Positions 1-64,000 of a DNA stretch of 64,000 nucleotides are shown piece after piece (positions within the stretch are counted from its first letter, which is position 1; each line of letters opens with the position of its first letter). The position numbers and the translations under genes are program-made. Under the pieces are notes generated by a model. The model was given only the letters and a program-made list of their open reading frames with translations, had not been told where the DNA came from and searched no databases. Origin of the DNA: a virus (taxonomy: Duplodnaviria > Caudoviricetes); IMG/VR virus record IMGVR_UViG_3300027974_001530; one strand, given 5' to 3'.

Positions 1-364
1 GTGTTGTTGTACTAAACCCTGTAATTGTAAATGTACCACCTGTATTGTTTGTAAACGTGGTACTCCCATTAGTGTATGTTCCTCCTGTAACAAATATATC
101 TTTAGGTAAATTTTGATATGTTGTTGCGGATATTGTGTTTGCGGTTAATCCATTTGTAAATGTTGTTGATCCTGTTACACTCCCTCCACTTAATGGTAGA
201 AAATAATTATAAGAATCAATTATTATGAAATTTTTAAAGTCGTCTATTTTTGTGTTACTTGTTGTTCCGGTTGGGCTCAAATAGTTAACAAACACAAACA
301 AATCATTTGGTGTATAACCTGTATTACCCACATATGGAAATTGAGATATTTTAACGTCTGACAT
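1..364 (-). CDS. Thr/Gly-rich tail-fibre-like virion protein, 5' part only (runs off the window)
   Basis: ATG at 364 opens MSDVKISQFPYVGNTGYTPNDLFVFVNY...LPLSGGSVTGSTTFTNGLTANTISATTY..., open to the window edge; 'LPLSGG.VTG' is typical of phage fibre proteins; TATTTAT motif at 381-387. Not in the ORF track. Confidence 0.75.
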   Translation of the reverse strand, partial: MSDVKISQFPYVGNTGYTPNDLFVFVNYLSPTGTTSNTKIDDFKNFIIIDSYNYFLPLSGGSVTGSTTFTNGLTANTISATTYQNLPKDIFVTGGTYTNGSTTFTNNTGGTFTITGFSTTT

Positions 365-389
365 TTTTTATTTTTTAATTATAAATAGT

Positions 390-1136
390 TTATTCTGCAA
401 TTATGTACTGACTTATTTCTGAAAGTATCCTATTCCCATCTTCACCGGTTATATAAAATATAAATGTAGGTGTTGTTGGTGTAGGTGTTGGTGTTGGAGT
501 ATTAGTTCCTGTTGGTGTAGGTGTTGGAGTATTAGTTCCTGTTGGTGTAGGTGTTGGAGTATTAGTTCCTGTTGGTGTAGGTGTTGGGGTATTAGTTCCT
601 GTTGGTGTAGGTGTTGGGGTATTAGTTCCTGTTGGTGTAGGTGTTGGGGTACATCCACAAGGGTTTGTACAAGTTTGTGTTGGTTTAGGTGGTTTAACTG
701 TTGGTGTTGGTGTTGGGTCACCACACCCACAAGGATTAGTACAAGTCGCACTTGGTGTAGGTGTTATTGTTGGAGTTAAACTTATTGTTGGCGTTACCGT
801 AGGTGTTGGTGTTGGTACTTTACAAGGATCCAAAGTCGTTGTTGGAGTGTTAGTAGGTGTTGGTGTTGGTGTTTGAGTTCTTGTTGGAGTAATCGTCGGT
901 GTTGGTGTTGGTGTAACTCTAGGAACATTAAGTATGTTAACACATTTACTTCCATCCACTAATATTGTGTATGTTCCATATACTTCTCTTGGTGGGTTTA
1001 AAGAAGCCGGGAAAAATATAAACGGTAGAGTTATTGGACCCAAATTAATTGTAACCAAATCGTTATCGGGTTTGAAAAGTACTGTGACACTTTCCCCAAT
1101 AAAATTAATACTTTCTATTGTAATACTTGTACTCAT
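390..1136 (-). CDS. Pro/Thr-repeat (mucin-like) putative virion protein
   Basis: 248 aa; long (TP)n tracts, [10 protein letters not shown] repeats and CTNPCGC motifs; abuts the upstream gene (TAA/ATG overlap at 1136). Confidence 0.75.
481..650. repeat. 30-bp coding tandem repeat, ~5.7 copies
   Basis: gttggtgtaggtgttgg(a/g)gtattagttcct repeated head-to-tail; encodes [10 protein letters not shown] on the minus strand. Confidence 0.95.
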
Positions 1137-3991
1137 TAACTTCCTAATTCAATTGCCAAACAGATTTCTCCATTTTCTTTTATTAACCTTGACATATCAT
1201 TAAACGAAATAAATGCATGTCCACCATTACCCCAAGATTTACCCCAACTGTTTTTTATTCTAAATTGTTTTGTTTTTGTGTCAACACCATTTATTAAGTA
1301 GGCATGACCACCAACCATCTGTCCACTAATTTTAATTAACCCAGTTTTATTAGGATAAAACATTCCATTATACCAATTAGTCCCAACAACCACAGGACCT
1401 AATTTTAAAATTGTTTCAGACAATGTTTGTACATCAAACGCCCAATAGTATGATTTTACTTTACCAATATTTTTAAGATATTTTACCGCCCCTCTAACTG
1501 ATGTTCCGTCATAGTTTTCACCATACCACTCATCTAATTTTTGTGCGTTTTTATATATATCAAAAGGTTTTATTATCGGTGGTATTCCCGATTGTTGTAT
1601 AGGACCATCTTCTAACCAATGTGACCACGAATACCCAACACATTGAGGTGTGTTTCCTTGATCTCCCCACCACCCATTGGCATCCCAATACCTTTGAGTT
1701 AAAACTTTTGGTGGTGTTGATATTTGTTGGAGTGTTCGTTGGTTGTTTTTTATAAGATAATTTAAATCTCTTTTGTCCTCAATATAAACCCTACCTAAAC
1801 TATGTGGTAAAGAATTTATTGTTGTTGTGCTTGTAACAACATTATTTATCTGATATGTTAAATCATTTGTCTTACAAAATTTAGTATCACAATCAGGACA
1901 ATCAGGATCAAATAAAATAAATTTATCTTTTAATAATTTAAAATTATGTTTGATCTCATCAGATTCTAACGGTTCAATATAAAATCTGAATTGAGATATC
2001 CCCCCATCAAAAGTTCCCCCGAAATTTTGTTCAAGTAATATGTTAGTACTTAACCCTGATAAAGTAGTACCACTTAATATATTATTAGGTAAACATTCTG
2101 GATCTTGTATGTAATTTGATGTTAACGCAGAACAAGATGAAAAAGTTAAATTTTCATGTAATCCTTGTGTTCCACCACCCCAAGAGATATTAAAAGGAAC
2201 CCCTATTTGTTTTTCTTTATCGGTAAACAAACCTCTTGGTATTACTTCTTCAAAGTCCTCTATTGTATATATTTTTTTACCGTTAACATAAATCTTTAAT
2301 CTTCCTAATCTATATTTTTTTTCATCTAACCAAGTTTCATTTAAGTTAACTAATTCTATTAATTCTCCGCTTTTATTGTTATGGGTTAAAGGAGGCCTTA
2401 TTAATTCAACACTGTTGTTTGCCAAGGATTCCAAGTATTCAAATTTAGTAATGTCAAACAAACCTCCATAAAATTTTAAATCACAGAAATCAAACCATGA
2501 ATATCTTTCCCAAGTTACATTAACTAAAAACCAATGCTCTTCATTTAAGAAATCAGGGTTAACAATTTCACAATAAGGATAAATTGGTGGTGAACAATAT
2601 TCATCAATAGTATATCCTGTAACATATGTTTTACCCGTTACACAAGTTCCCGTTGTTTCACAACCACCAGTAAACCTTAATACCTTTACACCAATCTGTG
2701 GGTTTTTTACATCACCACAAAGTTTAAACGATATGTTATTTGACATAACATCAAACAATGGATCGGTCTCACATGTGTACTCAATAGAAGTAAAACCCGT
2801 TGGTCCACAAGTTGTACACTCATCGCACGTTTCACATTTAGTACAGGTTGGTGTACATACCGGTGTTTGTGTTTCACATGATGGAGTTGGTGTTGGTGTT
2901 GGTGACGGGGTAGGTGTTGGTAAAATTACTGTTTCACAATTATGTATTTGGCATTCCCACCCACAAGTTTCACATGAACTTTCATTACAACCACAACCAC
3001 ATGTTAGTGAGATTTTTTTGTCTCCACCACAAAGTGGACATCCATAATTTAAATGTGGATCATGTTGGTTATTATAAGATCTTGGTGGGTAAACATAAAC
3101 ACATCTACTATCCGTAACTGTTCTATCACAACAAGCACATGTTGACGGACAACCACTTAATGAATTAGTAACTCTTGTATAACCAGTTAAACAATTTGGG
3201 TGTCCATCGGCATGATGGTAAAATTTATTTTCGGCTCTTGTACCAAAATAAAAAAACGTATTTTTATTTTTTGGGTACATCTCATTAAGAGTTGTTTCAG
3301 TAGGTAATGGATTGTATTCATTAACAAATCTAGGTCTTAATAACATTTCTACCGACCAACCTTTAGAAGATCTTTCAGGTAAAACCTCATAATCAAATCC
3401 AAATAGTTTGTAAAATCCTTGGTAGAAACCACCGTACAATTCATGGTACTTACCAAACTGAGGATCGTTTTTACTTACAACCTCATAAAGAGTGTCTTTT
3501 GTAATTCCTGAAAATTTATTATTACTTTGGGTGTATCCCGTTACTTGGAATAATTTAATTCTTCTATCAAAATGTAATCTGTCAAATTTTAAAAAATCAT
3601 TATATAATCCTTTTGTATAATTTAAGGTCTCCCCCGTCATTTTATCAACCAAACCATTATCTATACCTGTTAAACCTACATCACATAATGTTGATGATGA
3701 AAAACAAGTTAGATCTTCATTGTTTGGGTTATAGTAATTTTGAGAAACAAAAACATTATTAGAATTAAAATTTTTATAATTTAATATTAATCCTTGAGAT
3801 GTTAATGGATTATTAATATCAATATTAATTGGTAATTTATTACCGTAGGTTTCCGCAATAAGGTATGGAGAAAAAATAACTTCCTCGTTATAATCTCTTT
3901 CATCTGACGACAATGACATATCCATTGACTCATTAACGGTGTTTATTTTATATTTTTGAAACACATATTGATTAATATTTTGTCCCGCCAT
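1136..3991 (-). CDS. Large Cys-rich putative virion protein with a C-terminal papain-like (C1) cysteine peptidase domain
   Basis: C-terminal ~220 aa show [11 protein letters not shown] (oxyanion Q, catalytic C), GGHAY (H) and KNSWG.SWG (N); central Cys-rich and PT-linker segments; TATTTAT at 4004-4010. Confidence 0.8.
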
Positions 3992-4044
3992 TCTTTTTAT
4001 TTAATAAATACAACAGATCAAAGTATTTATATTAAAAACTGTAT

Positions 4045-5028
4045 ATGTCACATTCAAATAATTTGTTAAGTGAAGACAAACCAAAAAATACTGGTTCGGT
4101 TTTGGGTGCGTTAAAAAAATATAAAGATTTAGCAATTAGCGAAGTAAAAGAAACAAGATTACTTGTAAAAATACTTATTTCAACAACCAAAGACTATTTA
4201 AAAAATAAAGATTTTGATTTAAATGAAGAAGAGAAAAAATTTATTAAAGATCAATCTTCAGATATATTAAAATTAATACCTCTAATTGTTTTTCAGTTGG
4301 TCCCTGGATCATCAATTGCAACACCATTCATTGTTAAACTTGGTCAAAAGTTAGGGATTAAACTAACAAGTAAAGTTCCTGAAAAATATAAAGAAGTAAA
4401 AACCGATGGTGAAATTGACGAATTGGTTTCGTCCGACGGATCTCCAATTGGATCTAATGTTCCAATTTTAAAATTAAATCACCACCCAAGAAAAACAACG
4501 GATCAAACGGCAAGAATGTCCAGAGTAAGTCAATTTCCATTTGCAAGAATTTATTATGGTGAATCCGAAGAAGACAAACCTGTAATAGATGAAGAAGATA
4601 TAACAGGTACGTTTGGTGGTGAAGAAACAAAATATGATAAAACATATCCGGCATGTATGAAATCGATGAAAAACCTTGGAGTTGAAGAGTTTTTAGAAAG
4701 AGATGAGAGATGTAAAGTTTTTGGTTTTGATAAAAAATTAGATTTAGAATTAAAACAAGAAAAAAAACGAGGTAGATGTAAAAATTGTTATACAAAAAGA
4801 AGATTGTTCGAATTAGAAAAAGATAAGTTAGACACTTTAATTGATGAAATAGTTTTAAGTAAAAAATCAGATAGTGAAGATATTGTAAAAAAAGAAAAAC
4901 TTAAATCTGACGATGAGACGCCTATTTATAGAATTATAAAAAAAAATCTACAATCAATTAAAACAATTGCAGATAAAGAAGACATTAACTTAAATAAATT
5001 AATACAAATCTTAAAAAAAGGTGAATAA
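4045..5028 (+). CDS. Hypothetical late protein; N-terminal hydrophobic helical segment weakly resembling LETM1-like domains
   Basis: 327-aa ORF, TATTTAT at 4024-4030; segment DILKLIPLIVFQLVPGSSIATPFIVKL. Confidence 0.6.
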   Translation: MSHSNNLLSEDKPKNTGSVLGALKKYKDLAISEVKETRLLVKILISTTKDYLKNKDFDLNEEEKKFIKDQSSDILKLIPLIVFQLVPGSSIATPFIVKLGQKLGIKLTSKVPEKYKEVKTDGEIDELVSSDGSPIGSNVPILKLNHHPRKTTDQTARMSRVSQFPFARIYYGESEEDKPVIDEEDITGTFGGEETKYDKTYPACMKSMKNLGVEEFLERDERCKVFGFDKKLDLELKQEKKRGRCKNCYTKRRLFELEKDKLDTLIDEIVLSKKSDSEDIVKKEKLKSDDETPIYRIIKKNLQSIKTIADKEDINLNKLIQILKKGE

Positions 5029-5482
5029 AGATTTATATAATAAAATTATTGATGTACCAAAAGAAATGTTGGATCATTTAACAATTTGTTTTCAACAAGT
5101 CCCTAATTCTGATTCTTCTGTTGAGGGTCATAAAAGAAATGAGGAATTAAGGAGTTCTAAAAACGCAACTTTCCAACAGTTAGAAAGAATTGATAATTGG
5201 TTTAGATATTATAATGGAAACAAGGAAGATGCCCCGTACATACTAAATGGTGGTGATTTAATGAGAAATTGGGTAACAAACACAATAAAAGGTTTGAGAG
5301 ATACCGATAATTTTACAAAGACCATTAAAAATGATTACATGCCAGAGGACCCAATAGATAAGGATTTTCTTAAAGACTTGGGACCTTTAGCAAGTGAATT
5401 TGATGCGTCTGATATGACAGACAATTTAAAAATAAAAGAAACCCTAATTAGGATAAACGATTTAATAAAAAAAATAATTTAA
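5021..5482 (+). CDS. Hypothetical protein
   Basis: 153-aa ORF, tightly packed in the operon. Confidence 0.7.
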   Translation: MNKDLYNKIIDVPKEMLDHLTICFQQVPNSDSSVEGHKRNEELRSSKNATFQQLERIDNWFRYYNGNKEDAPYILNGGDLMRNWVTNTIKGLRDTDNFTKTIKNDYMPEDPIDKDFLKDLGPLASEFDASDMTDNLKIKETLIRINDLIKKII

Positions 5483-5483
5483 T

Positions 5484-5774
5484 ATGCCAACTTTAGAACC
5501 TTTAGATTTTAGTCAACCAAATAATTTGTTGTCTAAATATGCAGATCAAGAAAGAAAAAAACTAATACCTAAAAATGATTATAAGACCACAAACGAGTAT
5601 TCATCGACTAATAAAGATGCAATGAGTGATGGTGATGATAAAGGTAGAGGTACCGGTGTTTTCTTAGATACTGTAAATGGCGGAACAAAAACCGACCAAT
5701 TAGAAAGAAAATCAGAAATTGTTATTAACAAATATAAATCAGACAACCCATATCCTTACGCTTCGTTAACCTAA
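5484..5774 (+). CDS. Hypothetical protein
   Basis: 96-aa ORF, translationally coupled to both neighbours. Confidence 0.7.
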   Translation: MPTLEPLDFSQPNNLLSKYADQERKKLIPKNDYKTTNEYSSTNKDAMSDGDDKGRGTGVFLDTVNGGTKTDQLERKSEIVINKYKSDNPYPYASLT

Positions 5775-6157
5775 TGAAACTTTACAATTCATTTAAAGAC
5801 ATTATTGTTGAGGTAGCATCAATATCCTCAATAGTCGACGCAATCAAAAAAAAGCGTAGGGTGATTGTTTATTATGATGGTGATGAACCGGGAGGAAAAG
5901 GTTTAAGAATTATTGAACCTGTTTGTTTTGGGTATAGTAAATCCGGAAACCCTGTCTTAAGAGCATGGGATATGGAAGGAGCTTCACATAGGGGGTATAA
6001 AGGTAAAAAACCATTACCAAGCTGGAGATTATTTAGAGTAGATAAAATAATAGCATTAAAACCAACTATGGAGAAATTTAACGAACCTAGACCAAACTAT
6101 AACCCTAACGGAGATAAAAGTATGTCAAGAGTTGTTATTAATGCAATTTTTGATTAA
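5774..6157 (+). CDS. Stand-alone WYL-domain protein
   Basis: Pattern 'VIVYYDG...R.IEPVCFG.......LRAWD......WRLFRVDKI.AL' matches the WYL domain signature; no HTH domain. Confidence 0.75.
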   Translation: MKLYNSFKDIIVEVASISSIVDAIKKKRRVIVYYDGDEPGGKGLRIIEPVCFGYSKSGNPVLRAWDMEGASHRGYKGKKPLPSWRLFRVDKIIALKPTMEKFNEPRPNYNPNGDKSMSRVVINAIFD

Positions 6158-6176
6158 TAAAAAAAATTTAAATAAT

Positions 6177-6782
6177 ATGAATTCAGAAGAAGCGTTATTA
6201 CAAAAACTACAGATATCAAAACAAATTATGCAAAAACATAATAATATGGGTAGAAACACAGTAACAGAATCTTTAGATAATAATATAAATGTTGATACGT
6301 ACGAACCTGTAAAAGGAACTTACAACATACCTCAAGAATATTTATCTGAAGACGCAGTAAAACAAAAAAAACAAAACCAATTTGATAATACGGAAGATAA
6401 AATTTTAAATTCTAGATTACCTGATGAAATTAAAAGATTGATGATTGAACACCCAATACAACAACCATCAGGACCTTTAAACAATTCCGTATTATCTGAT
6501 GACTTAGTTGAAAAGGCATCAAGACTTATGAATATTAATGCCAAAGGAGATAACATAGGGGAATCAAAAAAACAAAGTCCAACAATTCAAAATAAAGTAC
6601 CTCAGATAGGTCTTACCGCAAATGACATTAAAAACATAGTGAAAGAGACAGTTGAGGATGTTTTAAGAAGTAATGGATTATTAACCGAGTCAGAATCAAG
6701 TACTAATGATATTTTTAAATTTAGAGTTGGTCAACATATCTTTGAAGGTAAACTTTTAAAAGTTAAAAAGATTGCAAGATAA
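6177..6782 (+). CDS. Hypothetical protein (start re-called at ATG 6177)
   Basis: ORF track 6132..6782; ATG 6177 avoids the overlap and has an A-rich leader; followed by a terminator. Confidence 0.65.
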   Translation: MNSEEALLQKLQISKQIMQKHNNMGRNTVTESLDNNINVDTYEPVKGTYNIPQEYLSEDAVKQKKQNQFDNTEDKILNSRLPDEIKRLMIEHPIQQPSGPLNNSVLSDDLVEKASRLMNINAKGDNIGESKKQSPTIQNKVPQIGLTANDIKNIVKETVEDVLRSNGLLTESESSTNDIFKFRVGQHIFEGKLLKVKKIAR

Positions 6783-6806
6783 GTTTAAACTATAATAAAA
6801 ATTTTT

Positions 6807-6837
6807 AAATCCTCGTCTTTTAAGGTGGGGATTTTTT
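6807..6837 (+). terminator. Intrinsic terminator
   Basis: aaatcctcgtc-tttt-aaggtggggatttttt: hairpin plus T tract after the stop at 6782. Confidence 0.7.
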
Positions 6838-6875
6838 ATTGTCTTTTAGGTTGATATTTCCATAATATTTAGATA

Positions 6876-6883
6876 TATTTTTG
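6876..6883 (+). promoter_or_regulatory. Bacteroidota-type -7 promoter element (TAnnTTTG)
   Basis: TATTTTTG immediately before ATG 6886; TTG at 6851; unusually close to the start codon. Confidence 0.45.
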
Positions 6884-6885
6884 TT

Positions 6886-8103
6886 ATGGAAAAAATTAAC
6901 GTATTAGTATTACCTTCAGATCAATCAGGTGTTGGTAAATATAGATCTATAGATCCACATGTTAAATTACAAAACATGTACCCTGAAGAATTTCATATTG
7001 ATATTGATTATCAACCAAACGTTGATGACATCAACTATTTTAAAAAATACCAAATTGTTCATTTTCATAGAAGTATTGGGCAAGATTATGAGAAATCTTT
7101 ATCTTTAATAAATAAATTAAAATCAGAAGGAATTATTGTTGTTGGGGATATTGATGATTATTGGTTACCAACAAAGGAACATCCAATACAACAACTTATC
7201 TTGGCAAATAAGATACATGAAAAAATAGTTCAAAATCTTAAAGCCGCCTCATACGTAACAACAACCACTGAAATTTTTGCTAATGAGATTAGAAAATTTA
7301 ATAAAAATGTTATTGTGTTACCAAACGCAATAGACCCACAGGATCCTCAATACAATGAGGAAACATTACCTTCAGATAAAATAAGAGTAGGTTGGTTAGG
7401 GGGATCCTCTCACTTACATGATTTAAAATTATTAGATGGGACGGTTAGCAAATTATCCCAAATACAAGATAAATTACAATTTTATGTTTGTGGTTTTGAC
7501 ACAAGAGGTATGGTTACCGAAATAAATAAACAAACAGGAGAAAAGAAACAAAGACCAATCAACCCTGAAGAAACTGTATGGGTTAAGTACGAAGAAATTT
7601 TTACTAATAACTACAAAATAGTTTCACCAAAATACAAAGAGTTTTTAAATAAATTTACGGATGAAACCTATTTTGGGTCTTTAAATAACGAGAACTATGT
7701 AAGAGTATGGACAAAACCTGTAACGTCATATGCTAAAAATTATTCTAAATTTGACATATCGTTATCACCAATTCAAAATCATATCTTTAATAGAATGAAG
7801 TCTCAATTGAAAGTTATTGAGGCAGGATTTTATAAGAAAGCTTTAATTGCATCAAATGTTGGTCCATACACGATTGATTTAAAACACGCTTTACATCAAG
7901 GTAAATTTACCGATGGTAACGCTTTATTGGTTAACGAAAATAATAACCATAGTGATTGGGCAAAAAATATTAAAAAGTTGGTCGACAATCCAAGTATGAT
8001 TGTTGATCTTGGAGAAAGACTTTATGAAACCGTAAAAGACAAATATGACCTTAATAACGTTACTCGCGAAAGATATCAATTTTATAAATCTTTAATTAAA
8101 TAA
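6886..8103 (+). CDS. GT-B fold glycosyltransferase (GT4-like)
   Basis: SGVGKYR..DP N-terminus, DIDDYW, 'RVGWLGGSSHLHDL', and 'KSQLKVIEAG...KALIASNVGPY' donor-binding motif. Confidence 0.85.
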   Translation: MEKINVLVLPSDQSGVGKYRSIDPHVKLQNMYPEEFHIDIDYQPNVDDINYFKKYQIVHFHRSIGQDYEKSLSLINKLKSEGIIVVGDIDDYWLPTKEHPIQQLILANKIHEKIVQNLKAASYVTTTTEIFANEIRKFNKNVIVLPNAIDPQDPQYNEETLPSDKIRVGWLGGSSHLHDLKLLDGTVSKLSQIQDKLQFYVCGFDTRGMVTEINKQTGEKKQRPINPEETVWVKYEEIFTNNYKIVSPKYKEFLNKFTDETYFGSLNNENYVRVWTKPVTSYAKNYSKFDISLSPIQNHIFNRMKSQLKVIEAGFYKKALIASNVGPYTIDLKHALHQGKFTDGNALLVNENNNHSDWAKNIKKLVDNPSMIVDLGERLYETVKDKYDLNNVTRERYQFYKSLIK

Positions 8104-8105
8104 TA

Positions 8106-8747
8106 ATGACAAATATTAATATAACTGAAATTTCGTTAAACATAGTTAATGAAATTATAAAAAATATGGAAAGACATACTTTTCACAATCATTTTCATAT
8201 TCTTTATGATTTATGTGAGAATATTGATAAAGATAATATCACATACATGGAAATAGGAACTTTTGCGGGAGGATCCGCATCTTTAATGTCTAAAAACCAA
8301 AAAGTTAAAAAAATAATCAGCGTCGACATAGGATACCCAATAAAAAAAGAAATTCCAATAAAAAATGTTAACAACTTTAAACATGACAATTGCGAATATG
8401 ATTATATTGAGGGGGATTCTAAATCAGAAGAAACAATTAAAAAAGTTTACGATTTAATTAAAAATGTTGATATTTTATTTATTGATGGTGACCATAAATA
8501 TAATGCGGTCATAAAAGACTTTGAAAACTATAAAGATTTGGTTTTACCTGGAGGTTTCATAGTTTTTGACGACTACTTAGATGATGTTCATAGTCCTGGC
8601 GTTTATCCTGCGGTAAATGATATTGTAAATAATTTAGATAAAAATGAATACGAAATTATTGGTAGTTTAAATTATGATTTAATAAAAAAAACCAATAATC
8701 CAGATTTAAAAAGTAGTAATGAATTTATTATAAGAAAAATAGTATAA
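8106..8747 (+). CDS. Class I SAM-dependent methyltransferase (Methyltransf_24-like)
   Basis: MEIGTFAGGSA motif I; 'DILFIDGDHKYNAVIKDF...GGFIVFDDY'. Confidence 0.85.
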   Translation: MTNINITEISLNIVNEIIKNMERHTFHNHFHILYDLCENIDKDNITYMEIGTFAGGSASLMSKNQKVKKIISVDIGYPIKKEIPIKNVNNFKHDNCEYDYIEGDSKSEETIKKVYDLIKNVDILFIDGDHKYNAVIKDFENYKDLVLPGGFIVFDDYLDDVHSPGVYPAVNDIVNNLDKNEYEIIGSLNYDLIKKTNNPDLKSSNEFIIRKIV

Positions 8748-8749
8748 AG

Positions 8750-9451
8750 ATGATTAACGTACCTATAACAAAAATTTTATTCCTTGACATTGAAACTGTT
8801 GGAGGTTGTCCTGATTTAGAATCTTGCGAAAGATTTAGTCCTGAAATTGCAGAACAGTTTGAGAAATATTTTGATTGGTTTCAAAAAAGATTTCCAGAAG
8901 ATAATGGATTATCAATAGAAGAAGTTTTTAAAAAACGATCAGCATTAGTTCCTGAGTTTGCAAAAATTGTTTGTGTTTCTATGGCGTTTGTTATGGATAA
9001 CGGAGAAGTAAAAAAACAAACATTCTCAGGTGATGATGAAAAAGTTTTATTAACACAAGTGAGAAGTCTTCTCGATAGATGTCATAAATTAGATTTCTAT
9101 CTATGTGGTCATAACTTAAAGAATTTTGATATTCCTATGTTGGCAAAAAGAATGATAATAAACGGAATTTTACCGTCTAAGTTATTACCATCTTACGATA
9201 CGAAGCCTTGGGAGGTTAAAGCAATTGACACAAAAGAAATTTGGCAATATGGGTCTTACACGTCAATAGGTTCCTTAGATTTGGTTTGTTCCACAATGGG
9301 AATACCAACACCTAAAGACGGAGAAATAACAGGAGATAAAGTACATCACGCTTATTGGGTAGAACAAAAATTACCCCAAATTGCTGAGTATTGTGAAAAA
9401 GATGTTGATGTATTAGTTGAATTCATAAAACAATTAAAAGATTTAAAATAA
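8750..9451 (+). CDS. PolB-related stand-alone 3'-5' exonuclease (DEDDy)
   Basis: ExoI LDIET, ExoII GHNLKNFDIP, ExoIII YCEKDV. Confidence 0.85.
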   Translation: MINVPITKILFLDIETVGGCPDLESCERFSPEIAEQFEKYFDWFQKRFPEDNGLSIEEVFKKRSALVPEFAKIVCVSMAFVMDNGEVKKQTFSGDDEKVLLTQVRSLLDRCHKLDFYLCGHNLKNFDIPMLAKRMIINGILPSKLLPSYDTKPWEVKAIDTKEIWQYGSYTSIGSLDLVCSTMGIPTPKDGEITGDKVHHAYWVEQKLPQIAEYCEKDVDVLVEFIKQLKDLK

Positions 9452-10053
9452 TGGATAAAAATCAATTAAATAAAATATTATCACAAACTAAAGATCTTGA
9501 AAGTTTATTTAGTGAGAACGAAGTAAATGATGACTTAGAGTTAGAAGCTCTAATGAATGAGTATGGTATTGATCTTAATGAGCTGGAAAGGGTTTTTACC
9601 GAAGATGTCCCTAAAGTTCAAATGAAAATTAAATTAATTCACGGGGACGCAGTTTTACCTAAATTTGCATATGACACAGATTCTGGTGTGGATTTATATT
9701 CTGTAGATGAATTTGTAATACCATCTATGGGTAGACAACTAATCCCAACAGGAATTGTAATTGATGTTCCCGAAAATCATGAAATACAAATTAGATCTAA
9801 AAGTGGATTGGCATTAAACCAAGGGTTATTTGTTTTAAATTCGCCAGGAACTGTTGATCAAGGATATACAGGAGAAATAAAAGTAATATTATTTAACACA
9901 AATAAAGAAGACTTTATAGTAACAAAAGGAATGAAAATAGCTCAAGCGGTTTTATGTCCTGTTGTTTGTGGTAAATGGATTGACATTGTTAAAGTTTCTG
10001 AGGTTGAAAATAAAGATAGATCCGACAACGGGTTTGGGAGTACTGGTATATAA
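9451..10053 (+). CDS. dut: Trimeric dUTPase with an acidic N-terminal extension
   Basis: DSGVDL, IPTGI, RSKSGLA, NSPGTVDQGYTGEIKV, IAQAV and RSDNGFGSTG motifs. Confidence 0.95.
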   Translation: MDKNQLNKILSQTKDLESLFSENEVNDDLELEALMNEYGIDLNELERVFTEDVPKVQMKIKLIHGDAVLPKFAYDTDSGVDLYSVDEFVIPSMGRQLIPTGIVIDVPENHEIQIRSKSGLALNQGLFVLNSPGTVDQGYTGEIKVILFNTNKEDFIVTKGMKIAQAVLCPVVCGKWIDIVKVSEVENKDRSDNGFGSTGI

Positions 10054-10071
10054 AAATGAATTTAGAAAACT

Positions 10072-11586
10072 ATGATAACAATATTATACTCAACACATAA
10101 AGACTTAGAATATAATTCTAAATTTAAACAACATTTATTACAAACATCAGGTATTGATAACATCCAAATATTGGAGTACATAAACCACAACCAATATTCA
10201 TTATCCGAACTTTATAATAAAGGTATTAAAGAATCTAAACACAATATTATAGTTTGTTGTCACAATGACATTAAATTAGAAAAGGGTTGGGGTAAAAAAT
10301 TAATTAATGATTTCGTATCTAATCCTGAATTTGGAATTATAGGAAAGGCAGGATCTTGTTACTTTCCTGAGTCGGGAGTATATTGGGAAAAATTAAGTCA
10401 GACTATGGTGGGTCAAGTTTATCACCACCCTGACGGACAAAAAAAATGGTTAAGTAGATATTCACCTAAATTACCTTTTTTAATTCCTGTTGTAACAATT
10501 GATGGTTTATTTATTTCTTTTGATAAAACAAAAATTAAACATACCTTTGATGAAACAATTGGTAAGTTCCATTTTTATGATCACGGATTTTGTATTCCAA
10601 ATTACCTTGATGATGTTAAAATTGGTGTTACTACCTCATTTGAAATTACTCACCAATCTGTAGGTCAACCAAACCAAGAATTTTGGGAGAGTAAAAATAA
10701 ATTTATTGAGAAGTGGGGGGATAAATTACCTTTAGATTTAAAACCTGAGTCAGTCTATGCTCCACAAATAAAACGTAAACAATTTAAAAAGTTTAAAAAA
10801 ATTGCAATTATAATACCAACAAAAGGAAATGTTAATATGTTATACGAATGTGTAAAATCATTTTATGATAATTGCGACCCAAATATTTTTGATGTATTTA
10901 TTGCGGACACAGGATCAAATAATGATGAACTAGAGATTATAAAAAATAAAATACTACCTATTGGTAATGTAAAATTAATTATATATGATTACTACAATTT
11001 TGCAAAAATAAATAATAATGTAGTTAAAAACCAAATTAGTGATGATTATGAATTTTTACTATTCTGTAATAACGATATTAAAATTTTAAATGATGTAATA
11101 TCCGGAATGTTAAACGTTTTTAATGAACACAAAAATACGGGTAGCGTTGGTTGTAGATTACATTTTGAGGATAATACCATACAACATGACGGAATTTTTA
11201 TCACATTAAATAGAAAGAATAATTCATTTGGTTTAGGTCATCTTAATTTTAAAAACTATTATAACTATCATAATAATTTAAAAGAGGTGATTGGAAGTAC
11301 TGGAGGTTTGTTATTGGTAAGAAAAACCACATTTATTAAACAAGGTATGTTTAATGAAAATTACATTTCTTGTTTAGAAGATGTGGAATTAAATATTAAA
11401 TTATTATGTGGTAACCATAAAAATTATATTTGTGGGGATTGTGTTGCTTACCACTATGAATCTAAAACAAGAAACGAAGACCCAAAAAAAGATGAAGACT
11501 TTATTTATGATTACAATCATAATTTTATTCCTATGATTAATGAAAATGTAATTGAAAAAATAAAAGACAAAATTATAATAGTTTAA
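10072..11586 (+). CDS. Tandem GT-A glycosyltransferase (Glyco_tranf_2_5-like plus GT2)
   Basis: N-domain: CCHNDI, TIDGLF, FHFYDH; C-domain: IIIPTKG, LLFCNNDI, EDVELN, YHYES. Confidence 0.85.
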   Translation: MITILYSTHKDLEYNSKFKQHLLQTSGIDNIQILEYINHNQYSLSELYNKGIKESKHNIIVCCHNDIKLEKGWGKKLINDFVSNPEFGIIGKAGSCYFPESGVYWEKLSQTMVGQVYHHPDGQKKWLSRYSPKLPFLIPVVTIDGLFISFDKTKIKHTFDETIGKFHFYDHGFCIPNYLDDVKIGVTTSFEITHQSVGQPNQEFWESKNKFIEKWGDKLPLDLKPESVYAPQIKRKQFKKFKKIAIIIPTKGNVNMLYECVKSFYDNCDPNIFDVFIADTGSNNDELEIIKNKILPIGNVKLIIYDYYNFAKINNNVVKNQISDDYEFLLFCNNDIKILNDVISGMLNVFNEHKNTGSVGCRLHFEDNTIQHDGIFITLNRKNNSFGLGHLNFKNYYNYHNNLKEVIGSTGGLLLVRKTTFIKQGMFNENYISCLEDVELNIKLLCGNHKNYICGDCVAYHYESKTRNEDPKKDEDFIYDYNHNFIPMINENVIEKIKDKIIIV

Positions 11587-11588
11587 AA

Positions 11589-12230
11589 ATGGCAAATGGT
11601 GTTTATAAAATAACCGAAGATTTTGAAAAATCTTTATCTGACTATACGGGAGCCCCGTATGTGGTCACTGTTGATAACCAAAGTAATGCGTTATTCTTAT
11701 CTCTTTTTTATGAAAAAAATGTAAAAAAAAGTATAACAGAAGAAACAATATCAATACCTTCAAGGACATACCCATCCGTACCATGTGAAATTATACATGC
11801 AGGTTTAAAAGTAAATTTTTTACCTGTTGAGGGTAAGACAATAAAAGGGTCCTATAATTTAGTTGGTAGTAATGTTTGGGATTCCGCATTAAGTTTTACT
11901 CATAATATGTATATACCAAATACTCATATGTGTATTTCATTTACAGGTCCCTACAAACATTTTAAACTTTCAAAAGGTGGGGCAATTTTAACCGACAATC
12001 ATGATGCGTATCTTTGGTTTAAAAGGGCAAGATATAGTGGTAGAAGAGAATGTTCATACCATGATGATAATTTTGATATGTTAGGTTGGAATTTTTATAT
12101 GATGCCTGAACTAGCCGCTCGTGGGTTGCTTCTCATGAACCAATTTTACCATGGAGAAACCCCAAAACACAATGAGGACTTAGAAATGCCATATCCTGAT
12201 TTATCTAAATTTGAGATATATAAAAAATAA
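11589..12230 (+). CDS. DegT/DnrJ/EryC1/StrS-family PLP sugar aminotransferase, C-terminally short
   Basis: FEKSLSDYTGAPYVVTVDNQSNALFL, WDSAL, SFTGPYKHFKLSKGGAILTD (PLP Lys) and GWNFYMMPELAARG; only 213 aa. Confidence 0.8.
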   Translation: MANGVYKITEDFEKSLSDYTGAPYVVTVDNQSNALFLSLFYEKNVKKSITEETISIPSRTYPSVPCEIIHAGLKVNFLPVEGKTIKGSYNLVGSNVWDSALSFTHNMYIPNTHMCISFTGPYKHFKLSKGGAILTDNHDAYLWFKRARYSGRRECSYHDDNFDMLGWNFYMMPELAARGLLLMNQFYHGETPKHNEDLEMPYPDLSKFEIYKK

Positions 12231-12242
12231 ATATTTGTTAAT

Positions 12243-12938
12243 ATGTTAAAAGTAACATCTATTATTGTGACATATAATCACGAAAAATATATAACCAGAT
12301 GTATTGAATCTATACTTAACCAAAATATTAAATATGATCATAAAATATTTATTACAGATGATTGTTCTACTGACAATACGACTAATATTTGTAATGAGTA
12401 TGTTAAAAAATACCCAAACAAAATTATACTAAACACAAATAAAAAAAATTTAGGACCAAAATATAATTATTATAACGCAATTAAATTAAATTTAGATAAT
12501 GATTATCTTGCTTATTGTGATGGTGATGACTATTGGTGCGACCAAAATAAATTACAATTACAAGTAGATTTATTAGAAAAAAACAAAAATTGTTCTTTTA
12601 GTTCCCATAACACAATAGTGAAAGAAAACCCACTAATAAAACATAATTACGAGACAAAAATATATAAAGATGAAGAGTTCACATCTTTAAGTCATACGTC
12701 GTCTAGAGTTATTAGATGTTCTAATATAGAAAATATAACACAAGATGACACTCCGGACAGTATTATGCAAAATTATCTTTTTCTTGTTGGGGATATGTAT
12801 TATATTAATAGTTTTATGACCACATATAATCCTGTTGGTGGAGCTTGGTCTGGTTTGTCAACAGAGGAAAAAAATAATGCAATAAGAGAAGGTATAGAAT
12901 ATATGACAAAATTAAAAAAAAGATTTAATAAAATATGA
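12243..12938 (+). CDS. GT2-family glycosyltransferase
   Basis: SIIVTYNHEKYI..CIESIL.Q, DDCSTD, AYCDGDDYW. Confidence 0.9.
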   Translation: MLKVTSIIVTYNHEKYITRCIESILNQNIKYDHKIFITDDCSTDNTTNICNEYVKKYPNKIILNTNKKNLGPKYNYYNAIKLNLDNDYLAYCDGDDYWCDQNKLQLQVDLLEKNKNCSFSSHNTIVKENPLIKHNYETKIYKDEEFTSLSHTSSRVIRCSNIENITQDDTPDSIMQNYLFLVGDMYYINSFMTTYNPVGGAWSGLSTEEKNNAIREGIEYMTKLKKRFNKI

Positions 12939-13642
12939 GTAAAAAAATTGCAATAATGCAACCTTATTTTATGCCATACATTGGTTATTTCCAATTAATA
13001 AATTCTGTTGATATGTTTGTTATATATGATAATATCCAATACACTAAAAAAGGATGGATAAACCGAAACCGCATCTTATCAAATGGAAAAGACCATCTTA
13101 TTACCTTACCCATTAAAAAAGACTCAGATTATTTAGATGTAGTAAAACGAGAATTATCTAAGTCATGGGAGAAAGATAAAAGTAAGATGTTAAATATTAT
13201 TAAGTCTTCATATGGTAAATCCCCTTATTTTCAAGAAACATTTGAGTTAATTTCAAAATGTTTAAATAATTCTGAGGTTAATTTATTTAAATTTATATAC
13301 GATAGTATCGTTTTAATGAATGATCATTTAGAAATTAAAACACCTATTATAATCTCTTCTACAATAGATACAGACCATACTTTGAAATCTCAAGATAAAG
13401 TCTTATCCTTATGTAAAGAACAAAATGCGGATATTTATATAAACTCTATAGGTGGGGTAGAATTATATAACAAAGAAACCTTTAAACAAAATAATATTGA
13501 ACTCAATTTCATCAAATCAAACCCAATCCAATATACACAATTTAATAATGAATTTGTTCCTTGGTTGTCAATAATTGATGTAATGATGTTTAATTCAAGA
13601 AACCAAATAAAAGAATATTTAAATAATTATACTTTAATATGA
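12935..13642 (+). CDS. wbqC: WbqC-like protein (putative glycyl transferase of amino-sugar biosynthesis)
   Basis: IMQPYFMPYIGYFQLI..VD.FVIYD..QYTKKGWINRNRI, YINSIGG, WLSIIDVMM: the WbqC family signature. Confidence 0.9.
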   Translation: MSKKIAIMQPYFMPYIGYFQLINSVDMFVIYDNIQYTKKGWINRNRILSNGKDHLITLPIKKDSDYLDVVKRELSKSWEKDKSKMLNIIKSSYGKSPYFQETFELISKCLNNSEVNLFKFIYDSIVLMNDHLEIKTPIIISSTIDTDHTLKSQDKVLSLCKEQNADIYINSIGGVELYNKETFKQNNIELNFIKSNPIQYTQFNNEFVPWLSIIDVMMFNSRNQIKEYLNNYTLI

Positions 13643-14607
13643 AATGGAAAAAACTAGGACATATATTTGATCCAACAAAATGGAATGATGGGATTGATCG
13701 GTCTTGGATGAAGACCCACTCCCAATGTACTCATACTTTAGTATTGGATGAGGTTGTAAGGATATATTTTTCTTGTAGACCTGAAAACGATATAAATGGA
13801 TTTGCAAAATCATACACCACATTTTTAGACGTTGATAAAGAAGATCTAACTAAAATAATAAGAGTTTCAGATAAACCAATAATGGATCTAGGGGAATTAG
13901 GAACATTTGATGAATTTGCGGTTTATCCATCTTCTAATATTGTTGATGGAGACAAAATTCTTTTCTATTATGCGGGATGGACAAGAGGACAATCAGTACC
14001 ATTTAACACCTCAATTGGGGTTGCGATTAGTTATGATAATGGAGAAACATTTAAAAGATTAGGTAAAGGACCAATCATTTCTGCAGATTTAGACGAACCT
14101 TTTGTTATTAGTGGACCAAAAATTAGAAAATTTAATAATGAATGGTTTATGTTTTATTTATCAGGAACAAAATGGATAAACGTAAACGGTAGACCAGAAA
14201 TAATTTATAAAAATAGAATGGCAACATCTAAAGATGGAATAAAATGGGAAAGATATAATAAAAATATTATAAACGATGTTTTAGGTGAAAATGAATGCCA
14301 AGCAGGTCCCGATGTTTTTGAATATAACGGAGAATATCATATGTATTTTGTGTACAGAGAGGGGACAGATTTTAGAGAGACTTTAGGGAGAGGATATAAA
14401 ATAGGTTACGCAACGTCAAAAGATTTATTCAATTGGAATCGTAAAGACAGTGAGTCAGGAATATCCTATTCAGAAGGCGGGTGGGACAGTACAATGCAAC
14501 ACTACCCTCACGTTTTTAAAATAAATAATGAAACATATATGACTTATAACGGCAATGATTTTGGTAAATATGGTTTTGGTTTAGCAATCTTAGAAAAAAA
14601 TGTTTGA
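13639..14607 (+). CDS. Five-bladed beta-propeller glycosidase-like protein (GH32/43/130 clan-like)
   Basis: MKWKKLGHIF start; repeated blades (YFSCR, FYYAGW, MFYLSG, MYFVYR, MTYNGN) with 'A.S.DG..W' turns. Confidence 0.7.
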   Translation: MKWKKLGHIFDPTKWNDGIDRSWMKTHSQCTHTLVLDEVVRIYFSCRPENDINGFAKSYTTFLDVDKEDLTKIIRVSDKPIMDLGELGTFDEFAVYPSSNIVDGDKILFYYAGWTRGQSVPFNTSIGVAISYDNGETFKRLGKGPIISADLDEPFVISGPKIRKFNNEWFMFYLSGTKWINVNGRPEIIYKNRMATSKDGIKWERYNKNIINDVLGENECQAGPDVFEYNGEYHMYFVYREGTDFRETLGRGYKIGYATSKDLFNWNRKDSESGISYSEGGWDSTMQHYPHVFKINNETYMTYNGNDFGKYGFGLAILEKNV

Positions 14608-15769
14608 GTATAAAGTAAATAATTCTAGTTTAGAGAACATTACAGACCATTTAAAAAAATGCTCAAATCTATTTACCCCAAGTTTAGGTGATTATGTTGA
14701 CATAGAAATGTATTCTAAAAAATTACATAATAAGGGAGTAAGATTTGAATGTTACCATAACTCCAACTTAATTGGGTTGTTAGTTCTATACACCAACCCA
14801 AAAAATAAAACATCCTTTATTACTAATGTAAGCGTTGAGTACAATTATCAAAAAAATGGTATTGCCAAAGAACTATTATATAATTGTAAAGAATATGTAA
14901 TATCTCAAAATTATTGTGAAATAACCTTAGAAGTATTTAAAAATAACCTAAATGCTATTAAATTTTATAAAAGAAATAAATTTAAAATAAATGATCAAAC
15001 TGAAAATAAGTTAATTATGAAATTAGATACAACAAGAAATTATAATGAAGAATCTTTAGACACTAAAGATCACAAATACTCTTACAACTTTGATTTTGAT
15101 GTGATGCACAACTACATGGTTAAATCTTTTATCCCTTTTTTTAAAGGAGATAATGTTTTAGAATTAGGTAGTTATAAAGGAGATTTTACAGAAAAAATTA
15201 TTCCTTTTTTTAAAAAAATAACTTGTATTGAGGGATCTGAAGATGCGGTTAAGATTGCAAATAAAAAATTTAATAATGATGTAAACATTATCTTATCGAC
15301 TTTTGAGGATTTAAATATGTCAGAAAAGTTTGATAACGTTATTTTAACTCATGTTTTAGAACATATAGATAACCCTGTAAGGTTATTAAAAAAAATAAAC
15401 GATAACTGGTTAACAGATGACGGTGTCTTATTTGTTGTTTGTCCAAATGCAAATGCTCCGTCCAGACAAATTGCGGTTAAAATGGGTCTTATATCAAACA
15501 ATAATGCGATTACCGAATCAGAAAAAAAACACGGACACAATATAACCTATACGTTAGATACTTTAGAACGAGATATAACAGAATCAGGTTTAGAAATCTT
15601 ACATAGGAGTGGAATTTTTTTTAAGGCTTTAGCCAACTTTCAATGGGACAGATTATTAAGTACTGACATTATTTCTAAAGAATATTTGGATGGTTGTTTT
15701 AAATTAGGCCAACAATATCCTGATCTATGTTCTAGTATAATGTTTGTTTGTAAAAAAGGAAAAAAATGA
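14600..15769 (+). CDS. GNAT acetyltransferase fused to a class I methyltransferase
   Basis: N-half: FITNVSVEYNYQKNGIAKELL, LEVFKNNLNAIKFYKRNKF; C-half: VLELGSYKG, LTHVLEHIDNP, FVVCPNA. Confidence 0.85.
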   Translation: MFEYKVNNSSLENITDHLKKCSNLFTPSLGDYVDIEMYSKKLHNKGVRFECYHNSNLIGLLVLYTNPKNKTSFITNVSVEYNYQKNGIAKELLYNCKEYVISQNYCEITLEVFKNNLNAIKFYKRNKFKINDQTENKLIMKLDTTRNYNEESLDTKDHKYSYNFDFDVMHNYMVKSFIPFFKGDNVLELGSYKGDFTEKIIPFFKKITCIEGSEDAVKIANKKFNNDVNIILSTFEDLNMSEKFDNVILTHVLEHIDNPVRLLKKINDNWLTDDGVLFVVCPNANAPSRQIAVKMGLISNNNAITESEKKHGHNITYTLDTLERDITESGLEILHRSGIFFKALANFQWDRLLSTDIISKEYLDGCFKLGQQYPDLCSSIMFVCKKGKK

Positions 15770-16476
15770 AAATAGGGGTAATAATTTGTACATATAAAAG
15801 AAAAGACGGTAAGACTATTGAGTATTTAACAAATACTCTAAATTCCGTATTAAACCAAACATATAAAAATTATAAAATATTTTTAATAGGGGATAGGTAT
15901 GAAGACGAAATTGAGTTTAACCAATATAAAAAATTAATAAGTTTAACCGACAATTATTGTGAGAATTTAGAATTCGCGCACGAAAGGGATGTATATGGTG
16001 ATAACAAACAAGCTTTATGGTCATATGCCGGAACTTTTGCCACAAATTACGCTATGGATCTTTGTGTAAAAGAAAATATAGATTACGTTTGTTTTTTAAA
16101 TCACGACGATTTTTGGTATCCAAACCACTTAGAAGAGATAGCCAAATTAGTTAATAATGATAAAACAGATTTTATTATCACCAAATCAACCTATAAGAAT
16201 GGATATTTACCAAGAATAACATCTAACGATAAGTATATTGATTTTTTACCCGTTCCTTGCGGGGTAATACATTCTTCAGTTTGTATGAATATTAAAACTA
16301 TTCCATTAAGATATATTGATTTGTTTAAAGAAACAGGTACAGTTGGGTCTCCTGGAGATGCGGAATACTGGAGTAGGGTCTCTAAATTTATTGTTAATAA
16401 TAAATTAAAAAGTAAATATATTAATGACTTAACTTGTCGACACGATGAAGAAGGTTATGAACTGAGAGGTAAATAA
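15766..16476 (+). CDS. GT2-like glycosyltransferase
   Basis: IGVIICTYKR, LNSVLNQTYKNY, FLNHDDFWYPNHLE. Confidence 0.8.
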   Translation: MKIGVIICTYKRKDGKTIEYLTNTLNSVLNQTYKNYKIFLIGDRYEDEIEFNQYKKLISLTDNYCENLEFAHERDVYGDNKQALWSYAGTFATNYAMDLCVKENIDYVCFLNHDDFWYPNHLEEIAKLVNNDKTDFIITKSTYKNGYLPRITSNDKYIDFLPVPCGVIHSSVCMNIKTIPLRYIDLFKETGTVGSPGDAEYWSRVSKFIVNNKLKSKYINDLTCRHDEEGYELRGK

Positions 16477-16526
16477 AACTCTATGTAGAATAATCAGTTA
16501 ACATAATAAACAAATAATAATTTAAA

Positions 16527-17264
16527 ATGACAAGAAAAAAAATAGTACCACAAAAAGAAGAAACCCCAACATCACAACCAATTTCCAAAAAAGATTTTAT
16601 TAATACAATAATAAAAAAGAAACAAAAAAATAAATTTTTATCTGACCATCAAGAAGAATATTATAACCTTCTGAAAGAAAAAGAAATCACAATTTGTTCA
16701 GGACCTGCAGGAGTCGGTAAAAGTTTCATTTCAATGAAGGCGGCGGTTGATTTGTTAATTGATCCGAACAACTCTTACGAGAAAATAATTATTGTTAGAC
16801 CTGCGGTTGAAGCCGAAGAAAAATTAGGATCTTTACCTGGAAACTTAGAAGAAAAATTAGACCCTTACATTTTTCCCTCGTATTACCTTTTAAATAAAAT
16901 CATTGGTAAAGAGGCAAGGGAAGAATTAAAAAAAGCCGATATCATTGAGGTATTTGCTTTGGCATATATGAGAGGTATGAATATCGATAACTCAATTCTT
17001 ATTTTTGAAGAAGCTCAGAACTCAACCCCTAATCAGATGAAACTATTGGTAACAAGAATTGGTTATAATAGTAAATTCTTCATATCAGGGGATCTTGAAC
17101 AAACTGACCGATATAAAGACAAGACTCAATCAGGATTATATGACGCATTGAAAAGATTTAAAAATGTTAATAAAATTGGTCTTTATGATTTTAAAGACGC
17201 CAAAAATGTTAGAAACCCATTAATTACTCAAATTTTAGATAAGTATGAAGAGAATAGGGATTGA
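16527..17264 (+). CDS. phoH: PhoH-family ATPase
   Basis: GPAGVGKS Walker A, IVRPAVEAEEKLGSLPG, LAYMRGMN, FEEAQN, ISGDLEQTD, VRNPL. Confidence 0.95.
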   Translation: MTRKKIVPQKEETPTSQPISKKDFINTIIKKKQKNKFLSDHQEEYYNLLKEKEITICSGPAGVGKSFISMKAAVDLLIDPNNSYEKIIIVRPAVEAEEKLGSLPGNLEEKLDPYIFPSYYLLNKIIGKEAREELKKADIIEVFALAYMRGMNIDNSILIFEEAQNSTPNQMKLLVTRIGYNSKFFISGDLEQTDRYKDKTQSGLYDALKRFKNVNKIGLYDFKDAKNVRNPLITQILDKYEENRD

Positions 17265-17904
17265 AATTAATGGTGTTCTTAGAGACACCATCGGTAAATT
17301 TACACAACTTTATGAAAAACATATGATTGATAAAAGTGAGGTTGACCAAACTAATCAGACGTATTTGATGGATCTTTCCGGCAACACTGAATTAGAATTA
17401 GCGGAAAGTCAATTTAAATATGAAATATTAAATGATGTCACATCTTTAGATTTAAGTTCTCATTTTTCATTTCCATCAAAAGATGATTTATATTCTTTTA
17501 TGTATGAGGAGTATACAATGGAATTGTTTGGTCATGCCCCATCTAGTGAAATGTTATCATTTAATATATTAAATGATATTTACTATAACTTAAGAGATAC
17601 TTACGACTTAATGATTGTTTCAGATGAAATCGGTAGGTCAAAACCATCATCTTTGTTCTTTTTGTCCAAGTTTGGTTGTTTAATAGAAAAAGTATTATTT
17701 TATAGTGAAATAACAAAAAATAAAATGTTTAATGAAATTGATATTTTACTTACATCAAACCCTGACTTATTATTGAATAAGTATGAGGATAAAATTTTAA
17801 TAAAATATGAAACCCAATACAATAAACACATACCTTCAGAATTTACGATTAAATCATTATCTGAATTTGAGGAGGAATTAAAAAAAATAAATTACAATGT
17901 TTAA
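17245..17904 (+). CDS. HAD / 5'-nucleotidase-like protein with a degenerate catalytic motif
   Basis: MKRIGIEINGVLRD resembles HAD motif I (hhhDxDGVL), but both Asp are replaced (E, N). Confidence 0.5.
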   Translation: MKRIGIEINGVLRDTIGKFTQLYEKHMIDKSEVDQTNQTYLMDLSGNTELELAESQFKYEILNDVTSLDLSSHFSFPSKDDLYSFMYEEYTMELFGHAPSSEMLSFNILNDIYYNLRDTYDLMIVSDEIGRSKPSSLFFLSKFGCLIEKVLFYSEITKNKMFNEIDILLTSNPDLLLNKYEDKILIKYETQYNKHIPSEFTIKSLSEFEEELKKINYNV

Positions 17905-18151
17905 AATATTGAATGAAAACTATTATGTTGATCTTGACGTAATGGAGAACTATGTCAATTTGGCGATTGTTAGCGGAGAACCTCAAATACATTTAGTAAA
18001 ATATGAGGTTATTAAATCGATGCTAGAAACTGTTCTCACGGAAAGTAACGAAGTTGACGAAGATTTAGGATTAAAAAGTAATGAAGTATCAATACCTTTT
18101 AAAATCGCGTTTAACACCCTATTAATGAAAAAAATAATAACTAAATTATAA
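17897..18151 (+). CDS. Hypothetical protein
   Basis: 84-aa ORF coupled within the operon. Confidence 0.7.
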   Translation: MFKILNENYYVDLDVMENYVNLAIVSGEPQIHLVKYEVIKSMLETVLTESNEVDEDLGLKSNEVSIPFKIAFNTLLMKKIITKL

Positions 18152-18154
18152 AAT

Positions 18155-19213
18155 ATGAATGCTGAACAAATAACAAAGTTAGAAAGGTCTATTCAAAACA
18201 TGAAAGACAAAAAATCTAGAATTTATTTTCTAGTACAAGACACTAAAGGAAATGCCAAGGCATCGGTTAGATATATCTACGAAATTGCGATGGAATTAAA
18301 AAAAGAAGGATTTAACCCTATTATCCTTCACGAAAAACCAGATTACTTCGGAGTATCAAGTTGGCTTAGTGAAGAGTATATGACTGAGTTACCTCATAAG
18401 GCAATTGAAGGTACTAACTTAGATGTCTCTCCTGAAGATCTTATTGTAATTCCTGAAATTTATGGTTTCGTTATGGATCAAATTACAAACTTACCTTGTG
18501 GTAAAATTGTTCTTTGTCAATCTTATGACTATATTTTTGAAACTTTACAACCTGGACAAACATGGCCTCTTTTAGGGTTTTTAAAATGTTTAACAACATC
18601 TGAAAATCAAAAAGAATATATTAAGAATGTTGTTAGAAATGTTTCTGTGGATGTAATTGAGCCTAAAATTTCTGAGACATTTAAAAAACAGGAACTTCCA
18701 CCTAAGACAATTATCTCAATTCACACAAGAGACCATAGAGACACAACAAATTTAATTAAAACTTTTTACGTCAAATTCCCACAATATAGATGGTTAACAT
18801 TTAGAGATTTAAGAGGTCTATCTGAAGTAGAATTTGCCGAAGCAATGAAAGATAGTTTTGTTTCTGTCTGGATTGACGAAGTTAGTGGTTGGGGAACTTT
18901 CCCATTGGAATCAATTAAAATGGGGATCCCTGTTATTGGTTTAGTACCTAACTTAGTTCCAAATTGGATGGGAGAAGATAATGGTGTTTGGATTAACAAT
19001 AAAAATATGTTACCTGACGTAATTGCCGACTTTATCCAAAATTGGTTAGAAGACAATATTAACCCTGAACTTTATTTAAACATGGAAAAAACATCAGAAA
19101 ATTTATCCAATGAAGAAAAATTTAAATCAGATGTTCTTGAATTCTTTAATGGAGCAATAAACACAAGATTGGAAAGTTTTGAATCCCAATTAAATAAATT
19201 AGAAACAATATAA
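18155..19213 (+). CDS. GT-B fold glycosyltransferase-like protein
   Basis: DLIVIPEI; 'FAEAMKDSFVSVWIDEVSGWGTFPLESIKMGIPVIG' matches the GT4-type E-x7-E region. Confidence 0.75.
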   Translation: MNAEQITKLERSIQNMKDKKSRIYFLVQDTKGNAKASVRYIYEIAMELKKEGFNPIILHEKPDYFGVSSWLSEEYMTELPHKAIEGTNLDVSPEDLIVIPEIYGFVMDQITNLPCGKIVLCQSYDYIFETLQPGQTWPLLGFLKCLTTSENQKEYIKNVVRNVSVDVIEPKISETFKKQELPPKTIISIHTRDHRDTTNLIKTFYVKFPQYRWLTFRDLRGLSEVEFAEAMKDSFVSVWIDEVSGWGTFPLESIKMGIPVIGLVPNLVPNWMGEDNGVWINNKNMLPDVIADFIQNWLEDNINPELYLNMEKTSENLSNEEKFKSDVLEFFNGAINTRLESFESQLNKLETI

Positions 19214-19215
19214 AT

Positions 19216-20022
19216 ATGGAAAATAAAAATACAATATCGGTAGTACTACCTATTAAATCAGGTAAAGCCAGAAACTTCGAGGATTATTTTAATAAATGTA
19301 TCACTTCAGTTAAAAATCAAAAAGATTTTGTGAATGAATTAGTAATTGTTTATTGTGATGAAACAGATTTAACTGATCACATTAACTCATATGATTTTGA
19401 AGGTCTTAATGTTGTAAAATTAGTTTGGGAAAAGGAACCTAATTTTGCAGACCAAGTTAACTATGGTGTGTCTTCAGCAAACTCAACTTGGGTATCTCTA
19501 TTAGAGTTTGATGATGAGTACTCTAACATTTGGTTTAAAAACGCATCAAAATATATGGACATTTATAAAAATGTTGGGTTATTTTTACCTATTGTTGTTG
19601 ACGTTAACGATCAAGGAGTTTTTGTTGGGTTTACTAATGAGGCCACTTTTGCCGCAAACATATCACAAGACATGGGGATTCTAACTAATGAAACACTACT
19701 CAACTATCAAAATTTTCAAATTTCGGGATTGGTTATTAAAAAAGAAGAATTTATTAATAATGGAGGGTTAAAAAATAATATTAAATTAACTTTTGGTTAT
19801 GAATTCTTTTTAAGGTTGACACAAAATTCCGTTAAGGTCATGTCAATACCTAAAATTGGTTACAAACATATGAATTTAAGAGAAGGGTCTATTTTTTGGA
19901 ATTACAAAAATGGTGATAACAGAATAAGTGAAGATGAAGCCAAATTTTGGATTGACTCAGCAAAAAAAGAATATTTCTATATCAAACAAAGAGAGATAAA
20001 GTATGAACCACAAGAGGTTTGA
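19216..20022 (+). CDS. GT-A fold glycosyltransferase-like protein
   Basis: ISVVLPI start; WVSLLEFDDEY (DxD-like); IPKIGYKH. Confidence 0.7.
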   Translation: MENKNTISVVLPIKSGKARNFEDYFNKCITSVKNQKDFVNELVIVYCDETDLTDHINSYDFEGLNVVKLVWEKEPNFADQVNYGVSSANSTWVSLLEFDDEYSNIWFKNASKYMDIYKNVGLFLPIVVDVNDQGVFVGFTNEATFAANISQDMGILTNETLLNYQNFQISGLVIKKEEFINNGGLKNNIKLTFGYEFFLRLTQNSVKVMSIPKIGYKHMNLREGSIFWNYKNGDNRISEDEAKFWIDSAKKEYFYIKQREIKYEPQEV

Positions 20023-20771
20023 TGGAATTAAATGTTGAATTAAATGAAGACACGGATGAAAAGAAAAAGAAGGGAAGAAAACCTAAGTTAAATAATTATT
20101 TTGATGAACCACAAGAGACTGCGGTTAGAATGTATCTAACCGCAACTACAATGGACGAAAAGAACAAAATATATAATGATTATTTAAAATTTCCCTTAGA
20201 TAAAATGATATCGTCAATTATAAGACGATATAAATTATACAGAAAAGATATGGATTTTAATGAGATCCATACAGACACTCATTCATTTTTGATGACTAAA
20301 GTAGATAAATTTAAACCATCAAAAGAAAAAAAGGCTTACTCGTATTTTGGTACAATATGTAAAAACTACCTTATGGGTCAAATACTCAAAGACCAAAAAG
20401 AAATGAATCGTAAAGTATCTTATGAAGATATCTCTGCGGACCTACATAATGCCCCTGATATGATTTACCACATAGATAATGATGATGTATCAACTGAGGA
20501 AATAATAAATAAATTTATTATTAAATTATCTGACTCTATGAACGAAAAAAACATTAGCGATCAAGAAATTAAGTTAGGTGAGGCTTTAATGGAAATCTTT
20601 AAAAACTATAATAATATTTTTGTTGAAAATACAAATAATAATAAGTTCAATAAAAATGTTGTTTTATTTGAAATACGAGAAATGACAAATTTATCCACAA
20701 AAGAAATAAGGAATTCTTTAAAGAGATATAAAAAAATATATCAAGAAATAATTAATGAAATCCTAAAATAA
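20019..20771 (+). CDS. Phage sigma factor, T4 gp55-like (late transcription)
   Basis: Region-2-like segment 'EIHTDTHSFLMTKVDKFKPSKEKKAYSYFGTICKNYL' parallels gp55 'F..K..N..AY.T..C.NAF'; C-terminal helical HTH-like segment. Confidence 0.65.
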   Translation: MMELNVELNEDTDEKKKKGRKPKLNNYFDEPQETAVRMYLTATTMDEKNKIYNDYLKFPLDKMISSIIRRYKLYRKDMDFNEIHTDTHSFLMTKVDKFKPSKEKKAYSYFGTICKNYLMGQILKDQKEMNRKVSYEDISADLHNAPDMIYHIDNDDVSTEEIINKFIIKLSDSMNEKNISDQEIKLGEALMEIFKNYNNIFVENTNNNKFNKNVVLFEIREMTNLSTKEIRNSLKRYKKIYQEIINEILK

Positions 20772-20791
20772 AAACAAAAATATTTATTGAT

Positions 20792-21160
20792 ATGCCAAGA
20801 CCTCCAAAAAAAGAAATTAATTTAACTAAAGACTCATTGTTATCTTTAATGCAAGAAATCTACAATGAAATTGTTGAGCAAAGAAATACCGCAATTAGGA
20901 TTCAAAATAAAATGTTAACAATGATGAAAGAACCTGAAGATATGACTCTTATAGGTCCTGTGATTGAAAAACAACAAAAAATTATAAATGACTGTGTTGA
21001 GAAAAAACTTTCTCTATCAAAACTCCAAGCACAAATTTGGCAAAAGTCTCAAGAAAAACAAGATAACTTTACTTTATCTGATTTAGAAATGGACGACGAT
21101 ATTTTAAAATCTTTAATTAATAAAGACACTGACGATAAAAACTACAAACTTAATAAGTAA
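20792..21160 (+). CDS. Hypothetical coiled-coil protein
   Basis: 122 aa; TATTTAT at 20781-20787 marks the start of a late unit. Confidence 0.75.
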   Translation: MPRPPKKEINLTKDSLLSLMQEIYNEIVEQRNTAIRIQNKMLTMMKEPEDMTLIGPVIEKQQKIINDCVEKKLSLSKLQAQIWQKSQEKQDNFTLSDLEMDDDILKSLINKDTDDKNYKLNK

Positions 21161-23061
21161 TGCCATCACAAGATTTAAACTTTAGTTATGGTGATGTTAA
21201 AAGTAAAATAAACGCCGCGAAAACCTATAATCAGGTAAGACAAGATATTGCCCAATTATCTAAGAAAAAAGGAGATAACGAAGAAGTTAATTCTAAAAAA
21301 AATAGAAGGTCTAAATCAGAGGCGGAGAAAGAAAAAAAAAGATCTCAAAAAAAACAAAAAACACAATTAGACGAATTAGTTGATATTGCAAGTTTAACAA
21401 ATAGAAAAGGGGCTAATACTATAGAATATTTAAAAAAAACATTTGTAAGAGCCTTAGCAAATTGTAAACCAAAGTTAGTTGAGATCCTTTTAAAAGAATC
21501 AATTAATACAATTGGTTGTAGTCAAGATCAGGAGTTTAATCCAAACCAACCATTATATATTCCTGTTAGGTCAATTGATTTATTATCATTACTAAAAAAA
21601 GATCCATCAGATGACAAGAATAAAATTTTATACGAAAAACAATCTATAAACGTTGGGTCTATTCCTTTCGCAATGAACAAAGAGTTGTATAATAGAATAC
21701 AATCATTGGGTACCTCATTTTTTAATCAATATGGTCAATACTATAGAGGGGCTTCGGGTCAAAATCTTTTTGATATTGAGTTTGTTTTACAGGACGGTAT
21801 CGGTAACCCAGGTCAATTTTATAAAGTAACATTACAGTCAAGATCTTCAGGTATAAATAAAATTTCAGAAACATTAAAGGATTATTATGCGTCTTTAGAT
21901 ATTTTAGATTTTAACAATGTAATTGCTATGTTGTTTGAGATGTTAACAGGATTTTTATCAATACAGTCTGGTTCAGGTAATTTAAAAATCGGAGACTTCT
22001 CAAAGTTCCAAATAATCTTACAAAGAATTTTAGGTTTATGTTTTGATTCAAACAAAGAGATAGATGTTGCTGGAACATCAAAAACTTCAGAATTAGATGA
22101 GGTTGACGAATCATTTTTTGAATTTACAAGTGTTGATCTATTTGAAATAGAGGAAAGAATAAATAATATCTATCAAGGGGTTATTGTTTTTGAGGATTGT
22201 GATAATGTAAACGTCCCTATAGACCCTGTTTTAATAAATGATGCAATTAGTGATTTAATTTTTATATCGGGACAAACTGTTGATGCTACGGTTGACAACG
22301 CAAGTTCTGCGGTTGTAAACGCATCTAATGATAGTGGTTTTGGAATTAAAATAAATTTTGATCTAAGTCTATTAAAAAATTTACCTAAATCAATTTTATT
22401 TGCATTACTATCTCCTAAAGTTTTATTACCGATAATGGTAATGTTAAAATCTCTTGGGTCCACAATTGGGGACTTGGTAAAATCTTTAATGGATTTTGTT
22501 AAGAAATTTTTTAGGATGGTAAGTCAAATAATGTCTCAAATAGGTGCAATTTTCATACAGGAACTTTTTAACATTATTAAAAAAGATATTCAAAACTTAT
22601 TACAAGCAATAATTTTAGATGTAACAAAAGAGACCTCTCAAACAAGACTAAGAATTATATTAAGACTAATTGAAATAATCTTAACCGTCGCGAGATTAAT
22701 AAAGGATTGGAGGGAGTGTAAGGGGGTGGTTGATGAAATCTTACAGTTATTAAAAATCGCAATAAGTGGATTTGGTGATACAGTACCAAAACCTTTGTTA
22801 GTCGCAACAAAACTATTAAGTGGATATTCGGCATCAAGAGCCTTTGTAAATTCTATTGAGGAATATCAAAAAGTAGGTTTGCCAACAGGTCCTATGCCAG
22901 ACGGAAGTCCCAATTTAGGATTGGCGTCTCTTTTCTCACAGTTAAAGGCGAATAAAAAAGAAGAAGATGAAAACAGTAAAGTAGAAGGTATAACAGGATA
23001 TGGTACTTGGGTTCCTGGCGGGATCGTAATGCCAATGAATTTAAGTGGTAAAAAAATATAA
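21160..23061 (+). CDS. Hypothetical structural protein (late operon)
   Basis: 633-aa ORF upstream of the baseplate spike gene. Confidence 0.7.
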   Translation: MPSQDLNFSYGDVKSKINAAKTYNQVRQDIAQLSKKKGDNEEVNSKKNRRSKSEAEKEKKRSQKKQKTQLDELVDIASLTNRKGANTIEYLKKTFVRALANCKPKLVEILLKESINTIGCSQDQEFNPNQPLYIPVRSIDLLSLLKKDPSDDKNKILYEKQSINVGSIPFAMNKELYNRIQSLGTSFFNQYGQYYRGASGQNLFDIEFVLQDGIGNPGQFYKVTLQSRSSGINKISETLKDYYASLDILDFNNVIAMLFEMLTGFLSIQSGSGNLKIGDFSKFQIILQRILGLCFDSNKEIDVAGTSKTSELDEVDESFFEFTSVDLFEIEERINNIYQGVIVFEDCDNVNVPIDPVLINDAISDLIFISGQTVDATVDNASSAVVNASNDSGFGIKINFDLSLLKNLPKSILFALLSPKVLLPIMVMLKSLGSTIGDLVKSLMDFVKKFFRMVSQIMSQIGAIFIQELFNIIKKDIQNLLQAIILDVTKETSQTRLRIILRLIEIILTVARLIKDWRECKGVVDEILQLLKIAISGFGDTVPKPLLVATKLLSGYSASRAFVNSIEEYQKVGLPTGPMPDGSPNLGLASLFSQLKANKKEEDENSKVEGITGYGTWVPGGIVMPMNLSGKKI

Positions 23062-23272
23062 CATGGATATTAAAGACGCAGAAAAAATAGCGGAAATAGT
23101 AAAAGATTATAAAAATAAATCTAATAAAGATTTAACCAAAGTTTTAGAATTTTTAAATGGTGAATTTGATCAGACTAAAAGTAAATTATTAATGTTGTCT
23201 AATTATTTAGACAAAATAGAAACAACATATAACACAATTTTAAAAGAACAAAATAGTAGAAATGGCGGGTAA
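23045..23272 (+). CDS. Hypothetical small coiled-coil protein
   Basis: 75-aa ORF overlapping both neighbours. Confidence 0.65.
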   Translation: MVKKYNMDIKDAEKIAEIVKDYKNKSNKDLTKVLEFLNGEFDQTKSKLLMLSNYLDKIETTYNTILKEQNSRNGG

Positions 23273-24791
23273 TGAAAATCAAATAATATTTCCTGGGGTT
23301 GTTTTAGACAATAAAGATCCTATGGTATTGGGTAGGTTAAGAGTTAGACCTGAAGTTAAAGATTATCAGGCGGTAATTAACTCTATTCCTAATTGGAGTG
23401 ATGAAACAGATCCGTGGACTCAAAGAGACCCGTTTTTATTTATATCTTTGTTACCGTTTTATATTAGTCAAATACCAGAAAAAGACGAGTTGGTCAACAT
23501 AATTTATCAAGACAAGTCTTTTGATAATTTAAATCAGTATTACATACAAGGTCCATTCTCATCACCACAAACAACAAATTTTGAACTCTTTGAGTCAGCA
23601 AAGAAATTTACGGCCGCAGGTTCTAAAATAAAACAATCACTTTCTCTTAAAAACCAAAAAGGTGAATATAGAAATATACAAAGTTTTGGGATCTTTCCTG
23701 AACCTGGAGATACTTCTTTATTAGGTAGGGGAACTGCGGATGTTATTGTTAAGAAAAATGAATTACTATTAAGAGCCGGTAAAACAAATAGTATTTTTGA
23801 TGTTAATAAATTCCCAATAGAAAATGAAAAAAGAGCATTTTTACATTTAAGTAATTATAGTACAAAATCTGAAAATGGGGAAGAAAGAGAAGAACAAACA
23901 ATATTTGTTGATAGTAAACCAATAAGAAAAGTTGTTGATTGGGACATCATAAATCCTGATAATACAATGGATGCATTTACAGGTACAATTTATTTATATA
24001 ATGTTCCGTATAACTTAACAGGAACCCTAAACGTATCATTAGAGTCAAAAGATTTTAGTGTTGTTAGTAACGTGTCTCAAATAGTAGGGGCTCCTGAATA
24101 CTATATACAATTTGTTGGTAAATCATTAAAAGAAACTTACACATTAATTAATGATTTTATTAAAGGGGTTAATGAGGGGTCAATTAATATTAGCGGATAT
24201 ACAATACATAACGTTTATGATCAATTTCCATTTTACTTTAGGCCTACACTAAACACTTACGATAAACTAATAAATCTTACAGGAGCAACACCAACAGAGA
24301 TTGACAATGTTAGTAAAATAAGTAACAAAGTTAAATTAAATTCAAACGACACAAAAACAGGTTATAATTTAGTTTGGGACTATAATAAAACCTCAAGACC
24401 AATTAGAATTAATAAATCAACATATATTCCAATACTATATTCAACCGCACCAATAACATATTCAACAATGGGTGCCGAAAAAGTATTTATTTTGTCTCAC
24501 GGAACAGAGATACCATCAAAAGGAAAAATAGATTTAAGTTCAACATTATACGGAATAAAAGAAGATAAATACACCAAAGAAATAATTCCAAAAACAGATC
24601 CTATGGTTAGGGGAGATGAATTAATGAAACTTATTAATTTGATCGTTAAATTTTTAATTTCACACGTACATCCATTCCATGGATTATCTCCGGTACCTGT
24701 CGGAAGGGACGGAACTAGAACTTCAGAAATTTTAGAACAACTATTAAACGCACCAAATACAATATTAAATCAAAATATTAGAATTAATTGA
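23262..24791 (+). CDS. Baseplate hub/spike protein (gp5/gpV-like)
   Basis: N-terminal OB-fold signature GVVLDNKDPMVLGRLRVR...IPEKDELVNI; C-terminal H-x-H (SHVHP) apex motif. Confidence 0.75.
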   Translation: MAGNENQIIFPGVVLDNKDPMVLGRLRVRPEVKDYQAVINSIPNWSDETDPWTQRDPFLFISLLPFYISQIPEKDELVNIIYQDKSFDNLNQYYIQGPFSSPQTTNFELFESAKKFTAAGSKIKQSLSLKNQKGEYRNIQSFGIFPEPGDTSLLGRGTADVIVKKNELLLRAGKTNSIFDVNKFPIENEKRAFLHLSNYSTKSENGEEREEQTIFVDSKPIRKVVDWDIINPDNTMDAFTGTIYLYNVPYNLTGTLNVSLESKDFSVVSNVSQIVGAPEYYIQFVGKSLKETYTLINDFIKGVNEGSINISGYTIHNVYDQFPFYFRPTLNTYDKLINLTGATPTEIDNVSKISNKVKLNSNDTKTGYNLVWDYNKTSRPIRINKSTYIPILYSTAPITYSTMGAEKVFILSHGTEIPSKGKIDLSSTLYGIKEDKYTKEIIPKTDPMVRGDELMKLINLIVKFLISHVHPFHGLSPVPVGRDGTRTSEILEQLLNAPNTILNQNIRIN

Positions 24792-24811
24792 TATTTATTA
24801 TAAAAAAGTAA

Positions 24812-26284
24812 ATGTCGATTAATAATTCATATTTCAGTAGGAATAATACCATAATTTCCAACAGTTTAACAAATACGGGTAGAAACCCTGTAATCGAATT
24901 GTTTTATGGGAATGATGATCTTTTAAACCCAAGGGGGTTTAGTAGATTTATATTTGATTTGGATTTAACTCTACTTAAAGAAAAATATAACGATGGGATT
25001 ATAAATCCTTTGTGTGATAATAATAACATTAAACATACGTTAAGAATGACAAATACATCATTCTTTAATAAAGAATTTTTAAATGAAAAGAATTCTGAAG
25101 GTAGATTAAGAGCAACATCATTCGATTTAATTCTTTTTAGGATACCATATTTTGATTTGGATCCTGATAAACCTCAAATTTGGGACGAAGGGGTTGGTTA
25201 CGACTACGCTAATATTATATCTACAGTACCTAACGATAAAAACTTTTCAGATAGACCATCAAATTGGTATCAAACAACAACTATAGATTTTTGGGGAAAT
25301 CCCGGAATTTACAATAATTTAAATACATCTACAGGTACAGGAGTTAACTATTCATCGATAACAATTGTTGACATCCAACACTTTGAATTTGGTGATGAGA
25401 ATATTGAGTTTGATATGACAGAAGAAATTGAAGGTATTCTTAAAGGAGATACGTTAAATCCTGTTGGTTGGGGTATTGCGTTTTTACCACAGGTTGAAAA
25501 TTTAACAGGGACAACAGGATCATATTCTGTTGGATTCTTTTCAAGACACACTCAAACTTTTTACGAACCGTTTTTAGAAACAAACTATGACGATCTTATA
25601 GATGATGATAGAAATAATTTTACTCTTGGTAAAATAAATAAACTTTATCTTTACGTGTTTGAGGATGGGGATTTTCAAAACTTAGACCAACCACCGTCAG
25701 TTACAATAAGCGACTCAAGTGGATCCCCAATTCCGGGGTTAATCAATATTAGTTCTTGTCAAAAAACAAAAGGCGTTTATGAAGTTATTATACCACCTTT
25801 AATTGGTTATAAAACCCCTTGTACCTTTAACGACACATGGTCAAATGTAAAATTAAATGGTTTTTCTTTACCTGACATATATAATGATTTTACAATATAT
25901 CCATTACAAAAATCTATACAGATAGGAACGTCAACAAACAATCCTTCTTTATATGGATTCGATTATTATGGAATCAAACAAGATGAAATGATCTTAAATA
26001 CCGACATTAGAAAAGTTGGTGTTATTGTTAAACAAGCATATACCACTAATAAACAATTACCAAATGTTGATGTGTTTTATAGAGTTTATGTAAAAGAAGG
26101 AACAACTGAGGTACAAGTTCAAGATTGGACAAAAATAAATAAGACCCCAAATGAATACTACTTTATTTTTGACACAAGAGATAAGATACCAAATGAATAT
26201 TTTATTGATTTAAAAGTAATTTCTTCTGGTGAGATAAATACTTATAAGAAACAAATTAAATTTCAGATCGTAAATAAAAAATAA
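24812..26284 (+). CDS. Putative virion structural protein
   Basis: 490 aa, beta-rich; TATTTAT at 24792-24798. Confidence 0.65.
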   Translation: MSINNSYFSRNNTIISNSLTNTGRNPVIELFYGNDDLLNPRGFSRFIFDLDLTLLKEKYNDGIINPLCDNNNIKHTLRMTNTSFFNKEFLNEKNSEGRLRATSFDLILFRIPYFDLDPDKPQIWDEGVGYDYANIISTVPNDKNFSDRPSNWYQTTTIDFWGNPGIYNNLNTSTGTGVNYSSITIVDIQHFEFGDENIEFDMTEEIEGILKGDTLNPVGWGIAFLPQVENLTGTTGSYSVGFFSRHTQTFYEPFLETNYDDLIDDDRNNFTLGKINKLYLYVFEDGDFQNLDQPPSVTISDSSGSPIPGLINISSCQKTKGVYEVIIPPLIGYKTPCTFNDTWSNVKLNGFSLPDIYNDFTIYPLQKSIQIGTSTNNPSLYGFDYYGIKQDEMILNTDIRKVGVIVKQAYTTNKQLPNVDVFYRVYVKEGTTEVQVQDWTKINKTPNEYYFIFDTRDKIPNEYFIDLKVISSGEINTYKKQIKFQIVNKK

Positions 26285-26305
26285 AGATATTTATTAAATA
26301 AAGAT

Positions 26306-26695
26306 ATGGCAAATTATACATTAGAACAATGTTCATCATTAAATACTTTTACAGTTGATTTTGGTGCGGTTATACCCACAACAGGAGAAACTTATTCATT
26401 TAGTGATGGACTAACAGGAGAAACTATTTGTGGTACCGTATTATCTCTTAGTCTACCTTTTCCACCAACAACATATTCGGCAATGACCCTATATGATAAT
26501 TGTCATGAATGTATTATTGATATACCAAGAAGCGCAAACACAGAAGAGAATATTTGTATTGAGATTTGTGGTCCATCAGGAAACACCGTGACAAGCGTTC
26601 CATCCCCTCATCCAGTTTGGACTGACAATTACGGTACAGAAGTTACTCAATTAAATGCAATCACTTTAGGTGGTCAAAACGGATTAAATAATTAA
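26306..26695 (+). CDS. Cys/Thr-rich putative virion protein
   Basis: 129 aa; TATTTAT at 26288-26294. Confidence 0.65.
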   Translation: MANYTLEQCSSLNTFTVDFGAVIPTTGETYSFSDGLTGETICGTVLSLSLPFPPTTYSAMTLYDNCHECIIDIPRSANTEENICIEICGPSGNTVTSVPSPHPVWTDNYGTEVTQLNAITLGGQNGLNN

Positions 26696-26699
26696 ATTT

Positions 26700-27377
26700 A
26701 TGAAAAATTTAAAAAGAATTATTAGAAAAGTTTTATCTGAGTCAGATTATACGGTTGAACCTGAATTAGGAACTTTTCCAAGAGAAAAAGAAGTTAAAAG
26801 TATTTTTGGTCAAAAGTATGGGTCATATGTCCCTGCTGATGTTTTACGTTACTTAAGAAAGAATCCCGCATTAATTTTTAAAAGACTTTATGAAATATAT
26901 GGAGAAAAATCTTTTGAGTATTTAAATAACGCAAAGGGAGATAATAGTATTACAGAATCTAAAGAAGATATGTCATCAAGATATATGTTCTTTTCTAATT
27001 TAGAACAAATGAAAAGACAATCTGAAATATTATTAGATATGGATCAAGATATGGTTGAATCTATTTTAGAGAACGGTCACGATTGGGCTCAAGATCATAT
27101 TTCTGAAGCAAAAAACAATATGGATCAAGTTTTTGATTTTTTAATGAATGAGACGGAAAGAGACGGTATGGAAATGTCTATGAATGATAAAGATATGGTT
27201 ATGGCGGAAGGTAGAAAAAAAACAGGAACGCCTCTTTGTGCAAGAGGTAAGGCATCAGCAAAGGCAAAATATGACGTGTACCCAAGTGCATATTCAAATG
27301 GACATGCTGTTCAAGTATGTAAAGGTAAAATAAAAGGTCTTGATGGTAAAAGACATTGTTCAGGAGCTTACTGTTAA
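26700..27377 (+). CDS. Hypothetical protein with a basic Cys-containing C-terminal domain (AKAKYDVYPSAY type)
   Basis: C-terminal LCARGKASAKAKYDVYPSAYSNGHAVQVCKG; N-terminal amphipathic leader ending VLSE. Confidence 0.75.
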   Translation: MKNLKRIIRKVLSESDYTVEPELGTFPREKEVKSIFGQKYGSYVPADVLRYLRKNPALIFKRLYEIYGEKSFEYLNNAKGDNSITESKEDMSSRYMFFSNLEQMKRQSEILLDMDQDMVESILENGHDWAQDHISEAKNNMDQVFDFLMNETERDGMEMSMNDKDMVMAEGRKKTGTPLCARGKASAKAKYDVYPSAYSNGHAVQVCKGKIKGLDGKRHCSGAYC

Positions 27378-27416
27378 AAAATTTTTTAAAAATATTTTTT
27401 ATTCAAATAATTTATG

Positions 27417-27424
27417 TATATTTG
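27417..27424 (+). promoter_or_regulatory. Bacteroidota-type -7 promoter (TATATTTG)
   Basis: Exact TAnnTTTG, 22 nt upstream of ATG 27447. Confidence 0.65.
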
Positions 27425-27446
27425 TAGATACAAACATTATATAGAT

Positions 27447-27875
27447 ATGAAAACCAGAATAAAAAGATTCTTCAATAGATTAAAAATTAAATTTTACATT
27501 TGGTCAAAAAAATCTTCAAGTATTATACCAACTTATCAAGATGAAACCCTATCATATGAAAAGACTTGTTTTAAAATATGTCTTAAAATAATACAACATA
27601 GCGATACAGAATTTATGATAGCCCCAATGTCTGATAAACGTTATCTTAAAAATGACGATATGAAAATTTTTGTAACAATGACAGATCGTAGAGTTGAAAT
27701 CACTAATCACGTTTATAATTATAATGTTAAATTACATGAAAGGGATTGGGAAAGATTAACATATATTTTTGATCTTGAGGCAGATAAGAGAAGACTTAAG
27801 TATGAAATTGACGTTAATTCACAGATTACTAACTCTCTACATAATATCTTAGAACGAGTTTCTAATTTCGATTAA
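27447..27875 (+). CDS. Hypothetical protein (start re-called at ATG 27447)
   Basis: The ORF-track start at 27414 lies upstream of the promoter; MKTRIKRFF... has an A-rich leader. Confidence 0.7.
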   Translation: MKTRIKRFFNRLKIKFYIWSKKSSSIIPTYQDETLSYEKTCFKICLKIIQHSDTEFMIAPMSDKRYLKNDDMKIFVTMTDRRVEITNHVYNYNVKLHERDWERLTYIFDLEADKRRLKYEIDVNSQITNSLHNILERVSNFD

Positions 27876-28769
27876 AATTTTATCAATCAAAGAATCTACG
27901 GATTCTTTTTTTGTTTTATACGATGTCATTATTGGTTTTTGTCCTTTTCCTGTTTGTGTGTCTTTTTTTTCTGCGGTTCTTTTTTGTTGACATGCAGATC
28001 TTTTTTGTGAATCACTCATTTTACCAGCAACTCCAGCCGCTCTACATTTAGGGTAAGATCCTTTATTTGTGTCAGGTCTACCACAAGGTGGGTGTTTACC
28101 ATCAACCTTACGACAAATATCAACCCACGGTCCTTTTGGTTGTTTTGATCCTTTTGGTTTTTTCTTTTTACCAAACCAAACGGCAAGATCTTCAGAAATT
28201 GTGTGGGCATCATATACTTCATATTCATAAGAATTATCTTTATTTTTGTCCCACATACCAACAACACGTTTAATATTATTTTTAAGTGTTTTTTGTTTAC
28301 TAAGGTGGTTCACATCATGATCTAATTCATATGTAAACGGAGATAAATGGTGAGTTTTCCACTTCCTTAACCCAATTTCAATTGGATCACTATACTCACC
28401 AGCAGTGATTGTGGTATCTGACTCCTTTATTGGAACAATTTTTTTACCTCTACCCGGCGTTTGATTTATACTATTACCATCATCATCACTAAATGTTGAT
28501 AGTGGATGTTTTTTAATGTAGTTTGTAACTTTTTTGGATTTCCCCTCAATTTTTTTTATTTGTTTTGGAGTTTCGTCCATTTTCCCGTCGTAACTATCAT
28601 ACTGTAATAAAGGACTATCATAATGACCAACCTCATCTGTAAAAGGCGCTAATATATTTTTTTTAAAGACTCTAAATCCTGGTTGTAATGGTGCAACATA
28701 CGAACCACGACTACCACTCTCTGACGACGCTTCTTTAATAATTTTATTTACAATGTCTTTTATATTCAT
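27849..28769 (-). CDS. Hypothetical protein with a basic Cys-containing C-terminal domain (WF...WVDIC...PCGR...YPKCR type)
   Basis: EDLAVWFGKKK...GPWVDICRKVDGKHPPCGRPDTNKGSYPKCR; TATTTAT at 28776-28782. Confidence 0.75.
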   Translation of the reverse strand: MNIKDIVNKIIKEASSESGSRGSYVAPLQPGFRVFKKNILAPFTDEVGHYDSPLLQYDSYDGKMDETPKQIKKIEGKSKKVTNYIKKHPLSTFSDDDGNSINQTPGRGKKIVPIKESDTTITAGEYSDPIEIGLRKWKTHHLSPFTYELDHDVNHLSKQKTLKNNIKRVVGMWDKNKDNSYEYEVYDAHTISEDLAVWFGKKKKPKGSKQPKGPWVDICRKVDGKHPPCGRPDTNKGSYPKCRAAGVAGKMSDSQKRSACQQKRTAEKKDTQTGKGQKPIMTSYKTKKESVDSLIDKILIEIRNSF

Positions 28770-28797
28770 TATTATATAAATATCACATTTAATAATT

Positions 28798-29025
28798 ATG
28801 GAACAAGAAAATAAAAACTTTGGGGTACTTTTTGATAATATAACTCTTTTGTCTGAAGAACATTTAGAAGTAATGTTATCTACAATGGATAAAGAATATG
28901 CATTATACTACTTGATTGAGTCAGTAAAATCATCATATAATAGAGGATCTTTCTCTATTGGAGAAACAGAAGTACTATCTAAAGCAATCAGAATACTATC
29001 TAAAAACAATTCCCCCAAAGAATAA
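28798..29025 (+). CDS. Hypothetical protein
   Basis: 75-aa ORF between divergent and convergent neighbours. Confidence 0.65.
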   Translation: MEQENKNFGVLFDNITLLSEEHLEVMLSTMDKEYALYYLIESVKSSYNRGSFSIGETEVLSKAIRILSKNNSPKE

Positions 29026-29028
29026 TTT

Positions 29029-31476
29029 TTATCTAATTATTCTTTTAGTTGTACCATCTTCATACACCTCAAAAATAAACCCGTTTGTTTCTGAACTTAC
29101 TTCTTGACCAAAAAGGTTAATGTATTTAACTACCTTTTTATTTGTGTGTGTATTATTAATTGATATTGGACCGTACACTTTAAAATTACCATCAAAATCA
29201 AACTGATTTAATTTATAATAAACAGACCCATTAAATCTAAAATTATCCACATATAAGTAATTAACTACTTGAGTACTATTTCCCGTTGCTTTTGTGGTTC
29301 CAACATAATCCCATTGTTCTCCATCTATACTCCTTTCAAGTAAAAAGTAATCTGAGTTATATTCCGATGCGGTTGACCACTTTAAATTGTTGTAAGATGG
29401 ATAACCATAACCTTCAAAATATAATAACTCTACAGGTAATCCAATAGGTGAATTTGCAAGGATACCAAAAGTTCCTGTGGTTCCTCCACCATATTCCCAA
29501 ACTCTAATATATATTGTTTGTCCGGCACCTAATCCTGTTAAATATAAGTAAGGCATTAAACCATTAACGCTATTATCATCATCACAAGCAACTTGAGTTA
29601 AAGAACCAATAGAACCTGTATATATTGACATACCACCATCAGTAATAACTCCCTGTATCAAATCTATCTCCACAATACCATTTGATGGGACAACAACACT
29701 AAACCAAACGTCTTCACCCGTATAACTAGCACAACTTGGTGTTGCTTCTGATGTTGATGTTGCATTTACGTTTGTGTATGTTGAATATGTTCCAGTATTA
29801 AGGGTTATTGATATTGCACCTGACGGATTATCGTTAACTGGTGGTGTTGGTGGTGCGACACAGGTTCTTGTCATTGTAAAGGTTCCTGTATTAGTTGACA
29901 AACCTGTGGTACTATAATAAGCTATATACACATAATACTGAGTACCGTTTACTGTTGTGAACGTATAAGTTTCAGTACCACCTGAAAAACCAACATCTTG
30001 GTCAGTCACTAACGTATATGTTGCACCACATATGGTTCCACTCATAATAACCATTTCGTGGTCAAATCCTGTTCCTGCAACTGAAGTAATAGTTGTATTT
30101 TGACCATCACCAACAAAACTATACCATACACCGTAAGGTGATGAATATCCTAAAGGTGCGGTTTCTGAAACAGAACCAACAGTTGTTCCCGCAAGTCCTG
30201 ATGTCCCACAAGGAAGTGATGTTGCATTTGAACAGTTATCATTTGAGGGTGCTGGTACTGGTGATGTTGAACTTGCAGATGCGTTCCAAGAACTATATAA
30301 TCCTCCACAATTACTTCTAACATATAATATATATGTGGTATTTTGAGTTAGTGATGAGGTGGAAGAAGATGTAACACCAGCACCAACACTACCACTAGCA
30401 ACTAATCCCGTTGCTCCACTTCCCCCTAAACCTGAAGTTCTAATTTCCCATTCATATCCATTTGTTGGTAATGATGGTGATGCCGCCCAAGATAAGTTGG
30501 CGGATGTTGGTGATGTGTAAGTCACCAATAATGATGAGGGGGCAGTACAAGATGGTGGAGTCCACGTATATGTTAATCCTGAAGTTGGTTTAACTGTATT
30601 TGATAGTGTAACTGTTGAACTGTTTGATGTGCCTGCGGTTGTTGATGCCCAATTTGTTGTGGTTGTTCTGTTATTAAAATCAGTGTTTGAGGTTCCTCTT
30701 AAACCTACCTGAAATGTTGTTGCGGTAGTACTTGTTGGTCCTTGTATATTATAGACCACGTTGATTGTATTTGTGGTCTCATTTAATCTTATCTGAAAGT
30801 TATATAATTCACCAAAACCACCTGTTGTGGTATATCTTTGCCATCCTGTCCATTGAACGACTAATGTCCTATTTGGTGAGGTCCCTATTGTTTGAAATCT
30901 AATACCAAATGTTGACCTACTAAATCTAAAATGAAATCCGGTACCTCCACTTGTTGCATTTGCAGAAATTGTTACAGTGGTTGCGGTTTTAGATAATACC
31001 GTAGCTCCTGCGGGAATACCTGTACCACTTACCTTATCCCCAACCGATATTAGTGATATGTCACCACCCGTAATTGTAATTACCGCACTACCAGAAGTTC
31101 TATTTGCTAATAACGACCCACGTCCTATTAAATCAGCTCCCATTGCTGATATAACATTATTTGACGTTCCTGTTGATAGTGGTAAATAACTACTAGTTGG
31201 TAATGATCCTAATGTTATAAATCCATTAGTGTTAACCGCAAATTGAGTATACGTTGTTCCATTATATATAAAATTAAAACCAATTGATTCTAACGCTGCC
31301 GAATTATTATCATCTAAAAAATTTGTATTTGACCAACTTGTAAAGTTATCATAGTTGACCCCACCAACTATTGGTGTATAGGTTCCAGTCGATGTTCCAA
31401 ATGTGTAAGAACTTACTTGTGATCTAACAAAAAAACTTGTTAGTATAACAAAAAAAATAAGTAGAGAATTTTTCAT
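29029..31476 (-). CDS. Secreted Bacteroidota-style multidomain protein (signal peptide, FN3-like and NDNC/PPC-type modules, T9SS-like C-terminus)
   Basis: Signal peptide MKNSLLIFFVILTSFFVRS|Q; FN3-like CTAPSSLLVTYTSPTSANLSW...YILYVRSNC; two 'NDN...A..I' modules; LPVELLYFEG..LKWSTASEYNSDYFLLERS..YYKLNQFDFDG module; tail YINLFGQEV...YEDGTTKRIIR. Confidence 0.8.
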   Translation of the reverse strand: MKNSLLIFFVILTSFFVRSQVSSYTFGTSTGTYTPIVGGVNYDNFTSWSNTNFLDDNNSAALESIGFNFIYNGTTYTQFAVNTNGFITLGSLPTSSYLPLSTGTSNNVISAMGADLIGRGSLLANRTSGSAVITITGGDISLISVGDKVSGTGIPAGATVLSKTATTVTISANATSGGTGFHFRFSRSTFGIRFQTIGTSPNRTLVVQWTGWQRYTTTGGFGELYNFQIRLNETTNTINVVYNIQGPTSTTATTFQVGLRGTSNTDFNNRTTTTNWASTTAGTSNSSTVTLSNTVKPTSGLTYTWTPPSCTAPSSLLVTYTSPTSANLSWAASPSLPTNGYEWEIRTSGLGGSGATGLVASGSVGAGVTSSSTSSLTQNTTYILYVRSNCGGLYSSWNASASSTSPVPAPSNDNCSNATSLPCGTSGLAGTTVGSVSETAPLGYSSPYGVWYSFVGDGQNTTITSVAGTGFDHEMVIMSGTICGATYTLVTDQDVGFSGGTETYTFTTVNGTQYYVYIAYYSTTGLSTNTGTFTMTRTCVAPPTPPVNDNPSGAISITLNTGTYSTYTNVNATSTSEATPSCASYTGEDVWFSVVVPSNGIVEIDLIQGVITDGGMSIYTGSIGSLTQVACDDDNSVNGLMPYLYLTGLGAGQTIYIRVWEYGGGTTGTFGILANSPIGLPVELLYFEGYGYPSYNNLKWSTASEYNSDYFLLERSIDGEQWDYVGTTKATGNSTQVVNYLYVDNFRFNGSVYYKLNQFDFDGNFKVYGPISINNTHTNKKVVKYINLFGQEVSSETNGFIFEVYEDGTTKRIIR

Positions 31477-31492
31477 AAGATATCATTTACTA

Positions 31493-31499
31493 ATAAATA
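31493..31499 (-). promoter_or_regulatory. TATTTAT putative phage late promoter
   Basis: 16 nt upstream of the ATG at 31476. Confidence 0.6.
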
Positions 31500-31572
31500 C
31501 TTATGAAATTATTTAGTGTTAGATATTAATTTGATCGGTCGAGCATAATGGTGTTATAAATTAGCTCATAAC

Positions 31573-31600
31573 AAAAAAGGAGATAATTTCTTATCTCCTT
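31573..31600 (-). terminator. Intrinsic terminator after the major capsid gene
   Basis: Minus strand AAGGAGATAA-gaaa-TTATCTCCTT followed by TTTT. Confidence 0.85.
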
Positions 31601-31622
31601 TTCTCTTATTCAGTTTAATTGA

Positions 31623-33500
31623 TTATCTCAATTCTCTTAAGTCAAATGTTCTAACTCCATCAACTGTGACTCTTGCGTAGAAACGGTTGTTAACCATTTT
31701 CTTAGCGTATCTTGTCATAATACCTTTGATAGGTGTAAAGTTGAATGGATTGTACATTGTAGGTGTTAATTGTAGAGGTACGTACGGTGCGTAGATGTAA
31801 CCTGTGTCTAACAATGATGTTCCTTTGTGTCCGATCAAAATTGTGTTTGGTGGGAAGTAAGGATCACGGTAAACTTGGTAACGTCCTGACAAAGTACCAA
31901 CTCTCTCAATACCCATGTTATACTGATCTTGCTCAGGAGATGCGTTAGATACGTGGAAGTATTCTAAGTCATCAAAGATTGCAGAAACCTCAGAAGAAAC
32001 AACGATCCAGTTAGCTCCACCTCTTAAAGTAGATTTGTGGATTTGTGCCGACAACTGATTGATCGCAGTGATCAAAGTTTGGTTCCAATCTTTTTGAGTA
32101 TAAGATGTAGTTAATTGTAGTCTTCTCCATCCGTTGTAATCCCAACGTAGGTTCCAAGCCGCTCCTTTACGTAAGTCACGTAAAATTTCACGGTCGATCT
32201 CAGCTGCAACTTGTTCTGACAACAATGCCGTCAATTCAGCTTCAGCATCGATGTTATGGAATGCTGCAACGTCTTGTGCTAATTCAGGAGACCATTGTGC
32301 TCTTAGTTTTCTTTCTGTAACAGATACAGTAACTGACTCAAGGTCAAAAGAAACTTCACCAATTTGATCTTCGAATTCTAAACTTTTATATCTTCTATAA
32401 ACAGCTTGGAATGGAGATGATCCTAAAGTGGCTGTATTATTCGTTAATTCACCAATTGTTGTTCCTGTGTAACCATCTAATGTAGTTGCTCCACAATCAG
32501 CACATGCTGGACAAGAAAGATCAACTTCTAAATAGATACAACCATCTTGGCTACAAATGTCATTGAAAGAACCACCGTTACCGTTAGTTGGGTAAGTAGT
32601 TTGGAATGATGATGATGTAGGTTGTACAATACCTTTACCATAAATTTGAGTAACAACTCTAAATAATAATGGTGCGGATAAATTTGTATTTCCAAGTTCA
32701 TCTAAATTAGGACAACCTGTAGATCCTGTTAACACACTTAAGTCTGCAACGATTTTAAGATCTGATAAGAAAGTTTCAGTATCGATTTCGTTACCATCAG
32801 GTCCTATTAATTTACCAACACCTGCGTTATTAAATCCACAAAGTTTAACAATCATTTTTCTTGTAACTTCACCGTCAAATTGGTTAGTCGCTGCAACTAA
32901 GTTTGAACCTGACCATACTTGTGCAATAGCCGGTTGAGTTACCGCAGTCCACTGACCTTTTGAGTAATCGAACAATCCTGGAGGATCTAATCCTGCCTCA
33001 TTACCTTCATAAAATAAATCATAAAGATTTTTAGTGTATGGTGTTCCTGGTCCACCTGGATATCCTTGGTTAGGATCATTATTACCATCAGCAATTGCTT
33101 GTGGAGATCCGATTGGAGAATAGTGAGTTCCACCTGGATTGGCAATTGCAGGGTCTGAATTATACCCTTGTATACGAGGTACAAAGAAGAACAATTTACC
33201 GATTGGTAAGTTCATTGCTTGTACTGATACGATATCATTCGCTAACAATTTAGAGAAAACTCTTCTTACGATAGGGAAAACAACAGTTTCGAACGCTCCG
33301 TTAGAAGTTTCAGAAGTTGATTCGTTAATCAAGAAAGAAGCTTGGTTTTCATATAACTGTGCTACGTTTTCTTTTAGGTGACCTTTAAGGCCTTCAAGGA
33401 ATCCTAATCTATCCCATTTGTTAATTGTGTCTTCTTTGATAACTTTAAGGTGTTTTAACCCAATATTACCAACAAGACCTGATTCTAATAATGCTCCCAT
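31623..33500 (-). CDS. gp23: Major capsid protein (T4 gp23-like)
   Basis: VFPIVRRVFSKLLANDIVSVQAMNLPIGKLF, RKLRAQWSPELAQD..AFHNIDAEAELTALLSEQVAAEIDREIL, GYIYAPYVPLQ, KGIMTRYAK. Confidence 0.97.
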   Translation of the reverse strand: MGALLESGLVGNIGLKHLKVIKEDTINKWDRLGFLEGLKGHLKENVAQLYENQASFLINESTSETSNGAFETVVFPIVRRVFSKLLANDIVSVQAMNLPIGKLFFFVPRIQGYNSDPAIANPGGTHYSPIGSPQAIADGNNDPNQGYPGGPGTPYTKNLYDLFYEGNEAGLDPPGLFDYSKGQWTAVTQPAIAQVWSGSNLVAATNQFDGEVTRKMIVKLCGFNNAGVGKLIGPDGNEIDTETFLSDLKIVADLSVLTGSTGCPNLDELGNTNLSAPLLFRVVTQIYGKGIVQPTSSSFQTTYPTNGNGGSFNDICSQDGCIYLEVDLSCPACADCGATTLDGYTGTTIGELTNNTATLGSSPFQAVYRRYKSLEFEDQIGEVSFDLESVTVSVTERKLRAQWSPELAQDVAAFHNIDAEAELTALLSEQVAAEIDREILRDLRKGAAWNLRWDYNGWRRLQLTTSYTQKDWNQTLITAINQLSAQIHKSTLRGGANWIVVSSEVSAIFDDLEYFHVSNASPEQDQYNMGIERVGTLSGRYQVYRDPYFPPNTILIGHKGTSLLDTGYIYAPYVPLQLTPTMYNPFNFTPIKGIMTRYAKKMVNNRFYARVTVDGVRTFDLRELR

Positions 33501-33542
33501 TTTTATTTGTTTTTTTTGCTTTATTTTTTATTTATGTATATT

Positions 33543-33549
33543 ATAAATA
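33543..33549 (-). promoter_or_regulatory. TATTTAT putative phage late promoter (capsid gene)
   Basis: In the intergenic region 42 nt upstream of the MCP ATG. Confidence 0.6.
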
Positions 33550-33573
33550 TACGTTTGTTTTAAAAAGTTTATT

Positions 33574-35268
33574 TTATTTTATTTTACCCATTAAGTCTTT
33601 CATTCTTAAGAATTGTGGATTTTCGTATGTTTTTGATTCAATTAAATTAACCGAAGATCCCGTAGACGGAGATTTTGTTACGGTTCTATTAAATGATTCG
33701 TTAATACTATTATCAGATAAATTATTGTTAGATAATTCACCTTTAAGAATTTGATAAAGATTTTTGGATTCTTTTAAAGATTCAACATTATCGAATCTTC
33801 TCAAAATATTTATTTTTTCTGGTTTAGTTGTTGAATGTTCTGTGAACAATCTTGTTGCGTATGCCAAGTTAGAATTGAATACCGCCACCTCATTTAATTT
33901 TGTTCTAAACAAATCAAGGGCTTTTCTGTATTCGTCATTCTTTTCTCTTAGTACTTCAACTTCTTCTTTCAATTGACTTGGTGATGCCATTAAGTTTCTT
34001 TTTACCTTTCTGTTGTTTGCCAATGTTCTTGAAGCCTCTTTAGTTTCAATTTTTTTACCTTTAGTAATTTTGTTCACAATTTTCATCACAATTTCTGAAT
34101 TTGGGTCTTCGTTATCGTAATCAAAATTAGCTTTACCTGATTTTCCATAACGTTTAGAACCTTCTTTCATTTTTGTATCAAACCCACCTTCTTGGTTTGG
34201 TTTTTTACTATATTTAAATTTTGACGCATTTCCTGTTTTTTGTTTAGATTCCATCATCGACATTTGACTTCTTGTTTTTAGGTTATCCCAATTTAATGAA
34301 TCTTCCTCAACAAACATTTCATCAAGGTCTTCATAAGTCATATCTTCATCCATATACATTTCACCAAGATCTTCATAAGACATATCTTCATCCATGTACA
34401 TTTCATCAAGGTCTTCACCTAAACCAACGTCTCCTTCCATTTCCTCACCGATTTCTAACTCATAAATAGTTTCTTCTGGTTCTCTACCAAAACGTCCGCC
34501 TTTCATAGATCCAAAACGATCTTCATCATCAAAACGTCCGCCTTTCATAGATCCAAAACGATCTTCATCATCAAAGGTAGAACCCATCATAGATCCAAAC
34601 TCATCTTCCACTTCTTCGTCACCGAAATAACGACCTCTCATAGTTCCCAACTCTTCATCATTTTCTTCATCATCAAAACTAGAACTCATCATAGAACCAA
34701 AACGATCTTCATCTTTAAAACGAGAACCCATCATAGAACCAAACTCATCCTCATCAGATTCATTTAATTTTATAATATATTCAGTGTCATTTTCAGTGTC
34801 TTTAAGATCATAATAGTCACCAATTTTTTCGATAGAAACTTTATCATTTTTACCCATCTTAGAGAATACAACCGCAACATCTTCGTCGCTAGCGCCTCTC
34901 ATGTCGATAGTTTCTTCTTCGTCATCCATGTCAAGATCCATATTAACGTCCATGTCTTCATCTTCGTCGTCCATGTCTTCATCTTCTACGTCCATGTCAT
35001 CGTCTTCTAGATCCATGTCATCGTCTTCTACGTCAAAAGTTTCCTCATCGTCAACATTAACGTCTTCTTCGTCATCAGGCGATACAATATCAACCTCTTC
35101 TTCGTCATCAGTGTCAACCTCATCTTGTTCTTTCAGAGATTCTTTTACTAGTGATTTGATTTCTTGTCTCATTGTCGAAGCAAGTATTCCTTTTGCGTTT
35201 TCTTTAAGAGCGTCTTCTAAATTTTTCATTTGGATAACTGCCTCTTCTACTACTGTTTTTCTACTCAT
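33574..35268 (-). CDS. Prohead core/scaffold protein (gp22-like position) with an acidic low-complexity region
   Basis: Lies between protease and MCP; C-terminal coiled coil 'LNEVAVFNSNLAYATRLF...K.NILRRFDNVESLKESKNLY'; very acidic centre. Confidence 0.8.
   Translation of the reverse strand: MSRKTVVEEAVIQMKNLEDALKENAKGILASTMRQEIKSLVKESLKEQDEVDTDDEEEVDIVSPDDEEDVNVDDEETFDVEDDDMDLEDDDMDVEDEDMDDEDEDMDVNMDLDMDDEEETIDMRGASDEDVAVVFSKMGKNDKVSIEKIGDYYDLKDTENDTEYIIKLNESDEDEFGSMMGSRFKDEDRFGSMMSSSFDDEENDEELGTMRGRYFGDEEVEDEFGSMMGSTFDDEDRFGSMKGGRFDDEDRFGSMKGGRFGREPEETIYELEIGEEMEGDVGLGEDLDEMYMDEDMSYEDLGEMYMDEDMTYEDLDEMFVEEDSLNWDNLKTRSQMSMMESKQKTGNASKFKYSKKPNQEGGFDTKMKEGSKRYGKSGKANFDYDNEDPNSEIVMKIVNKITKGKKIETKEASRTLANNRKVKRNLMASPSQLKEEVEVLREKNDEYRKALDLFRTKLNEVAVFNSNLAYATRLFTEHSTTKPEKINILRRFDNVESLKESKNLYQILKGELSNNNLSDNSINESFNRTVTKSPSTGSSVNLIESKTYENPQFLRMKDLMGKIK
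34489..34572. repeat. Perfect 42-bp tandem duplication (DDEDRFGSMKGGRF x2) within degenerate FGSM repeats
   Basis: aaaacgtccgcctttcatagatccaaaacgatcttcatcatc occurs twice in tandem. Confidence 0.9.
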
Positions 35269-35287
35269 TTATAGTTTGTTTTATCAA

Positions 35288-35294
35288 ATAAATA
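35288..35294 (-). promoter_or_regulatory. TATTTAT putative phage late promoter (scaffold gene)
   Basis: 19 nt upstream of ATG 35268. Confidence 0.6.
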
Positions 35295-35335
35295 TTATGA
35301 GTTTGTAAAAAATTCAGTTTTTATTAATATAAATA

Positions 35336-35365
35336 AAAAAAGGAGGTATTATTAGTACCTCCTTT
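35336..35365 (-). terminator. Intrinsic terminator
   Basis: AAAGGAGGTA-ctaataa-TACCTCCTTT plus T tract on the minus strand. Confidence 0.8.
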
Positions 35366-35386
35366 TCAAAATTTTAAGTTTTTTAT

Positions 35387-35602
35387 TTATTCAATAACCT
35401 CATCAATCTTACTTTCTGTAATTGAAGTAATTCTCCAATCCATTGTATAGTGTTCGTAAACTTTGGTTACTTTTGCCTCAACATCCGTTGGGGTATACCC
35501 TAAAACTAATTTTTCTTCTTTTACTTTTTTTACTTTTCCTGATTCACTATCTAATAAATCAGAAGCAATTTTTGCTACAAAATATTTTTCTCCTTGTTCC
35601 AT
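35387..35602 (-). CDS. Hypothetical small head-module protein
   Basis: 71 aa, directly after the prohead protease gene. Confidence 0.75.
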   Translation of the reverse strand: MEQGEKYFVAKIASDLLDSESGKVKKVKEEKLVLGYTPTDVEAKVTKVYEHYTMDWRITSITESKIDEVIE

Positions 35603-35610
35603 AATTTTTT

Positions 35611-36330
35611 TTATTTACCCAAATAATCGGTTAATCTTTTCATTAAGTCAAGAGATTTATTTCCGGATTCACCAACATTTCTTTCTACTGACATTTTTTT
35701 ATTTTCTTCTAAATTCTCATCAAATTTTGATCTGTCATTTTTATCTAAGAATAAATAAGCACCAGGAGTTGATGGTGAAGACACTAAATCAAAACATATA
35801 AGTTCAAAATCATCCTGTACTTCGTTTTGTTCTCCAACCTTTTTTAATGATCCTACACCACGAGAGGATATACCTAAAGTAACTCCTTGTCTTAGGTAAT
35901 TTGCCGCTAAGTCACCTTTTGTTGAACATATACCACTTTCATGAAATCCTGGACTTGTAAGTAATCTCAATTTACCTAAAAGAACCGGACCATCCCACCA
36001 AACTTCGGTGATAATGTGTGAAACTCTATCTAAATCAATTAATGATGATTCAGGGTGATTTAATTCAGAAAGAGAGGTTCCCTTATCGATCATTTTTTTA
36101 TAATTCTCAGATTCTCTTTTTAGAATTTTTTCAGGGTAAATTCTACCGTTTCTATTTGGGGTATCGTATTTTTGTAATACCGCATAAAATTCAAATGGTT
36201 TTGAATGGTCTAAATTATTATTATTAGACTCAAGTATATATTGATTGTTTACAGTTCTTGGATTAATGTATCCCGCATCATATTCTATAAGAATGCCCTT
36301 TCCAATTTCATTAGGTCCTAATATTTTCAT
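35611..36330 (-). CDS. gp21: Prohead core protease (T4 gp21-like)
   Basis: NRNGRIYP, ELNHPESSLIDLDRVSHII, LGISSRGVGS (catalytic Ser), DLVSSPSTPGAY. Confidence 0.95.
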   Translation of the reverse strand: MKILGPNEIGKGILIEYDAGYINPRTVNNQYILESNNNNLDHSKPFEFYAVLQKYDTPNRNGRIYPEKILKRESENYKKMIDKGTSLSELNHPESSLIDLDRVSHIITEVWWDGPVLLGKLRLLTSPGFHESGICSTKGDLAANYLRQGVTLGISSRGVGSLKKVGEQNEVQDDFELICFDLVSSPSTPGAYLFLDKNDRSKFDENLEENKKMSVERNVGESGNKSLDLMKRLTDYLGK

Positions 36331-36351
36331 TTTAAAGTTTTTTAATAAATA

Positions 36352-36819
36352 TTAAACTTTTTCGGTTTTTACTTTTATTACCTTAGAATTTCCATTTTTA
36401 GTTAAATAACATTTAAAATATTCGTTCTTATTTAAGACATCATCGTATATGTTTTTTACTAATAATTTTAATGATTTTTTTAATGCTAGTGATTTAAAGT
36501 CAATTTCTTTAATTAGATATAAGTTAACCTCCAAATTCATGAATGATTTTTTCTTTAATTGTAATCCACTTGTTCTAAGATCCAAATCAACAATAAATTT
36601 TTCATCAAATATATTTTTATCCATGTTTTGATATAAGGAGTGTTTAATTGCCCTATTCATATTTAAGACAACCCTTGTCCAATTTTCAGAGTCTTTTTTA
36701 GGTTCTACCCAAGTTTGTAAATTTAAATAGAGTGATTTAAATTCTTTCGAATCAACAGTTCCGTAAGTTATTTTTGACGTTCTGAACCCGTTGATTTTTG
36801 AGGTTTTTCCTTTTTTCAT
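36352..36819 (-). CDS. Hypothetical protein flanking bS21
   Basis: 155-aa ORF. Confidence 0.75.
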   Translation of the reverse strand: MKKGKTSKINGFRTSKITYGTVDSKEFKSLYLNLQTWVEPKKDSENWTRVVLNMNRAIKHSLYQNMDKNIFDEKFIVDLDLRTSGLQLKKKSFMNLEVNLYLIKEIDFKSLALKKSLKLLVKNIYDDVLNKNEYFKCYLTKNGNSKVIKVKTEKV

Positions 36820-36863
36820 ATTTTTTTTTCATAGTAAAATTGTTTATTTTGAATAAGTTTACT

Positions 36864-36871
36864 TAAATTTG
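36864..36871 (+). promoter_or_regulatory. Bacteroidota-type -7 promoter (TAAATTTG) for bS21
   Basis: Exact TAnnTTTG, 37 nt upstream of ATG 36909. Confidence 0.6.
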
Positions 36872-36908
36872 TTATATATATCAAGGTAAACAAAATCAAT
36901 ATAAATTT

Positions 36909-37088
36909 ATGTTAATAGTAAAGGTGAAAAAAGGAGATATCGAACGATCTCTAAAAGAATTAAAAAGTAAAGTTATCAAAACAAGACAAAATAGTATCTT
37001 AAATGATTTAAAAGAATATAAAAAAAAATCTGTCATTAATAGACAGATTTTAAATAATTCAAAATATAAACAAAAGAATTTTAATTAA
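36909..37088 (+). CDS. rpsU: Ribosomal protein bS21 (phage-encoded), 59 aa; missed by the ORF track
   Basis: MLIVKVKKGDIERSLKELKSKVIKTRQNSILNDLKEYKKKSVINRQILNNSKYKQKNFN follows the Bacteroidota S21 pattern (MLI..V....I.RALK..K.K..KT.....L......KPSV..R.....A.Y.Q); antisense within the head module. Confidence 0.8.
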   Translation: MLIVKVKKGDIERSLKELKSKVIKTRQNSILNDLKEYKKKSVINRQILNNSKYKQKNFN

Positions 37089-37804
37089 AGACTTTCATTT
37101 AGATTTTTTAATTTTATATAGGAGATTTTATCAAAAGATTCATTTTTAACCTTTTCAATAGTTTCCTTAATTGCCCCAACAGTATCAGGGTCTGAGTCAG
37201 AAGATAATATATTCTCAAGTCTTTTTATTGTGTTTTCTTTAATGAAGTCAAATTTAATTTCTAACTTATCGTTATCTTCTTTTAATAAACTAAGTATTTC
37301 TTTTTTTTCTGACTCACTAACATTAGATAAATAATTTGTAATTGTATCATTAGCAACTTTAACCATACTTTCTAAAGGAAGTGAAACAACCTCGTTATTA
37401 GAAAATGGTTTGGATGACTTAAGACCTTCAACAACAAGTTTTCTACTTTGTATTTTACTTTCCAACATAACAACATTACTTGAAAATAGGTTGTCTATTT
37501 TTTCGTATTCGTTTTTTGTGTTAACGTTATTTAACCATAAACTAATTTCTTGGATGTCCTTTTTATTAATTTTGTTTAATGCGTTCTCATATATTGTTAT
37601 TGACCCATTAATAAAATCATTCGCCACTGATTCGGACAAACCTTTATTAGATGAAAGTTCATCATATAAATAATAAATTTTACTTATATTTTTGTTCTTT
37701 TTAACCAATTCATTAAAGATAAAAATATTATCTTTTAACGTGTTTTTATTGTATGACTCAATTAAACACTTTTCTATTTTAGATTTTAAAACACCAAATT
37801 TCAT
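37085..37804 (-). CDS. Hypothetical helical protein between portal and bS21
   Basis: 239 aa; TATTTAT at 37818-37824. Confidence 0.75.
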   Translation of the reverse strand: MKFGVLKSKIEKCLIESYNKNTLKDNIFIFNELVKKNKNISKIYYLYDELSSNKGLSESVANDFINGSITIYENALNKINKKDIQEISLWLNNVNTKNEYEKIDNLFSSNVVMLESKIQSRKLVVEGLKSSKPFSNNEVVSLPLESMVKVANDTITNYLSNVSESEKKEILSLLKEDNDKLEIKFDFIKENTIKRLENILSSDSDPDTVGAIKETIEKVKNESFDKISYIKLKNLNESL

Positions 37805-37824
37805 ATTTTTTTTTATTATAAATA

Positions 37825-39639
37825 TTAACTGTTTAGTAATTTATCAAGTTCTTGTTCTATATCCCCTAAAGAATTTGACGCCTTTGATAAATCAATATAT
37901 TCATCCCCAAATATATCATCACTTTCTAAAAGTAAGTTTAAATTATTTTTCTTAATACTTTCAGGGATTGGTGGTCCTCCTGCCGACTCTGCTCCTCCAG
38001 GTGGTGGAGGTGGTCCTCCTCCCATTGGTGGAGGTGTTGACCCTCCTGCTGCTGGATCGGCACCCGCAGTTTGGGTACTTCCTGTTTGAGTTTTATAAAG
38101 TTTATCTACAGTATCAAAGAATCCTGTGTGAGTAATTATTGTTGGTGTATTTGCCAATTCGGCTGACACCGCCCTTTCTAATCTTATTTGTTGTAATTCT
38201 AATTTAATTTCTTCATCAGAAAAACCAAAAATATGTTTTTTAGCCCAAGTTGCGGATGTAGGTTGTAGTGAATTTGGAATTTCTGTAACCATATCCTTAT
38301 ACAATAAAACCTTTTCTTTCCATACCTCAACCATTAATAGATCGGCCTGTTTAGATGGGTTAGTTAAACCTAAAGTAAAGTTATTTAATTCATCCTCAAA
38401 CCCAAGTAAAAATAAATGTATAATCGCAATTTTATTTAATTCCGAAATTATACTTTTTTGTATTTTATGAATAGTTCTTGCAAATCTAATATCTAATAAA
38501 GATAAATTTTTACCATCACCCACCGCTTCCTCAAAACCTATATACGCTTTTGGTATTCTTAATGCGGTTAATAATTTCTTTTGGATATATTCAATATCAG
38601 CAATCTCAGAAAGATTTGCGGCTCCCGCCAATGTCTCAATAGGCATTGTCTGTGTTGCGTCCCTAACAGGAATAAAGTAATCTTGATCTACCGCCATTTG
38701 GTTGAAACGTAAATCAACATTACCTGTTTTAGAATCAACAATTTGATCTCGTTTAAATTTATTCGCAACTCTTTGTACGTAAGCCTCAACATCTTTATCG
38801 TCCATATTACCAACAAAGACTTTAAATACTCTTCTTTCGGGAGCTCTTGATGTTCTATAAATTAACATAGCATCTTCCGCTAATACAAGTTGTTTCCATA
38901 TTCTACGAGCCTTTTCTAACATTGATGTACCATATGGTAATTTTCTATCATCACCTAGCAATCTAAAATGGGCCATTTCCCAAGTGTTAAACTCCATATC
39001 CTTATTTTTCCAAGTAAACCTTAAGTTTTTCTCGTTTTTTATTGATGGAGTGGTGTTCATAGTTCTGGCTTCCATGCCTCTTTCTAATCTTTCAATTTCA
39101 ATATTAGGTAATTGCATACAACTTACAATACCTTTTTCAGGATCAAGTTTTAAGTAAACAAAGTTATCACCATACTTACACATGTTTCTTACCCACATTT
39201 GTAAGTTTGTATTAATATCTAAATTATTATTAAATAAATCTACTAAGATACTTTTAATTCTTTGTGATTCAGAATAAACTTGTAATATAAACCCATCATG
39301 GTTTGATGTTGTTGACTCCTCAGCATATATATCCAAGGCCGTTGAGATTTCTGGAGTATATTCCATAGATTCGTAATCGTAGAATGCAGAAATTCTGTTT
39401 GGTTCATAATATACCGCTTGACTGTATAAGTTATTTTCAATCTTTTTCCAATTATCACTTAAAAATAAAGTTTGTTGTATTTCTAATTTCTCTTTTTCAA
39501 ATTTAGACTTATCGGTAGTCTTTAATATTTCTTTTTTATCAAACCTATAGGTAGGATCATCCATCCCTAATAATGAATTAGGTCCGAACGTTTTGGATAA
39601 TCTTTGCCAAATCGTTAAATTTTTTTCGTTTTGTTCCAT
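37825..39639 (-). CDS. gp20: Portal protein (T4 gp20-like)
   Basis: YESMEYTPEISTALDIYAEE, RNMCKYGD, EDAMLIYRTSRAPERRVFKVFVGNM, DYFIPVR, DIEYIQKKLLTALRIPKAY. Confidence 0.95.
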   Translation of the reverse strand: MEQNEKNLTIWQRLSKTFGPNSLLGMDDPTYRFDKKEILKTTDKSKFEKEKLEIQQTLFLSDNWKKIENNLYSQAVYYEPNRISAFYDYESMEYTPEISTALDIYAEESTTSNHDGFILQVYSESQRIKSILVDLFNNNLDINTNLQMWVRNMCKYGDNFVYLKLDPEKGIVSCMQLPNIEIERLERGMEARTMNTTPSIKNEKNLRFTWKNKDMEFNTWEMAHFRLLGDDRKLPYGTSMLEKARRIWKQLVLAEDAMLIYRTSRAPERRVFKVFVGNMDDKDVEAYVQRVANKFKRDQIVDSKTGNVDLRFNQMAVDQDYFIPVRDATQTMPIETLAGAANLSEIADIEYIQKKLLTALRIPKAYIGFEEAVGDGKNLSLLDIRFARTIHKIQKSIISELNKIAIIHLFLLGFEDELNNFTLGLTNPSKQADLLMVEVWKEKVLLYKDMVTEIPNSLQPTSATWAKKHIFGFSDEEIKLELQQIRLERAVSAELANTPTIITHTGFFDTVDKLYKTQTGSTQTAGADPAAGGSTPPPMGGGPPPPPGGAESAGGPPIPESIKKNNLNLLLESDDIFGDEYIDLSKASNSLGDIEQELDKLLNS

Positions 39640-39704
39640 AATTAAAATTTAACTTATAATTTTTTTTTATAAAGTTTATTGTCTTATATTATAAATATAT
39701 TCCA

Positions 39705-39875
39705 TTATTTTGTTGTGGTGGTTGTTGTTGTGGTTATTTCTTCAATCATATTATACTGACTTTTCTTGTTAAAAGTTGGTTTAATAACTTTAACACTATA
39801 GATACCTTGACCTGTTATAATTAAGTCTGAACCCGCAAATATTTTACCACTTTTTTTTCTCTGAACACTACCCAT
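39705..39875 (-). CDS. Small basic protein (56 aa) between terminase and portal; missed by the ORF track
   Basis: MGSVQRKKSGKIFAGSDLIITGQGIYSVKVIKPTFNKKSQYNMIEEITTTTTTTTK; fills the gap exactly; TATTTAT at 39880-39886. Confidence 0.65.
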   Translation of the reverse strand: MGSVQRKKSGKIFAGSDLIITGQGIYSVKVIKPTFNKKSQYNMIEEITTTTTTTTK

Positions 39876-39886
39876 AATTATAAATA

Positions 39887-41659
39887 TTACCTACCACCAA
39901 ATAACCACCCGTATTTAATGTAATCATCTTTTGTAGCGGCATTAATTTCCCTACCAAAATTATCTCTTTTAACATTCATGTTAGGTAACAATGGATTAAA
40001 GTGAGCCTCTTTTGCAACAGAATCATTTGACGCTACGGTCCAAGACTCCAACATAACCTTAGCTTGTTGGGCAACCTTTTCTAATTTTGTAAAGGAAGAC
40101 TCCCCAACATAAATCGCCATTGATATCCCCATGATAAGGTCATCATGTTGTCCTCTTTGGTGATCTGGTCTACCATTTACATATATAAAAGTGTTCATTT
40201 CATTATATAATCTAACACTTTTTATTTTAAATTTGTGTCTAACCGCCTCCTCAAATGCCGCAATTATTTGTACTCTTTTGTTATTAAAGTTAATTCCGGG
40301 GATTTTATCCACCGCCTTACTTGCATTAGCCCATATACTTGTGGTATCAATACCCTCAACGTATAAACTTTTGTACCCTAATTCTTGTAATTTTCTAACT
40401 GTTGTTATTCCCATACCTCCGGTGATATCGACAACAATAAACGCATTATACATAATCCCCCATTTATATGCGATCTCAGCAAGAGAATCAGGTGGAATTT
40501 TACCAACGTATTCAAAAACTTGTTCTCTCGCATCAAAATCAATAATTTGTATTGAACTAAAATCCTCACTATCCCCTCTTGATACGTCAACCCCCATTAT
40601 GTATTTATTGCCCAATATTGGTTCTTTCCACATCCATAATGAGTTACCCATTAATTTACCTTCAGGTTCTAAAAGGGTGTTATTTTTTATTTCCTCTAAT
40701 TGTTTATTATCAAATACATTATCCCCTGAACCTAAGAACTCACAATTTAACTCTTGATTGATCTTCCTCTTATCGTACTTTAATTTTTTAACCATTTTTT
40801 CGTACCAATTTGAACACGGTTTGTATCCCTCTTTAAAGTATTTAGATATTTCCGTATGATCCCTAACATACGGGTCAATATGTGCAAAGGAGACATGTTT
40901 AGACTCATCCTGTTCATCTTTATTTAAAAGATAATGTACAAGATCATCTGTAGGAACTAAAAACAAATCTTTGGCGTATCTTGGATCTCTCCACCAAAAC
41001 ATTTCAGAAATTTTAAAGTTATTAAAACCTTTTAATGTTTGATCATATATTTCGTAATATATTGGGTCATAACCATTTGGTGTTGATACTACAATTACTT
41101 TACCTCCAGTAGATAACGAGGCCATACAAGCCGGCCAAAAATCACTATCGGCCTCGATAAATGCCGCCTCATCAAACACAAGAATGGTTGGGGTAAATCC
41201 ACGTAACGCATCTTTTGATGTTGCTACCGCCTTTACTTCACTACCATTATTTAATTTATAATGTTTTTGTGAGTTTTTATCTATGGAAAATCCAGCACCA
41301 ACCCACGAAGGCCATTGATCAACAAACGCTCTTATTTTATTAGCCATTTCCATTGAGGTATCAAGTTTGTTGGCAATTATTAGAATTTTTTCAGGTTGGG
41401 TCTTTTTTGCAAAAACTAACCTTTTTGATACCCAAGCCGCAGTAACGGTAGAAACTCCTGCCTGTCTATATTTTAATGCAATGTTCTCTTCGTAGTCCTC
41501 GTAATCTTTCAATAAAGAAACTTGATCAGGAAATAGTTGTAATGGTACGTATTTAGATACTGTATTATCGTATGTTTGTAGATATGTTTTTAAAGCGTAT
41601 TCCGTATCTTTCATACACCTAACATATTCTAACATCACTTGTTCTTTTGTTAAACTCAT
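39887..41659 (-). CDS. gp17: Terminase large subunit (T4 gp17-like)
   Basis: LKYRQAGVSTV (Walker A), LVFDEAAF (Walker B), VSTPNG, GVDVSRGDSEDFS and HDDLIM nuclease motifs. Confidence 0.97.
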   Translation of the reverse strand: MSLTKEQVMLEYVRCMKDTEYALKTYLQTYDNTVSKYVPLQLFPDQVSLLKDYEDYEENIALKYRQAGVSTVTAAWVSKRLVFAKKTQPEKILIIANKLDTSMEMANKIRAFVDQWPSWVGAGFSIDKNSQKHYKLNNGSEVKAVATSKDALRGFTPTILVFDEAAFIEADSDFWPACMASLSTGGKVIVVSTPNGYDPIYYEIYDQTLKGFNNFKISEMFWWRDPRYAKDLFLVPTDDLVHYLLNKDEQDESKHVSFAHIDPYVRDHTEISKYFKEGYKPCSNWYEKMVKKLKYDKRKINQELNCEFLGSGDNVFDNKQLEEIKNNTLLEPEGKLMGNSLWMWKEPILGNKYIMGVDVSRGDSEDFSSIQIIDFDAREQVFEYVGKIPPDSLAEIAYKWGIMYNAFIVVDITGGMGITTVRKLQELGYKSLYVEGIDTTSIWANASKAVDKIPGINFNNKRVQIIAAFEEAVRHKFKIKSVRLYNEMNTFIYVNGRPDHQRGQHDDLIMGISMAIYVGESSFTKLEKVAQQAKVMLESWTVASNDSVAKEAHFNPLLPNMNVKRDNFGREINAATKDDYIKYGWLFGGR

Positions 41660-41673
41660 AAAGTTTTTTTATT

Positions 41674-41680
41674 ATAAATA
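41674..41680 (-). promoter_or_regulatory. TATTTAT putative phage late promoter (terminase)
   Basis: 14 nt upstream of ATG 41659. Confidence 0.6.
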
Positions 41681-41700
41681 CTTTAAATAGTTTATTTAAT

Positions 41701-41726
41701 AAAAAACCCACCTTTTGGGTGGGTTT
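41701..41726 (-). terminator. Intrinsic terminator
   Basis: AAACCCACC-caaaa-GGTGGGTTT plus T tract on the minus strand. Confidence 0.8.
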
Positions 41727-41740
41727 ACTATTTTTAATTT

Positions 41741-43105
41741 TTAGTAGGATAAATCATCATCATTATCATAATTATATTCATCATCCTCATCATCTTCACC
41801 TTTAAATCTCTGATATTCCTTTTTAGCCTTTTCAAAAATGTCCTTAAATTCTTTAACCGCTTTTGCGTTATCTTCTTTTCTATTTGAAACAACATTTGCA
41901 ATTATTTGTTTTAGGAATCTTTCCGCCGGTACCTCATAAAGGTTCTTTTCAAAGAACGGCATATAAATACGACCATCAGGATCTAAAACTAATTCTTCAG
42001 GTAACATTGTTCTAATTTTTCTTGCTAATTCAGCACCAATTCTGAAGTTCATTGGTTCATGTTCCATTGTGTCAGTTTGACTAATAACTTGTTGTGCCAT
42101 TTCAGGATTCATTCCTTTCCACTGTTGTCTTGCGGTAACCATACCAAATGCTTTATCAACTTCATGTAATAGAATTGGGAAGATTAATCCATTTGCAAAC
42201 CAAGTATCTTTATCCATTTCTTCACCACTTTGGTCGTCATCCTCATCTTCATCGCTTTGTTCTGGTTTGGCTTTACCTGCCGATCCTGCCGCATTACCCC
42301 CCAACATTTCAATTAGTTGTTGGTTGGTAAAATACATTAAATCATTTGCTCCCATAATTTTATTATACAATTCATATAAAGATGGGTCTATAGCGTCTAA
42401 TCTATCTTTATATTCCTGATAAGCGTATTGACCTCTTTTTGCCTTACCCATCACATATGCATTTATAACGTGTCGTTTTTCAATCTCCAATTGTTTTTCT
42501 TCTTCTGGAGTTAATTCATCAATGTCAAATGAAAAGTTTGCAGGTATTGGTAGTTTTTCATTTTTTTTAGGTTTCATCTGAAATATAGTTGGGTCTATAG
42601 ATTGTTCCCCAAGGAAAGTTAAAAGATTCATCAATTCAAATTCATAAATGGTCCCACCATCCTTAGATTTTCTTTTTTTTACAAGACCTTCCCTTAACGC
42701 ATTTTCCATTGTAATATTATTAGGCATCCAACCATTTTCTTTGGCCTTAATTTCAACTGCAAGATCTCTAAGTTTTTCTCTATGTCTTGGCTCTTTGGTC
42801 ATTGCTTGTCTAACCGCCATCATTTGTTCCATTTGAATCGCGGCCATTACCGAAGGATCTGTTATATTTCTTTCAGTGGTATAATATCTTTTTACGTAAT
42901 CAACAATCTCTTTGAATCTGTCTCCTGATAACCTCTCAACATCAGATACTCCTCCTTGAAACCCTCTATTTTTTGCATAGATACTTTCGGGATCCTCAAT
43001 CTTTTGTTGTACTCTAGGGTCCATTCTTTCTGGATAATCCCCATAATCAACAGGAGCCTCGTTTATGATTTTCCTCACTAAACTCTCAATATATTTATGT
43101 CCCAT
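41741..43105 (-). CDS. Hypothetical head-associated protein
   Basis: 454 aa; leader ending IINE; acidic tracts. Confidence 0.75.
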   Translation of the reverse strand: MGHKYIESLVRKIINEAPVDYGDYPERMDPRVQQKIEDPESIYAKNRGFQGGVSDVERLSGDRFKEIVDYVKRYYTTERNITDPSVMAAIQMEQMMAVRQAMTKEPRHREKLRDLAVEIKAKENGWMPNNITMENALREGLVKKRKSKDGGTIYEFELMNLLTFLGEQSIDPTIFQMKPKKNEKLPIPANFSFDIDELTPEEEKQLEIEKRHVINAYVMGKAKRGQYAYQEYKDRLDAIDPSLYELYNKIMGANDLMYFTNQQLIEMLGGNAAGSAGKAKPEQSDEDEDDDQSGEEMDKDTWFANGLIFPILLHEVDKAFGMVTARQQWKGMNPEMAQQVISQTDTMEHEPMNFRIGAELARKIRTMLPEELVLDPDGRIYMPFFEKNLYEVPAERFLKQIIANVVSNRKEDNAKAVKEFKDIFEKAKKEYQRFKGEDDEDDEYNYDNDDDLSY

Positions 43106-44049
43106 TAGTTAAAATTTAATATGTTCATTATTGCATCAATGAAACCACTTTGTTGTTTTTCCATTTTTGCTTTTGGATTTTCCTTAACATCAGGATTAGG
43201 ATCTTTAAAAGGATTATCCCTTCTTCTTTCTTTTTCCTTAGTTCTTTCTTTTTCCTTAGTTCTTTCTTTTTCTTTTGTATTTGCTTTAGGTTTTTCTTCT
43301 ACGTCAGGATTAGGGTCTTTAAAAGGGTTACCCTTTCTTCTTTCTTTTTCCTTAGTTCTTTCTTTTTCCTTAGTTCTTTCTTTTTCTTTTGTGTCTTCCC
43401 CTAAAGAAGAGATTCTACCAATAGGCCTTTTCATACTTTTCATTTCAATTCCAGATTCGTTTGAAAACATAGACATTTTTTTTGGGGTTTTCAAAAACAT
43501 AGAATTAAATTTTTCTGTTTTTTCAGATATTGTATTAATCATTTGACCTTTTGTAAACGTTGGGTTCACATATTCATCCAACATGTTAACAATTCTATCT
43601 TCTAAAAATCTTTCTAAATTTTCATTAGTTTTTTTAGTTGTTTTTTTAACCGTTTTTTCGGGATGTTTTTTTTCTGGCATTTTTTTATAATCTTTTTTAG
43701 ATGTACTATCAGAAAATTCTTTAGCCATGTTACACCATTTTTCTTTTGTTTTTCCTGTACTATTTTTACATTTTGACCAAAATAATCCTTGTTGGGATTT
43801 TGATTCAAATTTCTCATCTAACTCAACTGAAGCGTTTGGGTCTGCTTTTGTTACCATAGCCTGAACTGCTTCCATATCTTTTGGGTTTTTTGTTGGTTGA
43901 TATACAGTCTTTGTTACCGCTTCTTTATTCTCTTCTTTTTTTGTAAATTTTTCGGATAATACCTTAATTTGTAAGTCATTTAAATTACTAATAGTGTTAA
44001 ATGACAATCCGTGTTCTAACAAAGTTAAAATATGATTTTTAGGATTCAT
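43105..44049 (-). CDS. Hypothetical protein with charged TKEKER repeats (start re-called at ATG 44049)
   Basis: ORF track 43105..44091; ATG 44049 minimises overlap with the upstream gene. Confidence 0.7.
   Translation of the reverse strand: MNPKNHILTLLEHGLSFNTISNLNDLQIKVLSEKFTKKEENKEAVTKTVYQPTKNPKDMEAVQAMVTKADPNASVELDEKFESKSQQGLFWSKCKNSTGKTKEKWCNMAKEFSDSTSKKDYKKMPEKKHPEKTVKKTTKKTNENLERFLEDRIVNMLDEYVNPTFTKGQMINTISEKTEKFNSMFLKTPKKMSMFSNESGIEMKSMKRPIGRISSLGEDTKEKERTKEKERTKEKERRKGNPFKDPNPDVEEKPKANTKEKERTKEKERTKEKERRRDNPFKDPNPDVKENPKAKMEKQQSGFIDAIMNILNFN
43165..43392. repeat. Two 114-bp units, each with three 18-bp subrepeats (TKEKER)x3-R..NPFKDPNPDV.E.PKA
   Basis: ttagttctttctttttcc-type 18-mers and a duplicated GGATTAGG.TCTTTAAAAGG segment. 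Confidence 0.9.
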
Positions 44050-44446
44050 ATACTGCTTTTTTATCAAATTCAAGAACGATATCTCGTTCATATAGTTTAT
44101 CTTTTACGTCTTGTTCAGTTTCCCCAAACTTAAATACTAATCTTTTTGTGATTGAGAAATCAATTTCATTTGTTTCTTTTTCCCAACCTATGGACAGTAC
44201 CCCATCCATTGAATCCATCATTGAAAATACGTCTGAGTTTTGAACCAATTCTAATAAGATTTCCCCATTAATTAATGATCCAACCTTTTTTATATATTCA
44301 AAGTCAGGTGGTGATGGGTAACCATTAGATGGTTTTGATTCCCAATTCTCACCCCAAACATCTAAAGTTTCTGAAAAAATAAATTCATAAATGTTGTCTC
44401 CCTTATAATTGGGTCCCATACCATTTATGTAAATTAAATAATTCAT
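44039..44446 (-). CDS. Hypothetical protein
   Basis: 135-aa ORF coupled to its neighbours. Confidence 0.75.
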   Translation of the reverse strand: MNYLIYINGMGPNYKGDNIYEFIFSETLDVWGENWESKPSNGYPSPPDFEYIKKVGSLINGEILLELVQNSDVFSMMDSMDGVLSIGWEKETNEIDFSITKRLVFKFGETEQDVKDKLYERDIVLEFDKKAVYES

Positions 44447-45759
44447 AGTACTCTTCTTCCGTCTGTTGATATTTTGTGTTCATTAATACCGACTTTAAAT
44501 AGTAAATTACTTTTATTTGTTGATCCTATTAAAACCGCGTTTGGATTTTTTTCTAAGAATTTTAATGCCGATCTTTCTTGTTGAATTGATTTTGAAAGTC
44601 TTTTGATCTCCATTTCGTTTACAACCATATTTTCTTTTAAAAGTCCCTTATTAATAATTTTTTTTCTATTATTAACCTTTTTTTCATCTTCATTAATTGA
44701 AAAATATCTTCCAATGATTTTATCAACTTTAGATTCTGAGAACATATTATCTGTTCTTGTCCCTAAAGGACCTACTGTCATTCTATTTCTGTTTCTATAT
44801 CCGTATTCTGTAACCTCACCTTCATCTGACGGTGGTTCAGGAGAATCAACATCAGGGTCTTCATCCGAGGTTAAATTTTCATCACCTTCTTCATTACCCT
44901 CTTCGTCGCCCTCTTCTTTATCTTCTTCATCACCTTCCAAACGATCTATAATTTCCTCAACGTCTTCGTCATCCAACACAGATAAATCTAATGAAGATAA
45001 CACAGAATTTAAAATATACTTAACATCGTCAGAATCCATTTCTTCACTGTTAAGATATTTTCTAATTTTTTGGGATAGTTTTCCTGTTAATTTTTGAATC
45101 AACTTAAACGATACTCCATTTTCTTTGCCTGTATTTTCCTCTTCATCGTCGGTAGATTCGTCATCCCCACCAAGGTCTGCCATTGGATCTTCATCCCCAC
45201 CAAGGTCTGCCATTGGATCTTCTTCTGGTCCTGTTGTTTCGGTACCTCCCATAAGTCCTGCCATTGGATCTTCTTCTGATCCTGTTGCGGGAGCCGGAGA
45301 TGGTTCTGCCGCAGGTGCGGGAGCCGGAGATGGTTCAGGTAATGTTGGTGCCTGTTCAGGGGCAACATCTGACTTTGGTGTTGGAACTTTAAGTTTAAAC
45401 TTTTTTTGTTCGGTAAAAAGATTTGTGCCCTCATCGTTATTATATAATGAGTTAAAATCTTTAGCCATTAAATTTAATTTTTTTAATGCTTCAGAGTAAG
45501 ATCTGTAATATCTCCTATTTTTCATAGGTTCGATATAATCAGAGTAAGATTCAGTAATATTTCTTTTAATTATATATCCTTGTCTTTCTTTTACAATGTC
45601 ATATGAATTTCCATCTGATAAACCAAGTCTATACTCTGTAGATTTTAATTCAATATCTTTATTAGATAATTCGTGGTTATAGTTAGCAATTTCCATAATT
45701 CTACGGATTTTATCCATACCAACTAATTTCTCACTCCCAATAGGTTTTAGTCCTCCCAT
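44443..45759 (-). CDS. Hypothetical head-associated protein with a Pro/Ala/acidic disordered centre
   Basis: 438 aa; APAPAAEPSPAPA and DPMADLGGDE repeats; TATTTAT at 45793-45799. Confidence 0.75.
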   Translation of the reverse strand: MGGLKPIGSEKLVGMDKIRRIMEIANYNHELSNKDIELKSTEYRLGLSDGNSYDIVKERQGYIIKRNITESYSDYIEPMKNRRYYRSYSEALKKLNLMAKDFNSLYNNDEGTNLFTEQKKFKLKVPTPKSDVAPEQAPTLPEPSPAPAPAAEPSPAPATGSEEDPMAGLMGGTETTGPEEDPMADLGGDEDPMADLGGDDESTDDEEENTGKENGVSFKLIQKLTGKLSQKIRKYLNSEEMDSDDVKYILNSVLSSLDLSVLDDEDVEEIIDRLEGDEEDKEEGDEEGNEEGDENLTSDEDPDVDSPEPPSDEGEVTEYGYRNRNRMTVGPLGTRTDNMFSESKVDKIIGRYFSINEDEKKVNNRKKIINKGLLKENMVVNEMEIKRLSKSIQQERSALKFLEKNPNAVLIGSTNKSNLLFKVGINEHKISTDGRRVL

Positions 45760-45834
45760 AGTATATTTTTTTGATTAAATTATTTTTATTAAATAAATAT
45801 ACCAATAATCGATATTGTTTTATTTTTAATCTAT

Positions 45835-46569
45835 TTATTGATTCATTGATAATTTTTTGTCGATTAATTTTGTTGGTATATCATATAATTTACCAATATA
45901 ACCGTTTCTTCTTAATAGTTTAAATACTAGATTTTCTATAGACATTTCCCCACCTTTTTCAAGTCCACAACTTCTAAACTTCTTAAGTTTTTCTTTATAT
46001 TTTTTTACAATAGATTTTATCTCATCAGGACTTTCATCTCCGATGTTGTCAACAACACCATCAATAATATTCATCCATTGTTTTGCCTTTTCTTTAATTA
46101 GTTCTGTATCAATTTCTTTCATTTCATCTTTTTTTGGTTCATTAACCCACATATTATAAAGAACAGAATATACCCCAGAACTAAATGCGACCTCATTCTC
46201 GTCTTGTACAAAACACTCAACGTCGTAACCAAATAATTTTATATTATGTTTTTGATTAAAAACTATTTTTTTTAGATCAAAGAATTCAACATATAAATCC
46301 TTAGAGTCAGATGGGAATTGACCATAATTTAAGACAATGTGTAAATCAATATCAGAATATTTGGACCAATTGTAATTGACTAATGATCCAATCATAATAA
46401 TATCAGTTATTAAAATATCTACCCCAAGAGAATCTATAAATAAATTTGCAGTCTTAAGAAGACTGTCCCTAACATCTGGGTTTATTTTTGTTATTTTTCC
46501 AGAGTCGTCCCAAATTTTTGGGTTTAATTCTTTTTTTGGTTCAAAACTTTTTATTAATTCATTGTCCAT
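45835..46569 (-). CDS. Pol-beta-superfamily nucleotidyltransferase
   Basis: hG[S]x9-10DhD motif IGSLVNYNWSKYSDIDLH, third acidic residue in DVECFVQD; ATG at 46569, TATTTAT at 46575-46581. Confidence 0.75.
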   Translation of the reverse strand: MDNELIKSFEPKKELNPKIWDDSGKITKINPDVRDSLLKTANLFIDSLGVDILITDIIMIGSLVNYNWSKYSDIDLHIVLNYGQFPSDSKDLYVEFFDLKKIVFNQKHNIKLFGYDVECFVQDENEVAFSSGVYSVLYNMWVNEPKKDEMKEIDTELIKEKAKQWMNIIDGVVDNIGDESPDEIKSIVKKYKEKLKKFRSCGLEKGGEMSIENLVFKLLRRNGYIGKLYDIPTKLIDKKLSMNQ

Positions 46570-46594
46570 CAAATATAAATATTAAGTTTTTTGT

Positions 46595-46840
46595 TTAACT
46601 TAATTTTTTATATTTGTAAATTTTTGAAATGTTTTTATTAAAATATGTACCTTGAGATTGTGCGGTTCTAAATTCGGTGTATTTTTGATGAGGTACATCC
46701 TCATATTCATATCTAATACCGTTTTTAAATTCAGTTATCATTTTTTTTGTTTCAGTATCATATTCTGTTTTAACTATGTTTGACGATTGTATTTCGTTAA
46801 TAATCTTTGTTCCTTTAAATTCTTCTCTTGTAATTGCCAT
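46595..46840 (-). CDS. KTSC-domain protein
   Basis: QSSNIVKTEYDTETKKMITEFKNG.RYEYEDVP...YTEF.TAQSQGTYFNKNI: the KTSC signature. Confidence 0.9.
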   Translation of the reverse strand: MAITREEFKGTKIINEIQSSNIVKTEYDTETKKMITEFKNGIRYEYEDVPHQKYTEFRTAQSQGTYFNKNISKIYKYKKLS

Positions 46841-46930
46841 AATTTTTTATTATTAAAATAAATAACACAAATAAAAAAATCCACCAATCAATGGGACTTT
46901 TTATTTTAAAAATATAACATTTATTAAAAT

Positions 46931-46945
46931 ATGACATTTTGTCAT
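46931..46945. promoter_or_regulatory. Palindromic operator-like site ATGACA-ttt-TGTCAT upstream of the clp gene
   Basis: Perfect 6-bp inverted repeat, with an additional CTGACAAAAAGACA at 46962-46975. Confidence 0.4.
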
Positions 46946-46979
46946 GTAATTATACCCACACCTGACAAAAAGACAAGTA

Positions 46980-47010
46980 TTGACTAACAATATGAATATA
47001 TTTAGATTTA
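46980..47010 (+). promoter_or_regulatory. Host-type promoter TTGACT-N17-TAGATTTA
   Basis: Read directly upstream of ATG 47027. Confidence 0.55.
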
Positions 47011-47026
47011 TATAAAACTTTTAATT

Positions 47027-49087
47027 ATGTTAGATTTTGTAGACGATAGTAATGATAAAAATAAAAAAAAGAGTGAGGCCGGAACACCTGTATTAGATAA
47101 TTTTAGTAAAGATCTAATAAAACTTGCCGAACAAGGTAAATTAGACCCAGTAATTGGTAGAGAAAAAGAAATCTTTAGAATTGCCCAAGTTTTATCAAGG
47201 AGGAAAAAAAATAACCCTATTATTATTGGTGAACCAGGAGCAGGTAAAACTGCAATCGTCGAGGGTCTTGCAATGATGATTTATGGTGGAGAGTGCCCAA
47301 AAAATTTGGTAGATAAAAGAATTGTGTCTTTAGACATTAACTCAATTGTTGCCGGCACAAAGTATAGAGGTCAATTTGAAGAAAGAATGAAGGTGATTAT
47401 TGAAGAACTTCAGAACACCCCTAATATTATTTTATTTATAGATGAAATTCATACTATGGTTGGTGCGGGTAATAGTTCAGGTTCTTTAGACGCATCAAAC
47501 ATATTTAAACCTGCGTTATCAAGAGGTGAAATTCAGTGTATTGGAGCAACAACCCTTGATGAATATAGAAGACATTTTGAGAAAGATGGTGCATTAGAAA
47601 GAAGATTCCAAAAGATTATTGTAGATCCATCAACCAAAGAAGAAACGTTTCAAATACTACAACAAAGTAAGGGTAAATATGAAGAACATCATAAGGTTAA
47701 TTATACCGATGAATCACTTCGGTTATGTGTTGAGTTAGCCGATAGATATATTACGGATAGAGAGTTTCCTGATAAGGCTTTTGATATTTTAGATGAGGTT
47801 GGGTCAAGAATGCAAATAGATATAAAATTACCTGAAGAAATTGAGTTATTAAAAGTTGAGGCCCAAGAAATAAAGAAAGAGAAGGCGACCGTTATTAAAA
47901 AACAAAACTACGAACAAGCAGCCGAATTAAGAGATAGAGAAAGAAACGTTTTAATTAAATTAGAAGAGGAGAAAAAGAAATTTGAGGATCATCTTAAAAA
48001 TAGTAAACGAGGTATTCCTGATGAAATCATTTATGAGGTAGTTTCAAACATGACTAAAATTCCTGTTAGTAAAATAAATGTAGATGAGAAAAATTCGTTA
48101 GTTAATCTTGAATTAACTTTAAATAAATACGTTATTGGTCAAGAAGAGGCGGTTGGAAAAATATCAAAATCTATAAGAAGAAATAGAGTTGGGATTAAAG
48201 ACCCTAATAGACCAATCGGTTCGTTTATATTTTTAGGATCAACAGGTGTTGGTAAGACGTTTTTAGCAAAAAAATTAGCAAAAGAAATATTTGGTAGTGA
48301 AGATAGTTTAATAAGAGTTGACATGTCTGAGTACCAAGAGAAACATACCATCTCAAGACTTATTGGATCCCCTCCAGGATATGTGGGACATGAAGAAGGG
48401 GGTCAATTAACAGAACAAGTTAAAAATAAACCATATTCTGTCATACTTTTTGATGAGATTGAGAAGGCAAATAAAGACATATTCGCAACCTTACTACAGA
48501 TGTTAGATGATGGACATTTAACTGATGGGTTAGGCAGAAAGATCAACTTTAAAAACTGTTTAATTATTATGACATCAAATATTGGTGTTAGAAAATTACA
48601 GGACTTTGGGAATGGTGTTGGATTTAAAACAAATAATAATAGTGAAGTTGTCCAAGAGGAGTATAAAAGAGACGTATTGAAAAAAGAATTACGCAAATTT
48701 TTTGCACCTGAATTTTTAAATAGAATTGATGATGTTGTAATATTTAATTCTTTAGTAAAAGAACATATTGATAAAATTGTAAAACTTGAAATTGATAAAC
48801 TAATTGACAGATTAACATCTATGAAATATAACGTTTCTTATGAAGGTTCTGTGACTGATTTTATATCAAAAGTTGGTTTTGATGATCAATACGGAGCAAG
48901 ACCAATTAAAAGAGCGATCCAAGATAAAATCGAAGACTTAATTTCAGAAAAGATATTAAACAATGAGGTTATAGAAGGGGGCGAATATATGTTATTTGTT
49001 AAAGGAGAAGGTGATGATCAAACAATAGAAATTGAGGATAGGTCAAAACCAGAACCAAAGAAAAAAGGAAGAAATAAAAAGGGATAA
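47027..49087 (+). CDS. clpC: ClpC/ClpA-like Hsp100 ATPase lacking the N-terminal Clp-repeat domain
   Basis: Two AAA+ modules (GEPGAGKT, FIDEIH; GSTGVGKT, LFDEIEKA), GAKYRG-type pore loop GTKYRG, short UVR-type M-domain (YEQAAELRD), ClpP-docking VGF loop; begins at TPVLDNFSKDL. Confidence 0.85.
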   Translation: MLDFVDDSNDKNKKKSEAGTPVLDNFSKDLIKLAEQGKLDPVIGREKEIFRIAQVLSRRKKNNPIIIGEPGAGKTAIVEGLAMMIYGGECPKNLVDKRIVSLDINSIVAGTKYRGQFEERMKVIIEELQNTPNIILFIDEIHTMVGAGNSSGSLDASNIFKPALSRGEIQCIGATTLDEYRRHFEKDGALERRFQKIIVDPSTKEETFQILQQSKGKYEEHHKVNYTDESLRLCVELADRYITDREFPDKAFDILDEVGSRMQIDIKLPEEIELLKVEAQEIKKEKATVIKKQNYEQAAELRDRERNVLIKLEEEKKKFEDHLKNSKRGIPDEIIYEVVSNMTKIPVSKINVDEKNSLVNLELTLNKYVIGQEEAVGKISKSIRRNRVGIKDPNRPIGSFIFLGSTGVGKTFLAKKLAKEIFGSEDSLIRVDMSEYQEKHTISRLIGSPPGYVGHEEGGQLTEQVKNKPYSVILFDEIEKANKDIFATLLQMLDDGHLTDGLGRKINFKNCLIIMTSNIGVRKLQDFGNGVGFKTNNNSEVVQEEYKRDVLKKELRKFFAPEFLNRIDDVVIFNSLVKEHIDKIVKLEIDKLIDRLTSMKYNVSYEGSVTDFISKVGFDDQYGARPIKRAIQDKIEDLISEKILNNEVIEGGEYMLFVKGEGDDQTIEIEDRSKPEPKKKGRNKKG

Positions 49088-49114
49088 TAATTTTTTTAAA
49101 TAAATTTTTTTTTA

Positions 49115-49122
49115 TAAATTTG
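49115..49122 (+). promoter_or_regulatory. Bacteroidota-type -7 promoter (TAAATTTG)
   Basis: 15 nt upstream of ATG 49138. Confidence 0.6.
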
Positions 49123-49137
49123 TTTTAATAACAGAAT

Positions 49138-49560
49138 ATGAAAACAATTTTTTTAACCCTATTTTTTTTCTTTAATTTTTTATCATTTAGTCAAAAATTA
49201 ATAATTCACGTATTTGAAAAACAAGAAATGATTTCATTTCATAGAACATCGGTGGATTCTGTGTTAATGAAACCGGATTTAATATATGATGTTAATAGTG
49301 ATTACACCAAATATATTATAGACCTTGGTAATGAAACTTCCACATATTTTATTGATGGTGTTGAAATTAGTTCGTTACCAATTAAATTTGTAAATCTTGG
49401 TAATGGGTCACTTAAGATTAATATATTGGAAAAAAGTTTTGATTATGGTTTGATCGTTAATACAAATTATGGGAGCGAAAATGTTATTTGGTTTTGGTTT
49501 ACAGATAACTCAACCACAGTAAAAAATATTACAAAGTTTAATATAGAAAAACCATCATAA
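49138..49560 (+). CDS. Exported protein (signal peptide ...FLSFS|Q)
   Basis: MKTIFLTLFFFFNFLSFS|QK; beta-rich mature domain. Confidence 0.75.
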   Translation: MKTIFLTLFFFFNFLSFSQKLIIHVFEKQEMISFHRTSVDSVLMKPDLIYDVNSDYTKYIIDLGNETSTYFIDGVEISSLPIKFVNLGNGSLKINILEKSFDYGLIVNTNYGSENVIWFWFTDNSTTVKNITKFNIEKPS

Positions 49561-49592
49561 AAAAATCCCCATCTTTTCAGGTGGGGATTTTT
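49561..49592. terminator. Bidirectional terminator between convergent genes
   Basis: aaaaatccccatc-tttt-caggtggggattttt. Confidence 0.8.
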
Positions 49593-49608
49593 ACATAACT
49601 TAATATTT

Positions 49609-50097
49609 TTATTTTTGGGTTGGGGAAGTTAATAAAGTTTTTTTAACCGCATCTATCCCACTTCTAACGGCAATTGCAAGTTTATCTTTAACTGCAGCAT
49701 CTGCAGTATTTAAAACATTTACTAAACTACCGCTAAACTGCATTAGTTTACCATCCACTATTTTTGTTCCGTAGTTGTCTAATGGGTCCTTTTCTTGTTG
49801 TACACCTGTTGATAAGTTTGCGGTAATTGCGACACCAAAATCTTGTGGTGATTTAACTAATTCTTTACCATCTTTGTAAATAACTATATTTCCGTGATAA
49901 TCATCAGCTCCTTTTACAAATTTTGCGGTGTATGCAGGTAATTTATATGCCGTCATAACTCTGTTAAATTCATTAACAAATGCCGCGGCTTGAGTGTTAG
50001 CAAGAGATTGTTCCATTATATAATGTCTTGATGTAGCGTTTTGGTGCATTTCCAAAATTCTACTTTTTTCTTGTTCTGAGATTATAAATTTTATCAT
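49609..50097 (-). CDS. Putative head-packaged protein with N-terminal leader
   Basis: MIKFIISEQEKSRILEMHQNA...IME|Q; TATTTAT at 50120-50126. Confidence 0.7.
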   Translation of the reverse strand: MIKFIISEQEKSRILEMHQNATSRHYIMEQSLANTQAAAFVNEFNRVMTAYKLPAYTAKFVKGADDYHGNIVIYKDGKELVKSPQDFGVAITANLSTGVQQEKDPLDNYGTKIVDGKLMQFSGSLVNVLNTADAAVKDKLAIAVRSGIDAVKKTLLTSPTQK

Positions 50098-50169
50098 AAT
50101 ATTTTTTTGTATTTAACAAATAAATATATGAATTTTAAAGAAATTAAAGGATATGAGTAAATTTTTTTA

Positions 50170-50955
50170 TTAATGTTTATTATTACCTAACTCCTCTATC
50201 ATTAATTTACCCACCTTAATACCATTGTATGTGTCGTCAACAACCACGTATTCGTTTCTTGTGTGGTAATTGTAGTACCCAATAGAGATATTGAAACAGG
50301 ACAACCCAAAGTTCTTATTTAATGGGTATATATCCGTGTATGGGTGTCTATGGTATTCTGTATCGCCAGGAAAATGTTCTGTTATTAGTCTACCCCCAAC
50401 ATTAAAGAATTCACTGTCTCTATTAAACATTGGTTTGTTCATTAAAAATTCTGAAATCATATTATTTTCGGGGGCATCAAATTGTATAACGTAACCAACA
50501 TTAGTGAAAAAATTAGGATCCGCATTAAATGAACCCTTACATCCTGTTTCTTCAGCAACAAAGAAAGCGGCTTTTAGATTAGGTAATTCTTTTAGTAGTT
50601 CTAAACACCCATAAACCCCACATTTATCATCACCACCAATTCCTGTTGGGTCTCCGTTATTATTATATGCCTTTAAAGATAGTTTAACATTACCTTGAGC
50701 ATCAGGTAACATCTCTTCTTTAACATTTATTGTGTCAATATTATGTACAGTATCAGTATGTGCGACCACACAAGGAAAGTATTCAATATCCTGATCAGTT
50801 TGTTTTGTTGCATATATGTTGTATAAGTCATCAACATAATATGTGATGTTATTTTTATCTAACCAATCACAGATAAATTGTATCAATAAATCTTCTTGAT
50901 ATGTTTTTGAGGGTACCGATAACACCTCTTTTAGTAATTCGTAATTTCTTTCCAT
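50170..50955 (-). CDS. Zn-dependent M20/M28/M42-clan peptidase
   Basis: VVAHTDTV, GIGGDDKCG, FFVAEETGCKGS, VIQFDAP and YHTRNE metal-binding motifs. Confidence 0.85.
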   Translation of the reverse strand: MERNYELLKEVLSVPSKTYQEDLLIQFICDWLDKNNITYYVDDLYNIYATKQTDQDIEYFPCVVAHTDTVHNIDTINVKEEMLPDAQGNVKLSLKAYNNNGDPTGIGGDDKCGVYGCLELLKELPNLKAAFFVAEETGCKGSFNADPNFFTNVGYVIQFDAPENNMISEFLMNKPMFNRDSEFFNVGGRLITEHFPGDTEYHRHPYTDIYPLNKNFGLSCFNISIGYYNYHTRNEYVVVDDTYNGIKVGKLMIEELGNNKH

Positions 50956-50959
50956 TTTA

Positions 50960-50967
50960 CAAACTTA
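50960..50967 (-). promoter_or_regulatory. Bacteroidota-type -7 promoter (TAAGTTTG), 4 nt from the ATG (likely leaderless mRNA)
   Basis: Plus-strand caaactta at 50960-50967. Confidence 0.6.
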
Positions 50968-50984
50968 CGAAAAATAAATGGTGT

Positions 50985-52064
50985 TTACAAAATAATACCT
51001 TTTATTTTTTTAAGTTGTTCAAATAATTCAGGATGGTAAAGTGATAAATTTAAATCCTCAACATTATCCACAGATCTATCTTCTGAAGGATGGTTTGGTT
51101 TTCTAGAGGTAAAATTAAGTTTTCCTGTTTTTATATCTAGATCTGAAAAGTACACTTCAATTTTTTTTGAGGGGATATTAATCCATCTTCTAAAACCTCC
51201 TAATTTTTCCACAATATTAAACAATTCGTTGTACCTTTCAAAACTTACATCTTCAGATAAATCTTCTTCTACCTTTTCTAAGATATCATTTAAATGACGG
51301 GCAGTTTCTTTGTGAAAAGAGTCCCATTCAAAATCATCACACCAAACATTATATTCCAATTCATACCAGTTACCTCTAGATTCTCTATCGTATTTTGTTA
51401 ACATTAACTTTAATAATTCTGGTATATCAAAATTTTTGGCCTCTAAAGTCTCGTACCAATGTATTAATACACCTAAAGTGGTTTTAAATCTGTAATTCCC
51501 ATAAGTCTCACTAATCCCAAGTTTTTTAAATGGATTTTTAGTTTCATTTTTTAAAACATTACTAACCGCCCTTCTAGTACAGTCTTGGTTCAAAGAACCA
51601 TATTCACTAACAATATATTCAATATCACCAAACCTTTTGTCTAAATAAGTCGCAATAATACCCATATTGGCATCCGTATCGTCATCTCGTAAAACCATTG
51701 ATGGGTTAACTAATCTTAGAATTTGTTTAACCAAGTTAAGATTTTCTGGACTAAATTCTTTTAATATGTACCCCTCTTTCCAATCTTCTTCATATCTGTA
51801 ATAATCATAATCATAATCGTAATAATAATTATCCATAAATTTATTCCACACATAGATATCTTCCTCATCCTCAATACCTAAAATTTTAAAATATTCTTCA
51901 GTATTTTCAAATTCAAAATAAATAACACTTGATGACGGGGAATCATAATTGTATTTAATATCATCGATTATATCAGGATACTGGTATTTACTAAATCTAA
52001 CATCCGTTAAATCCTTTTTTGATAATTTTTTTAAATATTCGTATGTTTCCCCAATTTCTGACAT
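50985..52064 (-). CDS. Hypothetical acidic Tyr-rich protein
   Basis: 359 aa; TATTTAT at 52070-52076. Confidence 0.75.
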   Translation of the reverse strand: MSEIGETYEYLKKLSKKDLTDVRFSKYQYPDIIDDIKYNYDSPSSSVIYFEFENTEEYFKILGIEDEEDIYVWNKFMDNYYYDYDYDYYRYEEDWKEGYILKEFSPENLNLVKQILRLVNPSMVLRDDDTDANMGIIATYLDKRFGDIEYIVSEYGSLNQDCTRRAVSNVLKNETKNPFKKLGISETYGNYRFKTTLGVLIHWYETLEAKNFDIPELLKLMLTKYDRESRGNWYELEYNVWCDDFEWDSFHKETARHLNDILEKVEEDLSEDVSFERYNELFNIVEKLGGFRRWINIPSKKIEVYFSDLDIKTGKLNFTSRKPNHPSEDRSVDNVEDLNLSLYHPELFEQLKKIKGIIL

Positions 52065-52108
52065 ATAAAATAAATATCAAAATATTTTGATTATTGTAAT
52101 TTACCCAT

Positions 52109-52124
52109 TATATTTGTATTTATA
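52109..52124 (+). promoter_or_regulatory. Adjacent host-type (TATATTTG, 52109-52116) and TATTTAT (52117-52123) promoter motifs for the tmRNA
   Basis: Both motifs read back-to-back ~25-40 nt upstream of the tmRNA 5' end. Confidence 0.55.
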
Positions 52125-52147
52125 TAAACAAAAGTTATTTGACATAT

Positions 52148-52558
52148 GGGGGTGTTTTTGGATTTGACAGGTATTGGCTGAGAATAAAGGGCACGTAGAG
52201 ACTGAATTAATCTCTTTAAAAACTGATTCACAAAAACAATCGGCGACGTTTTATCGAAAATGGAAACTCTTGGTTTACTAAGAGGTTCTGAAGTTACTGT
52301 AGCTTAATTAGTTAACGGAAACGGGGGTCGGTGGACACATAACCTAGCAACAGAAGTCCTTTAAGGTGGAATACGACTGAACCCGAAATCGAGTCGTTTA
52401 TTGGTTGTTAGTTTACGATAATGAAGAACAAACTAACCTTGTTTTCGATCAAGTTAAAAATCGAATATTTTGGAACGTTAGAAAATGTTAACCTAAACGT
52501 GTAGTCCTTGTTTGACAGGATATTATGGACCGGAGTTCGAGCCTCCGCACCTCCACCA
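52148..52558 (+). ncRNA. ssrA: tmRNA (one-piece), tag reading frame 52242-52307 encoding (A)GDVLSKMETLGLLRGSEVTVA*
   Basis: 5' GGGGGTG...GGATTTGAC; 3' CCGGAGTTCGAGCCTCCG T-arm, then CACCTCC-A-CCA; 7-bp acceptor stem with G3.U70; length 411 nt. Confidence 0.95.
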
Positions 52559-52561
52559 ATT

Positions 52562-52596
52562 AAAATCCCCATCTTTATGGTGGGGATAAAAAAAAA
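52562..52596. terminator. Hairpin downstream of the tmRNA
   Basis: atccccatc-tttat-ggtggggat. Confidence 0.6.
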
Positions 52597-52641
52597 TAAC
52601 TATCTTTATAAAAAAATCATTAATTTAAACCTTTAATAAAA

Positions 52642-53088
52642 ATGAAAACATTATTTTTTTCTTTAATCATGACATTGTCAAGTTTTTTGTCATTTTCCCA
52701 AAAAAATGTAAATATTTTTGCCACAGACTTTTATGATTTTACTATGACTATAGATGAGTTAATGTATTTTATGAGTACAGACTCAACAATGAATAGATGG
52801 TCATATATGGAAAGTTATGAATCAGATTATTTTATGGTTTTTAATATCAACTTTAAAGAAAATAATGTAATATCAAGTGTTGATGAAGGAGATACGTTAA
52901 AAAATTATCAAATTACATCTAAAAATATTTTAAATAATAAAAATATTTTTTTAAGTATTTCTGACTCTAATAGTAAATCACGAATGGTTGTAGTTTATAA
53001 AAATAATCAACCATTTAGATTGATCACTTACCATATTGAGGGTAATTACGCTATTGGGTATATATCAAAAAACGTAAGTCTACAATAG
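52642..53088 (+). CDS. Exported protein (signal peptide ...FLSFS|Q)
   Basis: MKTLFFSLIMTLSSFLSFS|QK; same signal-peptide end as 49138..49560. Confidence 0.75.
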   Translation: MKTLFFSLIMTLSSFLSFSQKNVNIFATDFYDFTMTIDELMYFMSTDSTMNRWSYMESYESDYFMVFNINFKENNVISSVDEGDTLKNYQITSKNILNNKNIFLSISDSNSKSRMVVVYKNNQPFRLITYHIEGNYAIGYISKNVSLQ

Positions 53089-53102
53089 ACTTACGTTTTT
53101 TT
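53067..53102. terminator. Bidirectional terminator
   Basis: aaaaaacgtaagtcta-caa-tagacttacgtttttt, perfect stem between convergent genes. Confidence 0.85.
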
Positions 53103-53124
53103 TATCTCCATAAAAATCTCTTTA

Positions 53125-53622
53125 TTATGCGGTAACGTTATACAATTTACAAATTGCATCAGTCATTTCGCTTCCAGCCGTAAATCCAGGTCGACCCCAA
53201 GTAACTAATACACCTTTTGCGTTTTTAGTTTTACCACCGGCCTTGATTGTGAACGGGTCTTTATATCCTCCTTGGACCACGGCCTTAACCGCAGTTTCTA
53301 CCTCAGCTCTTGTTTTAGGGGTTGTATTAAGGAAAACACCAAATGCCGTCCTTTGATCTATATTTGTTGGGTCTGCCTCTGTGTTAACTACTTGGAAACT
53401 TCCATCTCTCATATTCATTAAATTTCCTAAAGTTTTACTACCCGCAAAATTTACGTCCCATGCCGTCCCATTTTTTTTATATTGTAATTGCGGGAACAAT
53501 GCACTTTTATATCCAGTTACCGAATCAAACGCTAAAACAGTATTTTGAGCAAATCCTTCACTAATTACTCTTCTTACTATTCTTGCAAGATCTGATTCTG
53601 TTAGTCTAATTATTCTTTTCAT
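53125..53622 (-). CDS. Putative head-packaged protein with MKRIIRLTESDL leader
   Basis: MKRIIRLTESDLARIVRRVISE|G; TATTTAT at 53652-53658. Confidence 0.7.
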   Translation of the reverse strand: MKRIIRLTESDLARIVRRVISEGFAQNTVLAFDSVTGYKSALFPQLQYKKNGTAWDVNFAGSKTLGNLMNMRDGSFQVVNTEADPTNIDQRTAFGVFLNTTPKTRAEVETAVKAVVQGGYKDPFTIKAGGKTKNAKGVLVTWGRPGFTAGSEMTDAICKLYNVTA

Positions 53623-53680
53623 AATGTAAAATTATTTATTTATCTTTAAATATAAATACATCAGTATATAAAAAAAAACA

Positions 53681-53710
53681 AAAAAAAAGGGATCGATTCA
53701 CATCGTCCCT
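53681..53710 (-). terminator. Intrinsic terminator of the large ncRNA
   Basis: Minus strand AGGGA-CGAT-gtga-ATCG-A-TCCCT followed by T8. Confidence 0.85.
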
Positions 53711-54624
53711 ATTAATTTTTTTCTTATAAGATTTAACCTAAAAATAAAAACCTGAGATTACAGTTTTTGTAAGTGTCTTTCGAGTCATTATTGGTTCTAC
53801 TCTTATCCACAGGATTTTGTCCTGTAACACTCATTACCGATTGGTTAGACCAATCACTCCTTGACGACATAACTACTCTCTTACTAATCCTGTCTCCTCA
53901 AGATTGCGTCCTGATTCGGTCTTCGACGACCTAGAGATTTTTCATAAAAATACGGTCAAACTTGCGGTTATCACGTTCCACTGACTGCCAGTGAATAGGT
54001 GGGTAACTTCCGTTATATCGTGACGGACACTTTTGCTTTATAGTTTATAAATGTTACTTCATTAACATAAAAGTTTTTGTGTCGTGGATTGGTCAAAGCA
54101 GTGGTCCGTCTTAAGCTTCATTATCTTTTGAATAACAAAATACCAAACTGCCTCGTGAAATGTCCCCATTTCAATATTTCAAGATTACTTCGAGATTAAC
54201 CCCTTGGTAGAAGTTTATCAAGGACAATGTCAGCACCACCTGTTTGTTGTCATACCTTTCGGTTTTAAGTACCCTATCGTACTGAGACCCGCAATAACAA
54301 CATTGGAAATATTGATTCTTGCATCGTCCCTACGAGTTATTCCTATTAGAGTTCCCTCCTCAACAAGATGACCCACATCACCTCATCATAAAATCACTTT
54401 CCCTACACCGTTGGCCTCGGTACTAAAGATTTTATGGTATCTCGCCTGTGTACTCGACCTCAATGATCCGAAGACCATTAAGACGCAAACCCGTTACACT
54501 TGGGGGTTCACTTTATCCTACTTTCGTAGTTTATTTTATGGACTATACACGGCCCAATATCTTTATCAGTTTCATTCTTAAACCCGAAGGTTCTTAACTT
54601 AATCCTGAACGGATAATATCTAAC

Positions 54625-54636
54625 TTTTCAAAGAAC
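54625..54636 (-). promoter_or_regulatory. boxA-like antitermination element (GTTCTTTGAAAA)
   Basis: Immediately after the 5' hairpin of the ncRNA leader; matches the rRNA-leader boxA pattern. Confidence 0.5.
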
Positions 54637-54663
54637 GTTATCGGACTTTTCCGATTTGTTTTA

Positions 54664-54671
54664 CAAAGATA
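54664..54671 (-). promoter_or_regulatory. Bacteroidota promoter P2 of the ncRNA (TATCTTTG; TTTG at 54692-54695, 20-nt spacer)
   Basis: Both -7 and -33 elements present with canonical spacing. Confidence 0.75.
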
Positions 54672-54748
54672 AGAATACTTTTTGAATTTTCCAAATTTTT
54701 TCTAAACTTTTTTTATTTCTTATTTGGACGTTTTCCAAATTTGTTTTA

Positions 54749-54756
54749 CAAAGTTA
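54749..54756 (-). promoter_or_regulatory. Bacteroidota promoter P1 of the ncRNA (TAACTTTG)
   Basis: Duplicate of the P2 unit 85 nt upstream; TTGAC at ~54775-54779. Confidence 0.6.
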
Positions 54757-54797
54757 CGACATTTGTTTTGTTTTGTCAAGTACTTTGTGAACTTTTT

Positions 54798-54947
54798 TTA
54801 ATATTTTTCTACGTAAACTTTAAACGTCCCGTATTTTCTTGCCATAACATCGGCAAATTCAAAATTTGGAGTAAAAAGTCTTTGACCTTTATCGTTAAGG
54901 TAACTAAAAAGTTCGATCTCGATTACTTGTGTTTCTAATTCTGTCAT
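54798..54947 (-). CDS. Small protein (49 aa); missed by the ORF track
   Basis: MTELETQVIEIELFSYLNDKGQRLFTPNFEFADVMARKYGTFKVYVEKY; strong promoter upstream. Confidence 0.6.
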   Translation of the reverse strand: MTELETQVIEIELFSYLNDKGQRLFTPNFEFADVMARKYGTFKVYVEKY

Positions 54948-54972
54948 TTTTCTTGTTTTTAAATATACAACA

Positions 54973-55001
54973 ATTATAAACCATATATTTTAAACAGTCA
55001 A
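54973..55001 (-). promoter_or_regulatory. TTGACT-N17-TATAAT promoter
   Basis: Near-consensus -35/-10 upstream of the 49-aa ORF. Confidence 0.6.
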
Positions 55002-55018
55002 CAAAGTCATTAAAAAAA

Positions 55019-56542
55019 TTAAGACCATCCTTGTTGTTTTGCAAATTCTTGCCTTTTTATTTTTGCGGAAGTCCTATCTGAAGGTCTCTCAACATTATCA
55101 ACAATCCAATCTATCCAAGTTCTTACGTCCTTCTCACTGTTAATTTGTTCTTCTTTTATTCTTTTTGACATAAACTCAACTTGTTTATTATAATCAAATA
55201 AAATTCTTAATTTTTCTTCATCTGAAGAAGTATCAACATTTACGTTATAGTTCTTCAAGAATGAAACTCCCATTCCACCACAAATATTATATTGCCATAA
55301 ACCAAAAGAACAGTATTTTTTACCATCAATGTTTATTGATCTATTTGAACTTTCCCCGTAACTTCCTGAATCCCCTTTAGCCTTAACGTTAAAAACACTT
55401 TCACCAAAAGCGTTTGCAACAACTCCTTTGGCGGCATTATCTGAAAGACCATAAGATTTTAAATCATTAAGAAGTTTTATTGGAACTACTTTATCAATTC
55501 CTCCACCTACGTAAATACTTTTATTAACACGTAAAATTTGGTTCCCTTTATCTGTTACAGTATTTGGACAAATATTATTTATTGTTTTAACTAAACTTTT
55601 AACAAATAGTTCATCTCCATAATTCATTTCACTATTAATGTAATCAAATACGTCTTTATATTTTTTCCCATCAATTTCCTTTCTTTCAACCATTTTATTT
55701 AGTTCATCAAGTTCATAACAACTACTTAATTTTTTAATTGCATCATGTATTGAAGTTTCATCGGTACCGATACCTTCTGAAGATAGTATTATTTTATTTA
55801 AGACTCCAGATACGGAATCAGTATTAACATCAACGTCTGTAATACCAAATCTTGAAGCAATACCACTTATATCCGATTCAGGTCTTTTAATATCTAAAGA
55901 ACTTAGAGCGGCTGCGGTTAATCCGGCTGCCGTACCCATTATTGTTTTAGTGTCAATAGGGGTTTCTTCACCTTTACTTGTTGTAATTGATAAATTACCT
56001 AATAAACTATTATCCACACCCTCAATATTACCGTTTACGTCAACGAAATCTTTAACATCACCAACTTTAACTGAAACGTGTGCATGATCAGGAATTCCTA
56101 ACTCACCCTTTACGATATATGCAAGTAATTGACCTTTTTTAATAGGATCCCCATCCTCAACAACAATATTTGTAATATGGGTATAAAAAACGTCAGGATT
56201 ACCACCACTACCCCTAACGGTAATACTGTCACCATAAATTCTTTTACCTCCACTAGATTTTAATCCGGGAGGGTTATCTGTAATTTTATCAACATATCCA
56301 TCGGATATTGAATAAACAGGTGTACCTTCAGGTGCCATTATATCGTAGGCGTTATTACTCCACCAATCCTTTCCTGTTGGGTCTGGATGTCTTGCGGCAT
56401 GTGAATTAGGTCCTCCTCCCCAAGTAGGATCCACTTTATCAAATATTTTAGTTGAAAATTTAGGTGCCGTAGTATCTATTGATTCATTAATTGACATTAA
56501 TGTTTTTATTCTTCTTATTTCTTCAGATAAAAAATGTTTCAT
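55019..56542 (-). CDS. Multidomain peptidoglycan hydrolase: leader, M23 peptidase, annexin-like repeat, phage-tail-lysozyme domain (start re-called at ATG 56542)
   Basis: M23: NNAYDIMAPEGTPVYSISDG, YTHI, HAHVS; annexin-like EGIGTDETSIHDAI; lysozyme: LSDNAAKGVVANAFGES, SFGLWQY, QVEFM; TATTTAT at 56558-56564. Confidence 0.8.
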   Translation of the reverse strand: MKHFLSEEIRRIKTLMSINESIDTTAPKFSTKIFDKVDPTWGGGPNSHAARHPDPTGKDWWSNNAYDIMAPEGTPVYSISDGYVDKITDNPPGLKSSGGKRIYGDSITVRGSGGNPDVFYTHITNIVVEDGDPIKKGQLLAYIVKGELGIPDHAHVSVKVGDVKDFVDVNGNIEGVDNSLLGNLSITTSKGEETPIDTKTIMGTAAGLTAAALSSLDIKRPESDISGIASRFGITDVDVNTDSVSGVLNKIILSSEGIGTDETSIHDAIKKLSSCYELDELNKMVERKEIDGKKYKDVFDYINSEMNYGDELFVKSLVKTINNICPNTVTDKGNQILRVNKSIYVGGGIDKVVPIKLLNDLKSYGLSDNAAKGVVANAFGESVFNVKAKGDSGSYGESSNRSINIDGKKYCSFGLWQYNICGGMGVSFLKNYNVNVDTSSDEEKLRILFDYNKQVEFMSKRIKEEQINSEKDVRTWIDWIVDNVERPSDRTSAKIKRQEFAKQQGWS

Positions 56543-56553
56543 ATATGATTTTA

Positions 56554-57036
56554 TCATATAAATACTTCGTCGGGTTGAAACCAACTTGGAATAACCCTGT
56601 TTTTCCAACTAACGATAAGTTTTTTTCCTTCTCGGTAATAATTTCTATATGATTCGATCACATCGTTTCCTATTTTAAATTCATCACCCATCGCTAATGG
56701 TGGGGATGTAAAATCAACATCGTGGATATTTGGTTTATTTATTAAACACCATTCTATTACATCCTGAGATTTGTGTCTTTTACCATATCGATAAGTGTAT
56801 TCTTTACATAACTCCAAACCAAGATCACATAAATAAAGATAATTTGAGAGGGACTCTCTAACCCATATTGAACATGGGTGATTTTTGTGGGATAATTTAT
56901 ATGGGGCCTCATTTCCAATTACCCAGTGAGTCCCACATAAAAGTTGTGCGGTTTCTAATATCATCTTGACAACGTGTTTATCACAATGATATTGAGCGCA
57001 TTTTTTTGTATCAAAATCTAAAAAGAAAATATTCAT
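56554..57036 (-). CDS. denV: Pyrimidine-dimer DNA glycosylase / endonuclease V-like protein
   Basis: MNIFFLD....CAQYHCDKHVVKMILETAQLL, YKLSHKNHPCSIWVR, EYTYRYGKRHK, SYRNYY; TATCTTTA promoter at 57041-57048. Confidence 0.75.
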   Translation of the reverse strand: MNIFFLDFDTKKCAQYHCDKHVVKMILETAQLLCGTHWVIGNEAPYKLSHKNHPCSIWVRESLSNYLYLCDLGLELCKEYTYRYGKRHKSQDVIEWCLINKPNIHDVDFTSPPLAMGDEFKIGNDVIESYRNYYREGKKLIVSWKNRVIPSWFQPDEVFI

Positions 57037-57072
57037 ACCGTAAAGATATGAACTTTAATTGTATTTACAAAA

Positions 57073-57681
57073 TTATTGTTGTAAGTGCGTCATTAAAACT
57101 CCACCTAAAGAGGTTGCATGAACCAATAAATGATTTATTGATTCAATGTCAAGTTTTGTTTTTCTTTTTGTGTAATCAAGACCTAAAGTACCTATAAACC
57201 TATCATCAATTGTTTTAATTGCAAATAAGTAACTTGATTTACATCCCGTGTCTTCGGCAATGTATTTTAATCCGTATGTTGCAATTGTTTCATCTTTGAA
57301 GTCGGACACCTCAATTACATCATTACTTAATAATTGATTTATTGATTTTGAAAATAAATTTACGGGAATATTATGAAAATTAGTTTGTACGGATTGAACT
57401 CCTGGATGTACTGTTTCGTACATTATTGAAAACTTAGCCATTGATTTACCTGTTGGGTAGAAGTTACCTCCATTGTGAAATTGAGTTATCCAAACTCTAT
57501 CGGCATTAAATTCATCTTTAATATGTTCTATTTTGTTTGTTACCAACTCCGCAACCCTCAATGTGTCTTTAACCATATCCGGTTTTTCTTTATTCTCTAA
57601 TTTCTTTTTAATATAAAGAAGTAATATGGGACCAACAACTCCTGTTATAAATGCTATTATAATTCCTACATAACTTTCCAT
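57073..57681 (-). CDS. Single-TM membrane protein with a GAF-like domain (holin-T-like architecture)
   Basis: TM residues ~5-23; then 'EFNADRVWITQFHNG...FSIMYE......GCKSSYLFAIKTIDDRFIGTLGLDY', a GAF-type strand pattern. Confidence 0.55.
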   Translation of the reverse strand: MESYVGIIIAFITGVVGPILLLYIKKKLENKEKPDMVKDTLRVAELVTNKIEHIKDEFNADRVWITQFHNGGNFYPTGKSMAKFSIMYETVHPGVQSVQTNFHNIPVNLFSKSINQLLSNDVIEVSDFKDETIATYGLKYIAEDTGCKSSYLFAIKTIDDRFIGTLGLDYTKRKTKLDIESINHLLVHATSLGGVLMTHLQQ

Positions 57682-57686
57682 ATTTA

Positions 57687-58340
57687 TTAAACTTTTTTAA
57701 CTAATGATCTTGAGATTTCAGGTGGAGTTATTTTTCCTACACTTAAAACTTTACTAATTCCGTCTTTTGTTCCCCAAGTATCTAAACTAGAACATTGAGC
57801 AATCTCTTTTGCTCCTTTATTTTTTTTCAATCCATTAACAATACAATCATATCTACCATTTGTCAATGTTTTTACGGTTGCTTCAATACCGTCCTTTTCG
57901 TTTTTATAATTTCTAACACCACTAAGACATTTACCCTCTTTTTTACTTAAACAATTCCAAAACGTAGATTCAGGCATAGATTGTGTTGTGTTAAATGGAT
58001 TGTATGAAGATTTTGCCCCTTCGGCTTGTCTCCAAGAATAAAAAAACGCCATATTTTCCTTTGTTATAGGTGCGTCTATTTTTTCTAAAACTTTTTCGTA
58101 GAATTTTATGTCTTCGTCTGAAGGATCTTCAATTTTGTAACTTTTATATTCTTTTGTTACTTCTCCTGTCTTTTCTTTTTCTTCAAAATCAACTCCAGTT
58201 AATTCTTTAAATTTTTTCTTAATATCTTTTATCGTATCTGATTTTTTTATGGTATCAAGAACATCAGAAAACCAACCTTCCTCAATAGAATTCATTTTTC
58301 TAATTCTGGTTTTTTCCGATTCTGAAATTAATTTCTTCAT
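57687..58340 (-). CDS. Lysozyme-like putative cell-wall hydrolase with N-terminal leader
   Basis: WRQAEG....YNPFNTTQ...GVRNYK...DGIEATVKTLTNGRY, a lysozyme/transglycosylase-like signature; TATTTAT at 58359-58365. Confidence 0.6.
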   Translation of the reverse strand: MKKLISESEKTRIRKMNSIEEGWFSDVLDTIKKSDTIKDIKKKFKELTGVDFEEKEKTGEVTKEYKSYKIEDPSDEDIKFYEKVLEKIDAPITKENMAFFYSWRQAEGAKSSYNPFNTTQSMPESTFWNCLSKKEGKCLSGVRNYKNEKDGIEATVKTLTNGRYDCIVNGLKKNKGAKEIAQCSSLDTWGTKDGISKVLSVGKITPPEISRSLVKKV

Positions 58341-58375
58341 ATTAATTTGATTTATATGATAAATATTACGTTAAA

Positions 58376-58404
58376 TTAAAAACCCCCAAAAAATTTGAGG
58401 GTTT
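58376..58404 (-). terminator. Probable terminator after the holin-like gene
   Basis: AAAACCCTC-aaattttt-TGGGGGTTTTT on the minus strand. Confidence 0.55.
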
Positions 58405-58422
58405 TACGTCTATCCACTAAAT

Positions 58423-58590
58423 TTATTTTTTATCGACAATAGACCAAATGGCACCTGTTAATGTCATTGCACCACCGATAATTTCGGTTACTACTGACTC
58501 ACTAGCAAGTCCTTTCATTATAAAGATACCACCAACGAATGTTAATCCGTGTCTGATAATCCCCATAATTTGTTCTTTAGATAATTTCAT
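58423..58590 (-). CDS. Small two-TM holin-like protein (55 aa); missed by the ORF track
   Basis: MKLSKEQIMGIIRHGLTFVGGIFIMKGLASESVVTEIIGGAMTLTGAIWSIVDKK: two hydrophobic helices, basic C-terminus, directly after the endolysin; resembles Pam3-gp28-type putative holins. Confidence 0.65.
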   Translation of the reverse strand: MKLSKEQIMGIIRHGLTFVGGIFIMKGLASESVVTEIIGGAMTLTGAIWSIVDKK

Positions 58591-58627
58591 AAAATTTATT
58601 TTTTTATAGTTTATTTTATTATAAATA

Positions 58628-59452
58628 TCACTTTAATAAGTTATAGTACTCTTTGAAGTGTTTTATTCTATCAGGTAATCCAATAGTTCCACCATTAACT
58701 CGTTTTGTAACTGCGGTAACTGTGACATCATCCGCCCCCTTATCACATATTGACCAAAGTTTGTTTGAGTCAAAAAAGAACGCTGCCGAAGCCAATGGAT
58801 ATTTGGTCGCAACAAGATCAGGATTTGACACACAATCCTCACCAATAAATTTTGTAAAACTCGTATAATTTCCTTTTCCTGTTAATTGTATGTAACCTCT
58901 ACCTCTAAATTTATAACCTTCTTTTGATGTCTCATCTCCGTTACTCATACGGTTAGCATATACCCTTGATGCGATCTTTTCAGGTTGTTTAGCGTATGAT
59001 TCGGCCAAGTTACCAGGAAAGTATTTACCAAACGTTCTTTTTAATCCGTCAGCAGAATAATTTAAATTTTCTGACACCGCCTTAAATCCTCCTGACTCGT
59101 GTCCACACTGTGATAAAAAGTGAGCAAGTCTAAGATTGGTTGTGATATTAAATTTCTTTGCAGTTTCAGGGATTTGGGCAATAACAACATCAGGAATATG
59201 ACCTTTTAATTTTTCAATGTTTAATGGTCCACCTGAAGGAATTACAAAATCTTCTTTAACTACCTGAGTTGTTCCGAACATTTTAGACCAAGTACCATCA
59301 CCAACAATACCATCTGAGGTTAATCCATTAGATAATTGCCATTCTTTTACCGCTTTTTCTGTTCCATGACCAAATGATCCGTCCGCAGTAAGTCCTAATT
59401 TTGTTTGGAGTTTTTTTACATCCTCTCCTTTGGATCCATTTTTTAATAACAT
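58628..59452 (-). CDS. Endolysin: PG-binding domains plus GH19 (chitinase/lysozyme) catalytic domain
   Basis: LKNGSKGEDVKKLQTKLGL.ADG.FG..TEKAVKEWQ...DGIVG..TW; RLAHFLSQCGHESGGF, FRGRGYIQLTGKGNY, VTKRVNGGTIGLPDR. Confidence 0.92.
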   Translation of the reverse strand: MLLKNGSKGEDVKKLQTKLGLTADGSFGHGTEKAVKEWQLSNGLTSDGIVGDGTWSKMFGTTQVVKEDFVIPSGGPLNIEKLKGHIPDVVIAQIPETAKKFNITTNLRLAHFLSQCGHESGGFKAVSENLNYSADGLKRTFGKYFPGNLAESYAKQPEKIASRVYANRMSNGDETSKEGYKFRGRGYIQLTGKGNYTSFTKFIGEDCVSNPDLVATKYPLASAAFFFDSNKLWSICDKGADDVTVTAVTKRVNGGTIGLPDRIKHFKEYYNLLK

Positions 59453-59464
59453 AGATTTTTTATT

Positions 59465-60139
59465 TTATTGTTTATTTTCTGTTGCGTATTTTATACCCAT
59501 AATAGTTCCCACTATTGAAAAGGCGTTTGTTAGAAGTATCCCAAATATATTAGACCAAGTAGCACTTATTACTTGAGTATCTTTACCCATTATAAGAGTA
59601 AAAACATACACTCCTGTGGTAACAATACCAACACCAATAATAATATAAAGAGCAACTTTTACTATATTGGATATTAATTCTGTTTGGTTTCTTTTTTGGA
59701 GTATATCCAAGTCGTTTAATGCGTTTGTTTTTGCCGTTTCTGACTGAATTCTAGCCTGTTCAGATTTAATCATTTCTTTTTGAAGTTCCTGTTGGATTTT
59801 TTCATTCCCCACTCTCCAATCCATCAATTCCTCGTTCTGTTTTTCTATTTGTTCTTTTTGTTCCTCAGCTTCTTTTAATGTTAACTGAAGATCTTCCATC
59901 ATTTTTTGATTTTCCACATTTAGATTTGATAACTCATTATTTTGCGTTTGAATTTTTTTTGTTATCTCCAATCTTTTACGTCTTGAATCTTTGTCTTTCT
60001 CCGAACACTTAGTTAAGTATGATTTAAATTCATCATTATCTGTTTCAAACAACTTGATAATATTTCCCTCAATCCCAATATTTTTGGAATCAAAGAGTTT
60101 AATTAAATTTTCTTCACTATTTGTATCTAACTTTATCAT
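59465..60139 (-). CDS. Coiled-coil protein with two C-terminal TM helices, in the two-component operon
   Basis: Long heptad region (~50-150), TMs ~160-182 and ~195-213; overlaps the receiver gene by 4 nt; 12 nt upstream of the endolysin. Confidence 0.8.
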   Translation of the reverse strand: MIKLDTNSEENLIKLFDSKNIGIEGNIIKLFETDNDEFKSYLTKCSEKDKDSRRKRLEITKKIQTQNNELSNLNVENQKMMEDLQLTLKEAEEQKEQIEKQNEELMDWRVGNEKIQQELQKEMIKSEQARIQSETAKTNALNDLDILQKRNQTELISNIVKVALYIIIGVGIVTTGVYVFTLIMGKDTQVISATWSNIFGILLTNAFSIVGTIMGIKYATENKQ

Positions 60140-60573
60140 TTATATACTTTAAAAGGTAATGTTCTATTTTTATACCCCTCATAATCCTTTCTGAACTCTT
60201 CTAAACGAGGTTCAATATCATCTGATTTAATAATCCAGAATTGAGCACCAGCCTGGAGCGCTTTTGCTTGTTCTTCCGGTTCGTTTGATGATGATATGAT
60301 ACCAATAACTACGTGATTACCATATTCAAAATTAACTTTTCTAATTAACTCTATACCATCAAAAGAACTACCAATTATGTTTAAGTCAACAAACACACAT
60401 TCAGGTTTATCATTATTGTCACCATCCTGGAACCATTTTTGAAATAGTTTTGCTGCCTCGTCAGAACTATTTAACGCATTTAAAGACAAACTTATGTCAA
60501 GTAACGAACAAGCGTCTTCAAATACCAAATGGAATAAATCCTCATCATCTACTAATAAAATTGAATCAATCAT
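60136..60573 (-). CDS. Single-domain response regulator (CheY-like receiver)
   Basis: ILLVDDED, phosphoacceptor VFVDLN, IISSS, AQFWIIKS; no output domain. Confidence 0.92.
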   Translation of the reverse strand: MIDSILLVDDEDLFHLVFEDACSLLDISLSLNALNSSDEAAKLFQKWFQDGDNNDKPECVFVDLNIIGSSFDGIELIRKVNFEYGNHVVIGIISSSNEPEEQAKALQAGAQFWIIKSDDIEPRLEEFRKDYEGYKNRTLPFKVYK

Positions 60574-60591
60574 TTTTTTCTTTTTTGTTTT

Positions 60592-62211
60592 TTATTTTAT
60601 TTTTATTTTTATTTTTGTTCCTATTTCATTTTTCTCACAGGTAATATTAAACCCGTGTTCTTCTAAAATAGCAACGCAAATATTTAATCCCAAACCAGTA
60701 CCAGATTCTTTTTGTCCTTCTTTTCTTGTATATGGTTTACATAGGTGGTCAAAATCTTCTTGTGTGATTCCTCTACCATTATCTTGAATGTAAACATAAT
60801 TCTCGTCTGAAGTTATTTTAACAAATTTAGAATCCGAATCATTATACTTTAAACCGTTTCTAATCAAGTTATCAACCGCAGTACAAAATAGTGCTTCGTT
60901 TACCTCAATAGTTGGTAACTCATCTATAATAACTTGACTAATATATGCAGTAGATGATAGATAATCAGATAGGATTAATTTTAAATCACATTCCGCTTTA
61001 TTTAAAACAACATCTTTTTTAACCAAATTGGTAAATTCGTAAACCCCTTTATATACTTTTTGAGAATGTTTTAAACCTTCTTTAATCATTCTAAGTGGGG
61101 ATTCTATTTTTAAATTTTTTATATCTTCAGGAGTTAATCTTCGTTCTAAAGAGCTTAATCCTCTTGGCATATATGTATTAATACCAGAGTGCATATCGTG
61201 TCTTAATATCTTTGCGGCATGCTCTAAATAGGTATTTTTCTTTTCAATCTCCATTTGTTGATTAATACTTTGGGTGATGTCAGTGGCGATTTTCATTACT
61301 CTATATGGTTTCCCATCGGTTCCTATGATGGGGTTATATGTCGCTTGGAGATAAATTAAAGATCCGTTTTTTTTCTTTCTAATGATTTCACCCATAAAGA
61401 ATTGACCACCTTTTAAAGTTTTCCAAAAGTTTGAATATTCTTCAGAGTCTTTTACCACATCTTCAACAAATATACTATGATGTTTTCCAACAAGTTCATC
61501 GTGCGAATCATAACCTAAAGTACTTAAAAATAAATCATTTGCAAATTTTATGTTACCATCTAAATCAAATTCAATAACGGCATTTGATCTGTTAATCGCA
61601 TTCATTCTATTTGATATTTCTTGTTCAGTCTTTTTTAAAGAAGTTAAGTCTTGACGAATTGACATAAACTCTAACAATTTACCGTTTTCATCAAAACTAC
61701 ATTTAATAAAAGTATCCACATAATAAAGACTTCCATCTTTTGCCCTATTGACACAAACCTCATTCCAAAGACCCTTATTCACAACAACAGTTTTATACAT
61801 ATTAGACCAAAACTCTTTTGGGTGTGTTCCAGAATTTACAATATTGTGGTCTTTACCAAGAACATCTTCTAATGAATAACCTGAGATTTCGGTAAATTTT
61901 TGATTAACGTATGTAATCTTTCCTTTTGCATCAGCTTTAGATATGATGGAAGAAGAATTTAAGAAATGTTCTAATTCTACCAATTTATCCACCGATTCTT
62001 TAGATACAGTATCTTTAGTGGAATTGATAAAGTCTTTAATTAATAACGCAGATATAGGGATGAGAGAAATAACCCCAAAAAATTCTAGCCATCTAGTTGT
62101 TTCTGTAGATTCTCGTAACCCAATAAGAACCGCAATTTTAACACACATAAATGCAATCATTAGTAAAGCGGCGATAACTAATGTTATTTTTATTCTTAAA
62201 CGATATTTCAT
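60592..62211 (-). CDS. Membrane sensor histidine kinase: 2 TM, PAS, PAS, HisKA-like, HATPase
   Basis: PAS1 ISKADAKGKITYVNQKFTEISGYS..DVLGKDHNIVNSGTHPKEFW...NRAKDGSLYYV; PAS2 AVIEFDLDGNIKFANDLFL..LGY...GKHHSIFV...ATYNPI; H-box LRHDMHS; N-box NLIRNGLKY; G1 QDNGRGI; G2 GTGLGL. Confidence 0.92.
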   Translation of the reverse strand: MKYRLRIKITLVIAALLMIAFMCVKIAVLIGLRESTETTRWLEFFGVISLIPISALLIKDFINSTKDTVSKESVDKLVELEHFLNSSSIISKADAKGKITYVNQKFTEISGYSLEDVLGKDHNIVNSGTHPKEFWSNMYKTVVVNKGLWNEVCVNRAKDGSLYYVDTFIKCSFDENGKLLEFMSIRQDLTSLKKTEQEISNRMNAINRSNAVIEFDLDGNIKFANDLFLSTLGYDSHDELVGKHHSIFVEDVVKDSEEYSNFWKTLKGGQFFMGEIIRKKKNGSLIYLQATYNPIIGTDGKPYRVMKIATDITQSINQQMEIEKKNTYLEHAAKILRHDMHSGINTYMPRGLSSLERRLTPEDIKNLKIESPLRMIKEGLKHSQKVYKGVYEFTNLVKKDVVLNKAECDLKLILSDYLSSTAYISQVIIDELPTIEVNEALFCTAVDNLIRNGLKYNDSDSKFVKITSDENYVYIQDNGRGITQEDFDHLCKPYTRKEGQKESGTGLGLNICVAILEEHGFNITCEKNEIGTKIKIKIK

Positions 62212-62215
62212 ATCA

Positions 62216-62261
62216 ATAAATATGTCCTAACTCTTTACTTTTCAAAGTGAGATATATTTAT
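62216..62261. promoter_or_regulatory. Divergent pair of TATTTAT motifs (62216-62222 minus; 62255-62261 plus)
   Basis: One motif precedes the kinase gene, the other the YkuD-like gene. Confidence 0.6.
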
Positions 62262-62278
62262 AATGAAAATTAATTATT

Positions 62279-62875
62279 ATGAGTTATACAAGAGAACAGG
62301 TTGAAACCGCAGTAAAATCCAAAGGTTATGTTTGGTTTGAAGATACATCAAACAAAAGTTACGATGTTAATATCATTGGGATCAGAAATGCCGCTACAGG
62401 ACAAAAAGTTACTAATGTTTTTGATGATTATTTAACATTATCCTATAAAGTAGACGGTCAATGGAAATTCCATATTTGGCCAGCAACTACAGATCCAGGT
62501 AAAAAAGGTGTTATGGAATACCATAATAAAGATGGTGTTGCAAGATTGGTTGAGGGTCAATATAGAGGATCTCACACAATTAGATTACATCAAGGTAAAT
62601 ACGAAGCTTTAGGTCAAGCGAAAAACGTTAAGGTTTATCGTGATGCCAATAAAGATCTAATTTATGATGAGAAAAAAATTACTGAAGGTGTTTATGGTAT
62701 TAACATTCATAAAGCAGGTGCCGATTCAACATATGTTGAGAATTGGTCTGAAGGTTGTCAAGTATTTAAAAAATCTGCGGATTTTGAGGAGTTCATGAAG
62801 ATTTGTAGAAAAGCCAAAGAAATACATGGTAACTCATTTAGTTACACATTAATTAAATCAACAGATATTAAATAA
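62279..62875 (+). CDS. L,D-transpeptidase (YkuD)-like cell-wall enzyme
   Basis: GINIHKAG...NWSEGCQVF matches the H-x(n)-S-x-G-C catalytic motif; no signal peptide. Confidence 0.6.
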   Translation: MSYTREQVETAVKSKGYVWFEDTSNKSYDVNIIGIRNAATGQKVTNVFDDYLTLSYKVDGQWKFHIWPATTDPGKKGVMEYHNKDGVARLVEGQYRGSHTIRLHQGKYEALGQAKNVKVYRDANKDLIYDEKKITEGVYGINIHKAGADSTYVENWSEGCQVFKKSADFEEFMKICRKAKEIHGNSFSYTLIKSTDIK

Positions 62876-62880
62876 AATTG

Positions 62881-62900
62881 AAGGGACTTAGGTCCCTTTT
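62881..62900. terminator. Bidirectional terminator
   Basis: aagggac-ttag-gtccctt-ttt. Confidence 0.75.
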
Positions 62901-62984
62901 TTATTTTTTGTTATATATCATATAAGACAATAAAACAATTCCCGCCAAAATAAAAGGGATTGAAATTCCGATAATAATTTCCAT
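62901..62984 (-). CDS. Putative 27-aa single-TM peptide
   Basis: MEIIIGISIPFILAGIVLLSYMIYNKK; ends at the terminator; TATTTAT at ~63004-63010. Confidence 0.35.
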   Translation of the reverse strand: MEIIIGISIPFILAGIVLLSYMIYNKK

Positions 62985-63075
62985 AACGTTTTTTTTAATA
63001 AATAATAAATAAAATACCCAAAACTATACCAAATGAGCGGGGTCTGTCCCATAATGAACAAACCCCACATTCTTT

Positions 63076-63825
63076 TTATTTAAACCAAAGGTGTGACATT
63101 TTTTGAAGAACTTTGGTGTCACCTTCCCAAGACTTGATTTGTGAATTTGGAACCCAAAATTCCATCTCACCGATCTCCTCAACCCTCTTAAGGTATTCTT
63201 CACGGAATTTGTCAACTTGATTCACATCCGTAATGTATGTAACCCCCATGTGTTTAGCACATGTCTTACCCATTTTAGTCAACATTGAGAACTCGTCTGT
63301 AAGAGTCTTAGCACAACACACACAAACATCCCCACGTTTTACGGTCATTTTACCTGAGAATTTAACCGCCTTTGATGTGAAAGACAAAACTTTAGTGATA
63401 TCCAAAAGGATTGGGTTAAAGTTAAGTCCGTATTGTTCTTTAAGTTGTTGTCCGATTTTTCGACCAACTTTGATTGTGTCTCCAATCGCAGGAACGTTAA
63501 CTTTACGGATAACAGTTTTGTTCTCCTCTTTATCGATTTGTTTCAAACCAGTAGAGATCTGTTTTTCAGAAAGTTTACCGTATTGGTTAAGTTTGTTTTT
63601 AAGGTCAATAACGAAAGAGTTAGGACCTTCGTAAGATGCGATTTTTTTCATATCGTCAGTCATCTCAACTGATTTTGCCTCAACAGGATTGTTGAAAATC
63701 TTCTCAACCGCAGATCTTTGGTTAACTGTCAAAGAACCGTATTTAGAGACTGCGTCCTTCATTTTCAAGATGAAAGAATTTTTACCGTTGTAGTTTTTTA
63801 CCTGAGTTGTGATGTCTGTCGTCAT
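63076..63825 (-). CDS. Hypothetical protein with a CxxC...C.H Zn-binding motif (DUF6011-like); start re-called at ATG 63825
   Basis: CVCCAKTLTDEFSMLTKMGKTCAKH; the ORF-track TTG start overlaps the TATCTTTG promoter at 63850-63857. Confidence 0.7.
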   Translation of the reverse strand: MTTDITTQVKNYNGKNSFILKMKDAVSKYGSLTVNQRSAVEKIFNNPVEAKSVEMTDDMKKIASYEGPNSFVIDLKNKLNQYGKLSEKQISTGLKQIDKEENKTVIRKVNVPAIGDTIKVGRKIGQQLKEQYGLNFNPILLDITKVLSFTSKAVKFSGKMTVKRGDVCVCCAKTLTDEFSMLTKMGKTCAKHMGVTYITDVNQVDKFREEYLKRVEEIGEMEFWVPNSQIKSWEGDTKVLQKMSHLWFK

Positions 63826-63849
63826 ATCCTTAATGTTTTTTGGTTTAAA

Positions 63850-63857
63850 CAAAGATA
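63850..63857 (-). promoter_or_regulatory. Bacteroidota-type -7 promoter (TATCTTTG)
   Basis: Plus-strand caaagata; 24 nt upstream of ATG 63825. Confidence 0.65.
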
Positions 63858-63897
63858 AGGGAATTTCTGAGATCTACAAAATTTTTTTAAAAAAATG

Positions 63898-63969
63898 TAG
63901 CCCCACCTAGAATCGAACTAGGAACTAATCTTTAGAAGAGATTCGTTATATCCATTTAACTATGGGGCC
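63898..63969 (-). tRNA. tRNA-Arg(UCU), CCA not encoded
   Basis: GGCCCCA/TGGGGCT acceptor stem; GTTA/TAAC D-arm; AATCT-CT[TCT]AA-AGATT anticodon arm; CCTAG-TTCGATT-CTAGG T-arm. Confidence 0.95.
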
Positions 63970-64000
63970 ATTTTTAATATAGTAATATTTTACTAAAAAA

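Follow-up and report, generated by a model that had tools for sequence, protein, structure and literature searches.

Is the 59-codon open reading frame (ORF) that stands alone on the plus strand between the portal and prohead protease genes of this phage a working ribosomal protein gene and, if so, how might it be expressed and what might it do on the host ribosome? Among the ribosomal protein genes carried by viruses, that for bS21 is the most common. A preliminary description, made from the sequence without database searches, had proposed that a hidden and divergent copy of it lies here, opposite to the portal and protease genes. The window, by which we mean the whole 64,000-nucleotide stretch analysed (IMG/VR record IMGVR_UViG_3300027974_001530), is part of a T4-like phage, and its head-gene block places the ORF just as described. 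It begins at the first ATG/GTG/TTG past a stop and runs for 59 codons plus TAA, and all of the genes that flank it are on the minus strand (Table 1). Elsewhere in the window, a tRNA-Arg (anticodon TCT) lies at 63897-63969 on the minus strand, and a PHROG match at 47027-49087 was read as a ClpC-like unfoldase.

Table 1. Features of the bS21 locus and the surrounding head genes, in window coordinates.
Feature	Position	Strand	Remarks
Major head protein (MCP)	31623-33500	-	Close outside the protease-portal block
Prohead protease	35611-36330	-	PF03420, E 3.8e-22
orf155	36352-36819	-	Divergent neighbour; by position fam656 of Chen et al. (2022; PMC9723584)
Conserved block	36842-36850	unassigned	GTTTATTTT; lies in the divergent spacer and does not vary within the clade
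Putative -7 box, Bacteroidota-type	36864-36871	+	TAAATTTG; fits TAnnTTTG, 37 nt before the ATG
Predicted leader	36872-36908	+	A-rich, nearly G-free, without a Shine-Dalgarno sequence
Conserved block	36874-36884	unassigned	ATATATATCAA; surrounds the predicted start of bS21 transcription; nearly invariant
bS21 coding sequence	36909-37088	+	Y53 aligned to Tyr54 of F. johnsoniae bS21
Terminator-like hairpin	37016-37051	-	Stem of 10 bp with a 7-nt loop, followed by a run of U
TTAA stop overlap	37085-37088	both	Stop codons of bS21 (+) and orf239 (-)
orf239	37085-37804	-	Convergent, all-helical; by position fam498, 'bS21_CN' of Chen et al. (2022; PMC9723584)
Phage-type promoter-like motif TATTTAT	37818-37824	-	Before orf239, within the 20-nt gap after the portal stop
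T4-type portal	37825-39639	-	PF07230, E 8.6e-75
Large terminase (TerL)	39887-41659	-	Close outside the protease-portal block

The order protease (-), orf155 (-), bS21 (+), orf239 (-), portal (-) recurred in 80/80 related contigs, these being the best 80 of 542 relatives in IMG/VR, across which portal identity to the window ran from 99% down to 63%. Related contigs reached 290,887 bp in length, and the longest in the bS21 protein cluster was 280,850 bp. The preliminary description had referred to reports of freshwater Bacteroidota phages with bS21 beside structural genes, and the same arrangement is indeed published. Chen et al. (2022; ISME Commun 2:31, PMC9723584) described five clades (a-e) of freshwater bS21 myophages whose complete genomes measure 293-331 kb, at 31.0-33.7% GC, and in which bS21 is reversed between two hypothetical families inside a TerL-portal-protease-MCP block. 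They predicted Bacteroidetes hosts, noted a retained Tyr54 and a divergent first helix, and proposed that the phage protein replaces host bS21, raising encapsidation as a possibility. The supplement to that paper gives the order fam656 - bS21 - fam498 - portal, with fam498 as the co-evolving 'bS21_CN', and orf155 therefore maps by position to fam656 and orf239 to fam498. Compared by gene order and description, our phage resembles theirs in its gene order, freshwater source, low GC (30.6% in the window), relatives of ~290 kb and retained tyrosine, and nothing essential is different. Chen et al. (2022; PMC9723584) already describe the reversed gene and its surroundings and put forward the idea of a ribosome takeover, and what we report on these points is confirmation, not discovery. 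Our additions concern the promoter class, the leader without a Shine-Dalgarno (SD) sequence, the TTAA stop overlap and the terminator-like hairpin within bS21 codons. The word 'promoter' is absent from the main text of that paper, which leaves the bS21 leader, the stop overlap and the embedded terminator undiscussed.

The preliminary description had named a Ribosomal_S21 HMM search as a check on its identification, and the outcome depended on whether one sequence or the family was considered. Taken singly, the window protein falls under the curated cut-offs, with 21.4 bits against Pfam PF01165 (cut-off 27; E 2e-4; profile positions 2-54 of 55) and 19.9 bits against TIGR00030 (cut-off 28.95; E 4.8e-4; nearly the whole model covered). 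The doubt that attaches to this single sequence is removed by the evidence from its family. Among 5.8 billion proteins searched, 208 were relatives; of the 120 that were listed, the majority carry a precomputed PF01165 match or were named S21 at source, and the relatives with PF01165 are 64-95% identical to the window protein. A profile built from 35 distinct phage bS21 copies (A1), searched against the entire PDB with an E limit of 1, gave two matches only, both to Bacteroidota-type bS21: that of PDB 9i5v (E 5.6e-11) and that of the F. johnsoniae ribosome 7jil (E 1.7e-10, residues 1-58 against 1-59). The same profile detected bS21 in 123/301 sampled Bacteroidota genomes, with scores of up to 55.6 bits.

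Structure prediction gave a model of the expected form, a small basic protein (59 aa, net charge +12) with an extended N-terminal segment followed by two long helices, at residues 11-37 and 40-58 (AF2, pLDDT 91). Foldseek of this model on the PDB returned nothing at E up to 0.001, its top six rows being mitochondrial small-subunit chains at E 4.7-9.4, and a wide VIA-align search found generic long helices and coiled coils only, at Z about 5. Both searches are uninformative because bS21 is a small two-helix protein, and as the fold libraries held no significant match, the identification rests on sequence. On that footing, the ORF is confirmed as a genuine phage bS21 gene of the Bacteroidota type, and the proposal of a divergent bS21 is borne out by its relatives and by the profile matches.

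When so short an ORF lies antisense among head genes, it might be a chance frame or a Lys-rich low-complexity match, the stretch being merely spacer and terminator between its neighbours. The sub-threshold HMM scores, the Lys-rich composition and the location of a neighbour's terminator within the ORF would all fit such an account. Opposed to it are the end-to-end profile matches to solved bS21 and the pattern of selection, with a median dN/dS of 0.115 (320 pairs), a frame that is intact in 81/81 copies and 21 residues that are invariant over the 35 distinct phage copies. A chance ORF is refuted by this conservation pattern, and we regard that account as vanishingly improbable.

The phage-type motif KVIKTRQN had no relative in a scan of 185,579 species genomes, and phage bS21 is therefore a lineage of its own. 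In the GenBank phage collection, the 5-kb region had no blastn match, and tblastn gave LR745206.1:296645-296812 as its sole match (46% identical, E 2e-3). LR745206.1 is an uncultured phage record of 634,780 bp.

Divergence from the host protein had been read in the preliminary description as a loss of typical residues. Comparison of the phage copies with 55 distinct Flavobacterium bS21 sequences upheld the observations behind this reading and not the reading itself. The host KPS is KKS across the phage clade, with K40 at least 90% conserved there; the window protein has 3 Arg, against a clade mean of 5.0 and 7.9 in the host, and its length of 59 aa compares with 61.1 on average in the clade and 64-65 in host bS21. 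Lys substitutes for Arg, so the net charge stays near +12. The KKS motif, the low Arg content and the short C-terminus are traits of the clade or subclade under purifying selection, not decay, and Y53, the equivalent of Tyr54, is conserved to at least 90% among the phage copies. The window protein is 35-36% identical to Flavobacterium bS21, at the low end of the clade's 36-48%, and at position 34, which is Arg in the phage consensus and in that of the host, its subclade carries Leu. In the first helix, phage and host have fixed different residues at about a dozen positions.

In comparison with the bS21 of F. johnsoniae and other Bacteroidia (PMC7797042; PMC9976891), the phage copy shares the fold class, the length class, the N-terminus MLI(V/I), a common KxSV..R core, the retained Tyr54 and an upstream TAnnTTTG. 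It differs in a replaced helix-1 surface, in Pro41 changed to Lys, in having less Arg and more Lys, and in being 5 residues shorter. The shared tyrosine is of particular weight. In Bacteroidia, concealment of the anti-SD tail of 16S rRNA falls to bS21, and Tyr54, which stacks on A1534 and helps fold that tail onto the platform, is the one residue experimentally shown to matter for this hiding; its replacement in Y54A derepresses SD-led reporters about threefold (PMC7797042; PMC9976891). Retention of the tyrosine in the phage protein points to an anti-SD that is kept hidden, as by host bS21.

The preliminary description had also credited the ORF with its own host-type promoter, and as a promoter-like box this proved sound. 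The start coordinate that it gave, 36864, is the first base of TAAATTTG. With 140 occurrences of TAnnTTTG on the two strands of the window, a single one within the 89 nt between orf155 and bS21 would be no surprise by chance. This spacer is, however, strongly conserved across related phages, and an exact TAnnTTTG lies 33-50 nt before the bS21 ATG in 27/36 of their distinct upstream regions, with a TAnnTTT[A/G] match in a looser window in the remaining 9/36. In Flavobacterium rpsU, TAnnTTTG stands 28-31 nt upstream in 75/76 distinct regions.

The genes around bS21 carry another signal instead. TATTTAT occurs in sense orientation within 90 nt upstream in 15/26 window genes preceded by a gap of 45 nt or more (random 90-mers, 3.9%), and it precedes every head gene in the window, including MCP (start 33500), portal (39639) and TerL (41659). 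For two genes, just 4-5 nt separate the motif from the annotated ATG. None of the genes in this 26-gene window table has TATTTAT and TAnnTTTG together. Counted over distinct related loci, within 100 nt upstream, TATTTAT was found at 19/19 TerL, 36/36 protease, 37/37 orf239 and 28/28 orf564 loci and at 1/36 bS21 loci; the corresponding counts for TAnnTTTG were 0/19, 0/36, 1/37 and 1/28, and 30/36 for bS21. From these counts, bS21 differs in promoter class from its neighbours, and TATTTAT is probably the phage's own, perhaps late, promoter element. That the bS21 box is used as a promoter is something we infer from conservation of the motif, the spacer being one on which orf155 must draw as well.

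Two blocks in this spacer, GTTTATTTT and ATATATATCAA, are more conserved than the TAnnTTTG box. The G of GTTTATTTT also ends a -33-like TTG (36840-36842), 21 nt before the putative -7 box. On the minus strand, ATATATATCAA reads TTGATATATA, and it could serve orf155 rather than bS21. Because orf155 also needs signals in the spacer, both blocks may serve either strand. Elsewhere in the window, GTTTATTTT was not over-represented and ATATATATCAA was not clearly repeated. At the orf155 end of the spacer, the orf155 start is preceded, at a distance of 13 nt, by another ATG that is out of frame with it, an A run separating the two (36817-36832, minus strand). This 13-nt offset is preserved in nearly all related loci, and the upstream ATG could belong to a short upstream ORF, a slippery run or a piece of the initiation region.

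The leader sets the phage gene apart from its host counterpart. In many Flavobacteriales an extreme SD is found at rpsU alone, and this gene is read better by ribosomes without bS21, closing an autoregulatory loop (PMC7797042; PMC9976891). In Flavobacterium, AGGAGG is found at -25..-1 at 62/77 rpsU loci. The phage copies have no SD-like word at -20..-1, even of four letters (0/81), so the strong upstream SD that is the hallmark of rpsU autoregulation is missing from all of them. This region has an A fraction of 0.60 and a G fraction of 0.015, and the duplex energy of the bS21 leader with the anti-SD is +0.9 kcal/mol. Unlike host rpsU, the phage gene lacks an extended SD and hence SD-based autoregulation, and it therefore stands outside the host loop. 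If the phage bS21 hides the anti-SD like the host protein, host rpsU translation would stay low.

Absence of an SD is not particular to this gene. Anti-SD pairing at -6 kcal/mol or better was predicted for 1/66 window genes, the head-module genes all being at about 0 kcal/mol, and SD-like words precede 5/66 window genes, as compared with 9.9% of random 20-mers. The preliminary description had suggested that phage bS21 retunes initiation toward SD-less phage mRNAs. This does not hold as a distinction, as the mRNAs of Bacteroidia hosts are likewise SD-less (PMC7797042; PMC9976891) and the phage is not set apart from its host. The converse proposal, that phage bS21 unmasks the anti-SD to allow the reading of SD-led late genes, conflicts with the same figures and with the tail-holding tyrosine that is kept. 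Such unmasking is disfavoured in this lineage by the lack of SDs before the head genes, whose duplex energies are about 0 kcal/mol, and we consider it very improbable.

A simpler possibility is that the gene serves pure maintenance: after host shutdown rpsU mRNA would vanish, the phage copy would merely top up the loosely bound bS21, and SD-less initiation would continue on host and phage mRNAs alike. F. johnsoniae ribosomes that lack bS21 or its C-terminal part initiate worse on SD-less mRNAs (PMC7797042; PMC9976891), the head genes of the window are all SD-less, the Tyr54 equivalent is retained, and an SD-less leader lets replete ribosomes make bS21, all of which agree with such a role. Plain replacement would not, however, need the dozen or so helix-1 positions that are fixed differently from the host, nor does it sit easily with a phage form that is a separate lineage, with no KVIKTRQN copy in the species genomes scanned. 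Maintenance and nothing further seems to us a rather unlikely account.

A quite different role would be that of virion cargo, with the basic protein packaged in the head, either to work on ribosomes once the next infection begins or to bind DNA inside the head. The position between portal and protease is where T4 has its small prohead-core genes, and a net charge of +12 in 59 aa would suit this role. Encapsidation was also raised as a possibility by Chen et al. (2022; PMC9723584). Yet bS21 is the sole opposite-strand gene in the block and is without the TATTTAT motif of the head genes, and its N-terminus and rRNA-contacting tyrosine are conserved as in cellular bS21. We therefore consider packaging improbable.

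At its 3' end, the gene is tied to orf239. The 4-nt overlap of the two stop codons was found in 43/45 distinct related loci. The terminator-like hairpin on the orf239 strand begins 33 nt past the orf239 stop, is formed by bS21 codons 39-48 and has an MFE of -12.6 kcal/mol (z -3.5). Terminator-like hairpins occur in 23/40 distinct antisense-bS21 regions, compared with 6% of random windows, and several lineages have different hairpins at other positions within this region. With shared stops and the hairpin inside bS21, the orf239 transcript must run antisense into bS21. Given its own TATTTAT and its own terminator, orf239 looks monocistronic. It encodes an acidic protein of 239 aa predicted to consist entirely of helices (AF2, pLDDT 83.6), and searches of Pfam and PHROGs, a PDB profile search and Foldseek on the PDB and BFVD returned uncharacterised phage proteins only.

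Among bS21 copies defined by their amino acids as carrying the protein motif KKSV..RQI, Val42 is the rare codon GTC in 16/18, against 6/58 other valines, and Gln46 is CAG in 18/18, against 11/36 other glutamines, although the relatedness of the sequences weakens the P values of this test. These rare GTC and CAG codons lie at pairing positions of the hairpin, and copies without the motif had no GTC/CAG bias.

The antisense overlap also bears on published expression data. Chen et al. (2022; PMC9723584) tied bS21 RNA to late-stage replication and found very similar RNA levels for bS21 and bS21_CN. The methods of PMC9723584, as written, map bases per gene, with strand unmentioned. As such counts are strand-blind and the orf239 transcript overlaps bS21, the similar levels may partly reflect the overlap.

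The explanation that we favour, at a probability of roughly 65%, is that this is a working phage bS21 of the published clade of ~290-330-kb freshwater T4-like myophages, with its own promoter, without an SD and directed to the ribosome. It would be transcribed from its own host-type TAnnTTTG promoter, and not from TATTTAT-type sites like those of its head-gene neighbours, and translated from an A-rich SD-less leader that would let it escape the SD-dependent autoregulation of rpsU. As bS21 binds late and can dissociate (PMC9976891), the phage protein could occupy this exchangeable, late-binding site on the host 30S platform. There, the retained tyrosine would keep the anti-SD tail tucked away and the ribosomes competent for SD-independent initiation, and the first helix, which is altered and looks onto the mRNA path, may bias mRNA choice. 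Of this, our data show the homology, selection, synteny, sequence signals and conserved tyrosine; use of the promoter, incorporation into the ribosome and any preference for phage mRNAs are inferred. In the literature, we found no experiment that places any Bacteroidota phage bS21 in a ribosome. The bS21 of the Pelagibacter phage HTVC008M does enter E. coli ribosomes (Mizuno et al., 2019, cited in PMC9976891). As far as that citation goes, a phage-borne bS21 in a T4-like myovirus and the idea of replacement are common to both systems, whereas the host phylum and the bS21 type differ, profile A1 having matched only the Bacteroidota type among solved structures.

Several points count against the favoured explanation. 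Late-stage bS21 RNA (PMC9723584) fits a host-type promoter poorly, the window protein is under both curated cut-offs with no significant match in the fold searches, and its subclade has Leu34 and merely 35-36% identity to Flavobacterium bS21. A more elaborate version is speculative and, in our view, rather unlikely: host RNA polymerase may drive bS21 from TAnnTTTG independently of the head genes, and the protein, in filling vacant bS21 sites with no SD before its own gene, would both escape the rpsU circuit and turn it against the host, whose bS21 synthesis would be shut off. Its output would be tuned by the 3'-end antisense overlap with a co-evolving neighbour that has its terminator in bS21 codons.

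The window adds no new kind of element, and instead sharpens three points on a known one: a promoter class unlike that of its late neighbours, the lack of an rpsU-type SD, and a 3' overlap with a neighbour's transcript. Published bS21 expression, estimated without regard to strand, could be too high as a result of the overlap with the orf239 transcript. Because the bS21 of Bacteroidia hides the anti-SD, the way in which a phage bS21 acts bears on how viruses may take over translation in hosts that do not rely on SD sequences.

Follow-up and report, generated by a model that had tools for sequence, protein, structure and literature searches.

Phage-borne tmRNA genes are known from the Bxz1-group mycobacteriophages (cluster C) and Bacillus phage G (PMC4131195) and from huge phages (Al-Shayeb 2020; PMC7162821), and a search with ARAGORN detected tmRNA in 402 of 18,146 phage genomes, many of these genes being of the two-piece form, for example, in the marine myophage Melnitz (PMC9004378). 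The roles that have been suggested for these RNAs are the upkeep of translation or the tagging of proteins during infection (PMC4131195, PMC7162821, PMC9004378). The reason why some phages encode a tmRNA has yet to be established, and the published surveys list the genes and leave the tags unexamined. In the literature that we searched, the reports on phage tmRNAs come without an analysis of tag conservation, and neither the tag nor the tmRNA family presented here is described. In bacteria, GENNYALAA represents the broader Bacteroidota type of tag, and degradation in E. coli remains fast when the ssrA tag is changed so as to end in LVA. In Bacteroides, the native tag GETNYALAA has a strong destabilizing effect (bioRxiv 10.1101/2025.03.18.644028).

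Here we analyze a window of 64,000 nucleotides from the IMG/VR virus record IMGVR_UViG_3300027974_001530, which encodes a one-piece tmRNA (SsrA; Rfam RF00023) of 411 nt at positions 52148-52558 on the plus strand, with the CCA encoded in the DNA. The initial annotation, made from the letters of the DNA and a list of open reading frames, had claimed a phage tmRNA in this region, and the claim is borne out. Infernal matches 52148-52558 (+) to RF00023 end to end (model positions 1-374) with a score of 104.3 bits (E = 1.1e-39), compared to the gathering score of 47; the features of the tRNA-like domain are in place; and PHROG profiles identify genes for the major head protein (31623-33500) and the portal protein (37825-39639) in the window. 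The nearest record is an IMG/VR virus contig in which the tmRNA stretch is 99% identical to that of the window. The related IMG/VR genomes are 240 to 304 kb in size, three of them being 99-100% complete by CheckV. The carrier is an uncultured freshwater jumbo phage.

The gene and its structure are demonstrated by features that extend well beyond the model match. The acceptor stem consists of 7 bp, including G3:U70, and is followed by the discriminator A and the CCA. In the consensus fold obtained with RNAalifold from 54 distinct tmRNA sequences (alignment A2), the G3:U pair is invariant (54/54), and several helices show compensatory changes. Within the tRNA-like domain, double-sided changes in the T-arm (52531-52547, plus strand) preserve four of the five stem pairs, in 16 to 20 of the 54 sequences, and the fifth pair in a single sequence. 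Helix 2 shows CG-to-UA compensatory changes in 7 sequences, and in 23 sequences both partners of a pair change, from GC to AU, in the hairpin stem of PK1 (alignment columns 50-54/64-68; the hairpin stem alone was evaluated). The part of the RNA that contains pseudoknots 2-4 is variable and modular. Helix 5 (52293-52322, plus strand), for which RNAalifold pairs 146-153 with 168-175, carries the TAA stop codon in its loop and encodes the final V-T-V of the tag in its 5' strand; its pairs are invariant across the 54 sequences, and therefore show no covariation. An extra hairpin, with the invariant Gly-Leu codons at its center, is predicted by RNAfold within the tag frame (52263-52288, plus strand). 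This hairpin forms in all three tag types that were folded (those of the window and of relatives L098 and L041), with a different sequence and in a slightly shifted register, and is absent from the RNAalifold consensus of the 54 sequences. In the 3' trailer, the sequence contains a conserved hairpin (CCCCATC...GGTGGGG; 52567-52585, plus strand), after which comes a run of A instead of T; the hairpin is kept, with a different loop, in relative L059 and may serve as the end signal.

The overall plan is that of the one-piece bacterial tmRNAs, in particular the Bacteroides tmRNA, with which the phage RNA shares the G3:U70 pair, CCA, helix 2, the hairpin stem of PK1, an A at position -4, a stop codon in the helix-5 loop, the region of the downstream pseudoknots, and a glycine resume codon (GGC in the phage, GGT in the Bacteroides tag). 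Unlike the Bacteroides tmRNA, it is phage-borne, encodes a tag of 21-22 codons instead of 9 and without YALAA, contains the extra in-frame hairpin, and is not accompanied by SmpB.

The tag frame occupies positions 52242-52307 on the plus strand. Translation would resume at the GGC codon at 52242-52244, which is preceded by an A-rich stretch and then AAACAAUC, continue through 21 codons (GDVLSKMETLGLLRGSEVTVA), and terminate at TAA at 52305-52307. Four bases 5' of the resume codon, at 52238 (plus strand; A91 in alignment A2), there is an A that alone is invariant in the otherwise variable segment leading up to the resume codon. In E. coli, A86 is the main determinant of frame choice in tmRNA (PMC2481249), and the A at 52238 is the matching, frame-setting base. 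Among the 55 distinct relatives, no indels are found in the 63-nt tag frame, and the position of the stop codon is constant. Comparison of the distinct tag DNAs yields 1144 synonymous and 2130 non-synonymous codon differences in the tag frame, compared to 437 and 2796, and 115 and 3180, respectively, in the two shifted frames, in which stop codons occur at varying positions. The synonymous excess is restricted to the tag frame when set against these two shifted frames, and the second positions of the tag codons are the most conserved ones. By these comparative measures, the reading frame is demonstrated to be correct and its peptide to be under selection, so that the GGC resume codon and the 21 codons given in the initial annotation stand, in agreement with the invariant A and with the location of the stop codon in the helix-5 loop. 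Because more than 130 related contigs keep the tag in frame, the peptide matters to the phage.

ARAGORN did not call the tmRNA of the window with either default or relaxed thresholds, the sole report in the window being a tRNA-Arg, and it detects only 9 of the 55 distinct family members (16%), with the full tag for only three of these. In four relatives, ARAGORN independently called the same resume codon and the full 21-residue tag; in some relatives, it gives different tags that are inconsistent with one another. We take the miss in the window as a limit of the tool and not as counter-evidence to the gene, which Infernal confirms. The silence of ARAGORN on the window and the discordant tags in some relatives would fit a resume codon located elsewhere or a dead gene, that is, a host fragment decaying at an integration site. 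Such an explanation is barely credible, given that the shifted frames have variable stops and almost no synonymous excess, and that the gene is full-length, has a conserved promoter of its own, is found in no cellular genome by its 5' pattern, and is present in RNA libraries. A remnant of an integration site was rejected for related reasons: the gene is complete, with its own promoter, and resides within lytic-type, T4-like jumbo genomes.

The tag peptide itself is well conserved. At least 137 related IMG/VR loci contain a frame of 21 codons (132 loci) or 22 codons (5 loci), and among the matches listed there are 29 distinct tag peptides encoded by 46 distinct tag DNAs. The conserved positions are G1, [NDE]2, [VT]3, [LFI]4, [KN]6, [ML]7, G11, L12, [VIL]13, V18, V20 and A21, with hydrophobic residues at positions 3/4, 7, 10, 13, 18 and 20. 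Among the matches listed, divergent lineages keep this plan, as in GNTFAKLSALGLMREEKVAVA, GETFAKLQTLGLVRTEGVTVA, GNVYNEMAMFGLVADEAIVNA and the 22-codon GNVLNKMALVGLVRQDELVNVA, and a sister lineage encodes an equally long tag, GDVFANATVGHFVTEGATVAA. The last four tag codons are located in the invariant stem of helix 5, and the nucleotide constancy of these codons may be partly structural rather than a consequence of selection on the peptide. A prohead-protease cut site, [IL]-x-E, was considered within the tag and rejected: the tag of the window has LLRGSE, and the variants do not preserve the motif.

Canonical ssrA degrons recognized by ClpXP are about 9-14 residues long and end in Leu-Ala-Ala, whereas the tag of the window consists of 21 residues and ends in VTVA. 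The description of this tag as long and non-canonical is upheld by the comparison of its 21 codons with the 9 codons of Bacteroides GETNYALAA, although, in any contrast with a host tag, GETNYALAA and the general Bacteroidota type of tag serve here as stand-ins. The additional claim that the ending is foreign holds only in part. The YALAA end is indeed missing, but the variants end in VTVA, VSVA, VAVA, IVNA, VTVS or, in the sister lineage, TVAA, so that in every one of them a small residue follows a hydrophobic one, a property shared with degrons.

The lack of the YALAA or LAA end that characterizes the destabilizing Bacteroides tag, together with the absence of SmpB and ClpP from the phage, could be accommodated by rescue without destruction, in which recycling of the ribosome suffices and the tag would have diverged from the degron of the host, sparing the tagged proteins, many of them phage proteins, or avoiding host adaptors. 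A harmless tag, however, should more likely shrink than hold 21 codons with invariant G1, G11, L12 and A21 and hydrophobic periodicity across 29 variants, and the C-terminal pairing of a hydrophobic with a small residue, which is degron-like and found in all variants, is also not expected of such a tag. We consider this explanation distinctly unlikely. A tag that signals degradation to a different reader has a precedent: Gur and Sauer, in 2008, reportedly described Mycoplasma tmRNA tags of about 27 residues that are read by Lon instead of ClpXP. Like those tags, the phage tag is about twice the usual length or longer, has a non-LAA end and contains conserved internal hydrophobic residues, and the Mycoplasma case shows that the protease can change. 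The sequences are unrelated, however, and Mycoplasma is a cellular lineage that lost ClpXP, whereas here the carrier is viral, and its host presumably retains both a tag of its own and its proteases.

The tmRNA gene is preceded by a Bacteroidota-type promoter. A match to the pattern TTTG-N19-TAtaTTTG spans 52086-52116 on the plus strand, with the -7 box TATATTTG at 52109-52116. Position 52109, from which the initial annotation counted the feature, is therefore the start of the promoter box and not the 5' end of the tmRNA. This pattern occurs 10 times in the window compared to 5.1 expected, an overall but weak enrichment, and the TAnnTTTG box with the upstream TT(T)G is found at the same place in 37 of the 41 distinct upstream regions of the relatives. 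Of the two promoter types noted initially, only this one persists, since the TTGACA located just 5' of the tmRNA is not conserved and is TTGAAA in most relatives. The phage gene shares a promoter of this type with the Bacteroides tmRNA, and the conserved TAnnTTTG box suggests that the host probably belongs to Bacteroidota. The segment between the promoter and the mature RNA (52117-52147, plus strand) is conserved in the relatives and is presumed to be a 5' leader that is processed off; contigs from RNA libraries begin at 52152 and 52156 and not further upstream. A conserved box (AGTTnTTTGAnAnTAT) makes up the final ~16 nt of this segment and abuts the mature 5' end. At the start of this segment, TATTTATA (52117-52124) reads as TATAAATA on the opposite strand, toward the divergently oriented gene.

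RNA libraries contain this RNA. Two lake metatranscriptome contigs, which come from two different studies and cover the tmRNA alone, match the window with 100% identity at 52156-52561 and 52152-52542, although contigs from RNA libraries prove neither transcription nor the exact ends, given that DNA contamination is possible. Part of an 801-nt stretch is represented in six metatranscriptomic runs, and nearly all of it in DNA runs. The flanks of the tmRNA are not covered in four of the RNA runs, and variants with GNVLN-type tags occur in the other RNA runs. This pattern hints, weakly, that a stable and discrete RNA exists with the size that was predicted. We regard the tmRNA as confirmed: it is real, structurally canonical and, by its presence in RNA libraries, expressed.

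The exact 24-nt 5' pattern of the tmRNA was detected in 102 IMG/VR contigs, 65 of which contain full-length relatives with 71-99% identity, corresponding to 55 distinct sequences with the window included; the 54 distinct relatives are 71-97% identical to the window. A scan with an internal 18-mer yielded at least 118 contigs, among them representatives of further lineages. The same exact 24-nt pattern, which divergent cellular relatives could escape, identified no member of the family in 185,579 cellular species genomes. All five hits are unrelated: one is an ordinary Desulfurella tmRNA with the tag ANSDYALAA, which shares the 24-nt pattern alone, and the other four show no tmRNA by ARAGORN and no similarity by blastn. 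By these searches, the tmRNA family is large and purely viral. As with the known phage tmRNAs, this is a complete tmRNA in a large lytic phage with many tRNA genes, but, unlike those, it has no sequence relative among 50,697 GenBank phage records, in which blastn found no match.

SmpB and ClpP are absent from the three relatives that are 99-100% complete by CheckV. Lacking a phage SmpB, the tmRNA must use that of the host, and the host AlaRS, EF-Tu and RNase P are presumably employed as well. A phage without SmpB would compete for that of its host, and a role of this kind has been proposed for a phage tmRNA that consists of the TLD only (PMC4131195); the RNA could accordingly be imagined as a decoy or inhibitor that titrates host SmpB or competes with the host tmRNA, altering the fate of host proteins, with tagging being incidental. 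For a decoy, however, there would be no need of an mRNA-like domain, a frame-setting A, and a frame kept under codon-level selection, all of which are found here, which makes this explanation very improbable.

The initial annotation also pointed to a ClpC-like ATPase in the vicinity of the tmRNA and to an M20/M28 peptidase. The former is a ClpC-type double-ring AAA+ unfoldase of 686 aa (47027-49087, plus strand; Pfam AAA, AAA_lid_9, AAA_2 and ClpB_D2-small; PHROG 4871), located in a neighborhood that is conserved in the relatives. It aligns with residues 148-798 of S. aureus ClpC with a score of 733 bits. In the alignment to 6em8, the Walker A motifs GEPGAGKT and GSTGVGKT and the pore loops KYRG and GYVG are visible, and the phage segment GNGVGFKT (VGF) lies opposite the ClpP-docking loop of S. 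aureus ClpC, RFAGFGG (AGF). The N-domain, which in ClpC holds adaptors and phospho-arginine, is absent: no Clp_N is detected with Pfam, and the protein starts at ClpC residue 148 and at position 160 of the PHROG profile. The phage protein resembles the Firmicutes ClpC (S. aureus 6em8, B. subtilis 3j3s) in its two AAA+ rings, the short middle domain between them, the D2-small domain and the docking loop, and also resembles the Clp ATPases of jumbo phages (GAP32, K64-1, PA5oct and Atu_ph07; PHROG 4871); it differs from the Firmicutes ClpC in the lack of the N-domain and of a phage ClpP.

The peptidase is an M20-like metallopeptidase of a short form, similar to di- and tripeptidases (50170-50955, minus strand); a match to M28 was not seen. 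It scores 22.4 bits against Pfam M20, under the cut-off of 24.6, and matches PHROG 4191, annotated as 'peptidase', with an E-value of 1.5e-34. There are also weak matches to Xaa-His dipeptidase (E = 0.0012) and peptidase T, with the H-x-D, DDK and EE motifs aligned. Between the peptidase and the tmRNA, a divergently oriented gene encodes p359 (359 aa; 50985-52064, minus strand), a fast-evolving protein with 19-98% identity across 75 loci. For p359, no match was found in Pfam, PHROG or Atlas or by a profile search of PDB sequences. Its AF2 model has a pLDDT of 87.9; a Foldseek search of this protein against the PDB yielded nothing at E <= 0.001, and in the wide VIA-align comparison the best Z was 5.8, for generic helical bundles, so that there is no convincing structural match. 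A likeness to RNase III/Dicer, seen in weak rows with E of 0.3-1.2, was not borne out.

These genes travel together within the phage lineage. The phage ClpC is encoded in all five long relatives, with 62-99% identity, 2-3.6 kb upstream of the tmRNA and on the same strand. Across the tmRNA loci, ClpC is found in 67, the M20-like peptidase in 77 and p359 in 75, and, where 3 kb or more of upstream DNA is available, almost all family-A loci contain the three genes. This arrangement is compatible with a phage-run quality control circuit, in which the N-domain-less ClpC, docked on the host ClpP, would read the tag as an orthogonal degron, and the M20-like peptidase would finish the degradation, with the amino acids being recycled into phage synthesis. 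The persistence of the ClpC gene upstream of the tmRNA even at 62% identity, the intact Walker motifs and pore loops, the alignment of VGF with AGF and the retention of the metal-binding and catalytic motifs in the M20-like protein all argue in this direction, as does, by analogy, ClpA, which still degrades ssrA-tagged proteins when its N-domain is removed.

Several observations speak against such a circuit. The synteny is confined to one phage lineage, in which gene order is generally conserved, and therefore amounts to a single evolutionary observation. ClpC and the tmRNA are separated by three minus-strand genes and, for this reason, are not co-transcribed, and the phage has no ClpP of its own. 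In the sister tmRNA lineage, the tag of which is equally long, there is no ClpC, M20 or p359 within 9 kb; among its three long records, which are 50-70% complete, one encodes a ClpC homolog, outside its tmRNA locus, and two encode none. A long tag thus needs no neighboring ClpC. Conversely, many jumbo phages encode Clp ATPases (182 GenBank records). Five such phages that belong to other lineages were compared: four yield no tmRNA above the threshold, and the fifth has its Clp and tmRNA genes about 360 kb from each other. Most of these other Clp phages being without tmRNA, the phage ClpC can generally do without a tmRNA encoded by the phage. A dedicated circuit linking the tag with the phage ClpC is therefore reasonable as a guess but doubtful as a claim. 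The broader proposition that the phage runs a trans-translation branch of its own, with a degron that host proteases would read poorly or not at all and that would be processed by the phage ClpC, the host ClpP and the M20-like peptidase, appears rather unlikely.

The explanation that we favor, taken as a whole and with a probability of roughly 0.7, is that of a working phage tmRNA that rescues ribosomes in partnership with the host and carries a two-part degradation tag. Under this explanation, the gene would be transcribed from the Bacteroidota-type promoter, and trimming of the transcript would yield the ~411-nt RNA, which a host synthetase would charge with alanine and the host SmpB would deliver to stalled ribosomes. 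Translation would then restart at the GGC codon (52242) and append the alanine together with the 21 encoded residues, until the TAA in the loop of helix 5 brings about release. The purpose is probably to maintain rescue when the supply of host tmRNA fails during infection. The tag most likely acts as a degradation signal in two parts, by analogy with the E. coli tag, which combines an SspB site with a ClpX site, and with the long Mycoplasma tag read by Lon: the C-terminal end, small and hydrophobic, would engage an AAA+ protease, and the amphipathic segment that precedes it would be the binding site of an adaptor or the unfoldase. The candidate readers on the host side are ClpXP, Lon and a tail-specific protease; on the phage side, the candidate is ClpC, which would dock on the host ClpP.

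Because ARAGORN detects so few members of this family, often with a wrong tag, the ARAGORN-based surveys (2020, 2022) will have missed it, and the counts of phage tmRNAs derived from such surveys are underestimates. The presence of a selected tag of twice the normal length implies that what is written on the rescued proteins matters to these phages, beyond the freeing of ribosomes. If the tag were orthogonal to the host proteases, it would offer a ready-made degradation tag for Bacteroidota genetics. If the phage indeed ran its own trans-translation branch, the truncated proteins that are produced while the host is taken over would be converted to amino acids under phage control.

Immediately 3' of the -7 box of the Bacteroidota-type promoter upstream of the tmRNA, the window carries TATTTATA (52117-52124), which reads on the minus strand as TATAAATA, the T4-type late promoter consensus. 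TATAAATA stands 53 nt upstream of the divergent gene for p359, a 359-aa protein, and many relatives keep GTATTTATA. This minus-strand motif may be the second promoter type reported in the initial annotation. Further downstream, the box AGTTnTTTGAnAnTAT (52132-52147) adjoins the mature tmRNA at its 5' end, is kept in nearly all relatives, and may be a determinant of tmRNA processing.

Within the tag reading frame, a hairpin is predicted at 52263-52288, with Gly-Leu codons at its centre. Such a hairpin was predicted in all three tag types folded, although the sequences differ and the register shifts slightly. Whereas canonical tmRNAs have helix 5 alone, at the end of the frame, the tmRNA of the window is predicted to have this additional hairpin within it.

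Other tmRNA architectures were detected among the viral tmRNA loci. In the sister lineage, a divergent tmRNA lineage with the tag GDVFANATVGHFVTEGATVAA, a group I intron that scores 94-99 bits against Rfam RF00028 splits the T-loop region of three tmRNA genes (L087:76-298, L069:8390-8614 and L018:2297-2596); the copies in L011, L023 and L066 are without intron. Two viral contigs that match the same 24-nt 5' pattern as the window's tmRNA, L053 (4649-4822; RF04321, 72 bits) and L095, encode a permuted, two-piece tmRNA with the short, near-canonical tag GEQVEMAMAA.

A full-length GOLLD RNA (53749-54155, minus strand; Rfam RF02032, 287 bits, E 6e-81) lies 1.2 kb downstream of the window's tmRNA. 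Among the 102 tmRNA loci, 37 contain GOLLD-like sequence. Among the long related phage records, GOLLD and tmRNA are close together in two, G002 and G004, whereas about 150 kb separates them in G003.

The p359 gene (50985-52064, minus strand), which adjoins the tmRNA, evolves fast, with 19-55% identity between syntenic homologues, some forms of which are longer (457-469 aa). The fold of p359 is predicted confidently; comparison with known structures and families gave no match. Small gene pairs at 49138-50097 and 52642-53622, one on each side, flank the block of the M20-like peptidase, p359 and tmRNA. Relatives conserve these pairs poorly (1-10 of the 102 loci), while ClpC, M20 and p359 are retained; the pairs look like variable slots.

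The ClpC unfoldase gene itself yields two separate matches in G004 (100% complete according to CheckV), at 31829-32038 and 33673-35565 of that record (L114 and L111). Because these pieces are about 1.6 kb apart and overlap in query range (residues 2-72 and 55-685), the sequence suggests that an element, namely an intron, an intein or a homing-endonuclease gene, is inserted into the ClpC gene of this phage.

Follow-up and report, generated by a model that had tools for sequence, protein, structure and literature searches.

A full-length GOLLD RNA with a boxA-like leader and a convergent tmRNA gene in DNA of a putative freshwater jumbo phage

Non-coding RNA genes in the window

The window, which is the whole stretch of 64,000 nucleotides that was analysed, harbours three matches to Rfam families when scanned over its entire length at gathering thresholds. 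These are a GOLLD RNA, a tmRNA (52148-52558, plus strand), and a tRNA (63898-63969). The GOLLD match (RF02032) lies on the minus strand at 54155..53749, and scores 287 bits against a gathering cut-off of 150 (E = 5.7e-81). It spans model positions 1-416 of 416, without truncation and with high posterior probabilities. An earlier, preliminary description of this DNA had proposed a GOLLD-like RNA and had named the GOLLD, ROOL and OLE models for comparison. Its assignment to GOLLD was borne out by the match to the full model, whereas ROOL and OLE gave no Rfam match in the window at gathering thresholds.

The primary GOLLD transcript is estimated to extend from 54659 to 53681 on the minus strand, within 2 nt of the extent first given (53681-54657). 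The conserved core of the RNA (54642..53743, minus strand) has a length of 900 nt, which is the median of 72 distinct full-length relatives (range 859-939 nt). As noted earlier, the region is free of reading frames and enriched in GC. No ORF longer than 56 aa was present on either strand between 53623 and 54797, and the GC content is 0.34-0.35 in the two 1-kb bins of the GOLLD stretch, compared with about 0.29-0.30 around it; inside the RF02032 match it reaches 0.39. Among the protein genes of the window are those for a major head protein (31623-33500), an M23/tail-lysozyme protein (55019-56608), a DenV-like glycosylase (56554-57036), and a GH19 endolysin (58628-59452).

Domain organisation and relatives

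The RF02032 model represents the conserved 3′ domain only, and the approximately 500 nt upstream of it therefore needed a separate test. For comparison we used env-38, a GOLLD from a marine metagenome for which cryo-EM revealed a 14-mer cage with D7 symmetry (PDB 9MEE; Kretsch et al. 2025, PMC12286853), taking the sequence of the construct from the supplement of PMC12286853. This cage has caps made of the 5′ domains and rings made of the 3′ domains (PMC12286853). A comparison by eye placed the first base of env-38 at about position 54560 of the window, and from there the two sequences are collinear through both domains. The 5′ half thus corresponds to the known cap domain and is not new, and the idea of the preliminary description that the upstream part might be a longer or novel domain was not upheld. 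The length that exceeds the 833-nt env-38 construct is a transcription leader of about 95 nt, not a new domain.

The 5′ domain, with helices H2-H20, occupies 54174..54559 of the minus strand (nhmmer E = 9e-149), and its collinearity with env-38 begins at the first base of the latter. It is followed by an inter-domain hairpin, GAAAUG-GGGA-CAUUUC (H21; 54157..54172, minus strand), in which all six pairs show compensatory changes. The 3′ domain, with the covarying helices H22-H38 (53749..54155, minus strand; 287 bits), contains an A/U-rich internal linker (54093-54021) and two adjacent small hairpins (53931-53898).

The same 5′ sequence was found by distant blastn in the 635-kb genome of an uncultured huge phage (LR745206.1), directly upstream of a GOLLD 3′ domain that also scores 287 bits; a search of the phage GenBank collection returned only two weak DNA matches. 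A 17-base signature taken from the 5′ half identified 19 IMG/VR contigs. All 16 signature contigs that were scanned possess a GOLLD 3′ domain, which starts about 360 nt past the signature. Fifteen of these 3′ domains are complete (287-332 bits) and one is cut by the contig end (183 bits). A broader scan of the IMG/VR sample with a pattern of the 3′ domain gave at least 117 GOLLD loci. In 98 of the 117 loci listed, an nhmmer profile built from the window-type 5′ domain found a match, always immediately upstream of the 3′ domain.

Predicted secondary structure and covariation

RNAalifold predicted 219 pairs in 38 helices from the alignment of 72 relatives. Canonical pairs make up 96% of the cells, compared with 37-44% when the 3′ partners were slid by one to three columns. 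Double-sided changes support 154 pairs, against 55-79 in the slid-partner controls. Covariation, which had been suggested as a check of the RNA, is present at 154 of the 219 predicted pairs. In the 5′ domain (H2-H20), compensatory double changes occur at 77 of the 105 predicted pairs by our own tally over the 72 relatives, and an independent alignment of 18 5′-domain sequences showed double changes in 50 of 109 pairs. The preliminary description had reserved the status of a new RNA class for covariation in the absence of an Rfam match; this does not apply here, since both exist.

In the window itself, 205 of the 219 consensus pairs are canonical (own tally). Most of the exceptions belong to two hairpins, which the MAFFT alignment, in our judgement, places out of register. 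The 900-nt core has a minimum free energy of -231.9 kcal/mol, compared with -215.4 +/- 4.5 for dinucleotide shuffles (z = -3.64). Minus-strand hairpins closed by UUCG or GAAA loops had been reported, and two of each kind were confirmed there, with UUCG at 54590-54583 and 54476-54465, and GAAA at 54529-54518 and 54263-54254.

Promoters, leader and terminator

A predicted promoter of the Bacteroidota sigma-A type lies directly upstream of the RNA (54664..54695, minus strand), with the -33 element TTTG at 54695-54692 and the -7 box TATCTTTG at 54671-54664. A scan with the sigma-70 consensus missed this GOLLD promoter. Among 69 distinct GOLLD leaders, 59 have the motif TAnnTTTG at a distance of 25-60 nt upstream of the leader motif; TAnnTTTG is the -7 box of Flavobacterium sigma-A, where it sits at -12 to -5 (PMC9723704). 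This position of the Flavobacterium box is the reason for estimating the start near 54659. The promoter and its hairpin are duplicated further upstream (54732..54800, minus strand), where TTGACA lies at 54779-54774 and the -7 box TAACTTTG at 54756-54749. The duplicated module is a 69-nt direct repeat, 71% identical to 54647-54715 at a spacing of 85 nt, and its hairpin AUUUGGAAAACGUCCAAAU (54740-54722) has a predicted energy of -5.8 kcal/mol (z = -3.45).

The leader begins with the hairpin AUCGGA-AAAG-UCCGAU (54640..54655, minus strand; -6.8 kcal/mol), in a boxB-like position. The stem is kept across loci by compensatory variants such as UCAGGA/UCCUGA, UUCGGA/UCCGAA, and GAGGG/CCUC. A simple terminator scan rated this hairpin (54655-54640) as terminator-like on both strands; we rejected that assignment because no U-tract follows and because the hairpin covaries as a leader element. 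Next comes the boxA-like element GUUCUUUGAAA (54626..54636, minus strand); 62 of the 69 leaders carry its 9-mer GTTCTTTGA unchanged. The hairpin and the boxA-like element are also kept where a tRNA-Met replaces the promoter (loci L001 and L040). The remainder of the leader (54560..54625, minus strand) is a variable hairpin region, which includes the hairpin CCUUCGGG and forms an indel-rich block of the alignment. Its length differs among relatives, it is absent from the env-38 construct, and as a single sequence it folds no better than shuffles. Judged from its sequence, the conserved leader of about 95 nt consists of a putative Bacteroidota-type promoter, a covarying hairpin, and then the invariant GUUCUUUGAAA.

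At the other end of the RNA, a U-tract directly past the last GOLLD hairpin (53741..53748, minus strand) is a possible mature 3′ end. An intrinsic terminator, GGGACGAU-GUGA-AUCG(A)UCCC followed by U9 (53681..53710, minus strand), lies further downstream. Its bulged hairpin spans 53710-53690 and the U9 tract reaches 53681; the simple terminator scan missed it because of the bulge. The claim that the RNA possesses its own promoter and terminator is thus supported by the TTTG / TATCTTTG promoter and the terminator at 53710-53681.

BoxA-like motifs in Bacteroidota rRNA operons

The only match of the 5′ signature in a genome contig was a 2-kb contig in a Bacteroidetes MAG, which served as the handle for sampling that phylum. 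From 25 genomes of the phylum we obtained 13 rRNA loci with a complete 16S match and flanks. The pattern GTTCTTTGA[ACT]A was present 85-217 nt upstream of 16S in 6 of the 13 loci, and 10 of the 13 have it in the 16S-23S spacer; the chance expectation, by our own estimate, is about 0.003 per 700-nt leader. The region upstream of 16S and the 16S-23S spacer are the two classical positions of boxA. The GOLLD leader motif differs at one position from the boxA consensus GYTCTTTAANA, which is that of gamma-proteobacteria (PMC5725501). As a negative control, a boxA-like motif was found within 900 nt upstream of none of 12 GOLLD loci of the Lactobacillales type. The 9-mer is not enriched window-wide (36 matches versus 29.8 +/- 5.2 expected), and the argument for boxA therefore rests on its position and its invariance across loci. 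The identity and the position of the motif make it fairly probable that the GOLLD leader recruits the host NusB/NusE antitermination complex.

Metatranscriptomic evidence

Seven metatranscriptome runs from lake water contain 60-81% of the sampled words of the stretch. In four of the runs, 53741-54568 is covered by contigs that show no difference from the window (the interval 49000-59000 was compared, and its parts that lack contigs were given no weight). The GOLLD contigs have a depth of 59-373, whereas the few contigs of flanking genes have 2-3 and other neighbouring genes 0, although depth is a poor measure here; one contig over the tmRNA has a depth of 10. This RNA evidence consists of assembled, unstranded contigs from runs that were chosen using this very stretch. 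The contigs of three runs end at 53741, in the U-tract past the last GOLLD hairpin, and this common stop is a weak hint of the RNA 3′ end. A query with 54566-54662 matched DNA runs and did not match the core-bearing RNA runs X4-X9; the query comprises six sampled words, so that its absence from these runs carries no evidence. The assembled metatranscriptome contigs support transcription of the GOLLD beyond DNA carry-over.

tmRNA gene and phage context

The phage tmRNA gene (52148-52558, plus strand; Rfam tmRNA, 104 bits) is convergent with the GOLLD gene. Its own promoter is predicted from the -7 box TATATTTG (52109-52116, plus strand), and a boxA-like element, GTTATTTGACA (52134-52144, plus strand), lies just before the mature 5′ end. 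An nhmmer profile detected a tmRNA in 43 of the 117 GOLLD loci listed. In all 43 it is downstream of the GOLLD on the opposite strand, and never elsewhere. Of the 60 listed loci whose downstream sequence extends over 3 kb or more, 26 possess it. The tmRNA lies 108 to 3292 nt from the GOLLD 3′ end across loci, with 1186 nt in the case of the window, and the intervening 0.1-3.3 kb hold inserted cargo genes that vary. Of 34 distinct regions upstream of tmRNA genes, 32 carry TAnnTTTG together with a boxA-like GTT(A/C)TTTGA shortly ahead of the mature 5′ end. ARAGORN missed the tmRNA of the window and most of the phage tmRNAs that Rfam and nhmmer detect, and its counts were therefore discarded. The conserved arrangement may be inherited synteny among related phages and not a functional coupling.

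Many GOLLD RNAs abut a tRNA-Met, unlike that of the window, which has no adjoining tRNA; the nearest one, a tRNA-Arg, is found at a distance of about 9 kb. Genes for defence or anti-defence were not identified beside the GOLLD.

Many of the GOLLD-bearing contigs among those listed are 200-290 kb long. The nearest viral record (G001) is a contig rated 20% complete at 59 kb by CheckV; it has no GOLLD and probably overlaps another part of the window. Eight stretches of the survey come from one piece of the genome to which the window belongs. Together these features point to jumbo phage DNA. From the promoter type, the boxA-like element, and one MAG bin, the host most likely belongs to the phylum Bacteroidota. 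The 5′-signature match in the Bacteroidetes MAG is a single 2-kb contig, which is weak evidence for a host and no sign of prophages. Our main reading, to which we assign a probability of about 0.85, is that a freshwater jumbo phage, which most likely infects a bacterium of the phylum Bacteroidota, encodes here a GOLLD RNA of full length.

Comparison with known systems

Assembly into a cage is established for env-38 (PMC12286853) and for the 12-mer GOLLD of S. agalactiae (PMC12990946). GOLLD subtypes differ in their stoichiometry, with 10, 12 or 14 chains, and the presence of P21a and P21b sets the 14-mer type apart from the 12-mer S. agalactiae type (PMC12990946). We take the two small hairpins of the window for P21a and P21b. 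In the first of them, the loop has the self-complementary UCGA, compared with CGCA in most relatives. A switch between the self-complementary GC and CG has been reported for bridge B8, a kissing loop between chains (PMC12286853), and the UCGA loop of the window would be in line with this switch.

The RNA of the window and env-38 have in common the collinearity of both domains, with conserved blocks in cap and ring domains, the P21a-like and P21b-like hairpins (as taken here), the A/U-rich linker, and a similar core size. They differ in length, as the env-38 construct has 833 nt and the core of the window 900 nt, and the construct is without the 5′ leader of about 80-95 nt (hairpin, boxA, and variable hairpin). 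Moreover, env-38 follows a tRNA-Met, whereas the RNA of the window is preceded by tandem promoters of its own, and the P21a-like loop of the window has CG (UCGA), not GC. By this homology, the RNA of the window would very probably form a protein-free cage.

GOLLD RNAs of the Lactobacillales or Streptococcus prophage type, among them those of Javan345 and S. agalactiae, also possess the Rfam 3′ domain (275 bits in Javan345) and a phage context. In contrast to the window, their 5′ domain was undetected by the window-type profile, their P21 region is shorter, and the boxA-like leader is missing from all 12 loci within the 900 nt upstream. The GC content of their surrounding DNA is also higher (0.38-0.41 versus 0.28-0.36).

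Similar to rRNA operon leaders (boxB-boxA; NusB/NusE/SuhB), the GOLLD locus presents a promoter followed by a hairpin and the identical 11-mer, tandem promoters, and a long, structured, untranslated product. However, no rRNA follows in the window, neither a boxC nor a leader-trailer processing stem was identified there, the element is encoded by a phage, and the binding of Nus factors is a prediction. ROOL, which is also phage-associated and cage-forming (PMC12286853), and OLE resemble GOLLD as large, highly structured, protein-free homo-oligomers, but they are unrelated to the GOLLD of the window in sequence and secondary structure.

Alternative explanations

A new class of large RNA, having only a 3′ module in common with GOLLD, could be suspected from the Rfam model, which covers only the 416 positions at the 3′ side, and from the Lactobacillales-type GOLLDs (e.g. 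that of Streptococcus phage Javan345), which the 5′ profile leaves unmatched. We consider it extremely improbable, given that, block for block, the 5′ half runs collinear with the 5′ domain of env-38 and is present in 98 of the 117 listed loci; besides, a conserved 3′ region and a variable 5′ region are already part of the description of GOLLD (PMC12286853, PMC12990946). It is also highly improbable that the locus is a decayed or silent GOLLD relic, with an RNA signal due to DNA carry-over or to related phages. The RNA evidence does consist of assembled contigs, and metatranscriptomes can contain DNA. Nevertheless, the model match is full-length with high posterior probabilities, 205 of 219 consensus pairs are canonical, and promoter, boxA and terminator are intact, while contigs with zero differences reach a depth of 59-373 in the same libraries in which neighbouring genes have 0-3. 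For the leader, the octamer UUCUUUGA might not be boxA but one strand of a long-range helix (H1; 54635-54628 with 53864-53857) with the invariant UCAAGGAG of the 3′ domain, which would tie both GOLLD domains together, like the leader-trailer helix of rRNA. RNAalifold predicts its 8 bp on 72 sequences, with 96% of the cells canonical, but none of the eight pairs covaries, so that conservation on both sides explains the pairing score. In a fold of the 5′ domain only, the octamer pairs with CGAAG instead, and the identical 11-mer occupies the boxA positions of Bacteroidota rRNA loci. The helix becomes less likely because the env-38 construct still forms a 14-mer without the leader, and because the same 11-mer precedes phage tmRNAs, where such a partner is absent. 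We regard H1 as unlikely and retain the boxA assignment.

For the function of the RNA, a role in translation competes with a role as decoy or shield that would counter host defence or RNases, for instance by soaking up an RNA-binding defence protein, in which case the tRNA and tmRNA neighbourhood would be a mere clustering of stable-RNA genes driven by sigma-A promoters and boxA. The GOLLD family is without an assigned function in the literature (PMC12286853, PMC12990946), which leaves room for a decoy. The promoter-plus-boxA module common to GOLLD and tmRNA offers a purely expression-based reason for the clustering, and the variable cargo genes between them (0.1-3.3 kb) agree with it. On the other hand, no defence or anti-defence gene was identified adjoining the GOLLD, and the orientation is strictly conserved, being convergent in 43 of 43 loci. 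A ribosome pull-down of GOLLD, reported second-hand in PMC12286853, also speaks against a decoy. A translation-related function is favoured over the decoy or shield because of the tRNA and tmRNA neighbourhoods and the cited pull-down. We propose the translation-related function tentatively, as a possibility, and hold the decoy to be rather doubtful.

Proposed mechanism and significance

In the proposed mechanism, host RNA polymerase with sigma-A would start near 54659 at TTTG / TATCTTTG, with a second promoter copy 85 nt upstream. The first 35 nt or so of the transcript would present the small hairpin and then GUUCUUUGAAA, corresponding to the boxA of Bacteroidota rRNA operons. This boxA may recruit host NusB/NusE, so that the polymerase would resist Rho over the 0.9-kb untranslated transcript, and this would also favour ordered co-transcriptional folding. 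The two domains (5′, 54559-54174; 3′, 54155-53749), both homologous to env-38 over their full length, would then fold, and the RNA would by homology build a closed dihedral cage free of protein, which in env-38 is a 14-mer. Transcription would stop in the U-tract (about 53741) or at the strong terminator (53710-53681). As a best guess, the GOLLD may hold or shield tRNA, tmRNA or ribosome-associated components in late infection.

Structures have been solved for the GOLLD family, which is already described, and its occurrence in a lake phage comes as no surprise. As a family member the locus is ordinary; what it adds is the boxA leader, the Bacteroidota promoters, and the tmRNA in fixed convergent orientation. 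In the searchable literature, no paper was found that connects GOLLD to boxA or antitermination or reports its linkage to tmRNA, and Bacteroidota promoters of GOLLD were likewise not found in it.

GOLLD is among the few natural RNAs that build protein-free cages larger than the ribosome, and its function has been a puzzle since 2009. The large clade of 'lake' GOLLDs with Bacteroidota promoters directs attention to hosts resembling Flavobacteria, which are accessible to genetics. The boxA of host rRNA at the start of the RNA suggests a Nus-assisted, Rho-proof synthesis and folding, which matters for co-transcriptional reconstitution. The most constant neighbour in the lake clade is the phage tmRNA in its fixed convergent orientation, which offers a testable link to ribosome rescue. 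It is a speculative and rather unlikely idea that in freshwater phages of Bacteroidota GOLLD and tmRNA form a conserved convergent pair, each driven by a promoter of host type and by the rRNA boxA of the host, and that the cage RNA, made by the rRNA antitermination machinery, joins the tmRNA in seizing or protecting translation late in infection. If it were true, GOLLD would gain its first concrete functional partner and a tractable group of hosts.

Phage tmRNA gene and its surroundings

The phage tmRNA gene and its upstream signals are located at positions 52109-52558 of the window, on the plus strand, and ARAGORN made no call for this gene despite an Rfam match of 104 bits. The tmRNA possesses its own -7 box, TATATTTG, and a boxA-like sequence, GTTATTTGACA, whose end is separated from the mature 5′ end by 3 nt. 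This combination of -7 box and boxA-like sequence was present in 32 of the 34 distinct regions upstream of tmRNA genes in related phage contigs. Group I intron matches (Rfam, 90-98 bits) were detected in two related viral contigs, L008 (7035-7637) and L020 (118-341). In L008, the intron match and the terminal part of the tmRNA match overlap, which suggests that the phage tmRNA gene of this contig is interrupted by an intron.

The interval between GOLLD and the tmRNA (52642-53622) harbours two small ORFs, of 148 aa on the plus strand and 165 aa on the minus strand, neither of which had a match in Pfam or PHROG. In the closest relatives, the corresponding gap measures only 108-173 nt; therefore, this interval is a variable cargo slot.

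Among the other protein genes, a ClpB/ClpC-like double AAA+ unfoldase (47027-49087; domains AAA_2, AAA_lid_9 and ClpB_D2-small) is encoded ~3 kb from the phage tmRNA. At 60136-62211, upstream of the gene for the GH19 endolysin (58628-59452) and sharing its strand, lie the genes for a PAS-PAS histidine kinase and for a stand-alone receiver domain protein.

tRNA-Met and boxA motifs

Many GOLLD loci from IMG/VR (L022-L123) possess a tRNA-Met(CAT) on the GOLLD strand. This tRNA either precedes the boxA leader motif of the GOLLD 5′ end by ~20-70 nt or lies at most ~10 nt from the GOLLD 3′ end. In contrast, the GOLLD of the window lacks this tRNA and has tandem promoters in its place.

In the sampled Bacteroidota genomes (rRNA loci L125-L137), the motif took the form GTTCTTTGA(A/T)A where it occurred in 16S leaders and GTTCTTTGACA where it occurred in 16S-23S spacers, and a hairpin often precedes it. 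The two forms provide a usable boxA consensus for Bacteroidota.

Follow-up and report, generated by a model that had tools for sequence, protein, structure and literature searches.

The window analyzed here is a stretch of 64,000 nucleotides from a lake-water phage that is uncultured and belongs to the T4-like jumbo phages. Its minus strand carries a run of five genes that begins with a sensor histidine kinase (HK; 60592..62211, 539 aa), in which Pfam and PDB matches, invariant boxes and hydropathy delineate a 2-TM anchor, a PAS domain of predicted flavin type (PAS1), a second PAS domain (PAS2), a DHp region with the histidine H338 and a HATPase_c domain. The kinase is followed by a single-domain response regulator that consists of the receiver only (RR; 60136..60573, 145 aa; Pfam Response_reg and invariant residues) and by a protein with an N-terminal head, a coiled coil and a C-terminal 2-TM hairpin (CC2TM; 59465..60139, 224 aa), the architecture of which was derived from an alignment, an AlphaFold model and gene fusions. 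The run is completed by an endolysin with PG_binding_1 and GH19 domains (58628..59452, 274 aa; Pfam and PHROG) and a holin of the Phage_holin_10 (Pam3 gp28) family (58423..58590, 55 aa; Pfam). HK and RR are separated by 18 nt, RR and CC2TM overlap by 4 nt, and gaps of 12 and 37 nt precede the endolysin and the holin, respectively. ORF calls, Pfam searches and alignments agree with the original prediction on these genes, gaps, domains and catalytic residues.

The endolysin scores 46 bits against PG_binding_1 (cut-off 23) and 37.2 bits against Glyco_hydro_19 (cut-off 25.5), and matches the phrog_181 endolysin family at 3e-65; because hydropathy detects no N-terminal TM segment, it does not resemble a SAR endolysin. 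The holin, encoded directly after the endolysin, scores 55.4 bits (6e-15) against Phage_holin_10 (cut-off 27), and its two hydrophobic stretches fall below the strict hydropathy threshold that we used. On the plus strand, divergent from HK and with its own ATATTTAT motif at 62254-62261, lies a gene for a candidate peptidoglycan enzyme (62279..62875; phrog_3000). The top Foldseek matches of its AlphaFold model (pLDDT 82.6) are proteins with the L,D-transpeptidase fold (8QZG at 5e-4, DpaA, LdtMt2, Pgp2, Csd6 and YkuD; TM 0.3-0.48), the product contains an invariant H...SxGC motif (H144, S157, G159, C160), and its homologues are fused to PG_binding_1 in related phages. We assign this product to the L,D-transpeptidase (YkuD) fold with moderate confidence: the fold matches and the motif agree with the YkuD-like wall enzyme that had been proposed, but Pfam yields no YkuD match for this gene.

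The gene-start motif ATATTTAT, a candidate late promoter, is located 4 nt before the HK start codon (62216..62223, minus strand), and a motif of the same type lies 4-8 nt ahead of the HK start in most relatives. The TATTTAT motif proposed at 62216 is real: of the 78 copies in the window, 25 are in the sense orientation and no more than 60 nt upstream of a gene, compared to 2.6 expected (P about 5e-18), and the capsid, prohead protease, portal and terminase genes are each preceded by ATATTTAT, as is HK. A second element, AGTAAAGAGTT, occurs as a single exact copy in the window, upstream of the HK motif (62229..62239, minus strand), and recurs in 15 of 43 related lineages, where 17-29 nt separate it from the HK start. 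Within the run, no TATTTAT motif separates HK, RR, CC2TM and the GH19 endolysin; copies precede only HK and the holin, the latter (58621..58628, minus strand) 30 nt before the start codon. This second copy, at 58621, did not figure in the original prediction. The gap between CC2TM and the endolysin is likewise free of the motif in 17 relatives, where it measures 10-14 nt.

The unit is closed by an intrinsic-terminator-like hairpin with a U-run (58374..58405, minus strand; 12-bp stem, -13 to -15 kcal/mol, z = -2.6) that sits 3' of the holin stop codon, and no terminator-like site was found on the minus strand inside the HK-to-holin run, as had been claimed. Judging from these signals, a single unit running from motif to terminator comprises HK, RR, CC2TM, the GH19 endolysin and the holin in this phage. 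Transcript support comes from short metatranscriptome contigs, for which contaminating DNA is a possible source. Together with the comparison of relatives described below, these features support the view of the operon as a conserved phage signaling unit with a gene-start motif that it shares with the virion genes.

Kinase, receiver and membrane protein

Pfam recognizes two PAS domains and HATPase_c (1.5e-16) in HK, and hydropathy indicates two N-terminal TM segments. H338 (LRHDMHSG) and N452 are invariant across the relatives, and the 43 homologues all share the N, G1 and G2 boxes of the catalytic domain (DNLIRNGLKYN, DNGRG and GTGLGL). Pfam HisKA gives no match in HK at E<0.01; the H-box-like LEHAAKILRHDMHSGINTY, with the invariant H338, is positioned at the expected distance before the CA domain.

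The PAS1-PAS2 region matches the solved structures of MmoS (3EWK, 7.5e-28), NifL (2GJ3, 1.9e-13) and Aer (8DIK, 8.5e-13). The flavin-pocket residues T18, H53, N85 and R115 of Aer correspond to T103, H132, N164 and R195 of MmoS (PMC9668731). All 42 kinases that possess PAS1 retain H122, N155 and R186 in its pocket; the equivalent of MmoS T103 is A93 in this phage and, among the relatives, alanine in 29 and threonine in 13, and PAS1 of this phage conforms to three of the four Aer/MmoS positions. The 3EWK match and the invariant triad bear out the predicted likeness to Aer and NifL and support the classification of PAS1 as a PAS domain of the flavin redox type. PAS2 (approximately residues 205-315) is recognized by two generic profiles, PAS_3 and PAS_9, and its counterpart in the alignment with MmoS is PAS-B. 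The phage kinase shares with Aer, MmoS and NifL the flavin-type PAS with its H, N and R pocket residues and, with Aer, a membrane hairpin anchor that lacks a periplasmic domain. However, the outputs of these proteins, namely, chemotaxis (Aer), sMMO regulation (MmoS) and NifA inhibition (NifL), differ from that of the phage system, in which the cofactor is putative.

In RR, Response_reg is the sole Pfam domain (residues 5-117; 33.7 bits against a cut-off of 30.2), and neither an output domain nor a DNA-binding domain is detectable by Pfam in its 145 aa. The closest solved receiver by sequence, 3ILH, is matched at merely 6.6e-6. The protein is strongly conserved, with a mean column identity of 90% over 46 sequences and with D9, D10, D63, S94-96 and K116 invariant. 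The phosphorelay residues of HK and RR are intact and invariant in the relatives, in agreement with the original prediction. In 41 of 43 lineages, the overlap between the RR and CC2TM genes measures 4 or 1 nt; elsewhere, a lone receiver that follows a PAS-PAS kinase directly precedes proteins in which the head and coil are fused to a kinase core. Both observations support a tie between the receiver and the membrane protein. Receivers without an output domain, with an intact acidic pocket, S/T and K, are also found in CheY-FliM, DivK, Spo0F and CpdR and, like the CheY-type receivers, the phage RR is coupled, in this case genetically, to a partner that does not bind DNA. Unlike in those systems, the partner belongs to a new phage family with a head, a coiled coil and a 2-TM hairpin and without named relatives.

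The alignment of CC2TM, a family of 261 representative clusters, resolves a conserved head (residues 1-75), a variable coiled coil and a nearly invariant C-terminal hairpin with the consensus WSNxFGILLTNAFSIVGTIMGxKY. Hydropathy detects two C-terminal TM segments, and the AlphaFold model (pLDDT 86.8) contains a single helix, residues 36-184, that continues into TM1. Neither CC2TM nor its hairpin matches any named family, and HHalign finds no homology between the hairpin and any of the four local families of holin candidates (probability <1.5%). Natural fusions join a sensor directly to the same coil and hairpin, in the form of PAS-PAS-coil-hairpin and GAF-coil-hairpin proteins; in such one-component fusions, the sensor takes the place of the kinase, the receiver and the head together. 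Because of the natural fusions, including those of the head with a kinase, we interpret the hairpin as the output module and the head as the input module linked to the receiver, so that signaling likely proceeds from sensor to kinase, receiver, head, coil and, finally, hairpin.

The module in related lineages

HK, RR and CC2TM occur together in all 45 related lineages and share one orientation at every locus with sufficient flanking sequence. By this measure of gene content, the three genes are an inseparable module. The module contigs range from 29% to 66% GC, which implies very different hosts. No cultured phage was found to carry the module.

The association with lysis genes is more variable. 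A cell-wall hydrolase is encoded within about 2 kb of the module in roughly 32 of the 45 lineages, in at least five arrangements, and the hydrolases involved are non-homologous (GH19, GH24 and M15), including a GH24 enzyme with Phage_holin_4_1 upstream of the module and a convergent M15 peptidase. The proposed direct wiring into the lysis genes applies to only about 19-22 of the 45 lineages and is thereby weakened; the endolysin is divergent in 6 and convergent in 1, whereas 9 have no lysis gene near the module. The neighbors in the latter lineages are DnaK, tRNA clusters or nucleotide-metabolism genes, and in three records that were searched as a whole, a candidate endolysin is located 17-75 kb from the module. 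Three distant trios (L136-L138) also lack lysis neighbors. In a complete genome of 304 kb, 38 nt separate the end of the sole CC2TM gene from the only gene with a strong PG_binding_1 match, which follows it. The PAS- and GAF-hairpin fusions adjoin endolysin or holin genes at all six loci. Thus, these comparisons support a recurrent link to lysis genes, seen both with endolysins that are non-homologous and among the one-component fusions, and yet the adjacency could largely reflect inheritance from a common ancestor rather than selective maintenance.

Possible role in the timing of lysis

Taken across about 50 related lineages, the comparison suggests, but does not prove, that these phages time lysis by sensing the redox or energy state of the host. 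The best explanation of the data, to which we assign a probability of about 50%, is that the operon encodes a late-expressed phage pathway with a membrane hairpin as the output, most likely adjusting the timing of permeabilization and lysis. Under this model, PAS1 would read the redox or respiratory state of the host, and a second kinase with an extracytoplasmic domain, present in some relatives, would add a periplasmic input. The kinase would phosphorylate D63 of the receiver, which would then bind the CC2TM head, and the signal would pass through the coiled coil, which is directly continuous with TM1, to alter the assembly state of the 2-TM hairpin. Because the hairpin is nearly invariant while the neighboring holins and endolysins vary, it would be expected to act on something constant, such as the membrane potential or its own oligomer; one way to do so would be a gated leak able to trigger any holin that the phage happens to encode. 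To assign it a pore or leak is a guess, given that the hairpin has no detectable homology to the local holin families or to any named family.

The main alternative is a genuine phage sensory pathway whose membrane output is unrelated to lysis and might, for example, exclude superinfection, control respiration or transport in the host, or remodel the membrane late in infection; proximity to the lysis genes would then reflect a shared late region of accessory and membrane-protein genes and common ancestry. The 9 lineages and the trios that lack a lysis neighbor, the remote endolysins and the different gene neighborhoods of these modules speak for this possibility, as does the dissimilarity of the hairpin to known holins. 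Nevertheless, we consider it unlikely, because the lysis link recurs with non-homologous endolysins and holins in differing orientations and in every one of the six sensor-hairpin fusions, and because, in this phage, CC2TM is only 12 nt away from the endolysin, with no start motif in between.

A more specific version, after the original prediction, has CC2TM acting as an antiholin or holin regulator that binds the phage's own Pam3 gp28-type holin in a manner switched by the receiver. CC2TM does lie inside the lysis cassette of this phage, and its membrane hairpin could pair with a 2-TM holin. However, the hairpin remains nearly invariant while the holin candidates next to it either come from three or more unrelated families (Phage_holin_10, Phage_holin_4_1 and TM80/93 among them) or are absent. 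Many antiholins are close relatives of their holins, as in lambda S107/S105 and phage 21 S21 71/68; the hairpin is unrelated to the local holins, and therefore the specific antiholin role is not favored. Binding of the hairpin to one particular holin appears less likely than action on a constant target, and we regard the antiholin scenario as a whole as improbable. We attach less weight still to the possibility that HK and RR mainly perturb host two-component signaling, through cross-phosphorylation or as a phosphate sink, with CC2TM as an unrelated neighbor. Single-domain receivers can act as phosphate sinks, and the 90% identity of RR is unusually high. However, the receiver is always start/stop-coupled to a head-bearing protein, regardless of the C-terminal output of the latter, the sensor replaces kinase, receiver and head as a block in the one-component fusions, and hosts as different as the GC range implies are a poor fit to a host-specific target.

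Signal-dependent timing of lysis is thus left as the preferred reading. A broader version, which we advance tentatively, is that a widespread family of uncultured jumbo phages possesses a complete phosphorelay, composed of a lone receiver, a new head-coil-hairpin effector and a flavin-PAS kinase that is sometimes joined by another kinase sensing the periplasm. This relay would gate permeabilization post-translationally by host redox or energy state and so set when the phage lyses the cell. In this version, the PAS- and GAF-hairpin fusions might perform the same job without phosphorylation.

Relation to known systems

When to lyse is the main decision in the life history of a lytic phage. It is known to be controlled by clocks intrinsic to the holin and by a few antiholins, among them T4 RI, which senses superinfection. 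In T4 lysis inhibition, RI, together with RIII, acts on the holin T: a small periplasmic sensor binds the holin directly, and no kinase, receiver or phosphorylation is involved. The system proposed here would similarly operate in a T4-type phage, post-translationally and at the inner membrane, to delay or time lysis in response to a signal; unlike T4, this phage encodes a kinase and a receiver, and its holin is of the Pam3 gp28 family.

In Staphylococcus and Bacillus, LytSR controls the holin-like and antiholin-like Cid/Lrg proteins, which govern murein-hydrolase activity and cell death, and LytS is thought to sense the energy state of the membrane. The phage operon shares with it the link between two-component signaling and small membrane proteins. 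However, LytSR is cellular and LytR is a DNA-binding transcriptional regulator of the LytTR type, whereas the phage RR has no output domain and is linked to its partner by gene coupling and fusion. RR, which has no DNA-binding domain according to Pfam, does not fit transcriptional control of holin-like genes in the manner of LytSR. The functional model that we propose for the CC2TM hairpin is the pinholin: phage 21 S21 68 and its like are small 2-TM phage proteins whose assembly depolarizes the membrane and sets the time of lysis. No sequence relationship to pinholins was found with Pfam or HHalign and, unlike these proteins, CC2TM has a cytoplasmic head and coil that together span about 150 residues.

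Phage phiCDHM1 of Clostridioides difficile carries agrB, agrD and agrC from a host quorum-sensing locus and so, like the phage studied here, has a histidine kinase, AgrC, in its genome; among the agr genes that the report describes, no phage response regulator is named, and AgrC is placed outside the lysis cassette (PMC3901668). Unlike in phiCDHM1, the kinase, the receiver and the effector form one conserved viral module in the lineages compared here. If the model is correct, the module would represent a new class of signal-gated lysis trigger, without a characterized precedent in any virus, and a virus-encoded two-component pathway that senses host redox or energy state and has a membrane effector as its direct target would add a new principle to the regulation of lysis. 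The natural PAS-hairpin, GAF-hairpin and head-kinase fusions are ready-made constructs, and the hairpin could serve as a compact membrane switch gated by signals. Lake viromes contain the module in abundance, and it may therefore bear on the extent to which burst timing tracks host physiology in nature.

Composition and predicted transcription of the gene run

The minus-strand run described in the original prediction was recovered in full when its open reading frames, gaps and overlap were recomputed. It begins with a sensor histidine kinase (HK; 60592-62211, 539 aa), in which Pfam recognizes two PAS domains and HATPase_c and hydropathy indicates two N-terminal transmembrane (TM) segments with a loop of roughly ten residues between them. 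After an 18-nt gap comes a response regulator (RR; 60136-60573, 145 aa) that consists, according to Pfam, of Response_reg alone. RR overlaps by 4 nt the gene for a 224-aa protein (CC2TM; 59465-60139) with no Pfam match and, by hydropathy, two C-terminal TM segments. This gene is followed, 12 nt downstream, by an endolysin (58628-59452, 274 aa; PG_binding_1 and Glyco_hydro_19) and, after 37 nt more, by a 55-aa holin of the Pam3 gp28 family (58423-58590; Phage_holin_10, 6e-15). PHROGs assignments agree with Pfam for the genes of the run. The divergent gene at 62279-62875 (phrog_3000) has no Pfam match; nevertheless, its designation as a YkuD-like wall enzyme appears reasonable because its relatives are fused to PG_binding_1, the model of its product matches L,D-transpeptidase-fold proteins, and an H...SxGC motif is invariant.

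The motif TATTTAT, with which the run was said to start, is a genuine gene-start signal: 25 of its 78 copies in the window lie in sense orientation within 60 nt upstream of genes, compared to 2.6 expected (this zone covers 3.4% of positions; P about 5e-18), and only 11 copies occupy the same zone in antisense orientation. Because it stands before the major capsid, prohead protease, portal and terminase genes, we consider it a candidate late promoter. The late promoter of T4, TATAAATA, is similar. Inside the run, TATTTAT occurs 4 nt ahead of the HK start codon (ATG) and 30 nt ahead of the holin gene, and a motif scan of the run found none before RR, CC2TM or the endolysin. In line with the original prediction, no terminator-like site was seen on the minus strand inside the run; just past the holin stop, there is a 12-bp RNA hairpin with a U-run (-13 to -15 kcal/mol, z = -2.6). 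Given this placement of motifs and terminator, HK, RR, CC2TM and the endolysin look like a single transcript, with the holin reachable by read-through and from its own motif. Two lake metatranscriptomes yielded short contigs, mostly of relatives, that can neither show a single transcript nor exclude DNA; one contig of 343 nt matches exactly within the endolysin gene, and another, at about 93% identity, spans the HK/RR junction. In a scan for sigma-70-type promoters, sites were no commoner than in shuffled sequence. The element AGTAAAGAGTT (62229-62239, minus strand), located just upstream of the TATTTAT of HK, is the sole copy in the window and occurs at the same place in 15 of 43 lineages; it may be an operon-specific regulatory site.

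With a Gp23 capsid, a Gp20 portal and a large terminase of T4 type, the window belongs to a T4-like phage; its GC content is about 30%. The nearest virus record, G001, is a fragment of 59 kb with a completeness rating of 20%, and relatives are as long as 304 kb, which marks this as a jumbo phage; the HK-to-holin region lies outside the coverage of G001. A Bacteroidota host is hinted at by a 951-aa protein with a papain-like Peptidase_C1 domain at its C-terminus (1136-3991, minus strand), an 815-aa protein with a T9SS-associated-type galactose-binding domain slightly below the Pfam cut-off (29029-31476, minus strand), and the resemblance of the endolysin to genes of Cellulophaga and Bacteroides phages. 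The window also encodes a tRNA-Arg(TCT) (63897-63969, minus strand) and a ClpB-like double AAA+ chaperone (47027-49087, plus strand); a DnaK/Hsp70 gene adjoins the signalling module in the related loci L010, L059, L063 and L068. Near the run are a 217-aa gene (57687-58340) that matched no family, a 202-aa protein (57073-57681, minus strand; phrog_38864) that has a single TM segment, at its N-terminus, is found behind the holin region in many relatives and could be a further component of the lysis cassette, for example spanin-like, and a 529-aa protein combining Peptidase_M23 and Phage_lysozyme2 (tail lysozyme) domains (55019-56608, minus strand), which is probably a wall hydrolase of the virion and not the endolysin.

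Predicted sensing and phosphorelay

The signalling proteins look functional: the phosphorelay residues are intact, as claimed, and are invariant among relatives. All 43 homologous kinases share the H-box-like LRHDMHSG (H338 in HK), the N box, DNGRG and GTGLGL; Pfam HisKA was not detected in HK. The N-terminal sensor part of the kinases is variable (474 to 717 aa), with some forms containing GAF. In RR, where mean column identity is 90% (46 sequences), D9, D10, D63, S94-96 and K116 do not vary. The proposed likeness of PAS1 to flavin PAS domains of the Aer/NifL type is borne out by matches to NifL (2GJ3) and Aer (8DIK), and PAS1-PAS2 together match the FAD-binding tandem PAS of MmoS (3EWK, 7.5e-28). 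The structure paper on Aer names four flavin-pocket residues common to Aer and MmoS (PMC9668731); transferring these positions by way of the alignment with 3EWK shows that H122, N155 and R186 are invariant in 42 of 42 kinases with a PAS1, and that the fourth position is Ala in this phage and Thr in 13 relatives. Taking into account these matches and the three invariant pocket residues, a flavin redox sensor is a well-supported guess for PAS1.

Many lineages have one or two extra genes between HK and RR. Among these is the gene for a second kinase (L007:9587-10978, L052:9389-11403, L058:2825-4785 and about 12 lineages) that carries a signal peptide or TM segment, some 190 residues outside the cytoplasm and another TM segment; its core is 65% identical to that of the first kinase and retains the same H-box (RHDMHSGINTY), and a secreted protein of 204-245 aa often precedes it. 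One receiver thus appears to take input from a cytoplasmic sensor and a periplasmic one. In one lineage, a GIY-YIG-type gene (L069:10161-10883), with an N-terminus that by eye is homing-endonuclease-like, lies between the second kinase and the receiver.

Linkage to lysis genes among relatives

Close relatives of the HK-RR-CC2TM module are present in more than 100 IMG/VR contigs, and wherever the flanks are long enough to tell, the three genes stay together and share orientation. The overlap between RR and CC2TM is 4 nt in 32 of 43 lineages and 1 nt in 9. After dereplication at 95% CC2TM identity, 45 lineages remained. A GH19 endolysin follows on the same strand in 22 of these, within 10-60 nt in 19 cases, and is found upstream of HK and divergent in 6, or upstream on the same strand and further off in 1-2. 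In two lineages, a small TM protein, a GH24 lysozyme, a PG_binding-YkuD fusion and Phage_holin_4_1 lie directly upstream on the same strand; in one, a small TM protein and an M15 peptidase lie downstream and convergent; and three have a small, convergent TM protein of the TM80/93 family as their sole lysis-like neighbour. Nine lineages have no lysis-like gene within the flanks, a class that includes the L059/L068 type, where CC2TM is followed by a 174-180-aa 2-TM protein with a PHROG match of only E about 0.02-0.05. Three records of this class carry candidate endolysins 26, 75 and 17.5 kb from the module. One complete genome of 304 kb has a single CC2TM gene and a single strong PG_binding_1 gene, the former ending 38 nt ahead of the latter. 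Thus, the three genes are not usually unlinked from lysis genes, given that such genes lie near the module in most of the 45 lineages; however, the linkage is not obligatory, and the predicted co-transcription with the endolysin is limited to about half of the lineages.

The TM80/93 family comprises membrane proteins of 72-93 aa (22 distinct sequences, among them L036:10776-11018, L041:10741-11022, L016:6052-6270, L132:6955-7191 and L141:6358-6639) that have no Pfam or PHROG match. Depending on the phage, they lie beside M15, GH24, GH19 or PG_binding-YkuD genes, and they probably represent holins of a family not yet described. Three MAG-binned contigs (L136, L137 and L138) carry the trio with receivers that are 65-77% identical. 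Because their GC content differs so widely (42%, 48% and 66%), the module spans phages of very different hosts. These contigs were binned into MAGs of unrelated phyla and are probably mis-binned phage DNA.

CC2TM as the proposed membrane output

The alignment of CC2TM resolves into three parts. The head (residues 1-75) is conserved, with the motifs LEGNI, RRKRL and TKxxQxQN; the coiled coil varies, and one clade has a version shortened by 31 residues; the polar hairpin of two TM segments (DTQxI..WSNxFGILLTNAFSIVGTIMGxKY) is almost unchanged throughout. In the AlphaFold model (pLDDT 86.8), a small helical head is joined to one helix (36-184) that continues into TM1 and is followed by TM2. When 1.8 billion representative proteins were searched with a profile, 261 clusters were retrieved, none of known function, and fold and feature searches matched solely the protein's own uncharacterised viral clusters. 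Natural fusions among the 261 clusters are informative. PAS domains like PAS2 of HK (P0055 and P0057) or a GAF domain (P0018) are fused directly to coil and hairpin, and head plus coil are fused to a classical HisKA/HATPase_c core (P0124, P0141 and P0145), the latter gene occupying the position of CC2TM and overlapping a lone receiver situated after a PAS-PAS kinase. In our reading of these architectures, the hairpin would be the output module and the head the part that takes the receiver's signal, such that a sensor domain could replace kinase, receiver and head together. Signal flow from sensor through kinase, receiver, head and coil to the hairpin is considered likely; complex prediction for the receiver with CC2TM residues 1-155 gave a median score of 0.20 (mark 0.32), which is evidence neither way. 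All six sensor-coil-hairpin loci stand beside lysis genes, namely GH19 (L131), TM80-like, GH19-like and glucosaminidase genes (L132), TM93-like and GH19 genes (L139), a GH24-like gene (L140), TM93-like, PG_binding-YkuD fusion and holin genes (L141), and GH19 and holin_4_1 genes (L142).

CC2TM had been proposed as a candidate antiholin or holin regulator. An antiholin specific to its partner is argued against by the near invariance of the hairpin while the neighbouring holin families differ and contig GC runs from 29% to 66%, a range that implies different hosts, and by the lack of detectable relation to holins: in HHalign comparisons, the probability stayed below 1.5% for each of the Pam3-type, TM80/93, holin_4_1 and p100 families, so that a holin paralogue was rejected as well. 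The same constancy favours action on something that does not change, such as the hairpin's own oligomer or the energised membrane. Holins fire early on membrane depolarisation; hence, a signal-gated leak through the hairpin could serve as a general trigger whichever holin is present, and a sensor of energy state like Aer would make sense as the input to such a leak. We assign a probability of about one half to a lysis-timing role of the module. A membrane output that serves some role other than lysis seems less likely. The observation underlying the original prediction is confirmed, and its interpretation is partly supported.

Among GenBank phage records, RR and CC2TM had no match and HK had generic PAS or HATPase matches only. 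No phage two-component system tied to lysis was found in the literature covered, most subscription journals lying outside it. The only receiver treated in a survey of jumbo phages is a divergent one that never accompanies histidine kinases (PMC7824862), and phiCDHM1 carries a host-derived AgrC kinase, with no response regulator among its listed agr genes (PMC3901668). T4 lysis inhibition and the cellular LytSR-Cid/Lrg circuit are functionally nearest; the module belongs to neither kind. In P0082, a 348-aa member of the CC2TM profile clusters, a CC2TM-type head and coil are joined to a membrane domain with several passes, which on visual inspection resembles an ABC permease (FecCD/BtuC-like); the protein may be a genuine fusion or a chimera that arose in assembly.
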